Notes under the pieces: generated by a model
What the model saw: only the letters and a program-made list of their open reading frames with translations
Database searches by the model: none
What the model was told of the DNA's origin: nothing
NCBI GenBank assembly: GCA_051294905.1
Contig: CM119373.1
Coordinates: forward strand, 4,094,001-4,158,000
Source of the DNA: Botryllus schlosseri
Taxonomy: Eukaryota
Length of the DNA stretch: 64,000 nucleotides
Reading direction: 5' to 3'
Translations under genes and position numbers: made by a program
In this document: one piece after another, positions 1-64,000 of the stretch
Position numbering within the stretch: position 1 is the stretch's first letter
Layout: every line of letters starts with the position of its first letter

Positions 1-541
1 AGCGCTAGGAAGAATGACAAATAATATTTCCCAGCATTAAATGCGCCGAATTGAATGCTTTTGCTGTGCCTAACCTTTTGGTGCACGGCACTACTGTGTA
101 CAGCATGGTATTAAGTTTATTTAGATATCGTGAGTCAATGTCCAGGTTGCCGGTTCACCGGCCCACAAAACCTGGTTCAAATGTTACCGATCCACCAAGC
201 TAAAAAGGCTGGAACCACTACGGTTCACTCAATCATCAATATGACTTTTGCAGAGTGGACATCTTCCGATAAGGATAGAATATAGTGTGTGGGAAGATTT
301 TGTGCGACTGGTAACGATATTTCAATTATTGACACTTACGTGCTAAAAAGTTGAAGATTTGAGTGAGATCTACATGTATCCGAATCCTAGATCAATGCAT
401 AAACAGTAGGGCTGTTCAAAAATAACTATTTTTTTCGGATTCCAGCCATTCACTGATTAAATTAAGTTATGTGAGTTTTTCGTTGATAAATCGCGGATTA
501 TCCACCGATCAAATATAATCCGAGGATTATCGTCGACAAAC

Positions 542-1490
542 TCGGCATTCTGCAATTACTGTGTTCATATAAAGTTTTGACCTTATCTCTTTCCGGGTGC
601 AGTGCGTCATGAACTCAAGCTTCTGCGAGTCTCGTTGACTTGATCTGGTCTATTCCGGTCAAAATCACAGTCAATTTCCAGGCAATTTGATGAACGTGTA
701 GGCCCTACGTCTTTCAGGACTTCACTGCGACTGTTCTGTTCATGGTAATCTCCCGCATGCAAACCTTGATAACCTAGCCTAGACGTTCACGTTGGCGAAA
801 TAACATTAGTACATTCATGTATGTGAACGATTCCGATGACCTTGGCGCTCATCGATGAATTTCTCACACCTTCAGACCAATACTGCAGTCGGAGCTACAT
901 TAATGGACGCTGGGTCACGCATGGAAACTGCGAGGTGAGTAGTCGAAATTAGAGAGGTCGTATTTGATACAAGATTTGCTGAATATAACAGGGACTGGCG
1001 TTTGCATACCTTAAATCCATGGCAGTTATGGTATCATCTATCTGTCACATGCACACTGGTTCCCTTCTTGAAAGGCATGTCTGCAACACTCTAACCTGAT
1101 GTTCTGACTTCAAACTTACAAATAATGTGTCATCATTTTACACTGCTCTACCAACAAAAGCGTCCGGTCTGGATTTTGGTGATTGATCAAGGCGGAGAAT
1201 GATTTTTGATATTTGTAATCCGATATTGAAGGAGCTGTGTCCTACGAAACACTGCGGTAACTAGGCATACGGTACCGCTACTCATTGGACGACATTCATA
1301 CATGAATATTTGTGTGTGAATCTTTTTTACCAGTGCCAACCCATTTCAATTGTTGTTGTTTTCCTCTACCTTGATATACATGACTGGACGTTGTACGCTG
1401 AGTACTGGTATCACCCGCCAACTTACCGTAGCTATACACCACCGTAGCATATACGTGGTGTGGTATGGTACCGCTCGTGAAAATATTTTA
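542..1490. repeat. Diverged duplicated segment, copy 1 (uninterrupted); copy 2 is at ~55301-55611 plus 63345-64000
   Basis: CGGCATTCTGCAATT..GTGTTCATATAAAG...AAACCTTGATAACCTAGCCTAG (542-783) recurs at 55301-55554. TTGGCGCT..ATCGATGAATTT...CAGACCAATACTGCAGTCGGAG...GGTACCGCTCGTGAA (842-1481) recurs at 63345-63982. Both have scattered substitutions and small indels. Confidence 0.9.
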
Positions 1491-2872
1491 GAGGCTGGAA
1501 TACCTTGACTTTCTGAAGAAAATGTCTGCTGCCAAAACTGCACTGCCCCTTCCACAACAGCGACGTCACAATGTCTTAGTCGAAGATTGGAGCTGCGAAG
1601 GCGACATTCACTCCTATCTGGCTACGCCAAAGTTCAACAATGTGATATCTATTTTCCAGGACGAATCATCTCTTCAAAGTATCATGAGTGACTTGACCAA
1701 ACTAGCAGAAAAAGAAAATGCTCGAGCTCAGCAGTCAGGTTATATTCCATTCCACTGATATTTTAGTCCGACACCCTGGTTATACCAGTGATTCCTATGA
1801 TAAAGTAGTTCTTTACCTTTTTTTCTCCCAGCGCTTCCTTTAAGATATTTACATGGTTTTGCGACCCCCCATATTTTAAATACTGTACTTAAGAGATTCC
1901 GGCTGATTTTTGCGGGTTTGGAAATATTTCGTGCATGAATCGACACCGATGACCACTCAACTAATTAACGATCTAATAATTTTTTCACTATTTTTGGGAT
2001 CAAGTCAAGGTTCTTGTCACAAATGTGGGGCACGGGCTCATACCTCATACCCAATGTACACACGCCGATTCGGTGGCGTTGTATTTTGTAGCTCTCGAAG
2101 ACCAGGATATTCAGTTGGTCATTTTGGTCAGAGACGTTCAAATCGTGTCTATTGTACAAATGGCTCTCGCTCTCAAAAGTTGTATATAACAACGCCTCCA
2201 GATTTCGAGACGCAGTGTGCTGCAATATCTAATACCTAGTTCAAACCATGTTGTCAGGCAAACCTCTATCTAATAAGGTGATCGAACTGTGTTAATGAGG
2301 TTTTGCTATCGGAAATTACGCGCATGAAGCGGAAAAACACATTTTAGATGAAGCATAGTAACTTTGCATTCGCGGAAACACTAAATATATAGTCGGTATA
2401 TTTCGCTCAAGCCGCGTCGAAAATTTTGATGTTTGATTAAATTTGTTCGGCATGAATGAATGGATGAATTTTGCAACGATATCTCAATCATATATAGAAC
2501 TATAGAACTCTGTATCCCTATAAACAACCACTACACCACCTGTGCTGTTACGTCATTTTTTCAGCGCCCCCATAACTTCCCAGCGCCACCATAGCGCCAA
2601 TGAGAGGGCTGGTGACGTAGTTAAGAACCACTGATCTAGTACATCCTGATGAAATATTTCTGAAGCTAATCCATATCCCTATGCGTTAGCTTGTACTGTG
2701 AAAGTGTATACCTATCAATTCTTGCCTCGCCCACCACTTGTCATAGCTTAAGCACTGTAGCTTTGTAGTAATGTTGGCTATCCTTTATGTAATGTCAAAT
2801 ATATTATTCTTATAGTAATTTATTTTCATGTGTGTTATTCTGTGCTCACTGATTTCAATATGTGTTGTAAGA

Positions 2873-2977
2873 TGGATGTTTTGACTTCAGTATCGTCGAC
2901 AGCATCCTATAGCGACTCTGCCGTGACTGAATTGATTGCGGGCACATCACGAACACGAGCTGGTGACGCTAAAGTCG
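2873..2977 (+). CDS. Putative upstream S/T-rich exon of the EGF-pentraxin gene (5' boundary uncertain)
   Basis: Open frame MDVLTSVSSTASYSDSAVTELIAGTSRTRAGDAKV ends at a phase-1 donor G|GTGAGT, compatible with the phase-1 downstream exons. Confidence 0.4.
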
Positions 2978-4388
2978 GTGAGTTGGCTGCATGCAGTAAT
3001 TTTCATGGTAATATACAGAGGTATAATCAGTATGTGGCCGGGAAAACAATTCATTTGTGGCGAAAATTGTCGCATAATCCTGAAGAGAAGAGACAGTTGG
3101 CCTACACTTATGAGGTGGAAATCAGTATAGTAACAGTGTTTCTTGACGGTTAGAGCGCGTGCACCCCTTGAGATTTCAATATTATATCTCGCAACTAGCA
3201 CTTTATCAGGCTGCAACCTAACGCAGATCGTGAGTCTTTATAGTTTTTAACGCACAACATTTGTTACGGACTATTTAATCACCATCCGTTATACAACTAT
3301 TCACAAACAATCTGACAAAACAAACTCTTTCCGTATCGAATGCAACCATGGATAAAGCAATTCACTAACGCAATAATTAATTGTCTATTTATTTTCATCT
3401 ACCTACCATGCATTGGGTGTCTTACCTGCGTGGATTTATTTTAAGGTTAATGCAAGAATTTTGCCAATGATATTGGTACTTGCATATAGGCCTACATTAC
3501 TATTATTTTTTTTAAATCCTCTTTCAGCGCACGTGATCAGATTTACATGTTGAGCAGACGGAGGTGATAATTAGCGCGATTTGTTTTACCTAAAAAACGG
3601 AAGATTTTGACCTAAAAATTAAAATTTCTATAATATTTTATTTTAATAAATATGATTTTGACAAAATTTTGACCTCATGGATGTAAATTATGGATTTTCG
3701 CCCATAATGTTAGAATTGTGCTACTTCTCTTCCTTTCTGGTTGGAACCGTATGTTCTTCTGAAAAAAAATGACTTAGAAACTGGTATATTTTTGCATGAA
3801 AACCTTTATTCTAACAAAATCTGGACCTATGGAGAATTTCAGTAGTCACATCACGCATTATGGTCAACACCATGTCAACCTATCTGATCGTTTATGATTC
3901 ACAATGAGAAGACAATGGGCCGTTAACAACGATAGGCCTGTGAAGTAGGCCACAAGCAGTAGAATGTGGAATGATAAGATCACCGATAGTGCAAACATGT
4001 ACGATACAAACTAAATGCAGGTTGCAAAAAAATTGACATTGTAAACAGTTTTGACAATTTTTCGTCCTAACGCTACAAATTTGCCAATATTTTGACTTAT
4101 TTTGACGTGTCAAAAACAAATAGAAATCACCCTAGTGATGATCCATATAGGAACGCACACTTCGTTTCTCCACCACCGAATCCAACTATAATACAGTCAT
4201 ACGAATATTAGCGCGTAGTACTATCCCGGTCGCATTGATACTCAAGCTTGACTCTATTTACGATTCACACAATTCTGCAGCAATTTATTCATTTGTTGTT
4301 ATCCGGCATAGTGACTTTCCGAACAACGAAGTCTCCAGACCTAAAACATAACATGGTAAGTCTATAGGCAATATTCTGCATATTTCAG

Positions 4389-4472
4389 GGACAGATGCAG
4401 GTGGAATTTCTGTTATGACACCTAGCGCAACTAAAATGCTGGATCTTACGTCTCCACAGTCCAACGGAGGCG
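4389..4472 (+). CDS. Internal exon (S/T-rich linker) of the EGF-pentraxin gene
   Basis: Acceptor ATTTCAG|, donor G|GTGAGT, phase 1-1. Reads TDAGGISVMTPSATKMLDLTSPQSNGG and splices in frame to the D-P-D-E-C start of the next exon. Confidence 0.65.
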
Positions 4473-4669
4473 GTGAGTATAGTTTCATTATCTTGTTCTA
4501 AGAGTTTTACTCTTTAAAAAAATGATCGTATATTTTAAATCGCTCATAGATCAAAAATGGAAGGAATCAATCAAACTTTCTGCTGGCACCTTGTCTAGTG
4601 ACACTTGCTGTTTTGACACTGCTTTTATAAACGCGAATAGCTTTACATTCATCAGTCATCTGTATTCAG

Positions 4670-4792
4670 ACCCGGATGAATGCGACAACGGTACGGATAC
4701 ATGCGATAAGAACGCCACTTGTCAAAACACTTCCGCGTCATTCAATTGCACCTGTGATACTGGATACGCCGGAAACGAAACTCCATGTTTTG
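4670..4792 (+). CDS. Exon encoding calcium-binding EGF-like domain 1
   Basis: DPDECDNGTDTCDKNATCQNTSASFNCTCDTGYAGNETPC has the six-Cys cbEGF pattern. Acceptor TATTCAG|, donor G|GTTAGT, phase 1-1. Confidence 0.9.
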
Positions 4793-4862
4793 GTTAGTAG
4801 TCATACTAAAGTGGCACGGACTTAATCTTCCCGTAAAGTACTGCAATAACTCACTCTCTCAG

Positions 4863-4985
4863 ATAATAGCGAGTGCAATACAGAACTACATGACTGTGAT
4901 GCGAATGCTATCTGTCATAACACCGATGGGTCTTACACGTGCACCTGCAAGTTTGGCTTCACTGGAAATGGAATAAACTGCACAA
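4863..4985 (+). CDS. Exon encoding calcium-binding EGF-like domain 2
   Basis: DNSECNTELHDCDANAICHNTDGSYTCTCKFGFTGNGINCT, cbEGF consensus. Acceptor CTCTCTCAG|, donor A|GTTCGT, phase 1-1. Confidence 0.9.
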
Positions 4986-5275
4986 GTTCGTATATATTTT
5001 TTCAGTTTGATAGCTTTGTAGGGGCACTGCACTCTAAATGTGACGTGGTCAATATAAAGTTGAAGCGAGAAAACATGATTGGCAATAATCACTTTCATCA
5101 GAAACTTACTGCTTTTAAATTGCAGCGAAAATATTTGCACGAGTGATTCCAATGAGCTCTAGCAATCTCAGTGGTCTATCGAGATCAGTCGCCATCAGGC
5201 ATCGTCACTTCTTAACCGTTCGAGAAATCTCTGACATGTATGTGTTCAGAGTGGCTGTTTCTAGGCGTCACCTAC

Positions 5276-5702
5276 CAGAGATGAGCGGATTTGAAATTTC
5301 TATGTCCTAATCCAATCCAAATCCGAACCTTCAAATCCAAATCCAAATCCTAATCCATAACTTTTACATATTAAAGTCCATGTCCAATCCTAATCCGATT
5401 CCTACTGGAAATTCAGAAAAAATACTAATTCATGCAATGGAGGGATTCGAAAATATTCTTTCACAACCAACGATTCACTTGATTCAAGATAACTTAGTGA
5501 CCTTAAGTACAATAATAACTGATCTGAATAAAGTTTGTCGCCATTCACCACACGACATTTCAATCTCCCAGAAAATAGGTCAATCCAATCCAAATCCTAA
5601 TCCGTTCTGAAAAAAATGTCTAATTCAAATCCAATCCAAATCCGAGAAAATTTCACAAATCCTGTTTTTTCAAAACCTAATCCTAATCCATGCTCATCTC
5701 TG
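5276..5702. mobile_element. hAT-type MITE (intronic)
   Basis: TIR CAGAGATGAGC.../...GCTCATCTCTG. 8-bp TSD TCACCTAC at 5268-5275 and 5703-5710. Subterminal AATCC(A/T) repeats. Confidence 0.85.
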
Positions 5703-8700
5703 TCACCTACGCCTCTTTAGGAACTGCGTCACCCATTTTGCTAGAGCAAACACTGTCATTGCAACTTGCTCCACCAATAAATTGTGGGGTTGGGGGTTTA
5801 ACTGCTAAGTTCCCGCTTGACATTCGCGCGAAACAAATAGCACGAACCCCTGCAGCCTCTGATCCGTTGTCCACCGGTTATACGTTGTAGGAACCAGTTA
5901 TAGGGTGACCCGCGGTTCGAACCCGGAGGTTGCATATTGCGAGAGTATAGAAAACTATCGCCACGTCGGCCTTTGATACGATATGCCAAAATTGATATGT
6001 TTATCAAAGGTGATCCGGCAATATTACCCAGTTAATCCGAAATCGAGAAATTTTACGAGAGGGTCGCACCAAACCAAATCACAATCGTCAGTCACGAATC
6101 ATCAACGGGTCATGTTTTATCATAATGAACTAGAAATGTGACGTAATAGCTGAATATCTACCGCATGGTAGCTTTTAAAAGTGATGTGATAGTGAGGTTT
6201 GGTGAGATTTCAGTGATTTTTATAGTAGTTTTAGCGTGAACTTCAAGTTCCTATATCTAAAAAAGATATATGGCACTTGAATATATTTTGAATCCTTGAA
6301 ATTCCAAAATGCCGTCGCGGGCCGCACAAAATGCTCTCGCGAGCCGCGTGTTTGAGACCTCTGCTATAATAACTTTCACGCAAACTGCCGTTTGTTCGTC
6401 ATAATGAATCAGTTATGTTGCGTATTGGGCACATGGCACGACACAATGCAGTGGGTGAATCCTGGTCATTTCATACGCAGAGAATGCTTAACTTTGTATG
6501 CGGAAACAACTATCCACTATATGCTGCTTTGTACTTTATAATTAAAAAATCGCAACTCATTCCATTTGTTTAGATTTTAGAATGATTGATGCCATTTACA
6601 TATGTGCTTGTGCAACGGTGGAAACCGGTGAAATTGTGGATTTACAGATTTTCATCATGGCGTGGGGTGGGGTGTAAATCGGGTTATTGGCACTTTTTGT
6701 TACAGCATGAAACTTTCACGACGATACCCATATCGAATACATCGTGGGTGCGGAGAAATTCAGAGACGCATTTTAGTTATAAGTCGGTCTCCACACATAT
6801 ACCCGTTGGTTTACATCAGTGCTCTCCAAATTTTTTGGATGATTTTATCATTTCGACCATTTTACTGAGCTAACGTACCGCCTCGTTATATCTACCCGAA
6901 CAGAGACTGATAGCTCGAAAGTGCTGCGAGCCGAGATCAGTTTGGCACGTGTTGTATGACGCGAAGGCAAGATTTGGCAGGCTGATTTGGTAGAAACTTT
7001 TGAAATCGTGACAATGCTAGTTAATTTTATCTTTCTTTAATGAATTATTTTTGTTCAAAGCTCTCAAAGTTCGTCCATTGTTGAAAATGAGCTCTGCGAG
7101 CTTTTGAGAGTATATGAAGCTCTGTTGGCTTGACTCGCAGTTGAACGATGGCTACCATCGTTGCATGTCTGATAACTTTCAACCACGGGCCATAGTTGAG
7201 AATACGAGGCGAGCAATCGAACGTACTAGATTGTTTGTGGAATTAGGTCATTTCTACATCGATGATACTCAGTATCCGGGACCACGAAACCAAACGTTAC
7301 ATGGATGCAAAGCAAATTAGAAATTGTGATCTAAATATTTTTTCAATTCATGAATGTATATGCCTGGGACCTATCATATCCGAAAGATTTTCAGCTTCTG
7401 GCTTTCGTTCAACATGTGGTAATAGGTGACAAAAGTGCTCAATATGTGTCTATCAGATTGGCTGATTTCTTTTTAAGATTTCAACAATCAGCTCCAGAAT
7501 AAGACTTTTTCCGGGTTTCTCACTATCGTTCTTTGAGTAGTACTTCACAAGTACGTTAGATCGTACAAATCCTGTGAGGTTAAGTTCCTCTCCGCATTCG
7601 TTTATTGAGTATAGTACTTTGGAGTACGTTTTAGTACTTGTACTAATTATGTTACATAATCCAAATTCTGTAATTAGTTTTTTTCTAATTCTAAATTAAA
7701 AAATTCGGCTCTAATTTATGCTGATGCAAGTCCTATTTCTTGCCTTCAATTTCATTGCGTTTACTTGTTGATTTCTTTGCACGTTCATTTTTCCGTTTAT
7801 AATAAAATGTTCCATGCGGGATTCGAACAGTTTTAGATGTCGTCGAGTACACCAGGTGGTTTTAGTGTTATTTCGAGGACAGATTATTTAGTATTCTATA
7901 TCAGGCCGCATTGAGGTATCACCTAGATCGGAAACACCTAAATACGGAAACACCTATATATGGAAACACCTAAATATAAAGCACAATCGACATCATCTAG
8001 GACATTTTTCGTGGGATCTTTTTTGACGAAAAAAGTGTTGTCTTTTCTGATTTCAATGACATGAAAAAACTTACAGTGTATAGGTTGGCGTGCCTCACCT
8101 GAGATGTTCCCTTTGTCCACTAGTGTTTATTGAACCAAATGTACTATCATAAAGGCGCCGAGTTACTGGGTGGCGGGGTGGCGCAGCCACCCCACGAAAC
8201 ATTTATTGTGATCCGTGATTAGTAATGAGACTATCGAAGCAACCTCGTTTACGACGTCGATTGCGACACGCTTGCGCTGAGAAACACCATCTTCTCTCTC
8301 GGCCAGACGAGTGAATTCACGTTCTCCTTCTCTTAATTAATTCGTATTTGCGCCCTATTTGTTTACAAAATTATTTTTGAGTTAGTTCCGTGAAAGTCTC
8401 TTCAATTGAAGGCATGGAGCGCGAAATATGACGGTGTGTTTGTGTATGCCTGCGAGCTGAAAGTCATTTCTGCGCAGAGTGCGCATATTCATTACTCTAA
8501 CAAGGCTTTGCCAACTTTTTCGGGAAATGCAACAATGCAGCTCAAACATCGTTATAATGAGCAAACAATTGTCGCGATGTCAGAATTGGAACCCCATTGT
8601 GCTGTACGCAAGTTGAGGAATTACTGATTCGATGCGCGCTTTCTCGTTTGCTATAGTCTGTAGGCTACGAATTCTTGTCTGCTTTATACACTCGTATTCC

Positions 8701-10948
8701 CTCGGTGTCACTTGACAGAGTTTAATTTGTTATCAATACTGCGTATTGTGCAGTGTATGGCGTTGACTTACGTTGTCAAAAATTGATGCAACACGAGACT
8801 CTCGGTGGCGCAAATTCCTAACTTATTCGATTAGTTTGAACGGGAAACTTTTATGTTCCAATAAACTTCATTGCTGGACGGACTCTATCGAGCGCAACCG
8901 TATCGCGGATCGAATTTCAAACCTTTGGGATAAGTATTTCTATTGATAAGGTTGCGGCATGCGCCATATTGCTCTTACTGCAATAAAACTTGGATAATTA
9001 AAAGCGCACCATTTTACGATCAGATTCGACTGGCTGATCGGGGCCTACGTAGGCCGTAGGCTCCGGGTTGATATTAACCAGCGCGTTGTCGGCATAAAAA
9101 CCCCAGGTGCGCAATCAGGGCCATTTATAACCAGAAATCCCGTCCTTTTGAAATGCCAATTCACTAATTCGTATTATCGATGCTGCGTACTGCAAATTAA
9201 CGAGAATCATTTGTATGCGAAATAGGTCATCGATATCTCATCTACACAATCGTCGGTGGTTTGATTTAGCGCGTCCACATGCAGGCCTGCTATCGTCCGC
9301 AGAAACAGTTTCGCCAAAACAGTAACAATCTCCGAGTGTAATATTGTTTGTGTTTATGTATCTTTTTGATTCAAACTTATGCCCGTGTTTGAACAAATTG
9401 TGCTCGTTGCCATTGCCGAATCTGTGTATTTAGGTATGACTAGCGCACCCTGTAATTGTAATTAATGCAGGTTTGCGACCTGTATGCAATTTCGTTATCA
9501 GCGGAACTTTGCTGGCCGATTGTACAGTCAGATAAAATTGATCACTACTATGTATTTCGCACAGCGTACTGATGCTGATTTCAGCAAACTAACGATCCTT
9601 ATTAGATGTACAAATTCGACCTCATCGTTAGAAACGTAGATATCGTCGCGCGCTCTGAGAAACACTAATCACTATCTTCTATCGCGATTTGACGACCAAA
9701 TATACGTCTACCTTCTACAAATTAAAGTGCATTATTTGCATCGATGAGGGCCGTAAGCCGCATTTAAAATATTTTGTGAACCATTTTTGTGACAAGTATT
9801 CTCGGAGCGCAAGTTGAACAGTGTTTTATTGTATGGGCTTGCTCGTTGGAATTTATTCTATTGCCCATAATAATAATCCAATTATGCTTTGCGAACGTAA
9901 ATCGGGAAATGCAACAATGCAGTCCGTATCAATGTGTTAATCAACAACCAATTGTTGCGATGCGAGCTACTCAATATCAAGTAAAAACCCAATGTGTTGG
10001 CGAAGGGATAATTACTGATTGGCCGCGCGCATTTGTAATTATCATTCTTGTCTGTCTTTCGTGTTCCAGAATTGTCGCGCTGTGTTACTGCTCAGTCCAG
10101 CCACGAATGCCGAGTGTGCGGCAATCAATGACCTAATTTCGCAATCATCTCAGCGTGCGACGCGATATGTGAGCACTGTGCAGTGCACACTGTGCACAGA
10201 CGAATCTCGCTAATTGGTCACGGCCCGCGTTACACTGATATACGACTTGTTGAATACATCAGAATGGTCATTTCACAAGGACGGGGTTTTGCGTTTCAAA
10301 AAGGAGGGGGTTTCGACACCCTCTGGCTACACGCTTGCCGCCACCCCATGCCAAAATAAAAGTCGGTGATTAGCTCTCATTCACTGTTGCCTCTAAGCTA
10401 AGCGCGGGCGCGGCCGCGCACTGAAAGCCAAAATGATGACATTTTTTAGTCGTTGCGCACTGTTGACCAAGGGTCCGCGCAGTGAATTGGTGAGTGCGCG
10501 CAGACTCGTGAAAAATTACAGGAAACATTGCTCTCAATTCTAGGCATAAATTGAGGGGACGTATGTATGGAGGAGAAGGATGTATAGTTGGTATTATATG
10601 TAAACACAACCCAGCCATCCCATGTATGTGGCCAATAGATGGTATGTACCATGTGTCAGTGTGTCTCAGATGATAAGCATATATTTGAAAATTATTCATT
10701 TCCTACAGTGTCGCTGCATTTAGGTTTTTTGAAGTTAGACATTGAAACATTTTTCGAGACCGGAACGAATTGGGCAGTATACGAAACCAGGAAAATGTGC
10801 AGTTTGGAGCCTTTCCGAAAAAAATAGTTGACTCATAGTTCATATCGCCACACCTGCTTCTACTTACGTATCACTATATTGATTATTTTAACAGCCTATG
10901 GATATCACATGATAATGATTTAGTCGAACAACATTTATGTCATTTCAG

Positions 10949-11592
10949 CATGCAACAATTCTGTCTTCATCTTTCCGAAAGAAAATCACGAAGACTACGT
11001 TCTGTATCAACGTACTCTGTCGGGTATGGCGCCTTCCACCGTTTGTTTCTGGATACGATCGGTACATAAAATCAAGCCGGCAAAGGGATCAATTCTAAGT
11101 TACTGCACGCCGGATGCGCCATCCTGCAATACCATCGCAGTTTTTTTGGAGGGAACCAAAATAAAAACGATCATAAATGGCGGAATGCTGTACTTTGATA
11201 TGACTCGAAGAGTTATTGATAGGACATACACGTGTTTAGTCATGTCCAAGAATGCGGCAAGAATCTACATCAACGGTACCGAGTACGAAAAGATATATAA
11301 TATTCCAGCAGCCGTTGCTAGAGAAGGGGTGCTCATATTTGGTCAAAATCAAGATGGTAAGATCAATGGTGATATTCCTGGAGAACCGGTAAATCCTGAG
11401 CAGGGTTTTTACGGCCAGATCGGTGGGATCCATATCTGGGATAGAGTTCTCAACGCATCTCAGATTAACCGTACGACGAACTCCATACGATGTGGCCCTG
11501 TGGATGATGCGTTCGCGGTTATCAACCAATCGAATGCATGTGTGAAAGGACAAGTGAAGACTGACTTTATAGAAACTTGCTCGAATGTGTAA
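10949..11592 (+). CDS. Terminal exon encoding a pentraxin (LamG-like) domain
   Basis: Acceptor CATTTCAG|, phase 1. Reads CNNSVFIFPKENHEDYV...TVCFW...YING...LIFGQNQD...FYGQIGGIHIWDRVL, which are pentraxin motifs. Stop TAA at 11590-11592. In frame with the EGF exon ending at 4985. Confidence 0.88.
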
Positions 11593-12346
11593 CCCAATAC
11601 ACATCGATTGAAATCTACGTGGAAATACTTGTAGCTGATTCGGGAACCGTCTCGCCGAGCACACTTCAAGGAATTTCAGCTGTTAGTGCGATTCAGCTGT
11701 TTGCGATGATGATTTATATTAGCCTAATGGAGAACAGCGGTTCTGAAACACTTGTAGACATCCCTCCTTGATGACAGTGAAAAATTCCCCCCTTTTCTTG
11801 TGCAACCAGAATGTTTGCAATCCCAACAAATAGTTTGATGGCATGTAAGGTTGTGACTGTTGAGAGACTTCTCAAATACGAAATTCGGCTAAACACGGAG
11901 CAGTAATGACGAGAATAATTCAATTGAGTACTTTTGGGCTGTAATTAAATGCGCTTCATAACAGTGGCTTACGACAGAATGTGCCCTCAATGAGTGTACT
12001 CAGAATGGCTACTTCGAGATTGTAACCACTACGATTTAATCAGGTGTGGGCAACCGTTTTGCCATTCACGGCCTCATTTCGATTTCTGATGTAGTCCACG
12101 GCCGCATTCCAACACATAGCCGTAATGAACTAACTGGCCGCCAAATACCCATGTTAAAGTGGTCATGACCTATGCCGGCGAAGTCCGGATTAATGTGCTT
12201 TTTCATAGGATTATTATATGCACCCAAGTCGAGAATGGTCGTCTAATGAATAGCTAGTGGAATGCGACGTGGTCGCGCGATCCGGGAAAATTTATTCGGA
12301 TTCACAAATGAATTTCGCCATTAATATTAGTAGATTCACATATTAC

Positions 12347-14365
12347 CAGAGGTGGTCAGTAACGAAGTACTTCTACTTTTTCGAAGTACTCAAGTAGTTT
12401 TCTTCAACTTCTGGTACTTACACAAGTAGATCTTTTTTTCGCTACTTCTACTTCTACTTCGTAATATTTTGTGAACTACTTACTTACTTTTCGCTATTTT
12501 CAGTTTCTCAAGTAGAAGTAGTTTGATCCCCCAATAAGAAAGATAGCCGAAGGAATTTCGGAGCTGTGTTCAGGTAGTACCAACATTGAATATGCATAAA
12601 AGTCATATAATATCAGAATTTTCGTTGCGCTTCGCGCATAGTAGATATGGAGGGAAAAATATGTCTTAACGAAATTATCACTGAATATAATTTGGATACC
12701 GGGTTGGCGTGGTTCTGTTCCCACCGCATTGTCGCCTATATCAAATATTTAATCTCAGTAAGTATGCCACCCATAACGTTTGAAACTACCGTTTCGCAAA
12801 CTAGCAATTACCTGTTATACCTAGCAGCCCATGACGTGCCCTATTCTGGAATTGTGAACTTTGATTATTCGTTTAACGTTAGTACTGTTTTAGCAGACCA
12901 CCGTTGAAACTTTCTGGACAAAAGACATTAAATATAGTTTCCGCTTTTTAGAAGTAGTTTTTGCATTTTTATTTCAATTACGAGTATTATACGTTGCGTT
13001 CTAATTATAGTTTCAGTTCCTTTGCCTGGAGAACGTACATGTTGAAGTATAAAAGCAAGTGTAGTAATGCCTTATATTTTCCAAAAATAAAGCTATACAC
13101 TATATGACATTTTCACGAACTGCCATATTTTTAATTAACGTATACTAATCGCGCAAAGTGTTAAAGCCGTGTCCGACAAAACTTCTCCGCATTGCTTTTC
13201 GACTGAACTAGGGGCCGTATAATACGGGGAGGGGGTCGCCATACCATGATATTCTCTAAATGGGGTGTTCGAGTAAATCATTCAATCAATACTATCATTT
13301 ACATCCCATGATGTGGCCGACTTCTTATTCTGTCAAAAATTGACACTTCCTTGGATGCATCAATATGAATCAAGCTCTCTAAACCTTCCGCGTAGCCCAA
13401 TTCGCAGCTTTTGACACTCCATGCCAGGGGCCGGCAACTTTTCCAGTCGGCGGGCCGGATATAGGAAAACTATGTACTTGGCGGGCCGGATTGCTGAATC
13501 GACACATCATTCGCCGACAACGTGGATTTGAGAACAGCATTCTCATACAGGCACCGCCATGTCTGCTCCTCTCTGATCAACACACTAATTAGGATTTCAA
13601 GGCTTTCGATAAGCCCGGTACCCCATATTTACCAAGATATCACTTCATTAGAGCTGCGTAGGTGACGAGATAGCGTCGTTGTTCAACTGTGTGGCCTATT
13701 TTATCTCGATATTGAATTCATGCGGACCGCGGCTTCTACGACATTTGAAAAGTGGCCCGCGACCCGTTTTGAGTTGGAGACCCCTGGCATAAGCGGTGTC
13801 TTACAAAAGCCTAGAAGTGTGCCGTGCTACAAGTCGGCGGCTACAGAATCAAAAATAAGAAATATCGGCCTTGGTAAATGACCATTAGTCGACAAACACC
13901 ATGATTACCACAAACGATACTAGGATTGAGTACATCGTAAATGCCGATAATGCAAGCGTTCCGGCTTCGACGAACTTACGCGTAAGCTCCACTCGCGCAC
14001 TGCGCAAACATGTATATAACATGATACATTCACTAAAATTTGACGTAGTAAGCAAGTAGCGGGAAATATCGACAGACTGTAGCCGCGGGCCACATTATCA
14101 TATAAGACGGAAAACTGTCCGCGGGCCGGATCGGGCCCGCGTGCCGTATGTTGCCCACCCCGCTCCATGGGAACGAATTACGATCGTTTTCACAACTACT
14201 TACTTACTTGAGTAGATTTAAAGTCCGTTAATTCTACTTCTACTTCAAGTAGTTTTAGGTTGCTTATGTAAAAAGTACTTCTACTCGTACTTGAGTAGAT
14301 TTTTTTCGTCGCTACTTCTTCTTCTTCTAATTGAGTAGCATTTTTGACTACTCTGATCACCTCTG
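12347..14365. mobile_element. hAT (Ac-like) non-autonomous element
   Basis: TIR CAGAGGTGGTCA / TGATCACCTCTG. 8-bp TSD CATATTAC at 12339-12346 and 14366-14373. TACTT/AGTAG subterminal repeats at both ends. Confidence 0.85.
13425..14162. mobile_element. hAT (Charlie-like) MITE nested in 12347-14365
   Basis: Ends CAGGGGCCGGCAAC / GTTGCCCACCCCG. TSD CTCCATGC / CTCCATGG (7/8). GCGGGCCGG subterminal motifs. Confidence 0.7.
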
Positions 14366-15727
14366 CATATTACTATCAAATATCTATTCTTTCTCAGCCC
14401 ATATAGTCAGATTCACTGGTAGAGTTGATGGGGGCAGTATTTTCGAAAATTTAGGGCAAGGTATAAATTATGATGCATCTTCGTGTGGGCTGATTGTTAT
14501 CGGTCAATTTGTTGCATGCCGTTGTTTCTTGACCTCCCATCAGGAGGCCTGTATCGCCCAAACGTATTAGACAATTTTTTTCGTGAGAAGCACACGATTC
14601 CAAGTTTATATTTATATATATATATATATATATATTCCATAATTTCCCCTACTGTTTGAATCTATACTGTGGGCTCAGATTGGAAAGGGCGATATCATAT
14701 TAAGGTCGAGAAACGAAGCATTTGATTGAATGACATTGAATCGCGTGCAGTGCGAAGAAAATTTGAATACTAGTCAAAATCTTTCAAATATTCGGAAGTC
14801 AATTCGCAAATTCCATTTGCCTGTCGACGGCCGACAAAATTTACTAATTAAATTACTTGTCACGGCCGCACAATTTGATTTCCACGGCCGCAGGTTGCCG
14901 ATCCTTTTTTTAAATCCTTGCTTGTTGGATTCAAAAGGCATATTATACATGACATGTGACATCACCTTATAAGGGAATATCTTATTTCTCCATAACTTTG
15001 TACCTTTTACACACTATACGCGAATGCTTGACAACCAGACCATAAAGGCATTAGCTAATAGCAACACCTGTCACCAATTATCATATTGCAGAGACATATT
15101 ATGCTAGGTGCCCGCTCCGATATCAGTCTAAAATATAAATCTGACGTCAGTGTATTGATAGTGCCACGCACTTAAGGATTTGGAATCGTGATATAATTAG
15201 GATTATTGCCGTTGTTGAAAATTGACGGTTTTTATACATATTAAACTCCTTCCTAGTTCAAGAATCATCACTTCTCTCATGCGACGTGGCGTCCCTCTCA
15301 GATGCTTTCACCCCCCTCCTGATTGAGAACCACTGCTCTTGAATTTTGTTCAGTTTCCGATCATAAATTTTTATCTGTAATTAAATTGCCGTGATTTGGA
15401 ATGAATATTTATATATATGCCTACAAATTTTCAAGTTTGCTCTAAACTGAAATCGAATATATGCTACGTATTTACTGATTCCATGAGGCCATATATTACT
15501 TTTACTGTACATTCTAAAATTGTAAAGCATATCGGTCACTTCCTTACTTCATTTTTCTTTTATTGAGTAATTGTGGCGCTTATCGCTTATCGCCTTATCA
15601 CTTTTATTTGCGCCACGATAATGAATGTTGTAATGATCATTGGTGTTTGGCTTTGGTACTCTTTTCGGACAACTTCCATTCACGCATCCATTTATCATCT
15701 CTAGATCTATCTCGCTTGCATGTGTAC

Positions 15728-16706
15728 TAGGGATGGTGTGAACGTGAGGTTCACGTGCGCGTTCTGTGTGTGAACCTCGTAAATTAAAAGTTCACGTTCA
15801 CAAACGAACCTTGGAAGTTCTGCACTGTGAACCATTTTAATACATTACAATTTTCACGTCATTATAACATCTTTGGTTAAAATTTATTGCATCTAAACTG
15901 CGAGTCACTCCATGCATGGCGCTGGCAGCATAAAAACCCAACACTAAACGAGCATGCACCTTGACAATTTTTACCTATTTTGTTACAAAAATTGGCTCGA
16001 AATATCCAGCTTTCTGTTTGTGAATATTTAGTGACTCTCTGCTGTGACCTTGACTCGCAATCACGGAACATCAAGAGCGAAATACGCTACATGTAGGTAG
16101 TCAGCGAATGATGCTTATTTAACCAATGAATGAAATTGATATCGTTGTCTGATGTGAAAAGTCTAACAAGCGTACTGGGTTCATCTCGACATCATAAGTT
16201 TATTGTATCATAAAAAACAAATCCGTGCGATTGGGGCGTTATTGTCTACTGCTGTATGACTTGTTAATGGGGTAAAACCCGTTCTACACTCTTCTCAATA
16301 TCAACGTAGCAACACTCAGACGCCGAATACATTGTCCGGTCAGGCCTAGACCGTTGAGGCGTAAGACTATATTGCCTTGCAAGTCCTCGTCGAATTTTGT
16401 TGGTAAAGTGACTGAAGATATTGGTTTTATGGGATTATTATATAATTTCATTGCTCCAGTTGATACATTTCGCGACGCTTAAAAAGTCAGTATCTACTTC
16501 AGCAGTGTGGCATTATGTGGCCGAATCGTTGCTAAGTATCGTATACGTACAATAATATACATCACCTGACTGAAATGTACGGTTAGAATTAGCAATATGA
16601 CGTCACGTTACGTCATGAAGTTCACGTTGGCGTTCACACAGAACCTTTCAAGAAGGTTCGCGTTCACACGAACCTGAACCTTTCAGAGGTTCACACCATC
16701 CCTATA
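15728..16706. mobile_element. hAT-type MITE with TAGGG ends
   Basis: TIR TAGGGATGGTGTGAAC / GTTCACACCATCCCTA. GTTCAC/GTGAAC subterminal repeats. Probable TSD ATGTGTAC / ATGTATAC, offset by an extra TA at the right end. Confidence 0.75.
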
Positions 16707-17499
16707 ATGTATACTCATCAGTGTCTTTTGCTGATGATTTAAGAAGGTCGACTTCACGCGATCAATATGGGCTTTTCTTATACGATACCGCATACGCAGT
16801 GAGATCAGAGATGAGGAGCCCGGATAAACCTCCAACACATACAACGTGGCAGAACCATGACTCGGACCTAACCATTGGTGCCGCGACGGTGTCGCTCGGC
16901 ACACCGCGCCACTCGCTTCCCCTTTTGTGATTGTATTTTACGAAATACGAAAGATTTCTAAAATGCTCCTGGTCGACCGCTCCGATTTCGATGTTTAAAT
17001 TTGATTTTAACCGGCTGTCAAGTAGCGCTATCACGTGAAAATATCATTATATATTGTGCATCGGTGCGCAAAATTATATAATAGTTTTGAGACGAAATAA
17101 ACAGTTGACTTGCAGTCAATTTGAAATCAATTTCATTGCGCATAACATCGTGCGTCACAACATGAAGAACTATCGCTGACATTCGATCGAACATGGCGTT
17201 CTTTTTTGCAGATTGGCTCTATATTTTTCAAGAAATCACCTAGTTTGGATGTTTTAATTTTTTTCACGCTAGGTTACAATATATCCTAACGGCCTACATT
17301 AAATGTTTTAGAGTTAGTAGGTCCGTCTGCACTGAAACCACGAGAACGTGAGTAGTATATACGATCGCTGGCACATTGGTGTTTTTTGCATGGGGTATCA
17401 TAGGGCCCGCTCGCATGCGGCTGGGAAACTCGTGTTGGCATGCGGCTCTTATGTCTTATGGGCCCGCTCGCATGCGGCTATTGCGTCTTATGGCCCCTC

Positions 17500-17775
17500 T
17501 CGCACGGTAACCCTTTTCAGTATAGGGATCGCTTGCACACGGCTTCGAAATCTCGTGTTCGCACGCCCACCCTTTTTGACCCCCTCTCGGTCGCATGCGG
17601 CTATTGTGTCTTGTGGTCGCACGGTAACCCTTTTCAGTATAGGTATCGCTTGCACGCGGCTTCGAAATCCCGTGTTCGCACGACCACCCTTTTTGACCCC
17701 CTCTCGGTCGCATGCGGCTATTGTGTCTTGTGGTCGCACGGTAATCCTTTTCAGTATAGGGATCGGTCGCACGCA
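17500..17775. repeat. 117-bp tandem repeat in the terminal region (one more unit on the left arm than on the right, ~32685-32840)
   Basis: CGCACGGTAA(C/T)CCTTTTCAGTATAGG at 17501, 17618 and 17735. CGCATGCGGC motif repeated across 17410-17720. Confidence 0.9.
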
Positions 17776-20510
17776 GCTTCGTTGTTGGCATGTCGTACTT
17801 CGTGTTGAATATGTATCAAGTAAATAGTCATGTGAATGAACCTTTGTTAATGTGTATATCGTAAATTATTATATATGATGTCATAGTTCAGTCGCGACAA
17901 ATGACCGATCGTGTTCTAACTCAAGTCTTTCCTCGCTATTGATTGCTACGTAACCTGAATAATACTTTCAGATCGGATTATTCACACCTTCCATATACCG
18001 CTGTTTCGCGCCTACAGAATAGTCTCCTGTTCACAGTCGCAACTTCATCGCGATGCCGCGATTTTCACACCTCGATCAGTAGAACAACACCGCGCTAACC
18101 CAGTTGTCGAATCACATAGGTCGAACATTGTACGCGAAAATGAATTATTGCATTGAAAGGTGTGAAAAATTTGTAAAATCCTACGATCACCCACAAGATA
18201 ACACCTCAGACATAGTCATCTTTCACGACTTGGTGTCATAGCCATACCGATCGCTCACGCGGTGAAATTTTAGTAATCAGTTTGTCACAGAACTTGATTT
18301 CGCTGGTAAGATTTAATAAGTAACGACTAACAGAACCGCCAGTGTCGGTAACTTGAATAGCAACAAATTGCCACTTATTTCCGTCCTAACCCTAATCCTT
18401 TGTGAGGTTACCGCATACTCAAATAGGTGTGAAATAATTGTAAAATCCCACGATCGCTCACAAGGGTAAGGAATAACAGAACCACAACAACAGAACCCAC
18501 AAATTGTCAATTATTGGTATAACTCGAATCTTTTTAAGAGTATAATCCTTTTGAAACTGAATATTACTTGACTTGACCAACTTTTAACTCCGTTTCCGGA
18601 TCATTCACACATTCCACGCCTCTGTTATAACACTTATAGAATCAATACCAACTATCTCTAACCCGATAATATTCAATCATTTTGGTAATTTGCCGACTTT
18701 AAATCCGTTCGCCAGATGTACCACAGGTAAATCCAAATAATCCAGAATGAAATATTTGGACTTTGACATTGTGTGAATTGAAATATGTTTGACAAACATG
18801 ACTACCAACTTTCACCCAGTCACATTTCGAGATTATACGCACATTGATTTGAAACAAGTAATGAAACATTACAACTCTATTCGCGACCTGTCTTTACGTT
18901 TGTCAAAGAGAGTTTCAGTAATTACTATGGCGATATTTTAATGTGTTACTACACACAATAGAATCAATCAATGAAATATCACCCATTGTTGTAAACATTT
19001 CCAACTTGACAACCGCTTGCACATAACACGATCGAGTTGCAATGCGATGAGTTGAATCGGAATATTTCAAACTACTACATATCGCGATTTGAAGTAGGAT
19101 TGCCAGACAGGCTGGGTAAACTTTCACTCCACTGCGTTTCAGATTAATTTATTCACACGATCACCATCTCGCTGTCTTCGCACTTACACAATCGCGTACT
19201 GTTCCCACTCGCAACTTCGGTACGATATTTCAACTTGTCACAATAACTGATTATTCACATGTTGATTTGAAACAAAAGAAGCCTTGAACAAGTTATCTGG
19301 GTATTTTTTTGTCACAATTGAGTTAATGGAAATAGTATTACACCTCGAAATTTTAACATCTTACCATACTCAAAAGAGTCAATCATGAAAACCTTGTCAA
19401 GTAAATCCGTTTGTAACTTACCAGACCAACTAGACAGTACCCGTACAGAAAGAAGACAAGATTACGCGAGTACATACAATCGCTACAATCTAAAATCCAT
19501 AGCAAGTTCTGTTGTATTCATATACCGCCAAATCGTTTTTTTCTGTTCAACTGTAAAAGTCGTTACTATTCTGTAAGATAAAGTAATTACTACTCGGTGT
19601 ATTTTATAAACCAAAGTAAATACTACTCGGTGTGTGGTTTGAGATTAACCAATTACATTTGAGTATACGAGATTTGAATGTCTGACCAACGTAGTTGAGA
19701 ATTCATTTCTTACAATCGAACGCAGGCATTATATTGAAAATTTTCACGATGTAAACATATGAATTGACACATTGATTTTGACATATGAGATTTTGTATTA
19801 GTCGATCATGACTTGATTATTAAATTATGACATTATTAGACCAGGGTCGTGTTGAAGGTTATTACGATACCAACAAACTTTTCAGAAACATTGTTATTAG
19901 CATATCGATTTGTGAAACTAGATTAACATGTCTGAAATGTTTTGATTGGGAAGATTAAGCCGTGTTCGTAAAAACCACGCAGCGTATTATGGATATCAGG
20001 AAATATTTTACAAATGTAATTGTCTCCAGTAACCAAGACTAAAGATGAAACAACAATTTCCTTTGTTGAACAATAACCGGTACAATACTTTATCGTCGTA
20101 ATCTGCGGTGAGAATTGAAACACTTTCGCGCATTACCCGGTGTCAAGATATCACACTAGGTGAATTGACATACCGCCGCTTGATTAATACCTAATCCGTT
20201 CGCACCATTTCACATACTTTGATCATTACAAAAGTAAATTGGAATATGTTTGCTAGATGTATTCAATTCAGTTAGAAATGGCTGGTACACAACAATCGTA
20301 ATATCAAGGAAGTACTTGCTACACTGTAATTCACTTAACGTGTTTTGCATTGTTGTTCATTTGTAGTATTGATTGTTTTTGAACCCCCTAATAATAATTC
20401 CCGACATGAAACCAAACCGCTGAAAGTCGTTACCATCACAACGAAACAATTTGTACGATGTTTGCCAAATGTATCCTATAGTTAGGTGTACTAGAATTAT
20501 TTGTCTAACA

Positions 20511-21569
20511 CAGTGGTTCCCAACCTTTTTCGACTCATCGCCCCCTTTTCAAACTCCACACCGATAATCGCCCCCCAAATATTGGGAACCTAAAAATGGG
20601 CATACAGACTTAAATCACCGTCGAGTTGACTAATAAAAAAGGTCAACTTTTCGGCTCTACCCTGAAATTACACTTTTCCAGCTAAAGTTTGGTGAGTTGA
20701 CTAACAAAGAAGGTGAATTCTCCGACTTGCTTCCAAAAAGACCTTCGCACTTCGTCTCCCCCCCCCTCCCCAATAAGTTGGTCTTGACCCCCTCTCCATA
20801 GGGCGATAAAGCAAACTTCTTCAACCTTCAAACCAAACTCCCCCGATACCTCTTTACCGCTACTTCTCAGTAGAAATTGTTGGACTCCTAAGTTAGTCGG
20901 CCTAATTCGCGCAAAGCGCGAAAAATTTCTATCATTCATGATTGAATCGGTCAATATGATTGGGAATTGCATATATATATATTGCTGTCAATTTTTATCC
21001 TCTCTCTGCTCATGTATTCAGATTTACCGGTAAAGCTGAGTGAGGTGTCTTGGAAAATGTAGGGCCCGTAAATAATAATCGAACATATTCGGGCGGACCC
21101 GTCCGTATAATGACTTCATTACGTAATGGCATTTCGTGACCTGTCTGCTATGTCAAAAGATATTCAAATCGCCCATACGTACTAAACTAAAAGACGCACA
21201 CAATTTCAAATTGGTATTTCTGCACTGGCAATTGATTTTTATCCAATAAGCAAGAAATATGAGACCACGAAATATCGCGCAGCGCTAATTTTTTTGAAAA
21301 AGTTGCCTAAATTTCCAAAATAATACTCTATACTTAATGTTAATTCACGAAAAAATTGTGGGCCTCCTTCGAGCTCGGGCTCCCAATTGGGGGTTTGGGT
21401 GTGGCAGTTTCGGTCATGGACGCCAATATAGCCATTTCAACGCGCCATCGCCCCCCTATCGCCCCCTTCGTCCGTTTTCGCCCCCCTATCACCCCCTTGG
21501 CTATTTTCGCCCCCCTGGACCGACAAATCGCCCGCTGGGGGGCGATATCGCCCACGTTGGGAACCACTG
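20511..21569. mobile_element. hAT (Charlie-like) MITE within the left arm
   Basis: TIR CAGTGGTTCCCAAC / GTTGGGAACCACTG. 8-bp TSD GTCTAACA. ATCGCCCCC subterminal repeats. Confidence 0.92.
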
Positions 21570-23499
21570 GTCTAACACATACACCGACAATGCAATCGAA
21601 AATTTTTCCGTTGTCATTCGCTAAAGTAAATGTCATCACAATAATCTGTCACTAAAAGACGTTACTTGTATGTGATTGAATCCCTAACAATTATCTCACT
21701 AAACCGAACTCCAAAGAAATTTTACTCACTCGATGGATATGAAACAGCGTCGCTTAATCGGTCTATATCGTTTTTCTGAAGGTAAATCATATGCATCCAA
21801 TAGAAAACAATTTTCACTAGCTTGGTAATGAAACCGAAGTCTTCATTCAATATTTTGTTCGTGTCAAATACTTTGCAATAAACACACTGGAGTGGTTGAG
21901 CTTTACATCATCAGACTGTAATCTGTAAATCAAGCTTACATCCGATTTGTAACTGTATTGTTTACCTAACCGAGTTGTATGCACAGTTTGATATTTTTAT
22001 CATTTAGTGATTGTTGAACATACCACTTCGAAATACTGCGTTGATCTTAATTTCCATCATCGTGATAATCGAAGTACATTTCTTTCGAATTCGTAACAAC
22101 CGGCGTTTCTATGACATGATAAATTTTTGACAAGTTATGCTTAGAAGATTGGTTGCATATCGCGAAAAATAATATACCACTCATATTGATACTGTTACTC
22201 CATTGATCGATATTTGCAAACGAGTAAACTTTATTACTTGAGTTTCTCCGCTTAATGTAAATGTAAACTCAGCCGTCTTTTAACATCACAAAGACATTGA
22301 TAAAAAGTAGGCAATCAAACGCTACAAGTTTAACTTTTGTAGGTTGTGTATGATTACCCCACGCAACTCATTTCTTACCAAAGGTATATGAAATATATTC
22401 ATGGTACACGAAAATAATCGATATTCCCATGCTGCGAACCTGTACAATGATTGGTGGCGCTTTCAAACTGTTTCGATACCTCAAGACCTTTATTGTCTGA
22501 ATGGTTGTTCAATGTTCATGTATCTTAATAATCAAATAGTTCAACACAGAACTAGTACGAACAGAAACATCAGAGTTGTTTACACAAAAGTTTGTAAGTG
22601 TACAGTATGCGAATACCATGTGTAAGTCCAGCACAATTGTGGTATCCATCCGAGTTTAGTTAACACAATTTACGACACCGAGGTCGCCTCATCTTTCGTA
22701 AGACAACAAACCAACCAAGGCTTCAGGATATGTCCATGTCATAGCAATAAATCAGCTACTCCAAACAGAGTACAAATGTTTTCTAGTTACGGTGCTTACA
22801 TTTTACACACAAATCAATCTACTTTGCTAACGAAAAGTGCTGAGTCATCACATGGTTGTCCTCACAACAATACTACTAAAACATACTATCATACAAAATG
22901 GTCGTTATAGTTTGCACACCAACGGTATATCGTACAAGTAACAAGTCTCGAGAATCCAGTTATTCAAAAAACGTTAAAGTGTTTCTCCTGCGCCAAGTCG
23001 TTATGTTGACGAAAGCGTATATTGTAATATCATGATCGATTTGCATTCGTTGGTTACAAAATGTCACTACTCTAAATAATTATTTTTCACTCAAAAGCAT
23101 ACTTGTCACCATTCGTTTTCATCAAGCGCGAGTTCAAGAAACTTACCTACTACGACATGAATTGTTATTTTTATTTTGTGTAAATAGGTAATAATTAATT
23201 TTAGTAACACTATATCAACATCATCGAGTTGTGCGAAAAGATTTACATGTGGTCTTGTGGTTTTAATCGAAGTACACAGCACGGTCTAATGTAGAGTCAT
23301 CTCTATTGTACAGCAACTCGGTAATCGAAATGCATGCATTAACATTTAAACAGCGATCTTGTTTCGTCACGCGAAAAATATGTTCACTATCGCGATACTC
23401 TGCACAGGGCGTGGAAATCCTTTTCACATTCGTAATAGTATACCAACGGATACCGGTGACAACGTTTAACAATACCAACGACACTAAACATACGATACC

Positions 23500-23975
23500 T
23501 ACCCAAGTAAAATTTCCATTTTCACCTGGAGGTCAACCGTTACCTGAGTAAAAATACCATTGTCCTTTGGAGATTTATCGTTTACTCAGAGTAACAATAT
23601 ATTTTCACTTTGTGTTCTATCCTTTCCTGGAGTAACAAACCCCTTTTCCTTTGGAAATCTATTTTTTCCCTGGGTAACAAACCTTTTTCACTTGGAAATA
23701 TATTATTTCTCTGGGTAACAAACCTTTTTCACTTGGAAATATATTTTTTCCCTGAGCAACAAACCTTTTTCACTTGGAAATATATTTTTATCCAACAGCA
23801 ACAAACCATTTTCACTTGGAAAAATACTTTTACCTAGAGTAACTAATCATTTTGTTTTGGAAATATATTTTCTCCCTGGGTAACAAACCCTTTTCGTTTG
23901 GAAAACTATCATTTACCCGAGTACCAATACCGTTTGCACTTGGAAATCTATCTTTTCTCTGGGTAACAATACCAT
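23500..23975. repeat. Degenerate ~41-bp minisatellite, ~11 units (mirror copy ~26470-26945)
   Basis: Unit approximately TGGGTAACAAACCTTTTTCACTTGGAAATATATTTTTTCCC, e.g. TGGGTAACAA at 23671 and 23712. Confidence 0.85.
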
Positions 23976-24746
23976 TTTCGTTTTGAAAACTGACAACCAC
24001 ACCCGACAATTTGATATTTTTGTATATTGTTACAACGGGCAGTGACAAAATATACACCAACAACGACTCCGATACATTTGTGCAATCGCATATTCACTTG
24101 TGTTGGTGCATCCCATCAAAATCATCGGTTACCCACATGCAATGTGCTCTTGTATATCGAAATGTATGTTTGGGTAATTGGACAATAGGTTTCGATAGGT
24201 CTGTGATGTCCGGGTTCGTGCTTTGGATTGTCCAGAGTCAAAATGTCTGAATAAAACACCTCCTCGACGATGGTTGGTACGTGGATAACGGTGTTCGGAA
24301 AACGGTTGGATTTATGTCACCCATCGCGATAACAATTCCAGGTCGAGTTTTCCCCCGCATGTTTACTATATTGTGTCTTTATTGGTCAATGTATGTCTCG
24401 ACATTCAGTTTGAAATCAGAAACCCTGATAAAGTATGTAACCGGATCCAGATATCAACTCTGAATCGATAAACCAATGAACAATATTCAAAGTAAACATG
24501 TTACACCCTGTGTTTCCACGAAAAAATACCATCCAGACATACGTCGCGCTTGTTTGCCCACACCAGTATACGCGTAAATGGAGGTGTGTGACATTGCGTG
24601 CAATGTGTTGGTATACAAACATCGGGGAGTAAGCCTTCGATCCACAGACATTATCATAGCCGGTAATTTTAATGCAGATCGAATGTCATCAAGCACACCC
24701 GATAACAATGTCATACCAATAAGCCACATTGCAATGACTCTGAGTC

Positions 24747-25699
24747 CGCGCTATAACATCGATATTTCGACACCGTTCACTGATTTACTCGACGGTTTTA
24801 TCGCGTTGTAACATTACAAGATAGTCATGACCCTATATCCAAACAGATCACCCAGATCGCTAGTGACTGGATACATCGGTCAATATCCGTCGTGTTGTCG
24901 ACACCGAAGTTCTCTGCTGACACTGCAGCGTTTGACCAATGTGAAATATCGAAGTACGGGTGCTTGAAATGATTGCGATCAGTCTTTCAGTCACGATGCA
25001 TGGATGTCGCTACTCCCACATAACGAGTCCAGATAAATATCGTGAACAGTGATTCTGCAAATCTCGGACTGATACTGTGATCCAATAAGGTATGTTTCTG
25101 TGGAATGAAGACTGCAATCGTACACCACAATAGAACACTACCTCGTGATTTCACACGCAATCATAAAACACACTTTCGTAAGGGTCCAGTTCGTCCGGCG
25201 ACATTTCGAAACGGTCATCACAACAAAAGATCGGGGTTGGTCTCGTCTTATCGGAGCATTTTGAAACTGTCATCACCACAGGCTATTGACGTTGGTTTCA
25301 GTTGGTCATGTCAATCCGTTTCACAATCCACCGCTTTTCAACTCCCCACACCATAGTGTTACGACACAGACAAGATGCGATGGTGGAAATAATAAAACAC
25401 GGAAGGCACACTTTGGTGTTATTTGACATGGATTTTACACCCGACGAACCTCACATTCGAGCGATGCATTGGAACGCCACTTGTATTATTGACATCGAAG
25501 GGAAAGAAATGTATCGATTCATTGGTTTCGTACATATCCAACAAAAACCAGGGTATATGATTGTGCATGTTTCGCATATTCGACTGTGAACGCTCTATTG
25601 GTATTTGTTGTACAGTTCACTTTCACCACTAATGGTAGTCGTGCGAATACCCCATGTTACGGTTCCATGTTTGTGTGTCTGTATGTCATGCTTCAGATT
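24747..25699. other. Unique 953-bp central spacer of the palindromic element
   Basis: Only non-mirrored part of 17351-32990. Bounded by GACTCTGAGTC (24736-24746) and GACTCAGAGTC (25700-25710). Confidence 0.9.
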
Positions 25700-27469
25700 G
25701 ACTCAGAGTCATTGCAATGTGGCTTATTGGTATGACATTGTTATCGGGTGTGCTTGATGACATTCGATCTGCATTAAAATTACCGGCTATGATAATGTCT
25801 GTGGATCGAAGGCTTACTCCCCGATGTTTGTATACCAACACATTGCACGCAATGTCACACACCTCCATTTACGCGTATACTGGTGTGGGCAAACAAGCGC
25901 GACGTATGTCTGGATGGTATTTTTTCGTGGAAACACAGGGTGTAACATGTTTACTTTGAATATTGTTCATTGGTTTATCGATTCAGAGTTGATATCTGGA
26001 TCCGGTTACATACTTTATCAGGGTTTCTGATTTCAAACTGAATGTCGAGACATACATTGACCAATAAAGACACAATATAGTAAACATGCGGGGGAAAACT
26101 CGACCTGGAATTGTTATCGCGATGGGTGACATAAATCCAACCGTTTTCCGAACACCGTTATCCACGTACCAACCATCGTCGAGGAGGTGTTTTATTCAGA
26201 CATTTTGACTCTGGACAATCCAAAGCACGAACCCGGACATCACAGACCTATCGAAACCTATTGTCCAATTACCCAAACATACATTTCGATATACAAGAGC
26301 ACATTGCATGTGGGTAACCGATGATTTTGATGGGATGCACCAACACAAGTGAATATGCGATTGCACAAATGTATCGGAGTCGTTGTTGGTGTATATTTTG
26401 TCACTGCCCGTTGTAACAATATACAAAAATATCAAATTGTCGGGTGTGGTTGTCAGTTTTCAAAACGAAAATGGTATTGTTACCCAGAGAAAAGATAGAT
26501 TTCCAAGTGCAAACGGTATTGGTACTCGGGTAAATGATAGTTTTCCAAACGAAAAGGGTTTGTTACCCAGGGAGAAAATATATTTCCAAAACAAAATGAT
26601 TAGTTACTCTAGGTAAAAGTATTTTTCCAAGTGAAAATGGTTTGTTGCTGTTGGATAAAAATATATTTCCAAGTGAAAAAGGTTTGTTGCTCAGGGAAAA
26701 AATATATTTCCAAGTGAAAAAGGTTTGTTACCCAGAGAAATAATATATTTCCAAGTGAAAAAGGTTTGTTACCCAGGGAAAAAATAGATTTCCAAAGGAA
26801 AAGGGGTTTGTTACTCCAGGAAAGGATAGAACACAAAGTGAAAATATATTGTTACTCTGAGTAAACGATAAATCTCCAAAGGACAATGGTATTTTTACTC
26901 AGGTAACGGTTGACCTCCAGGTGAAAATGGAAATTTTACTTGGGTAGGTATCGTATGTTTAGTGTCGTTGGTATTGTTAAACGTTGTCACCGGTATCCGT
27001 TGGTATACTATTACGAATGTGAAAAGGATTTCCACGCCCTGTGCAGAGTATCGCGATAGTGAACATATTTTTCGCGTGACGAAACAAGATCGCTGTTTAA
27101 ATGTTAATGCATGCATTTCGATTACCGAGTTGCTGTACAATAGAGATGACTCTACATTAGACCGTGCTGTGTACTTCGATTAAAACCACAAGACCACATG
27201 TAAATCTTTTCGCACAACTCGATGATGTTGATATAGTGTTACTAAAATTAATTATTACCTATTTACACAAAATAAAAATAACAATTCATGTCGTAGTAGG
27301 TAAGTTTCTTGAACTCGCGCTTGATGAAAACGAATGGTGACAAGTATGCTTTTGAGTGAAAAATAATTATTTAGAGTAGTGACATTTTGTAACCAACGAA
27401 TGCAAATCGATCATGATATTACAATATACGCTTTCGTCAACATAACGACTTGGCGCAGGAGAAACACTT

Positions 27470-30400
27470 TAACGTTTTTTGAATAACTGGATTCTCGAGA
27501 CTTGTTACTTGTACGATATACCGTTGGTGTGCAAACTATAACGACCATTTTGTATGATAGTATGTTTTAGTAGTATTGTTGTGAGGACAACCATGTGATG
27601 ACTCAGCACTTTTCGTTAGCAAAGTAGATTGATTTGTGTGTAAAATGTAAGCACCGTAACTAGAAAACATTTGTACTCTGTTTGGAGTAGCTGATTTATT
27701 GCTATGACATGGACATATCCTGAAGCCTTGGTTGGTTTGTTGTCTTACGAAAGATGAGGCGACCTCGGTGTCGTAAATTGTGTTAACTAAACTCGGATGG
27801 ATACCACAATTGTGCTGGACTTACACATGGTATTCGCATACTGTACACTTACAAACTTTTGTGTAAACAACTCTGATGTTTCTGTTCGTACTAGTTCTGT
27901 GTTGAACTATTTGATTATTAAGATACATGAACATTGAACAACCATTCAGACAATAAAGGTCTTGAGGTATCGAAACAGTTTGAAAGCGCCACCAATCATT
28001 GTACAGGTTCGCAGCATGGGAATATCGATTATTTTCGTGTACCATGAATATATTTCATATACCTTTGGTAAGAAATGAGTTGCGTGGGGTAATCATACAC
28101 AACCTACAAAAGTTAAACTTGTAGCGTTTGATTGCCTACTTTTTATCAATGTCTTTGTGATGTTAAAAGACGGCTGAGTTTACATTTACATTAAGCGGAG
28201 AAACTCAAGTAATAAAGTTTACTCGTTTGCAAATATCGATCAATGGAGTAACAGTATCAATATGAGTGGTATATTATTTTTCGCGATATGCAACCAATCT
28301 TCTAAGCATAACTTGTCAAAAATTTATCATGTCATAGAAACGCCGGTTGTTACGAATTCGAAAGAAATGTACTTCGATTATCACGATGATGGAAATTAAG
28401 ATCAACGCAGTATTTCGAAGTGGTATGTTCAACAATCACTAAATGATAAAAATATCAAACTGTGCATACAACTCGGTTAGGTAAACAATACAGTTACAAA
28501 TCGGATGTAAGCTTGATTTACAGATTACAGTCTGATGATGTAAAGCTCAACCACTCCAGTGTGTTTATTGCAAAGTATTTGACACGAACAAAATATTGAA
28601 TGAAGACTTCGGTTTCATTACCAAGCTAGTGAAAATTGTTTTCTATTGGATGCATATGATTTACCTTCAGAAAAACGATATAGACCGATTAAGCGACGCT
28701 GTTTCATATCCATCGAGTGAGTAAAATTTCTTTGGAGTTCGGTTTAGTGAGATAATTGTTAGGGATTCAATCACATACAAGTAACGTCTTTTAGTGACAG
28801 ATTATTGTGATGACATTTACTTTAGCGAATGACAACGGAAAAATTTTCGATTGCATTGTCGGTGTATGTGTTAGACCAGTGGTTCCCAACGTGGGCGATA
28901 TCGCCCCCCAGCGGGCGATTTGTCGGTCCAGGGGGGCGAAAATAGCCAAGGGGGTGATAGGGGGGCGAAAACGGACGAAGGGGGCGATAGGGGGGCGATG
29001 GCGCGTTGAAATGGCTATATTGGCGTCCATGACCGAAACTGCCACACCCAAACCCCCAATTGGGAGCCCGAGCTCGAAGGAGGCCCACAATTTTTTCGTG
29101 AATTAACATTAAGTATAGAGTATTATTTTGGAAATTTAGGCAACTTTTTCAAAAAAATTAGCGCTGCGCGATATTTCGTGGTCTCATATTTCTTGCTTAT
29201 TGGATAAAAATCAATTGCCAGTGCAGAAATACCAATTTGAAATTGTGTGCGTCTTTTAGTTTAGTACGTATGGGCGATTTGAATATCTTTTGACATAGCA
29301 GACAGGTCACGAAATGCCATTACGTAATGAAGTCATTATACGGACGGGTCCGCCCGAATATGTTCGATTATTATTTACGGGCCCTACATTTTCCAAGACA
29401 CCTCACTCAGCTTTACCGGTAAATCTGAATACATGAGCAGAGAGAGGATAAAAATTGACAGCAATATATATATATATGCAATTCCCAATCATATTGACCG
29501 ATTCAATCATGAATGATAGAAATTTTTCGCGCTTTGCGCGAATTAGGCCGACTAACTTAGGAGTCCAACAATTTCTACTGAGAAGTAGCGGTAAAGAGGT
29601 ATCGGGGGAGTTTGGTTTGAAGGTTGAAGAAGTTTGCTTTATCGCCCTATGGAGAGGGGGTCAAGACCAACTTATTGGGGAGGGGGGGGGAGACGAAGTG
29701 CGAAGGTCTTTTTGGAAGCAAGTCGGAGAATTCACCTTCTTTGTTAGTCAACTCACCAAACTTTAGCTGGAAAAGTGTAATTTCAGGGTAGAGCCGAAAA
29801 GTTGACCTTTTTTATTAGTCAACTCGACGGTGATTTAAGTCTGTATGCCCATTTTTAGGTTCCCAATATTTGGGGGGCGATTATCGGTGTGGAGTTTGAA
29901 AAGGGGGCGATGAGTCGAAAAAGGTTGGGAACCACTGTGTTAGACAAATAATTCTAGTACACCTAACTATAGGATACATTTGGCAAACATCGTACAAATT
30001 GTTTCGTTGTGATGGTAACGACTTTCAGCGGTTTGGTTTCATGTCGGGAATTATTATTAGGGGGTTCAAAAACAATCAATACTACAAATGAACAACAATG
30101 CAAAACACGTTAAGTGAATTACAGTGTAGCAAGTACTTCCTTGATATTACGATTGTTGTGTACCAGCCATTTCTAACTGAATTGAATACATCTAGCAAAC
30201 ATATTCCAATTTACTTTTGTAATGATCAAAGTATGTGAAATGGTGCGAACGGATTAGGTATTAATCAAGCGGCGGTATGTCAATTCACCTAGTGTGATAT
30301 CTTGACACCGGGTAATGCGCGAAAGTGTTTCAATTCTCACCGCAGATTACGACGATAAAGTATTGTACCGGTTATTGTTCAACAAAGGAAATTGTTGTTT

Positions 30401-32430
30401 CATCTTTAGTCTTGGTTACTGGAGACAATTACATTTGTAAAATATTTCCTGATATCCATAATACGCTGCGTGGTTTTTACGAACACGGCTTAATCTTCCC
30501 AATCAAAACATTTCAGACATGTTAATCTAGTTTCACAAATCGATATGCTAATAACAATGTTTCTGAAAAGTTTGTTGGTATCGTAATAACCTTCAACACG
30601 ACCCTGGTCTAATAATGTCATAATTTAATAATCAAGTCATGATCGACTATTACAAAATCTCATATGTCAAAATCAATGTGTCAATTCATATGTTTACATC
30701 GTGAAAATTTTCAATATAACGCCTGCGTTCGATTGTAAGAAATGAATTCTCAACTACGTTGGTCAGACATTCAAATCTCGTATACTCAAATGTAATTGGT
30801 TAATCTCAAACCACACACCGAGTAGTATTTACTTTGGTTTATAAAATACACCGAGTAGTAATTACTTTATCTTACAGAATAGTAACGACTTTTACAGTTG
30901 AACAAAAAAAAAACGATTTGGCGGTATATGACTACAACAGAACTTGCTATGGATTTTAGATTGTAGCGATTGTATGTACTCGCGTAATCTTGTCTTCTTT
31001 CTGTACGGGTACTGTCTAGTTGGTCTGGTAAGTTACAAACGGATTTACTTGACAAGGTTTTCATGATTGACTCTTTTGAGTATGGTAAGATGTTAAAATT
31101 TCGAGGTGTAATACTATTTCCATTAACTCAATTGTGACAAAAAAATACCCAGATAACTTGTTCAAGGCTTCTTTTGTTTCAAATCAACATGTGAATAATC
31201 AGTTATTGTGACAAGTTGAAATATCGTACCGAAGTTGCGAGTTGGAACAGTACGCGATTGTGTAAGTGCGAAGACAGCGAGATGGTGATCGTGTGAATAA
31301 ATTAATCTGAAACGCAGTGGAGTGAAAGTTTACCCAGCCTGTCTGGCAATCCTACTTCAAATCGCGATATGTAGTAGTTTGAAATATTCCGATTCAACTC
31401 ATCGCATTGCAACTCGATCGTGTTATGTGCAAGCGGTTGTCAAGTTGGAAATGTTTACAACAATGGGTGATATTTCATTGATTGATTCTATTGTGTGTAG
31501 TAACACATTAAAATATCGCCATAGTAATTACTGAAACTCTCTTTGACAAACGTAAAGACAGGTCGCGAATACAGTTGTAATGTTTCATTACTTGTTTCAA
31601 ATCAATGTGCGTATAATCTCGAAATGTGACTGGGTGAAAGTTGGTAGTCATGTTTGTCAAACATATTTCAATTCACACAATGTCAAAGTCCAAATATTTC
31701 ATTCTGGATTATTTGGATTTACCTGTGGTACATCTGGCGAACGGATTTAAAGTCGGCAAATTACCAAAATGATTGAATATTATCGGGTTAGAGATAGTTG
31801 GTATTGATTCTATAAGTGTTAAAACAGCGGCGTGGAATGTGTGAATGATCCGGAAACGGAGTTGAAAGTTGGTCAAGTCAAGTAATATTCAGTTTCAAAA
31901 GGATTATACTCTTAAAAAGATTCGAGTTATGCCAATAATTGACAATTTGTGGGTATTCAAGTCGTTGCCGTTGTGGTTCTGTTATTCCTTACCCTTGTGA
32001 GCGATCGTGGGATTTTACAATTATTTCACACCTATTTGAGTATGCGGTAACCTCACAAAGGATTAGGGTTAGGACGGAAATAAGTGGCAATTTGTTGCTA
32101 TTCAAGTTACCGACACTGGCGGTTCTGTTAGTCGTTACTTATTAAATCTTACCAGCGAAATCAAGTTCTGTGACAAACTGATTACTAAAATTTCACCGCG
32201 TGAGCGATCGGTATGGCTATGACACCAAGTCGTGAAAGATGACTATGTCTGAGGTGTTATCTTGTGGGTGATCGTAGGATTTTACAAATATTTCACACCT
32301 TTCAATGCAATAATTCATTTTCGCGTACAATGTTCGACCTATGTGATTCGACAACTGGGTTAGCGCGGTGTTGTTCTACTGATCGAGGTGTGAAAATCGC
32401 GGCATCGCGATAAAGTTGCGACTGTAAACA
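27470..32430 (+). pseudogene. Heavily decayed F-box / cysteine-containing LRR (FBXL/AMN1-like) coding remnants, mirrored on the - strand at ~18030-22975
   Basis: F-box-like FE*LDSRDLL then (frameshift) IPLVCK at 27478-27535. LRR-CC-like fragments ISRCNTI (~31098), IISYCDKL (~31195), ISKCDWV (~31616), LVSDRGILQLF (~31995), QVTDTG (~32103) and TDRGVKIAA (~32378). Many stops and frameshifts. Confidence 0.5.
28877..29937. mobile_element. Mirror copy of the hAT MITE within the right arm
   Basis: Same TIRs. TSD TGTTAGAC at 28869-28876 and 29938-29945. Confidence 0.92.
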
Positions 32431-33391
32431 GCAGACTATTCTGTAGGCGCGAAACAGCGGTATATGGAAGGTGTGAATAATCCGATCTGAAAGTATTATT
32501 CAGGTTACGCAGCAATCAATAGCGAGGAAAGACTTGAGTTAGAACACGATCGGTCATTTGTCGCGACTGAACTATGACATCATATATAATAATTTACGAT
32601 ATACACATTAACAAAGGTTCATTCACATGACTATTTACTTGATACATATTCAACACGAAGTACGACATGCCAACAACGAAGCTGCGTGCGACCGATCCCT
32701 ATACTGAAAAGGGTTACCGTGCGACCACAAGACACAATAGCCGCATGCGACCGAGAGGGGGTCAAAAAGGGTGGTCGTGCGAACACGAGATTTCGAAGCC
32801 GCGTGCAAGTGATCCCTATACTGAAAAGGGTTACCGTGCGAGAGGGGCCATAAGACGCAATAGCCGCATGCGAGCGGGCCCATAAGACATAAGAGCCGCA
32901 TGCCAACACGAGTTTCCCAGCCGCATGCGAGCGAACCCTATGATACCCCACGCAAAAAACACCAATGTGCCAGCGATCGTATATACTACTAACGTGACAA
33001 ATGTAAAACACAATTAAATCGGCGGAACGAAACTGTGCTGCATAAATCTATTTCATTCCACATATGGAACAAGAAAATGCCCCATTTATTCGTATTGTCA
33101 TCGGATTCTCCTAATATATTATAATTTGTGACAATAAGCTTCCTATACCGATAAATGTGCTTGAAGTAAACTACAAATAGCAGTAATTTGGTAATAACAA
33201 ACCAAGTAGGCCTATACCTGAACCCTTAAAAGACAATAATTTCTAAACACAGACGCAATTAACAAGGAAGCAATACTTTTTGTTTACCAATGAGTATTCA
33301 AATCTTCTCGTAAAAATAAACCAATATCGGGATGTGCATTAATGAAGTTCTTAGATACAACTCCACGTCTGATTAGGTCGGCGCGGTGAAC

Positions 33392-33399
33392 GGACGTGT
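33392..33399 (+). promoter_or_regulatory. DPE-like internal Pol II promoter motif of the LINE
   Basis: GGACGTGT starts at +28 from the TSD-defined 5' end, matching the position and sequence typical of I/Jockey-group internal promoters. Confidence 0.6.
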
Positions 33400-33512
33400 T
33401 GTTGGAGCTCCTCCGCGAATCCGTTAACTCTGGCGAAAGTTCAGCGAGTATCTGCAGGCCGTGATATAGAGAAAGCTATACCTCAACGTTGCTCTGACTC
33501 TCGCATCGCGAG

Positions 33513-34805
33513 ATGTCAGAGTCACATTCCTCACAGGAGATTGTGGATTTATCTTGGACCAAAAACACTTCAATGAAACGCAAACCTGACAGGACATCGA
33601 CAGATGACGGGGATACTAATAGTCCACCAGCAAAATTGAGATCAAGCTTACAGGTAGTTGAGGAAGAGATGAAGGTTGTATTACAAGGTTTGGGTAGATC
33701 GATGAAGTTCTATCACCCAACAAAGGTGCACAGCTGCTTGCACAACACCATTGGTGATTACGAAACGATTAAAGTGATGCCGTCTGGCGATCTCCTAGTT
33801 ACGTGTAAGAGTAAAAAGCAATTGACGAAGCTTCTTGAACAAGACACTTTAACCGATGCTGCTAAAAAGGTCAATATACCAGTCAAAGCGGTGATGTACA
33901 AAACGGAAAGCAAAGTCTATAACTCCAGAGCGGTTATATATGGAATCGACATTGAGACAACTGAAGACGAAATACGACAAGATCTGAAAGAGTATGGAGT
34001 GACTTTCGTCAAGAGACTGAAAACAAGGACGGACAAAGGATATGAGCCAAGCTATTGTATATTACTGGGGTTTGATTCTCCCACACCACCTGAACGAGTC
34101 TTCATCGGATACCTATCACTTAGAACAAGACCGTACAACCCTCCACCGCTTCGCTGCTACAAATGTAATAGATACGGGCATACCAGTAAGTACTGTCGAG
34201 GAAAGCAATCTTGTACTAAATGTGGTAGTCAAGAACATGAGTACAAAACATGTAACTCGTCGGTGAGAAATTGTATTAACTGCAATGGAACGCACAGTGC
34301 AGCATATGCGGGATGCCCTGCGTACAAAAGAGAAGCAAAAATCCAAGTTATCTGCGAAAGGGAAAATGTACAGTACAAAGAAGCAAAGACAAGATTTGAA
34401 ACGTATGCGGATGTATGCTCAAGCCATGTTGGTAAAGATTCTAGCGAACCACAGGTTGTGAAAGAGCACAACCAAGCAAGTATCAGAACCCGCAGCTCTA
34501 CGATCCCCACCCAACCACGTGGAAACGATTGCAATCCAAGTCATTTGTCGGCGAGTTCCCCCGCGTGGGAAGGCAGCGACAACGTTCCGAACTTGCAGTC
34601 ACTCTTTGCGGGTGTTCATCCGCTTTTGTTTTTCGCCTTCTTAACAGATATAGTGAACGAGTCGGTACTTGCCAGTCGGTCCGACGCTGCTGTAGATATG
34701 TCTTACCTGATTTCGTCTGCTACAAAAAAATGGTTGAGCGTGGCCATTGACACTGAATCCCTGAAGAATATGCTCAGCTCAATACCTCAAAATGTTCAGC
34801 AGTGA
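33513..34805 (+). CDS. LINE ORF1 (gag-like nucleic-acid-binding protein, three CCHC knuckles)
   Basis: 430 aa. CYKCNRYGHTSKYC, CTKCGSQEHEYKTC and CINCNGTHSAAYAGC. Confidence 0.93.
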   Translation: MSESHSSQEIVDLSWTKNTSMKRKPDRTSTDDGDTNSPPAKLRSSLQVVEEEMKVVLQGLGRSMKFYHPTKVHSCLHNTIGDYETIKVMPSGDLLVTCKSKKQLTKLLEQDTLTDAAKKVNIPVKAVMYKTESKVYNSRAVIYGIDIETTEDEIRQDLKEYGVTFVKRLKTRTDKGYEPSYCILLGFDSPTPPERVFIGYLSLRTRPYNPPPLRCYKCNRYGHTSKYCRGKQSCTKCGSQEHEYKTCNSSVRNCINCNGTHSAAYAGCPAYKREAKIQVICERENVQYKEAKTRFETYADVCSSHVGKDSSEPQVVKEHNQASIRTRSSTIPTQPRGNDCNPSHLSASSPAWEGSDNVPNLQSLFAGVHPLLFFAFLTDIVNESVLASRSDAAVDMSYLISSATKKWLSVAIDTESLKNMLSSIPQNVQQ

Positions 34806-37800
34806 CGGAATCCATATTTTACAATGGAATTGCCGAGGAATTTATCGAAAATTGCCGGAGTTTAAGAGATACATTGTCGAGCTCGCACAACCGCCAGACA
34901 TAATTGTGTTGCAAGAGACGCACTTGGTGGAAAGATATAAGCCGAAATTTGATGGATATCAGCTATACAGAAAGGACAAAACTGTACGCAGTGGTGGATT
35001 AGCAATCCTAATCAGGGAGGATATTCCGCATAGCTGCGTCGATATTGTTGCGCCTGAACGAATCGATGTTCTATGTATCGTTGTTGCTGGTAACAAGATT
35101 TGTAATGTATACATAGCCCCGGACTCTCCTTCAACAAAAAATGATTTCGTCTTTCTGAACCAACTAGCAACAAAATCTATCATAGTGGGAGACTTCAATT
35201 CCCATCACCAGGCCTGGGGATCGGATAGGGCAAATAAAAGAGGTGCTAATCTGTACGATTCATTGGATCGTTTTAACCTAGTCATCTTGAACACCACGAT
35301 GCCAACTCACGTGAACATCGCTATCAACGCAATCAGGAGGTGGTCTCTCATTGACTTATGCATTGCATCATCTGACATAGCCTATAAATGTAACACATCA
35401 GTAACAGATGATCTCCTGGGAAGTGACCATCTTATCGTATCAACCTATTTTATGGCGCGTGCAGAGAGGGTAGAGTTATGGCCTCTAAACTGGTCTCTCA
35501 AGAAAGCCGACTGGTATAGCTTCAGCAGTCACTTCACGTACCCGCAGGCTGCCGACCTCTGCAGTTCCGTTGATGAAGCGGTAGCGGATTTCTCGGAGAG
35601 GATTGTGCATGCAGCAAGCCTCTCAATTCCAATGACGCGAAGCTATAGGAAGGCACCGAAATCATGGTGGAATGACAAATGTGCCAGGGCAGTCCGAAGG
35701 AAGAAAGCTGCGTTTCTCAAAATGAAAAGATCCTTCAATCCTACTGACATAATACAGTTCAAGAAAATGAGAGCCGAGTGCAGAAGAACAATTTTAGCAT
35801 GCAAACGGGAATCATGGACTTCGTATTGCGATAATCTCGGTAATAAAGCGAATTTCCAACAGGTATGGAGGGTTGTTAAATCTCTCTCTGATAAATCGAA
35901 TAACACGTCAGTAGCAACGTTGAAGATTGATGGTAGGAATATCACGGAAAGCAAACAGAAAGCCGATGTTCTTGCACGGACTTTTCAAAAAGTAAGCAGT
36001 TCCAGTAATTTTTCGCCAACGTTTACACGCAGTATCCCACTGGTAGTACCAGAATGTACCAGAAATACCGAAAGCAACGACAAGCTTAATGATTTATTTA
36101 CCATGAAGGAGTTGTTGATGGCGATAAACGGAAAAAAGAATACGTCACCTGGAGCTGATATCTTGTGTTATTCAATGTTCAAACACCTTCCTTCTGGAGG
36201 ACTGGAAAATATGCTGAATATTATCAACCTTTCATGGATAAGAGGGGATATACCGCAAGACTGGAAGCATTCCATAGTTATCCCTATACCGAAACAGAAT
36301 AAGGATGTGTCGTCGCCCAATTCATACAGACCGATTTCCTTGACCAGTCACTTTTGCAAGATAATAGAAACGATGATAACGACTAGACTTAATTGGTACT
36401 TAGAGAAGAACAAACTGTTGAATTCGTCGCAATGTGGTTTCAGACGGGGAAGACGAGCACTGGACAATGTAATGCGGCTGCACGATGATGTATACAAAGC
36501 TATCAATAATGGAAGATTCGTACTCGCAGTATTCCTCGACATACAGCGCGCTTATGATATGGTCTGGCGGGAAGCAGTTGTCTTCAAACTGAAATGCATG
36601 GGTGTCGCCGGTTACATGTTGACATGGATAGCAAATTTTCTCCAAAACAGGACGTTTCAAGTGCGGGTAGGCGCGAGTCTATCCGAAAGGTATATATTAG
36701 AGAATGGCATACCGCAGGGGAGTGTAATTAGTCCAATTTTGTTTTCAATAATGATTAATGACTTACCCTCAACATTGCTTTGTCAATTTGGTTTATATGC
36801 AGACGACTGTGTTATCTGGGAGACGTCGCTAAAGATACAGGATCTCAAGAACCGAATACAGGATGACCTCAACAAGATTCAAAGATGGTGCGAAAAATGG
36901 GGATTTATCATATCTGTCGAAAAAACAGAGGCCGTCTTATTCACAAAGAAAAGAAAATACACAATGCCCGAGATCTATGTGGGGGAAAATTTAATACGGT
37001 TTGTGAACTCTTTCAAATACCTCGGTATCTATTTTGACAGTAAACTGACTTATCAACGTCATATCACCTATGTCGCTGACAAATGTATGAAGAGAATTAA
37101 CTTTATGCGAATGCTTTGTGGCACATCATGGGGCGCATGTAAAGAAACCCTGTTAGTTATATATAAAACTCTTATTAGACCTGTCTTAGAATATGGTATG
37201 GAAGCGTACTTTTTCGCCCCCAAGACGCATTTAACAAAAATCGAGACATTACGTAACCAGGCACTCAGAATATGCACTGGGGCTATGAGAAGCACGCCGA
37301 TATGCGTCCTAGAGGCCGAATGCAATGACATGCCTTTGAAAAATAGACATGCGTTGAAATGCTCAAAGTATCGCTACCATCTAAAAACGCAACAGGACAA
37401 TCTGGCCAATGATATACTCGAAAGCTCGTGGGAAGAAACATACAGTCTGCTAAATAGACGGTTCGTCACCTTTAATATCCTATCTAGGGTTGCTGATATT
37501 GACCAACTACGGATTTGTGGAAGCGAAATCTCGACGACTCCTCCATGGACAATTTTAACAGCAAATGTGGACCTTTCTTTGTGCCACTCAATACGCAAGA
37601 TATATCCCCCCGATGTCAGAAAATCAGTATCATTAGATCATATATTCTCTACATATCATGGCTACACTCAGATTTTCACAGATGGATCCAAGACTGAGAC
37701 AGGGTGTGGATACGCTTATCATATTCCAAATATTACTACGTCTGCAAATTCATTGCCGCCCTATTTTTCAGTATTCTCAGCCGAACTAATCGCTATTTCA

Positions 37801-38502
37801 GATTCCCTATCTTGGGTGCTGAATAATATCCACAGTAGAGTGGCAATACTCAGTGATTGCTTGAGCGCATTAACGTGTATAGCAAATTTCAATTTCGCAG
37901 CTCCTCTCCTCATTACCGAGATAGTCGAGAAGATACACCAATTGAAACAACGCGAGGTCACAGTATCACTTGTGTGGATTCCAGCACACTGTGGTATTCA
38001 GCACAATGAAATCGCCGACCAATTTGCAAGAAGCGCTACAGCATCAGAAACACCGCCCCGTCAACAATTGGACTTCGTCTCCGTAGGGGATGCGTACTCG
38101 CTCCTTTGGAACTCGTGCAGAAACAACTGGGATCAACTGTACAGGACAAGCGACACCGGAAGTCAGTACAAACTCATCAAAGACACGATTTACAAGAGGT
38201 TACCAAGTTTAGCATCGAGAAAAGAGCAAATCATTCTGTTTCGGTTGAGATCAGGCCATTGTCGGCTCAACTACCACCTGCATAAGATTGGATGTAATGA
38301 TTCTCCTCTATGTGAACAATGTTCGTTGCCCGAAACCGTCGATCATTATCTAATGAACTGTTTGAAGTATGTACGGCAACGTGCGAATCTGAAACGCCAT
38401 ATTAATAATGACAGTCTTTTTAATACAGTAGACCTATTAACTAGTGAATGCATGTTGGATCATGTCATTCAATATGTCAAGGAAACAAGGCGTTTTATTT
38501 AA
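34792..38502 (+). CDS. LINE ORF2: AP endonuclease - reverse transcriptase - RNase H - CCHC
   Basis: 1236 aa. APE motifs QWNCRG, LQET, GDFNSHH, SDH. RT motifs YRPISL, PQGSVISP, YADD, KYLG. RNase H motifs FTDGS, AEL, SDC, WIPAHCGIQHNEIAD. C-terminal CEQC..ETVDHYLMNC. Confidence 0.97.
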   Translation: MFSSDGIHILQWNCRGIYRKLPEFKRYIVELAQPPDIIVLQETHLVERYKPKFDGYQLYRKDKTVRSGGLAILIREDIPHSCVDIVAPERIDVLCIVVAGNKICNVYIAPDSPSTKNDFVFLNQLATKSIIVGDFNSHHQAWGSDRANKRGANLYDSLDRFNLVILNTTMPTHVNIAINAIRRWSLIDLCIASSDIAYKCNTSVTDDLLGSDHLIVSTYFMARAERVELWPLNWSLKKADWYSFSSHFTYPQAADLCSSVDEAVADFSERIVHAASLSIPMTRSYRKAPKSWWNDKCARAVRRKKAAFLKMKRSFNPTDIIQFKKMRAECRRTILACKRESWTSYCDNLGNKANFQQVWRVVKSLSDKSNNTSVATLKIDGRNITESKQKADVLARTFQKVSSSSNFSPTFTRSIPLVVPECTRNTESNDKLNDLFTMKELLMAINGKKNTSPGADILCYSMFKHLPSGGLENMLNIINLSWIRGDIPQDWKHSIVIPIPKQNKDVSSPNSYRPISLTSHFCKIIETMITTRLNWYLEKNKLLNSSQCGFRRGRRALDNVMRLHDDVYKAINNGRFVLAVFLDIQRAYDMVWREAVVFKLKCMGVAGYMLTWIANFLQNRTFQVRVGASLSERYILENGIPQGSVISPILFSIMINDLPSTLLCQFGLYADDCVIWETSLKIQDLKNRIQDDLNKIQRWCEKWGFIISVEKTEAVLFTKKRKYTMPEIYVGENLIRFVNSFKYLGIYFDSKLTYQRHITYVADKCMKRINFMRMLCGTSWGACKETLLVIYKTLIRPVLEYGMEAYFFAPKTHLTKIETLRNQALRICTGAMRSTPICVLEAECNDMPLKNRHALKCSKYRYHLKTQQDNLANDILESSWEETYSLLNRRFVTFNILSRVADIDQLRICGSEISTTPPWTILTANVDLSLCHSIRKIYPPDVRKSVSLDHIFSTYHGYTQIFTDGSKTETGCGYAYHIPNITTSANSLPPYFSVFSAELIAISDSLSWVLNNIHSRVAILSDCLSALTCIANFNFAAPLLITEIVEKIHQLKQREVTVSLVWIPAHCGIQHNEIADQFARSATASETPPRQQLDFVSVGDAYSLLWNSCRNNWDQLYRTSDTGSQYKLIKDTIYKRLPSLASRKEQIILFRLRSGHCRLNYHLHKIGCNDSPLCEQCSLPETVDHYLMNCLKYVRQRANLKRHINNDSLFNTVDLLTSECMLDHVIQYVKETRRFI

Positions 38503-39965
38503 ATGTTTATATCTCTGAATTCGTAGTGGTTATGTCTCCGAATTGGATGTGTGCCTACAGATCACTCAAATATGCCTGTGCCTCTGTCGACGATTTATTT
38601 CTTTTTTCATCATTCTAATATTTCTTGGATGACAAGTTTGTGCATTTCTCATATGCATGCTATGGTGTGACGCAAAAGGCTTTAATGTGAAAAGCGTCAC
38701 TATCTTTTCATCGTTTTTACCAATAATAATAATAATAATAAGATACAACTCCTGTTATCAGCTCAAACTAGCTTGAAGTCATCCGCAGGAAAGTCATCCT
38801 GTACGATTTTGATGGGACGGATTTGCAATAGGCAGCTGGCAGTAATCAGTCACAATGTGAGCATTCCAACTATATCGATATTTCTTTTCAATTTATATGA
38901 TTTATAGGAGAAACCGTCCACCTCGTTCCTCAGTCACATTTCTCGAATTTTCGTAAAAGCGATGACACTCAACTTTTATGCTCCTAATTATCCTTGAACC
39001 AAGAACGTTCGTGAACGTCACTTCCACGTTATTCCCATAGTTTCCATTTTTGTCGTCTCATCCCATGTCAAATCCTTCGCTGTGTAGCTGATCTTGAATA
39101 AAAGTCGCTGGTTTACTCTGTATTCGTAATAATGTTGAGGATTCGGTGTTAATGCATTTTCTACAACATATACTATTGTCATCTGCATCTTACAATACAT
39201 GCCATATCGTAGATCTGGCAGGGACGTAAAGCTGCAATTGGAATTTCAGGGAATTGGCTGTAAAGCAGAGTCAATGTCGAAGAAGTTCTATAACTTTTTA
39301 TTTCAACCTTACATCTTATTCATTTAAAAATATAGATCACCATGGTGGCTCTTTAGCTCCACAAAACCACGGGGATTACAAATTGAATCATTTAGACCAG
39401 TGGTTCTCAACCTTTTCGTCTTCGCGGACCCCTTTTCGAGCGTCACGGACACCCGTGGACCCCCAAAGATTTTGTTCAAATTAAGCTCTATATTACCGTG
39501 GCACCGGCATCCTGTCCTGAGCAGATATCAGCTGTAGGCTAGTGATAAACAGCAACATAATGACCATTCTGGAAAATAATATCACAGGCTATGATTCATA
39601 GCCTGCTATTTATGTAGATATTGAGAATACTTTTATTATTTCAAAGCTAATTCTGCAGCTACATTTCTCGAAATACCCGATCGTGTCTGGGAAGTACGCG
39701 TCGTCTATTAGATATGAACCAAGCCATGAACTACTGCAATCTCCGGCTAAGCAAATTTGCGTTGTCACCATGTTACAGTTGCATTGTGGGGAATAGGCTG
39801 GACGACTTAGTACAGGCGCTTATGGAAAAACGTCCAGTTTTAAAATATATTTGATTCGTATTGGGTTTGTAGTATTTTATACGAATGGAGCTTTGAATGA
39901 ATAATCATCGTAACATTCAGGATTTGTTTCAGCCCAATATCTCGTGTTTATATCTGTGTTATCTG

Positions 39966-41907
39966 CAGTGGCGGCTCGTGACAATATCGGGTGGTGGGGC
40001 AAGGGCTGCAAGCGACTTTTATCAAGATGACGTCACAATAGCGTTTTCCTACGTAAACAAGTAACTTAATGATGGTACGGTAACATGAATTTCCCGGCAA
40101 CAGTGATTTTACCGTATGTGCCACGAGAGGTCTGCTGGTGAGCTGTGACTTGAAGTGTGGTAACTGCGTAAACGGCGTACGGAACAAAGATTCAACACGG
40201 TTCATGTTCGCATTAGACCTGACTAATTATCTGCAGAAATGGAAATGACTATAACTCGAGAGATAGCGTAAGCCTAATTGGAAAGGTCAACGAATTCGGA
40301 CAGATACGCAATTGTTATCTCATAGATTATGCCTGTCCTATTGAATCCAAAACATCATTCTAAAGAACTAAGAATAGCAGCCTCGGAAATTTGGTCTCGG
40401 TAGTCGGTACAGCATAAGACATTTTGGCCTTGAAACTGGAGACTGTAACACGACACATACGTTTTTATTACTGTCTTATAGGTCTGCTGCGAAATCGCCT
40501 TTGGAAAATATATTACCGAATAAATACATGGATGAAAGCCTTAAACTTGGTACACTGTTACATGACATTATCGAGAAGTGGCCTCATGGCCCTTTTCGGT
40601 ATGGTACACTGTCAAAATTAATGCGAACAGACCAACACCGAATTTTGCGTAAAATTTACTGAGGAATAGGCTGATCAAGTGATCAGCTGTTAGCCGCCAT
40701 CGAAAACGAAATAACTATCGCGCTTGACAGGGGGTTGTAAGCAAATGGCTTGAAGGCCACAATTTCACGGTGAAATTGACATTGGAGAATATAATATCAA
40801 AGTAAATATTTGAATGCAAACTGAGAATGATATCATCATCTCTGTTAACGTTACCGCAGATACACCGGCTTTTGCGTGAAATCCGCAATGTGTTGTAGGC
40901 TAAAGTGTCAGATCGGAGCACATCTTTACCACACTCGACCTTGATAACGAAATTACTGCCCTAATCATTGAGTGTCAACCTTGAGACTTGGCACAGCGTT
41001 CGATACTAAAATCAAGACATACCGTGCAAAAGCTTATGACGGATCTAGGTAAGGAGCATCGTTAAAATCAATAGAGACCAATACCGGCTTTGCGTATAAT
41101 CTGTTAGCGATAAATGACTAGTCAGCTCTCACTCGAATTAGGAAGCCAAATTACCACTAACACAGTTCAGTGACAAACTTAAAACTTGGTACAGCGTTCG
41201 ATACTAACATTAAGACTTTCCGTGCCAAATGTCATAACCGATCTCGGTATTGAACATCGTCAAAACCAATGGATACCAATACCGGCTTTTGAGTAAAATC
41301 TGTTTGCGATACATGACGGATCAGCACACACTCAACTTCGGAAACGGAATTACTACCCTAAACTTTAAGTAGAAACCCTGAAACTTGGGGCAGTGTTAAA
41401 TACCACCATCACGACATGACATAACAAGTTTCAAGAGTTTTCATGGTGTGAAACCCCATTAAAATCGACCTATACCAGCAAAGGTCGACTAAACGCAGAT
41501 GACGGTAACAGAGTTCAGCTATAGATACGATTGTTACATCACACCTTAAGGGCACAGAGCTATCGTGCCCCGGTTGCTCGGTAATTTTATGAATAGGAGA
41601 GAGTAAATCACCGTTTCTTTATTGTGCGCGGCTTTGAGAGAATAGACAGTGAAAGCTTGTTATGAGCGCTACCGGGGCAAGCCCCGGCTAGGCATTCGCA
41701 AAGCGAAAACACAGAAGAGAATTCGATTTTCGCAGAGACTTCGCTATATATGGGCATTTACAAGCGAAAGGACAAGAAGTATACGATTTTCGCTGTGATT
41801 TCGGTTTATATAGATAGGTGTGCGTCTATAAATGGTGAAGAATTGTTATTGAACAGAATTTTAGGTGGGGCAATGCCCCAGTTGCCCTATAGGACGAGCC
41901 GCCACTG
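39966..41907. mobile_element. hAT non-autonomous element inserted in the left TIR of the P element
   Basis: TIR CAGTGGCGGCTCGT / ACGAGCCGCCACTG. Perfect 8-bp TSD GTTATCTG (39958-39965, 41908-41915). Contains degenerate ~199-bp tandem units (ACTTGG at 40986, 41184, 41383). Confidence 0.9.
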
Positions 41908-41926
41908 GTTATCTGTGTATTTCGAC

Positions 41927-43710
41927 ATGTCGAAGACATCTCGTTTTGGTGGTAGTGTTTGTTGCGCCTATGGGTGCAGTAAAAGGCAGAAAAAGATATC
42001 CACGGAGTCATATATGAGAAGTAATAGCGATGGTAGTAGCGATGAAGAGTCTTTGGTAAAACGTCGGCATCCAAGAACATTTCACCGGTGAGTGAATGGC
42101 AGAATATGCAGGGCAGCAAGACTATCTTAGAAGCATCAGTTTCTATTTTTAATATCTCCTGACCATCACAGTCAATCAATGTCCAGATAAGCCACAGCAT
42201 TAATGAATAGGCCATGTTAAAGTGTAATTATACCAGAACATTTTGTCACAAGTATATGGATGTTGGTATGATCAGAGCAGACTATATCAGCAGTCCCAGC
42301 ACCATGTCAGTTCATCAGTATACCTGTAATAGCATGACCAGCCAGGTCACTGTTTGTATTCTGTATGGGCAGTTCAGCCAATAACTAGCTTAGTACTCAA
42401 TCCTTGCTTAAAATTGTCGTGAAGGTTGGAGGTAGGACTAGAAGGAGAGGTATAATTGAGGGTCACACGGTTTTGTCCAGCATATGGTTGAGTAATAATT
42501 ATATATTTCTGGTGCCAGATGCTCACACTGAAGTTCAAATTGCTAATTCCCTGGTCGAGTTCATTATAGCTTTGTGTGTGCGAGACGTTCGATTTGTCTC
42601 GTAAGATGTTTTTTTTAGGTTTATAATTGGCTTTAGATTTAAAAGGTTACCTAATAGTTTATCCTTCTGGGGTAGAAAGTAACAGATATATTTAAATCAA
42701 ACAAGATAATTTCACATATGTTCCTGCTACTTTTATCATCGTTCATAACAAAGAATGGTCAATTTGGTGTGCTTCGTATAATAGAATTACTTGTGAACTG
42801 ATACAATGTTCTCTACAACGCAGCTTTGCTACCAATGATTCCCTGAAAGACAGATGGATAGAATGTATTAGAAGAAAAGACTGGGAGCCAGCAAGATCGT
42901 CGGTCATCTGCTCTGATCATTTTTCAGAAAGTGATATTTTATTTTCGTTTAAAGACGAATGCGGTGCCGAGAAGATTTCTGAATTTTCCAAAATATATGA
43001 GGCCAAAGGTGCGGTAGACACTAGACAGTGACTATATATTTATGAAGTTTGAGTTCCAATTACTATATCTTTATTTTAGCCCTAGTTAACATAAAATTCA
43101 CAAATTTCAGGCTTCGAATAACCGACGAGTGAGACCTTCTGCAGTTCCAGATAAGAAACGGCATTATGAAGCACAAACCACTGAACCTGAAGTAGTTCTT
43201 CACGACCACAGCTACTGTGCGCACACGTCTCCTCGAAAAGTCGTTCAACAGCAACGCCGTAGGGTGGCAGAAATTAAAAAGAGGTTGGTTGCAGCCAGAA
43301 TGAGAACATACCGTCTGCAAAAAAAGTGAAAACTCTGGATGAGGTCATTGCATCTCTTGAAAAGAACAATTTGATAAGCGATTCGTGTGTAGAGGTAATG
43401 TCACAAAAATTCAGTGGTCTACCAAGTGAGCTCTTGCAACGTATGAAGCTACAAGCTGGTGGAAGAGGAGTCAAATACTCCAAGGAACTGCAATCATTTG
43501 CAATAACGCTTCAGTATTATTCCACTAAGGCATACAATTTTGTGCGTCAGAACTTTCAACTTGCTCTTCCCCATCCAAGTGTGATAAGACGCTGGTATGG
43601 AAAACTTCCCGCTGAGCCTGGCTTTACTAGTATTGCCTTTTCTGCTATCAGAGGAAAAGTAGAGGCATCAGCAAATCCTGTAATATGCTCCATAATGATG
43701 GATGAAATGT
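41927..43710 (+). pseudogene. Spliced, truncated THAP-domain P-element transposase (THAP9-like)
   Basis: Exon 1 (41927-42087) MSKTSRFGGSVCCAYGCS...RTFH|GTGAGT. Exon 2 (~42824-43008) ..RWIECIRRKDWEP..VICSDHF. Exon 3 from ~43111 RPSAVP..HDHSY..(frameshift in A-run ~43320)..YSKELQSFAITLQYYSTKAYNFVR..LPHPSVIRRW..PGF..CSIMMDEM, after which similarity ends. Confidence 0.85.
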
Positions 43711-46303
43711 GGGGTGGCCTTCAATGTGACTGTGCCCGTGCTGCGTAAGAAGAGAAGAAATTCCATTAAATTGGAACTAAGATCAGAATCGGTTCGTTTA
43801 TTATACCTCGTTCGCAGATATTAAGCCCTAACTTATCCCACATTTGACTTTCAGATCACCGTTAATTACGCCGAAGGCGACGTAAAGTCGATCACAATTA
43901 ATTAATTTATTTCTGTTTCTATTTTTTTATGTTGTTATTTTAATAGAAAAATTTGTTTCTCATAACTGAAGCTGGTGTTTCTGAAAACGAAAGTTCAGCA
44001 TTTTGGTACAAGACAGTACAGCGCGGTATTTCGTGTGACGTGGCAGTACAGCGCGTTATTGCGTGTGACCACAGAAATGGTTGAACTAAAGCCAAGTTCG
44101 AGTGCTTCATCTAGTAGGGTAGGCAAGTATCGTGGGCAGAAAAACTGTGAACTAGAAAATCTAATCTAATTTCTGGTTTCATGAAAGTGAAAAACGAGCC
44201 AAGCTTCATGTAGGCTACACACGTATATGGGTAGCTATAGGTGTAATTATGATCAAATACATGTACGCCATTTAGATTGTATCTTGTGCCGTATTGATTC
44301 GATAAAATTAATATTTAATATGAACTCCCACAGTGCACAGATTGCTGTAACCAACATTGCCTCAATTTCACTGTGAATTGGGCAATTCTAGCTACATCTG
44401 AATAAGGACCCATGCATTTCTTGTTTCTCTCATTCAATGAACTCATTCAGTCACTTCTACACAAGTCACTACCCCATCGCTACACATAGCAGACATATCT
44501 TTACTTTCTCTTTTTTGGATTTATTTAAATACGCTGAAACAATAAATACGTAGAATAACCACAATGACATTCAATTGATTTCAGCAGTGCCTTTTGATAT
44601 GTCCCATGATGCTGAATTTTCTCCATCAGCAACATTCACAGCAACAACGTAGCTGGCAGTTACAGCATTCACATCAGCTCCATTGCAGTATGAAGATTTT
44701 GAATCCAGGATAGGTAATTCTGAGGCACGCTCCGATAATAACTGCAAGGTGGCAATCGTAGATGCTTTTACTTCCTATAGATACATATATCTGAAAGATA
44801 ACTGAACTGGCATTATACATCTTTCGACAGCTTGGGTATTTCTGTACACGTAAAATATGCTGGATACAACGAGTAAAGCAATCTACATCAGGAATATAAC
44901 CACAAAAAATACATACGATGACACATAGACAACCTTATTTTACCACGAACAATTAAAACCACTTATATCTTCGACATGTCGAAATACACAGATAACACAG
45001 ATATAAACACGAGATATTGGGCTGAAACAAATCGTGAATGTTACGATGATTATTCATTCAAATCTCCATTCGTATAAAATACTACAAACCCAATACGAAT
45101 CAAATATATGTTAAAACTGGACGTTTTTCCATGAGCTCCTGTACTAAATCATCCAGCCTATTCCCCACAATGCACGTAAATATCGCGAGTAGCGCACTCC
45201 AGTTTTTATATAGCTCAGTGGATATGAACGAGTCCCGAAAATCTATTGCCATAAAGATAGGTGGTGGCGAATGTAATAATAACCAGGGATATATAGAACT
45301 CCGGGATGGCTGACTGCGTCAATTGCGTCATCGCGGTATTACCTAAGTAGGTCCAGATTCGCGCATTCAGTTTTGATGCGCGTTCTGGTCAGCCGCTTCA
45401 CCTGTGTGTAATTTAAGTTTTTGAGAGCGGTAGAGGCATATGATATCCATGTTAATGTTCTTTTATAAAGCTAGAGCTTAACCAGGTTATGTGATGTTCA
45501 GGTAGTCTGAAACTTTGCGGGATTGGCCCTATCCCTTCATCAGCAATTTACCGGTATACCGGTACGGTCATTTGCTCGCCTTCGGAATATCTCTGCTTCT
45601 GTGGTATCTTATTTAACATGTTTTGCTGCGTTGATAATCGTGAGAAGATAACATAATGTAGAGAAATTTCATACGTTAACATTGATACCAGCAGTAGGAT
45701 TTTGATTACGCCTTGCGGTATGTTTGTCATTACTTATGTTATGCGATATATTGCATGTCACCATCCAAGGCTGTACATTGTACAAGTCCAAGTGTACATT
45801 TACACTGTGTCATGTCGACTATGAAGGCGACCGTTAGGAGGGACTTCGTCTGTTAAGATCTTGTGCTATAGATTAATATGTAATTATACAGGTTGTGCTG
45901 GTATTGCAGGCTTATTCCAGATCATTGCTGGATTATTCCTAGTAGGAATTGGAGCCACTGAGTAGACTACTGGTATGCAAGATTCAAGAGGCATTTCCAT
46001 TAAGGATAACCAAACATTTTAATCTAATACAAATACAACACGCCAAGGTCGTTGCAGTTGTAAGTGTCCATAACAACTGTTATAACAACTGTTGAATCCA
46101 ATCTCGTGTTACAGATACTATTCATCAGTTACATGTCTTTTAAAACAAGGCAGGCATATGTTTGTTAATGAACGGCACCTTAATGCTACAATACTGGAAA
46201 TATATTCCAACAGAAGTGCACTGTTGTGAACTGCCAATGGCTGACTCTCAGAATATGGCCACAACATTAATTGACCATTTGCTCTTACTGAAGCCTTGAA
46301 GAT

Positions 46304-47605
46304 CAGTGTTGCCACTCTAGGTTGCCGGAAAAACACAAGATTGTGTCGTAAAAAACACTAGATTACTAAATTGCAGGAAAAATTTGCCGTTGCCAATAAG
46401 TAACCATGATGACTTAGGTACAAATCCATAGATAAGAAGTGTTAAACACATGAATACGATACATATGTATGATATACTGCATGATTAATCAACGTAAATT
46501 AATGAAACGAATTCAACAGAGTAAGAAAAAATCAGATATTGTCGATTTCGAACTGTATGGCATCATAAAAATTATTCATCTTTCGATTGTACACCATCGA
46601 TCAAACAAAGTATATTTTGTGTGGCATATCTTTCTCACTGCCGCACATCTTCAACCAAACAATGGGGAGGTGACCATGTGCATTGTGCATTGTGCAGCAT
46701 ACTTCATTTCCATGCATACACCGGAATGTGACTATGCCAAGAGATTCATCATGAGCTTCCCCAGTAAAGGGAATTTTGATTCACCGAATCCATTGTGCAC
46801 TGCACATATTTCAATTTTGCCAAAATTATGTTGGATGGCATTGACATTTCGTTCGTTAGTTTATAGTTTATTTTAATTTTCTTTTTTATTTATTAGTTAT
46901 CGACTGTAAAAATTACTCCTGTCCCGGGTGGCTAGGCTCTGAAGACTATGTCATATCGAGGCTCCCGTCTACCTTGCATGTCGCATTTCACTGTTACATT
47001 TTTGAAGTGTTATGTTGATATGTAATGTATACGAATGAAGATTCTCTCTCTCTCTGATAACCTGCAGCTCATTTTGCCAATTTGCCAAAGCAGCCCATTC
47101 TTCCGACAAATCATTGAGCTTTTAAACAAATAATATCACAGAGGGAAATTGCAGAGCTAGAGGAACGATTGATTCTAAAGGCTGTTAACGGATTCAATAC
47201 ACTCAAGTACGAAAGTATGCTGTCCTCGGCAAATGAAAATCTTTCCCGAATCTGCAGAGTGAGTTCAACAAGAAACGACAGAGCATTTTACCGAAATCGC
47301 TCTTCATTTTTTCGATACATTCGCTCATAAATACGGATTCACAGCGCACCGCGTTACATAAATGCTTCTTACTGCACCACCACATAGAATTGTTGAAAAC
47401 AAACACAGCCAGAAACACCAAATCTAGCGCCTTATTAGCGATAAATTTAGCGTATAATTTAGTTAGTATGTTAGAATATTCCTTCTTCGCACGATTGCAG
47501 AAAAACACTAGATTAGCAAAATTGTGCGACAAAAAACACTAGAACACTAGGACGACCGAAAAAAACACTAGATCTAGTGTTAAAACACTAGGAGTGGCAC
47601 CACTG
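46304..47605. mobile_element. hAT non-autonomous element (nested)
   Basis: TIR CAGTGTTGCCACTC / GAGTGGCACCACTG. TSD TTGAAGAT (46296-46303, 47606-47613). AAAACACTAG subterminal repeats. Confidence 0.88.
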
Positions 47606-48546
47606 TTGAAGATGCCCAACAGGACTGTTCGGTGTTCATGTCACAAATTGATGTTGACCACTCCCTTGAATGGATAAGCCAATAAATCGTCAGGACAGGA
47701 TACGACCCTGGGATATGGCCTGTCTTTACCATATAAACACTTATCGCCTATAGGCTATAGGCCTATACGATGAAGGAAGAGAAAACTCTGAAGATTGCTT
47801 TCAATTTGCAACGTTTCGTCAAATCGTCGCATCAAGGTATGGACCTCTCCTCAGTCGGCCTAAGGTAAGTTTGGCTGATTCTAGTGATACGGTATTAAAT
47901 GAGGGATTTACAGTAATCCTGATGTGGTTCAAGTAGTCAGCATTGCTACTCTAGTAACAGTTGTATTCCCAGGGCGTACTGGTATTTAAACTTCCTCAAG
48001 TAGCAGTAGAAAGTGAAATGCCTGCAAGGTACTCAAGTTTGGAGATGGCTACTTCGAAATTACAAGATGTATCTTCGAAAATAGGCAACGCCTACTTGAG
48101 TACTGCAATGAATTAGAAGTTCTCTTCTATCATAAGTTTAAAGCTCGCTACTGCAAATTTATCTTATCCAAGTACTCAGACGAACATATCTCATGACCAC
48201 AGTGATGTTGTTTTGACTGTTGTTTTGTTTCATTTTATATGTTACAATAATATTACCACTGTGTACATGGATCAATTTGTTATTTTGTGATCGCACTGTT
48301 AACAATGATACCCGTCCTTCACTAGTGTTGCTGTCTTTTATTTACTTTTTTATTTCGTTACTCGTTGCTGTGCTACTTGACTGAGAGCAGTAGTTGATTC
48401 ATATTATTAATACTGCCAAATATGCTTGGGTGACTCTGGCCTAGAAGACTTCGGTCATATCGGGTTTCCCAGTCTATACCGTGTAGAATATAGCTAAGTA
48501 AATATTAAAAAAATGTGTACCTTTGGACGTGAATGTTTGTGGACAT

Positions 48547-50021
48547 TAGGGTTGTTCAGATTTGAAAAATTATCAGGAAACTTCGATGCTTGTGACCCGA
48601 ATGATGGTTTAGTACATAAAAACACTTTTATGAGCAATTTTGGTCATCTTCATCGTGATCTTCTATCCCCGAAAAGCCCCCAAAGATGCACGGGCAATTC
48701 TCCTTACTGCTTGATCTGTAGTGTTGACCATGTCACCGGTTTATAGCTTTTGTGACGTTATCATTCGAAAACGGCCACGTAGAGACGAGATATTGCAATA
48801 AAATAGATATGTTTTCAAAATTTTATTGAAATGCAGTCCTGTAAAGGCCACATGCATCTCCGTTTTGCTCAGCAAAACCTGTCTGTCATGCTCATGGGAA
48901 TCATGTATTGGTTGCACCATTGACATCGGCTTTGTTTTAGATCGTACATTGAAGAAACGCCGTTGGGTTGCAATTCGTGGCCAAATACTGATATTCCCAG
49001 CTAGTTTTCAGCCATAAGGTATTATTCAAAGGTATGTAATGTCAGTAATACTTTTCTCAACTTCAAATCATCTGTAAAATACCGAGTTATCCTATTTTAT
49101 GGTAGACTGCAATTTAGTTGAAGAAGAATGCCTGAAACAATGCATCAACACAATGTTCAGCGCTTTCCTTATAGCTATTCTTGTCATATTCCAAACGTTG
49201 GCAACCTCTTCAACAGTTAGAAGGACATAGTCCTGCGTTGTGCGGTAGTTTCGGCGCAATTTTGTTTCAGATATGGCGGATGTAGTAGAACCTCATCTAG
49301 AGTCGGTAGCTTGGAGTGACTAATACACTCAGATAAATATCCGACCGAATAGTGACCAGAATATCAGACCAAATAGTGGGCAGACCTGAATCTTGTTCAT
49401 GGTTGGTCCGCAAAACCCATATCCACTTTGTTTCAGACATTCTTCTGCAACTAAATTGCAGTCTACCATTAAATAAGATAACTCGGTATTATGCAGATGA
49501 TTTGAAGTTGAGAAAAGTATTACTGGCATTGCATACCTTTGAATAATACCTTATGGCTGCAAAGTAGCAGGTAATATCAGTATTTATTCACGAATTGCAA
49601 CCCAACGGCGTTTCTTCAATGTACGATCCAAATCAAGCCGATGTCAATGGTGCAACCAATACATGATTCCCATGAGCATGATAGACAGGTTGTGCAGAGT
49701 GAAATCGATGTGCATGTGGCGTTTATAGGACTGCATTCAAGTACGATTTTGAAAATATGGCTATTTTATTGCAATATATTATCTCTACACGGCCGTTTTC
49801 AACTGATAACGTCACAAAAGCTATATACCGGTGACGTGGTCAACATTACATACCCAGTAGTAAGGAGAATTGCCCCGTGGATCTTTGGGGGGTTTTCGGG
49901 GATAGAAGATCACGATGAAGATGACCAAAATTGCGCATAAAAGTGTTTTTATGTACTATACCATCATTTTGGTCACAAGCATCCAAGTTTCCTGACAATT
50001 TTTCAAATCTGAACAACCCTA
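48547..50021. mobile_element. Foldback-like hAT derivative with ~600-bp diverged inverted arms (nested)
   Basis: TAGGGTTGTTCAGATTTGAAAA / TTTTCAAATCTGAACAACCCTA. TSD GTGGACAT (48539-48546, 50022-50029). 48547-49140 mirrors ~49430-50021 (paired ORFs MSMVQPIHDSHEHDRQ...). Confidence 0.88.
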
Positions 50022-50716
50022 GTGGACATTGCCTACACTATATTTCATGGTTGACGAATAAAAGAATTCTCTCTCTACTGACCACCTCTGCATACATTTA
50101 TATATATTCTTAAGGTTAATTTGTGTCTCTAAATACATCATTTATTCATTTTTATTGCAGATTCCAGAAAAAACGAACGCGATGTTCCAGCATTTGCATC
50201 ACGTCAGCAGTGGATATCCTGATATATTATACTGGGCACATCCCATTGAAATCTTGGCAAAGATGGCCACAATCTGAATATTTGGATCTCTTGCCTCCGC
50301 ACAGAGATGTTTTTTTAACATGGAATCATCTATCGCTCTATCGGAAAATCTGCAAGACAATGATACTAAATATTTCTCAACTGATAAATGGCATGAAATG
50401 CTACAGAAGCCCGATTCGTGATGTACCGTTAAGCCACTGGTGGTAATTTCTTCACTGTGGTCAAGAAACTATTTCTAGGTGAACAAAACATCAGCTGAAT
50501 TCAGCAACTGGGTCTACCGAATGCATCTCAAATTGATAATAATATGTACCAAACTTCTACCCCCGAGGCTACATTTGAACCTGAAGAGAAGTATCAATGG
50601 TGTGTTGATTTCTTGATCAACTTGCATTGAGTGACGTAGAAGATGACAATGCTGCGATCACAATTTCGAGTCCTTACAGGCTGTGCTATCTTTTCGTTAT
50701 TGGAAATGCTCCATGG

Positions 50717-51135
50717 TAGGATTGCATTTAAAAAACGGTGTTTTAAAACACTTAGTTTAAAACATGCTTTGAACAGTGTTTTAAACGAAGGCCTTTAGAA
50801 GAAATTTTTTTTTTCTAAGAATAAGCCATGATTGTGTAAATACTTTTTAAAAAACATGTTGTATGAGCCTACGGACAATTACCACCCGATATAGCCGACT
50901 CATATCGATATGGGATGGCTGGAACCCTCAAAATAGTCCGTTTACCAGCTATAGTAATTCAAAGAAGCTATATTTACCCTATATTTTCAATTGTCAATGT
51001 CAATCCAATATGACGTCACAATTGAATATTCGTGACGTCATGGCTTAAAAAAACAATAAAAACATGTTTTAAACAAGGGCCTTGCTTTAAACATGTTTGT
51101 TTTAAATTGATTTATGTTTTAAATGCAACCCTATA
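50717..51135. mobile_element. Small hAT-type MITE (nested)
   Basis: TAGGATTGCATTTAAAA / TTTTAAATGCAACCCTA. TSD CTCCATGG (50709-50716, 51136-51143) with an extra TA at the right end. Confidence 0.75.
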
Positions 51136-54100
51136 CTCCATGGTAATTATGGATTAACGCGAATTGAAACGGTTGATTTAATCAATGCTATTACCCCCCC
51201 CCCCCCTTACCAGCTGCACGGTTTTCGACGATGGCGTGTAAATAGGTAGATGACGCTGATTTTATTCGTTATTCACTCTGTTATTTAAGGCCTGATGCAG
51301 ATTATATGTGTAGAAATTAAACACATTCATGATTTACTGAAGTCCAGAGTTGTCATACTTTACTTGGTTGGCGGCTATACAGCAGTAAGGTTGAGATATG
51401 TGAAAAATGTCTAGCTTACTCACTAACTATTCTGCAAAAGGTTGAGGGTCATTATTCTAGAAACACCTGAATCGCTAGCTTGCAGAAAAGTGGATATTTC
51501 GAGGTAGATTGCCGGTAACTTTTTGGACCTACTTAGGTAAAGGCCAAAAAAAAAGTCAGCCATCCCGGAGTTCTATATATCCCTGATAATAACGCGCAAC
51601 ACTTCCGACGACACCTTTGGGTATGATCACAACTTAAATGCCATTAAAATTGAGAAACATATTTTAGTGAACATACAACGTATACCACAGTCATTTCTAT
51701 CTCGCAGCTCCTCTTATTGTTATTTTAGAATAGCGGTTATGCACATCACAGGTGAAAATGGATTTTTGCTAACAAATTGTATCCAAAACCTCAACAAAAC
51801 ATCTCTAAACCGCAATATGTTTGTATTAGCAGGCTATTGGCAATTTGGAAACTAAAATGTGTTTGCACAGTAGGATATTTCATCTCAGACGGCTATTCTG
51901 ATTATACGAGTTGAGATTTTAGCAGTTATGAGGTGAAGCGAAACTATCTCGTGATTAAAAAAAAATACAAATTAATTTATCAACCATTTTGCAAATCCGG
52001 AGGCTTCGCGGACCCCTGGTTGAGAACCGCTGATTTAGACTTTATCTTGAGTCCGTAAGCTCGAAGTTGCACTGGTGAACCGTTTGCGGTGCCCGGCGTT
52101 TATTTTGATTTGCCAGCGATATACCAAAGCACTCCTTGTAAGTGCACTTGGTTACATTTCACATATTGAATCGTTTCATGTTCAACGTGTTCTCGTAACA
52201 TATGTAGCAAATCAAATCCAGATCATTACGACACATTCTCTATTTAGCTTTATCACTCATTTTTAACATAGCCTACTTAAAACACCAATGAATTGTAATT
52301 TCTGAATATGATAGCAAGTGAGAGTATCTAGTATTAAAGAGCGTCAGAAAGCGTGTTAAATTTGAGCCCACTAATCATCGGTGATGAGATAAGTGTCATT
52401 TGACTCTTTCTGTAGCTCAAATCAGGGGTTGGTAATTGACGTAATTTGTTGGAAAAATAGTCTCTGAATGATAATTTTCTGGATAAAACTATCTATTGCT
52501 TTACCTGTGTACTAGAACGCATATGTTAGTACTAGATGGGGGATGAGATAACCTGATCTAAGCACATATTCTCCTCCTTGAGCACTAGTTAACCTGTATT
52601 AACCACACACATACTATTTGTCATGACATAGGTAAGAAGAGACAATATCTCAAAAAATAAAGCCAATCCGCCAAAAGTAATGTCATTTTCGACTCAGCGC
52701 TCCTGATATACCCCTGCACGTGCGTCACGCTCGGTGAAAAGATCACCCATAACTCATCCGCCCAAACTTGATACTGAGCCATCAAAGACCATATATGCTG
52801 CCATCGGCAACATCTGTTCGATAATCCGATTTGTGCGAATAATCATAGAGACGACAGATTTCGTGTCGTCGGAAGGGCCGTTCACACTTTTATTTGTATG
52901 CCTTGAAGTAGACTTTCATCAAAATACACCAGCCAAAACTCTGTCAACAAAAGGAGATTGTGTAGGACCACCTAAAACTTGTAGGCTACATTGAACGTTC
53001 TCATATTCGAAATGTCATGCTGGTGAAGTGATGATGTCATATTTTGTGATACGATTGTTGATATGCAATGTTCTTTCTAATTCTCTACTAATTGTTGACG
53101 ATTACCCCTGACGAGTGTCAGCCGAAAATATTCGAGTTCATTTCAATGTGAACATACTATTCAATTGTATATTGAAGTTCTGAACCTTCAAGAAGCTCTT
53201 CAAGAAATACTCTATAATTTATCCTAATTCACTAAATAATTTTGGGCCCCCTTCTAGCTAGGCCTCTCGAATTGGAGGGTTCGGGGTGCGGCAGTTACGG
53301 TCCTGGCTACAATAATAAAATAAAGAATATCGTCCAGGTGTAAATGATCGTTGCGGTCGAAAACACCATGAATACCACAAACCAACCAACCAAAATTATA
53401 TTAATATCTCAATTCCAAGATGTAAGAAGTTTGCGCTTGTCCATCAATAAAAGAAATAAAACATCAACTTTTAAATTGATTTAGAAAGTTGGAACGTATT
53501 TTGTTGTATGGTATCGAAATAGAGAGTTTATGGTCAACTTTGCCTCAAGTCTTGCACGAATGTGTTTATATGTTTAAGTAGCCTACTACTCTACTCTTTT
53601 TATGAAAAAACTACGTAGACTTTTAGAGAAACATTCTTAAATTATGACGATGCAATTAAGCGACATTTAGCAGTATAATAATGACTATATAGCAAAAAGT
53701 CGCATTTTTGTCAAATAATACCGGAAAATCACAATATAGGTATTGATCTTTCTCAGGACTGTGCGAACCCCACCAACCATCCTGAAACTTCAATAGAATC
53801 TCGTACCTATTATCAAAAAGGAAGCACTAAATGAAGTTTGGATTGTTACATTTGAGCTCCATACGTTTGTTGCTATTTGATTTCGGGCTAATTTTGATTT
53901 ATGAAGTCCACCGGTCCGCGAGGTCAAAAATCTTGAGGACACTGATCTAAACTCTAAATATTATATTTTAACGTGTCTGTGATGGCGTCAGGCGAAATTC
54001 CGACGCGGAAGCAGTTTGCTCCCAAACTAAAAGAAGTGTGCATCCAGTAAGGACTGCGTGGAACATGTATTTATGATTCCCAGCACGACAACCTTTTCCG

Positions 54101-54719
54101 TAAACAGTCAATTCGCAGAAATCATATGTGGTAATTATTTTCAACTCACGATGACGCGTATTCAAAATTTTATATTCCTTATTCGATCACTGTTGTTAGC
54201 AGCAACTTTTAATAATACAGATACTTTCGTACAGACAGGATGGCCGCGTTTCGATTGTTCTTGGCTGCTTTGAAATTGACTGCAATGTTTATGGCGGTTG
54301 AAAGTTCATTTGGTGAGTGGAATGATTATAACGGTATTTTGCCATCCTGTTGATTGTCTGTCTGTCGTCTCGCGTTATGATATTTACATTTTAGCACCAC
54401 CATGGTTGATAAGGAACAAAAGTATAGCACGTAATGAAATTACAATAATAATAATACATCTTCGCACAAATGTTCGCTCGTTGTTAGTTGTTGTAGTCGT
54501 ATAAAATTATTCATCGACATTGCTGACTATCGTTCCCTAATACCAAAATGCCATGGTGTATAGGCATGGTTTACCGAAAAGATGCACTTTTAGCAGTTCA
54601 GATTCATCCTTCGTTTGCAGAGTGTGTTATTTTTCGAGTTTCCATTAGTACATGGATGACCAAAAGGGCCTGGTTGTCCATCCAACAAGTCGCTGCTGAA
54701 GAGATTCGTTGTCCTAAAC

Positions 54720-55265
54720 ATATAATATATGCGGAAACTAGAAATCGCCAAGTTTATATATCAGTTCCACTGCGGATATTGCCCTGAATATTTCAACAAC
54801 TTCTTTACTTCGGAATCACAAGCGCACAAGTACAACACACGCTCGTCCCCGTCGTCCAAATACCATATGATTGACCGAAAAAACCATCGCTCTATCAAAT
54901 ATGCCGGACCTGCTGTCCGACTGTCGACGAACATGTTCACATTCAAGTCGAATTACAAGCAATTACTACTGAATAAATACTAGTCCGTCGTCAAGATTGC
55001 CGGACGACGACCTGACCTATCGATCTCGCCTTCCAGAACATGCCAGCCTATGTTTTGTCGCTTGCTTTTATCTATACTATCTTCTTTTACTTTTCATTCA
55101 GTGTGCCTGCCTCCTTTTTACATCGCCTAGGTCAAGGTGGGTGTCTGATTCCTAAGACTACTCCAAATCGTTTCGACACCTTCCTATCTTTTCATTGCAT
55201 CGCATTTTTTGCTGTATTAAACTGATAAAATTGCTAGTAAACCGAACTGTACTGAATCTGATTGA
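54720..55265 (+). mobile_element. 5'-truncated 3' fragment of a CR1/L2-group LINE
   Basis: LEIAKFIYQF..CPEYFNNFF...HKYNTRS...SIKYAGP..FK..YK..LL resembles the C-terminus of CR1/Crack/Daphne ORF2. Followed by a 3' UTR and an (A/C)TGAA-type tail. Confidence 0.55.
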
Positions 55266-56924
55266 ACATGAAACTTGTCCATAAATTCGTTGAGATAAAT
55301 CGGCATTCTGCAATTCCTGTGTTCATATAAAGTACAGTGCGTTTCGACCTTATCTTTTTCTGGGTGCAGTGCGTCATGAATTCAAGCTTCTACGACTCTC
55401 GTTGACTTGATCTGGCCTGTTCCGGTTAAATTTACAGTCATTTTCAAGCAATTTGCTGAACGTGTTTGTATAGGCCCTACGTCTTACACGACTTTACTGC
55501 GACTGTTCTGTTCATGGTAATCTTCCGTGTGCAAACCTTGATAACCTAGCCTAGAAGTTCACGTAGGCGAAATAACATAAATCCATATATGTGAACGATT
55601 TCGAGGATCTTCCCAGTCAACAAAATGGGAAGCGATCGTCCGGCGTATTATGCGCATTCGATGTCAAAATGATGCTTCAAAAGAAACAATTTTCGCACTT
55701 CAGCCGCAGACTCATTAACCCTTTTGCTGCCGTTCATTAACCCTCTCGCTACTGCAGCTTACAACCGCTAGTAACCCTATCGCTACCTGAATCATTGTTG
55801 CTTTCTGGCAGATATATTAACCTTATCTTGAAAGACATCACAATTTGACAATATGTTTTCATTGTCGTGTCAGTTATATTAAAATCCAGCACGAGCATAC
55901 ATTCAAAATACCGGTCAAATACAAACAGACAGTCATATGAAACGCATAAAACGACACAGTCGAGATACAGGGAGATCTTCTTTCCTGGACCATTTTGATA
56001 CAACTATTCCTGCTCTTGAATTAAAATACAGACAATAGCTGGTTTATCAAACAAGTCTGTGCTTTGGCGGGAAGAATAGGATCAAGGCAACGCGGAGCTA
56101 CCATCAGCATCCAGCTCACTTTGTGGCACGCTAACTTCATTCAGAGCCCAATTGTGAATGATATATCCCAAGTATAGGCTTAGCCTGGTCTCTGATATCT
56201 CGGTAATTCCACTGGTCTCATATTCGTGCGATGTAGGCTACTGTCAGCCAGATATAATTAGTAGTGATAGACGGCTGATCATGGACATTGTCGCTGCAGG
56301 TTGAACTAATGCTTAGAGCACGATATTTTATAAACTGTTGCCTTCGCCAACGCTGCATTTTTTTCAATTCACCGTCAGACGTCTACCCACGGATATTTGG
56401 GCATATCACAATCACTTCATGGCTTCAGTCTCCAGTTGTAAAATAAAGGCTAACTATAGCAACAAAACAACTCGTAAGTTAACTGATATGAGTATCACAA
56501 ATGTTAATCAGAAATTATCACAAGACATAGTAGTCGGCTGAACAGTTGAAATGCCAACTGTTGTCTTGTAACGAGCATCAGCGATTGTAAATTCAGTCAC
56601 AAATATTGCAGACAGAGACAATAGATGGTTTGAGCATATCCCATGTTTCGTATAAATATACATAGCCTACATTAATGAATGCACTAACAAATGATGTCAA
56701 AGCCATAACTATAACACATCAAGATTCGGCGATGGTTAACGACACACTTCCGCGGTTTAGCAATAAAATATCAAAGGACCGGTAGTACTTATTACTTTCG
56801 GAGCACTTAACAAGTATCACGCTGTTCAATACCACCAACATGACATTTCAGGCCACGGAAAAGTCAAAGTCAGCATTTATATCAAGTCCTATTTTACAAG
56901 CCTAACGCAAGCAAGCAATTACAG

Positions 56925-58416
56925 CAGGGGTTCTCAGCTTTCCTTGTATAACGGGCCGCATTTTACAAGCAAAAGACGCCGCGGGCCGCAGAAGATTATT
57001 ACCATGTATTGGTGCGCTACTATTAAATTTAAGCGACTGTGGCCTATCTACCAGTCGTATACGGGTATTTAGTACATTTTAATGCATTCTGAAGCATCAA
57101 TGGAGAGCGTTCGTAAGTTTGCAGCTGCTGCTTTTTGTGAGAATATGCATCTTCCACCGGCGAAAGTAAATCCCTTCATGAGCGTGTATTACATTCGCTG
57201 CCAGGTCGACGTATGCACTTTCAAACCCTTCCACCAAAGAACCGAACGATCTGTTTGAATGCGTGAGCGAGCAAAAATAAAATTACGGCAACTTTCACGT
57301 TTTTTCGTCACAGAGGCCATTATCATATTGGGGTCTCAGTGATATGAGAAGAAGTATGGCCTTCGAGGTCATTTCTGAGCAAACCAATCTACTCTTCTCC
57401 TTCCTTCCATGGCGGCGGGCCCTGCACAAACAGTTACAGAAGTCAGCTTTGTTAAGTTGATGCTTTTCGCTAGTCACCTTCCCTACATTTGCCCAGCCAG
57501 CATTTCCTCTGCACATGTGTCCACTCTGATAACATGCACCCGATAATTAGCTATGCAATGCCTGTGGAGTCGGTGGATTCGTCCAATGCTAGGCTAAAGT
57601 AGTCTACGCGGCAACGTGTTTCAGAATGCGCGATAAAAGAACGATTGACATTGCTGGTCATTGGTCACTCTTCTGTTCACGGTTTAATCAGACTACTATA
57701 GCTTCGAAATTTGTTAGCTGATGAATTTCGCACACCATGTCAAGGTTTTATTGAAATCACACCTTCTCTAGCAGATTTCTTGGGTTCAGCGATATTCCAA
57801 GCAATTTTGAATGATGCGTCTGTAACGTCGTCGGCAATTATTTCAACAATGACTCGAAATATGGATTGCCGGGCTTGACACCTAACTATACCAACGTTTT
57901 TTTTCTAAAATCAGGTGATATATTAATAACTCTAGAGGAGATTGGCGTGGTATCATTTTAAGTTTCTGCGCTTCGTTACGACTTACGAAAACTGTTCTTA
58001 AACAAATATGACTCATCGGTTTTCCATTTATATCTGAGAAAGCAAATTCATTGTTCCACGCAGAGTTACAAACCCCGTTTTTGCTGTTTAATTTCCCCTT
58101 CTCTGTTCTTGTTTCTGTTCAAACCATTCGCGGTGAGTGAAACAATCCTTGAAAAATATACTATGTAGCGGGATTCTCTAAACCAGAGTCCAGCCGAATA
58201 CCGAATAAAAACAATAACAATCTAAACTGAGCATATTTCATGAAACCAGAACACATCAAAGAATGAGTAATCAAACGAAACGGAGACGGTGCGATAAGAT
58301 AGCCAAGTAGCTAAATTAATATGTAATAATACCTTGTCAGTAATAATCGCGCTCATAATGAAAGATGTCGCGGGCCGCAAAATAAACGTATGCGGGCCGC
58401 GGGTTGAGAACCCCCG
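56925..58416. mobile_element. hAT (Charlie-like) deletion derivative (nested)
   Basis: CAGGGGTTCTCA / TTGAGAACCCCCG. TSD AATTACAG (56917-56924, 58417-58424). GCGGGCCGC motifs at both ends. Confidence 0.85.
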
Positions 58417-58571
58417 AATTACAGTGTAATATGACTGATCTGCTATTCGAAACACCATTTGACTACCAATACACATCTATAAGCAAGCATGTAGCAAATT
58501 TCAATAATAACCTGAACTATCTCTTGCTCAACTTATATCAACCAGACTTGGACAACTAGAAAAATTTCAGC

Positions 58572-60720
58572 TTTTCCAAATTAGATCAGAATTAGAATTA
58601 GAGCTGCACAGTTTTTTCCAAATTAGATCAGAATTAGAATTAGAGCCGCACAGTTTTTTCCAAATTAGATTAGAATTAGAATTAGAGCCGCACAGTTTTT
58701 TCCAAATTAGATTAGAATTAGAATTAGAGCCGCACAGTTTTTTCCAAATTAGATTAGAATTAGAATTAGAGCTGCACAGTTTTTTCCAAATTAGATCAGA
58801 ATTAGAATTAGAGCCGCACAGTTTTTTCCAAATTAGATTAGAATTAGAATTAGAGCCGCACAGTTTTTTCCAAATTAGATTAGAATTAGAATTAGAGCCG
58901 CACAGTTTTTTCCAAATTAGATTAGAATTAGAGCTGCACAGTTTTTTCCAAATTAGATCAGAATTAGAATTAGAGTCGCACAGTTTTTTCCAAATTAGAT
59001 TAGAATTAGAATTAGAGCTGCACAGTTTTTTCCAAATTAGATCAGAATTAGAATTAGAGTCGCACAGTTTTTTTCCAAATTAGATTAGAATTAGAATTAG
59101 AGCCGCACAGTTTTTTCCAAATTAGAATAGAATTAGAATTAGAGCCGCACAGTTTTTTCCAAATTAGATTAGAATTAGAATTAGAGCTGCACAGTTTTTT
59201 CCAAATTAGATTAGAATTAGAATTAGAGCTGCACAGTTTTTTCCAAATTAGATCAGAATTAGAATTAGAGTCGCACAGTTTTTTTCCAAATTAGATTAGA
59301 ATTAGAATTAGAGCTGCACAGTTTTTTCCAAATTAGATTAGAATTAGAATTAGAGCTGCACAGTTTTTTCCAAATTAGATCAGAATTAGAATTAGAGCTG
59401 CACAGTTTTTTCCAAATTAGATCAGAATTAGAATTAGAGCCGCACAGTTTTTTCCAAATTAGATTAGAATTAGAATTAGAGCCGCACAGTTTTTTCCAAA
59501 TTAGATTAGAATTAGAATTAGAGCCGCACAGTTTTTTCCAAATTAGATTAGAATTAGAATTAGAGCTGCACAGTTTTTTCCAAATTAGATCAGAATTAGA
59601 ATTAGAGCCGCACAGTTTTTTCCAAATTAGATTAGAATTAGAATTAGAGCCGCACAGTTTTTTCCAAATTAGATTAGAATTAGAATTAGAGCCGCACAGT
59701 TTTTTCCAAATTAGATTAGAATTAGAGCTGCACAGTTTTTTCCAAATTAGATCAGAATTAGAATTAGAGTCGCACAGTTTTTTCCAAATTAGATTAGAAT
59801 TAGAATTAGAGCTGCACAGTTTTTTCCAAATTAGATCAGAATTAGAATTAGAGTCGCACAGTTTTTTTCCAAATTAGATTAGAATTAGAATTAGAGCCGC
59901 ACAGTTTTTTCCAAATTAGAATAGAATTAGAATTAGAGCCGCACAGTTTTTTCCAAATTAGATCAGAATTAGAATTAGAGCTGCACAGTTTTTTCCAAAT
60001 TAGATCAGAATTAGAATTAGAGCCGCACAGTTTTTTCCAAATTAGATTAGAATTAGAATTAGAGCCGCACAGTTTTTTCCAAATTAGATTAGAATTAGAA
60101 TTAGAGCCGCACAGTTTTTTCCAAATTAGATTAGAATTAGAATTAGAGCTGCACAGTTTTTTCCAAATTAGATCAGAATTAGAATTAGAGCCGCACAGTT
60201 TTTTCCAAATTAGATTAGAATTAGAATTAGAGCCGCACAGTTTTTTCCAAATTAGATTAGAATTAGAATTAGAGCCGCACAGTTTTTTCCAAATTAGATT
60301 AGAATTAGAGCTGCACAGTTTTTTCCAAATTAGATCAGAATTAGAATTAGAGTCGCACAGTTTTTTCCAAATTAGATTAGAATTAGAATTAGAGCTGCAC
60401 AGTTTTTTCCAAATTAGATTAGAATTAGAATTAGAGCCGCACAGTTTTTTCCAAATTAGAATAGAATTAGAATTAGAGCCGCACAGTTTTTTCCAAATTA
60501 GATTAGAATTAGAATTAGAGCCGCACAGTTTTTTCCAAATTAGATTAGAATTAGAATTAGAGCCGCACAGTTCTTTCCAAATTAGATTAGAATTAGAATT
60601 AGAGACGCACAGTTTTTTCCAAATTAGATTAGAATCAGAATTAGAGCTACGCAGTTTTTCCAAATTAGATTAGAATCAGAGTTTCATCGTTTTTCAAAAT
60701 TAGATTAGAATTAGAATTAC
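58572..60720. repeat. 42-bp tandem satellite, ~50 copies
   Basis: Unit TTAGATTAGAATTAGAATTAGAGCCGCACAGTTTTTTCCAAA with few variants; gives a 14-aa period in the spurious ORF. Confidence 0.97.
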
Positions 60721-60787
60721 CGAATTCGTAAAAACTTTTTAATGAAATCCCGAATAAGAAAGAAAGAGAACAAAATTCACCTTCACT

Positions 60788-62613
60788 TCATATCAAATCA
60801 GAGTTCATTCTAATAAGCATGAGAATGGCGAATGTCTGCACACCAAGATTGGCTCGTTTCGCCTTATACAGTTCTCCCGCATGGCAGAAAACTCTTTCTG
60901 ATGGAGCCGATGTTGCAGTCATGCCTAAGAGTTCACCAGCAGCAGCCCTGAGATGATGAAAACGATTTTCTTTTTTCCAGTAAGTCAAAATGTTGCAATC
61001 CATGCTTTCACGATCTGCTGCGAAATATCTTTCAACTTCATCCTCTACATTTTCTTTCTTTACATCTGCAGCAATTTTCCTCTTTTTTCTTGATTTAGTT
61101 GCGGGCATGAAAGAGAACAAGCCAATGTTAACTATCTCTTTTTCATCGGAGTCGGACGAGCCGCTGGACTGTTTGTGGTCGAAACTAGGTTGTTCGCAGT
61201 TATCGACTTCAATGGCAGCTTTTCTTTTCAGGAGTTCTTCCGTCGACTGTATTGAAGCTTCTTTCAGTAGAGCTCTCTCTTCTTCAATTTCGACCCAGTC
61301 GGCTTTAAATCGTGGGTCTAAAAACGTTGCAAGTCGAAAATCTTCTTTATTGAGATAAGGGTTCAACCTCACGCTAATCTGATCAAGTAAGATGCGAGGC
61401 AAGATTTGGCATATGTGCATTGTGCAGTTTCAATATCATCTCTTCCATCGACTTTTTCAAACCGATGACAACAGCACACACATTGCTGATTGTAACCTTG
61501 CTCTCCCCTTCAACTTCAGACATCGCGGCTTCAAATGGACTCAGCACGTCAACTAGTTCTGTAATAACAACAAGCTCTGAAATGCTTAATGTCAGTGTGC
61601 TCTTTTCCTTCTTAGTCTTAGACAATTCTCCAATGGCCGCATTCAATACATCTTTGCCTGCCTTTGCAAATGACCGGAGCATTTTCAAAGACGAATTCCA
61701 TCTTGTCTGGTTTTTTTGTTAATATATAAATATTCCTCCGACGAAGAAACTCGCTTGCTGCTGTACTGGACCGCAGTGTTCTTGCTACTTTCGATACTTT
61801 AGTAATCGTAGAGTGGATCACAAGTCGTTTCGATAGTTCATCTTCTGATTCATCGGGTAACTTGCCTTTTATATCTTCCAGAGCGTGCACGATACACAGT
61901 TGCATTGTGTGAGCAAAACACGATACCCTCTTCGGCAGCAGTGCTAAAAGCGTATTGAGATCTGTTTCGGCGTGTTGGAGATTTTCCTTGCAACTAAAAT
62001 CTAAGTCTTCATGAGTTGTCATCTCAGCAACTTCTTGATCAAGTTCCTTCATATCTATAAGCGTCAATTCAAATGCCTTTTTCATCGAACTAGCGTTGTC
62101 GCTTATAATGCGCCTCACTTTGCCGTCGATTTGGTATCTCATGACCACATCTTCATATCTGTTGGCTATGTTGACGGCGGTGTGTCTTTCGGCAAAATGT
62201 TCGCAGCACAAAAGACGAGACCTTAACTCAAAGTCGTTGTCAACGAAGTGTGCCGTAAATCCGATGAAAGAATGCATTTGGCGGTTGGTCCAAATATCAA
62301 CGGTGACGTACACACTAGTTAAATCTTTCATTTCAGCTGTGATGCTGTTGACGATGAGCTTTTCACTAGAGGGAAGGTGGGTCTCTTTGATCGTTTGCCG
62401 ATGAGGAATTGCATAATTATCATTGAGTTCCTCGATAAGCCCGCGAAAGCTTGGTTTGTCAACAATTGAGAGTGGTAGTGATGCACAAGCCATGCTCTTA
62501 AGTATAAGCCTAGTTATTTGCCTCTGCTTCGGATGCTGCTTGGAATACTTCCTTTTATGGTCACTACAAAGATGTTCAGTTATCATCGGCTGAGACTTTC
62601 CTGTTTTTGTCAC
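60788..62613 (-). pseudogene. hAT (Ac/ZBED-like) transposase split by two frameshifts
   Basis: Three consecutive ORFs (62613-61618, 61688-61383, 61420-60788) carry LPLSIVD..F, VTVDIWT, ISDNASSM, CFAHT, ATFLDPRFK, YWK, and the hAT dimerisation motif ATSAPSERVF. Confidence 0.92.
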
Positions 62614-64000
62614 AACAACGACTAACTGTCCGGTGTAAGGCGGATTGGGTCAGGTTTTCATTGCGCAAGAGGTATATTCTTGTTAACTTGCTACGAAATG
62701 TCGAAGACAAAGCGGCGTTTTCAGGACAACAATAAATTAGATTAGAATTAACATTAGAGCATAGCGGCGTTTCACAAATTAGATTAGATTTAGAATTAGA
62801 GAATAGAAACATTTCACAAACTAGATTAGAATTAGAATTAGAGCAAAGCAACATTTCACAAATTAGATTAGAATTAGATTACTGGCATTTCGCTCTAATT
62901 TAGTGTAATTAGACAACTAGAATTTTCTAGTTGTCCAAGTCTTATCTCAACGAAGAACTTCATTCATATTCCCTTCCATCGCTATAATCTCGGAAATACA
63001 ATTCGACGGTTCGAGTGTGCAACGGTAAACAACATCCGATGACATATGACATCACAATGACTCCACGCCCAAGTGCTCACGAACCTGGCAAAGCTTGGCA
63101 GAAGAGACGTCACGGTGAAGCCGCGTGATAATCATGCGCAATTTGATTGGTTAATAACGCTGACACCAATCTGCCCGGCCGACCGATGGAAAGGAGACTA
63201 ATCGATCTTTTGAAATCGAGAGCGATCAGTTTTTGTACATCGAAGGTGCCGCCTCACTGTAGTGTCAAAACGGTTGCGTTCACTTCTCTGCTGCACTGTC
63301 TTCGCCTGGTTCGGCATTGAATATTCACACTTTTGTTGACTGGGTTGGCGCTATCGATGAATTTGTAACGCCTTTCAGACCAATACTGCAGTCGGAGATA
63401 CACCAATGGACGCTGGGTCACGCATGGAAACTGCGATGTGAGTATAGAATAGGTCGTATTTGATGCAAGATTTTCTGAATATAACAGTGACTTGCGTTTG
63501 CATACCTCGAATTCATGGCAGTTATGGAATCATCTATTTGTCACATGCACACTGGTTCCCTTCTTGAAAGGCATGTCTGCAACATTCTAACCTGATGTTC
63601 TGACTTAAAAACTTAGAAAGAATGTGTCATCGATTACACTGCTTTACATCCAAAAGCGTCCGGTTTGGATTTTGGTAATTGATCAAGGCGGAGAATGATT
63701 CTAGATATTTGTAATCCGATAATATGAAGGAGCTATTTCCTACGAAACACTGCGGTAACTAGGCATACGGTATCGCTACTTATCGGACGACATTCACACA
63801 TGAATATTTATGTGCGAATATTTTTTACCAGCGCCAACCCATTTCAATTGCAGTTGTTTTCCCCTACCTTGATATAGGCTACATGCTTGGACGTCTTCCA
63901 CTGAGCGCTAGTATCGCCCGCCAACTTACCGTAACAAAACAGCCGTAGCATATAGAAGGAGTGGAATGGTACCGCTCGTGAATTTTTTTTAGCGGCTTCA

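Follow-up and report, generated by a model that had tools for sequence, protein, structure and literature searches.

Architecture of the element

The window analysed here is a stretch of 64,000 nucleotides, free of N, from the Botryllus schlosseri assembly GCA_051294905.1 (contig CM119373.1, positions 4,094,001-4,158,000 of the forward strand), and all coordinates refer to it. At 17351-32990 it holds an element of 15,640 bp, bounded by AACGTG at 17345-17350 and 32991-32996, whose termini (AGTAGTATAT... at the left and ...ATATACTACT at the right) carry the motif (AGT)2. A first-pass annotation, made from the letters alone, had described a near-palindrome of about 15.6 kb with this perfect 6-bp TSD and two arms of about 7.3 kb. 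Re-measurement bears this description out: inverted repeat makes up 93.9% of the element, its longest inverted alignment covers 7,243 bp at 99.1% identity, and a spacer of 953 bp separates a left arm of 7,396 bp from a right arm of 7,291 bp (Table 1). The element is a real integrated palindrome. The same annotation had called the centre unique, which holds inside the element; across the genome the spacer is high-copy. No frame of at least 170 codons was found within the element.

Between the left and right arms there are 23 substitutions and 5 gaps; one of the gaps corresponds to a 117-bp tandem unit. All 23 substitutions are confined to 17390-19798, while from 19798 to 24746 only 2 bp in a TA run differ, so that the inner 4.9 kb of the arms are otherwise identical; under uniform ageing, such clustering would have a probability of about 1e-11 (computed for 22 substitutions).

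Table 1. Features of the palindromic element, in window coordinates.
Feature	Positions	Strand	Basis or remark
Left 6-bp TSD, AACGTG	17345..17350	+	Central CG fits bias common to candidate helper and palindromes
Left arm, 7,396 bp	17351..24746	+	Inverted alignment
Terminal (AGT)2 motif and modular hypervariable end	17351..17400	+	Allele pool common with helper Polinton ends
Outer zone with all 23 inter-arm substitutions	17390..19798	.	Arm alignment
Segment resembling the helper TIR, with tandem units of 32, 58 and 117 bp	17403..18155	+	67-89% to helper copies
hAT-type MITE (presumed), left copy, 14-bp inverted ends, 8-bp TSD	20511..21569	+	
41-bp tandem array, left arm	23589..23979	+	Conserved across palindrome family
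Spacer, 953 bp	24747..25699	.	High-copy in genome; junction position kept in closest copies
93-codon ORF, family unassigned, purifying selection	25308..25589	+	Codon comparison across copies
Right arm, 7,291 bp	25700..32990	-	Inverted alignment
41-bp tandem array, right arm	26455..26903	-	
Mirror copy of presumed hAT-type MITE, mirrored 8-bp TSD	28877..29937	-	
Right 6-bp TSD, AACGTG	32991..32996	+	

A family of palindromes in the genome

The first 150 bp of the element gave 107 matches in the genome, from the 40 scored of 950 candidates, among them 13 other inverted pairs of ends lying 13-39 kb apart. With the spacer as query, all 40 of the candidates scored (from 1,050) matched at 88-100%; with the spacer ORF, all 150 scored (from 1,174) matched at 84-100%. 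Inverted arms flank each of the 10 best spacer matches and each of 10 further ORF matches sampled down the list. From these candidate counts, which are not a census, the copy number of the palindromes is estimated at hundreds to about a thousand.

Among 32 fetched pairs, both ends are visible in 25 and an exact 6-bp TSD in 20; these 20 palindromes are 12.9-19.3 kb long (median 13.8). The 12 pairs with no exact TSD are nested, truncated, running past the fetched stretch, or unexplained. One locus has a single end without a long arm. The first-pass annotation had called for a search for palindromic copies with different 6-bp TSDs, and the exact TSDs of their own in 20 of 32 fetched elements answer it; together with the exact TSD in the window, they also agree with its proposal that the whole palindrome was integrated as a unit. 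The spacer is found in differing orientations among copies, and flipping of the spacer was considered as an explanation; it was dismissed, since no orientation is fixed in a palindrome and differing spacer orientations are therefore not evidence for flipping.

An arm segment of the window copy is 77-92% identical to 31 other copies, while the two arms within one copy are mostly 98-100% identical. Many copies appear to be young, with 0-2 differences over arms of 6 kb, yet they diverge by 8-23% from one another. Arm body and spacer form a separate lineage common to the palindromes.

The spacer ORF

The ORF of the spacer is free of stops in all 23 full-length hits; one copy with a frameshift and one with a damaged start were also seen. 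Two types of the ORF exist which are about 60% identical, and dN/dS is 0.25 between them and 0.26-0.28 within types, most changes falling at third positions. In a screen of 70 frames it has the lowest pN/pS. Of the 25 sequences in this screen, 13 were flagged for indels and 11 for stops; these flags probably stem from codons before the ATG and from a variant two codons shorter. Judged by the codon comparison across copies, the 93-codon ORF is under purifying selection.

The predicted protein has no match in Pfam, NCBIfam or PDB, its atlas scores are all below 0.9, and its predicted fold has a pLDDT of 39. One near-identical homologue was found; a search of 1.84 billion representatives gave 2 hits, one a member of the family and the other a repeat protein that was taken as a chance hit. 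Weak collinear scores (6.7, 5.0 and 4.6 bits) to three packaging ATPases of the genome raised the possibility of an origin from such an enzyme, which was ruled out by a profile-profile probability of 1-2%, by the 0 of 24 outside homologues scoring above 3 bits, and by a negative reciprocal search. At the RNA level, the spacer has no match in Rfam and a folding z of 0.32. From 3 raw RNA runs, 73, 215 and 126 reads could be aligned, with a depth of 5-7 over part of the ORF. Since these reads are mostly 90-99% identical, they derive from other family members; transcription is low, at the level of the family only, and too weak to speak for expression of this copy. As a separate observation, 28-29% of the words of the spacer occur in sequencing runs labelled as two other organisms; these are word matches only and were not counted as evidence.

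A candidate helper Polinton

The first-pass annotation had proposed looking elsewhere in the genome for coding Polintons with the same terminal sequence, and a high-copy family of this kind was found. A coding element of 14.9 kb with a 6-bp TSD of its own is nested in one arm of one palindrome, and encodes an rve integrase with a chromodomain and an A32-like ATPase. In a related copy, one frame lies over the PF03175 cut-off, and a capsid-like protein has an atlas score of 0.98 to clusters in which 14-30% of the members carry the PF21738 jelly-roll; this protein has 97 scored matches in the genome, 85 of them at 95-100% identity. One frame of the candidate helper matches three polymerase motifs and fails to match the fourth, and polymerase activity of that helper family is therefore a candidate assignment only. 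Two other frames are presumably SSB-like and protease-like; the database hits of the former are weak (E 0.006 and E 0.6), and the latter has no meaningful database hit. Searched as a profile against the genome, PF03175 gave no match, a false negative because the helper frame passes the cut-off, and Pox_A32 gave one distant match.

The ends of the palindromes match those of this coding Polinton, as is the case for non-autonomous Polintons. Their first 45 bp are built of short modules with recurring alleles, and 29 of 31 helper and 56 of 57 palindrome ends are distinct over this length; five terminal modules fail to separate the two sets (p 0.30-0.96), and two 45-mers are identical between helper and palindrome ends. 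Helper ends have a mean identity of 78% over the first 50 bp vs 95% on the gene side (n = 29 ends). While terminal variants are many, both ends of a copy usually carry the same one, and in 18 of 20 palindromes the two ends are at most one base apart. Target sites are also similar: a central CG occurs in the 6-bp flank of 19 of 31 helper ends and 31 of 56 palindrome ends, over a background of 4%. Dispersal of the copies with their own TSDs and the target bias of the helper is likewise a property of non-autonomous Polintons. The ends of two other Polinton families in the same genome are different. The Polinton-type ends reported in the first pass are thus upheld by the (AGT)2 motif, the 6-bp TSD and the presence in this genome of a coding Polinton whose ends match. 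From the shared ends and target bias, we infer that the palindromes are mobilised in trans by helper enzymes.

Sequence shared with the helper

When arm and spacer were aligned to two helper copies, at most 588 of 8,350 bp were helper-like, and these lie almost wholly within the helper TIR or just beyond it. Helper proteins have no match in the element (best E 0.01), a search of 799 helper frames gave no significant counterpart of the spacer ORF (best E 0.49), and nothing in the arm matches a second Polinton family that was tested. The first-pass annotation had read the palindrome as one helper end duplicated by template switching, with loss of the polymerase, integrase and capsid genes. For this copy the duplication is contradicted by the small helper-like fraction. 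The loss of genes stands insofar as protein-primed polymerase B, rve integrase, capsid, ATPase and protease are absent from the element by the lack of a long frame and of any helper protein match; with its 93-codon ORF, however, the element is not gene-free.

Other members of the family do carry parts of the helper. The helper SSB-like gene is present at 91-92% in both arms of L024/L026 and of L051/L052; in L011/L012 each arm holds the protease-like gene, at 80%, the captured segments being collinear with the left or right helper end; the window copy carries neither gene. Such uptake of helper ends suggests that the palindromes co-replicate with the helper.

Homogenisation of the arms

A MITE of 1,059 bp with an 8-bp TSD lies at mirror positions in both arms; we take it to be of hAT type from its end motif and the length of the TSD. 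Its two copies match at 100%, whereas no other among 40 scored matches exceeds 96%; its exact junction with the arm occurs twice in the genome, once per arm; and the site is empty in 17 related arms. A single insertion was therefore copied across the arms, and sequence has been copied from one arm onto the other. This copying is not constant, since several palindromes hold insertions in one arm only, some with their own TSDs.

In the outer zone, 7 of 21 differing sites are private to the left arm and 6 to the right, 7 are segregating and 1 has no data. As a probe of conversion in place, private alleles common to both arms were counted: there are 7 in 1,201 columns of the outer zone and 23 in 2,853 columns of the inner one (p 0.55). 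Among the scored matches, no sister copy above 96% was found for the inner identical region; the pattern expected of conversion in place would also be left by recombination with a sister copy that has since been lost.

Origin and propagation of the palindromes

These results are probably best explained if the palindrome is a Polinton satellite that depends on a helper and whose arms have been homogenised. It belongs to a large family of elements 13-16 kb long, with one small conserved gene, that are likely replicated and integrated in trans by Polinton polymerase and integrase. In the cycle that we envisage, the protein-primed polymerase of the helper would start copying at the ends of the element; the strand displaced in this way would fold into a long stem with a loop of 1 kb; repair or template switching inside the stem would equalise the arms; and the helper integrase would insert the product with a 6-bp duplication. 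Co-replication would also allow the satellite to swap terminal segments with the helper, and the swapped segments would then be mirrored. Panhandle replication and restoration by homology are both found in published models for protein-primed replicons, as given in the sections available of PMC11886824 and PMC4196379, and the former describes direct evidence for panhandles as still lacking. One may further speculate that palindromy holds a gene-poor element near the length of the helper, which would suit packaging; helper length was taken from no more than two copies (14.9 and 16.5 kb), so the argument from size is thin.

An alternative with a small chance of being right is a non-autonomous Polinton moved by the helper integrase alone, by cut-and-paste or copy-out. 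Gene conversion or break repair on the chromosome would then have lengthened the arms and made them equal, with no satellite replication or packaging. Extension of TIRs through such repair is described for Galileo in the part available of PMC3573991. The outer differences, split between both arms around an identical inner 4.9 kb, look like ageing followed by a conversion tract; the failure to score a sister copy above 96% for the inner region points the same way, and the host MITE found in each arm hints at a phase spent on the chromosome. The near-identity of arms in young copies that are far apart from one another nevertheless fits equalisation at each mobilisation, and the same terminal variant at both ends of 18 of 20 copies and the uptake of helper ends, which suggests co-replication, also speak against a purely chromosomal route. 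Chromosomal conversion and equalisation at mobilisation may coexist. We regard as improbable a recent snap-back or copy-back defective genome derived from one helper Polinton end. It would account for a near-total palindrome with two helper-type ends and for the family members that hold a mirrored helper end with its first gene, but it is at odds with the small helper-like fraction, the absence of helper protein matches and of any arm match in the second Polinton family, and a spacer ORF under selection that has no significant counterpart in the helper frames, whereas the available text of PMC13506859 presents snap-back genomes as copies of their parent that do not code. An ancient snap-back from an unsampled Polinton is possible.

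It is quite improbable that the element is a foldback transposon of another superfamily, with ends that merely resemble those of Polintons: foldback elements typically have long arms with internal repeats (PMC3573991, in the part available), and the element is without a Polinton core gene, but identical 45-bp ends, module alleles in common, a TSD of equal length with the CG bias of the helper, and the helper genes captured in the family all speak for the helper Polinton. An assembly artefact from fold-back reads is hardly credible. The locus is known from the assembly alone, and polishing could in principle make the inner arms identical; still, the flanks are non-palindromic with an exact TSD, the arms differ, 20 other loci have TSDs of their own, the spacer junction is conserved, and some one-arm insertions carry their own TSDs.

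Of the two classes suggested in the first pass, satellite or defective-interfering, the palindromes look more like the former: they resemble a satellite family of some standing more than they do a defective genome of recent making.

Relation to known elements and significance

The published sources are cited here from the parts available. Polinton/Maverick elements have (AGT)2//(ACT)2 ends, a 6-bp TSD, lengths of 12.7-24.6 kb and TIRs of 46-1,447 bp (PMC8097293, PMC3014272). The element resembles them in terminal motif, TSD and length; it differs in its arms, which at 7.3-7.4 kb are outside the TIR range of about 50-1,450 bp, and in having one orphan ORF and no polymerase, integrase, ATPase, capsid or protease. 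Failing in gene content and TIR length, it is not a member of the autonomous Polintons. A Polinton-related insertion of about 20 kb with a 10-kb palindrome in Chinook salmon (PMC2584663) is similar; it is a single insert mentioned in passing, with no family, helper, gene or mechanism given in the available text. With snap-back or copy-back viral genomes (PMC13506859) the element shares near-complete self-complementarity (93.9%), the retention of both ends and a putative helper dependence; those genomes copy their parent and are non-coding, whereas the element is integrated, multi-copy, mostly of non-helper sequence (588 of 8,350 bp helper-like) and endowed with a selected gene (dN/dS about 0.25).

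Galileo and other foldback elements have long repetitive TIRs, longest in non-autonomous copies, and show TIR extension, chimeras and conversion (PMC3573991). The long, internally repetitive arms of the palindrome are a feature of this type, but Galileo belongs to the P superfamily, with TIRs of up to about 1.3 kb and 7-bp flanks, while the palindromes have arms of about 6-7 kb, a 6-bp TSD and Polinton ends. For the expansion of inverted repeats in Polintons, the same paper refers to a review from 2007. Viral satellites and transpovirons (PMC11296320, PMC5499653) are linear DNAs with inverted ends, few genes and a larger virus-like helper, a role that we here assign to the Polinton by inference. 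Like satellites, the element is mostly unrelated to its helper outside cis signals and has a gene of its own. The helpers of satellites and transpovirons are large DNA viruses, whereas the palindromes likely depend on a Polinton that is itself endogenous. The element also differs in being nearly all palindrome. The literature searched (including PMC6431247, PMC11414722 and PMC8502044, in the parts available) gave no account of such a palindromic family; the founding Polinton papers and Repbase were outside its scope, and an earlier description of such a family is possible.

What we describe is a giant palindromic family of non-autonomous Polintons that behaves like a satellite. To the picture of this family the window copy contributes a host MITE mirrored in the arms, an abrupt change from differing to identical arm sequence, and modular ends in common with the helper. 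More tentatively, and with less confidence than in helper dependence itself, the family could represent a satellite class of animal Polinton viruses. In this view an endogenous Polinton, present in fewer copies than its satellite, replicates, packages and integrates a hairpin genome of near-helper length with a conserved gene of its own, the two trading combinatorially shuffled terminal modules in an arms race over replication origins.

To our knowledge, Polinton replication in animals has so far been modelled and never observed. Equalised arms, captured helper ends and hypervariable common termini would constitute a natural record of the Polinton cycle, from which the panhandle model becomes testable from genomes alone. 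Packaging, if it occurs, would make the palindromes satellites of a virus-like element that is itself endogenous. Palindromes of 13 kb, in an estimated number of hundreds, would also have consequences for genome stability, for assembly and for the annotation of repeats.

Features in and around the element

The inner arm of the palindromic element holds a short frame, copied in mirror image in the right arm, which is stop-free in all of its 33 full-length matches, and yet has a pN/pS of 0.60. RNA reads from two single-cell runs form a peak on one strand in the same part of the arm, which could be a transcript end from members of the family. The retrotransposon to the right of the element appears intact, with one frame of 435 codons and another of 1,245 codons (endonuclease, reverse transcriptase, RNase H); a similar pair of frames is found in L032, a stretch from elsewhere in the same genome.

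Coordinates of features in the window
Feature	Position	Remarks
80-codon frame	24490-24729	minus strand
RNA read peak	24057-24284	inner arm
Non-LTR retrotransposon	33498-38502	500 bp right of the palindromic element
42-bp tandem array and short relative	58572-60719 and 62734-62878	~50 copies in the array
Two smaller inverted-repeat elements	48544-50024 and 39780-45174	arms ~600 bp and 186 bp

Other palindromes and Polinton families

Among the other palindromes of the genome, L136, L142, L144 and L057 also have their inter-arm differences grouped in blocks, located in the outer, middle or inner parts of the arms. One arm of L025 carries an 11-kb insertion with frames of 614, 243 and 200 codons (L025 4276-7403), for which a Pfam search returned no match. 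In L027-L029 a palindrome left end is present four times in tandem, each time with its flanking sequence and an identical TSD; the copies are spaced 5.5-8.1 kb apart and are 99.9% identical. Two different elements, L013/L014 and L021/L023, share an identical 6-bp flank whose orientation is inverted between them, and in L013/L014 a second terminus lies ~400 bp farther outward on both sides; this arrangement looks like an insertion into the end of another element that was mirrored afterwards.

Two more Polinton families, represented by L098/L099 and L062/L063, have ends different from those of the first family, to which their capsids are 79% and 33% identical, respectively.

Modular termini of helper and palindromes

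The terminal 150 bp of the coding helper family (right ends L100-L131) are hypervariable and modular, as are the palindrome ends, despite helper capsid genes that are 97-100% identical. Distinct sequences were found at 29 of 31 helper ends, and 25 combinations of modules among 27 ends. Modules that lie 5-10 bp from each other are associated weakly if at all, a pattern that suggests shuffling at a very fine scale.
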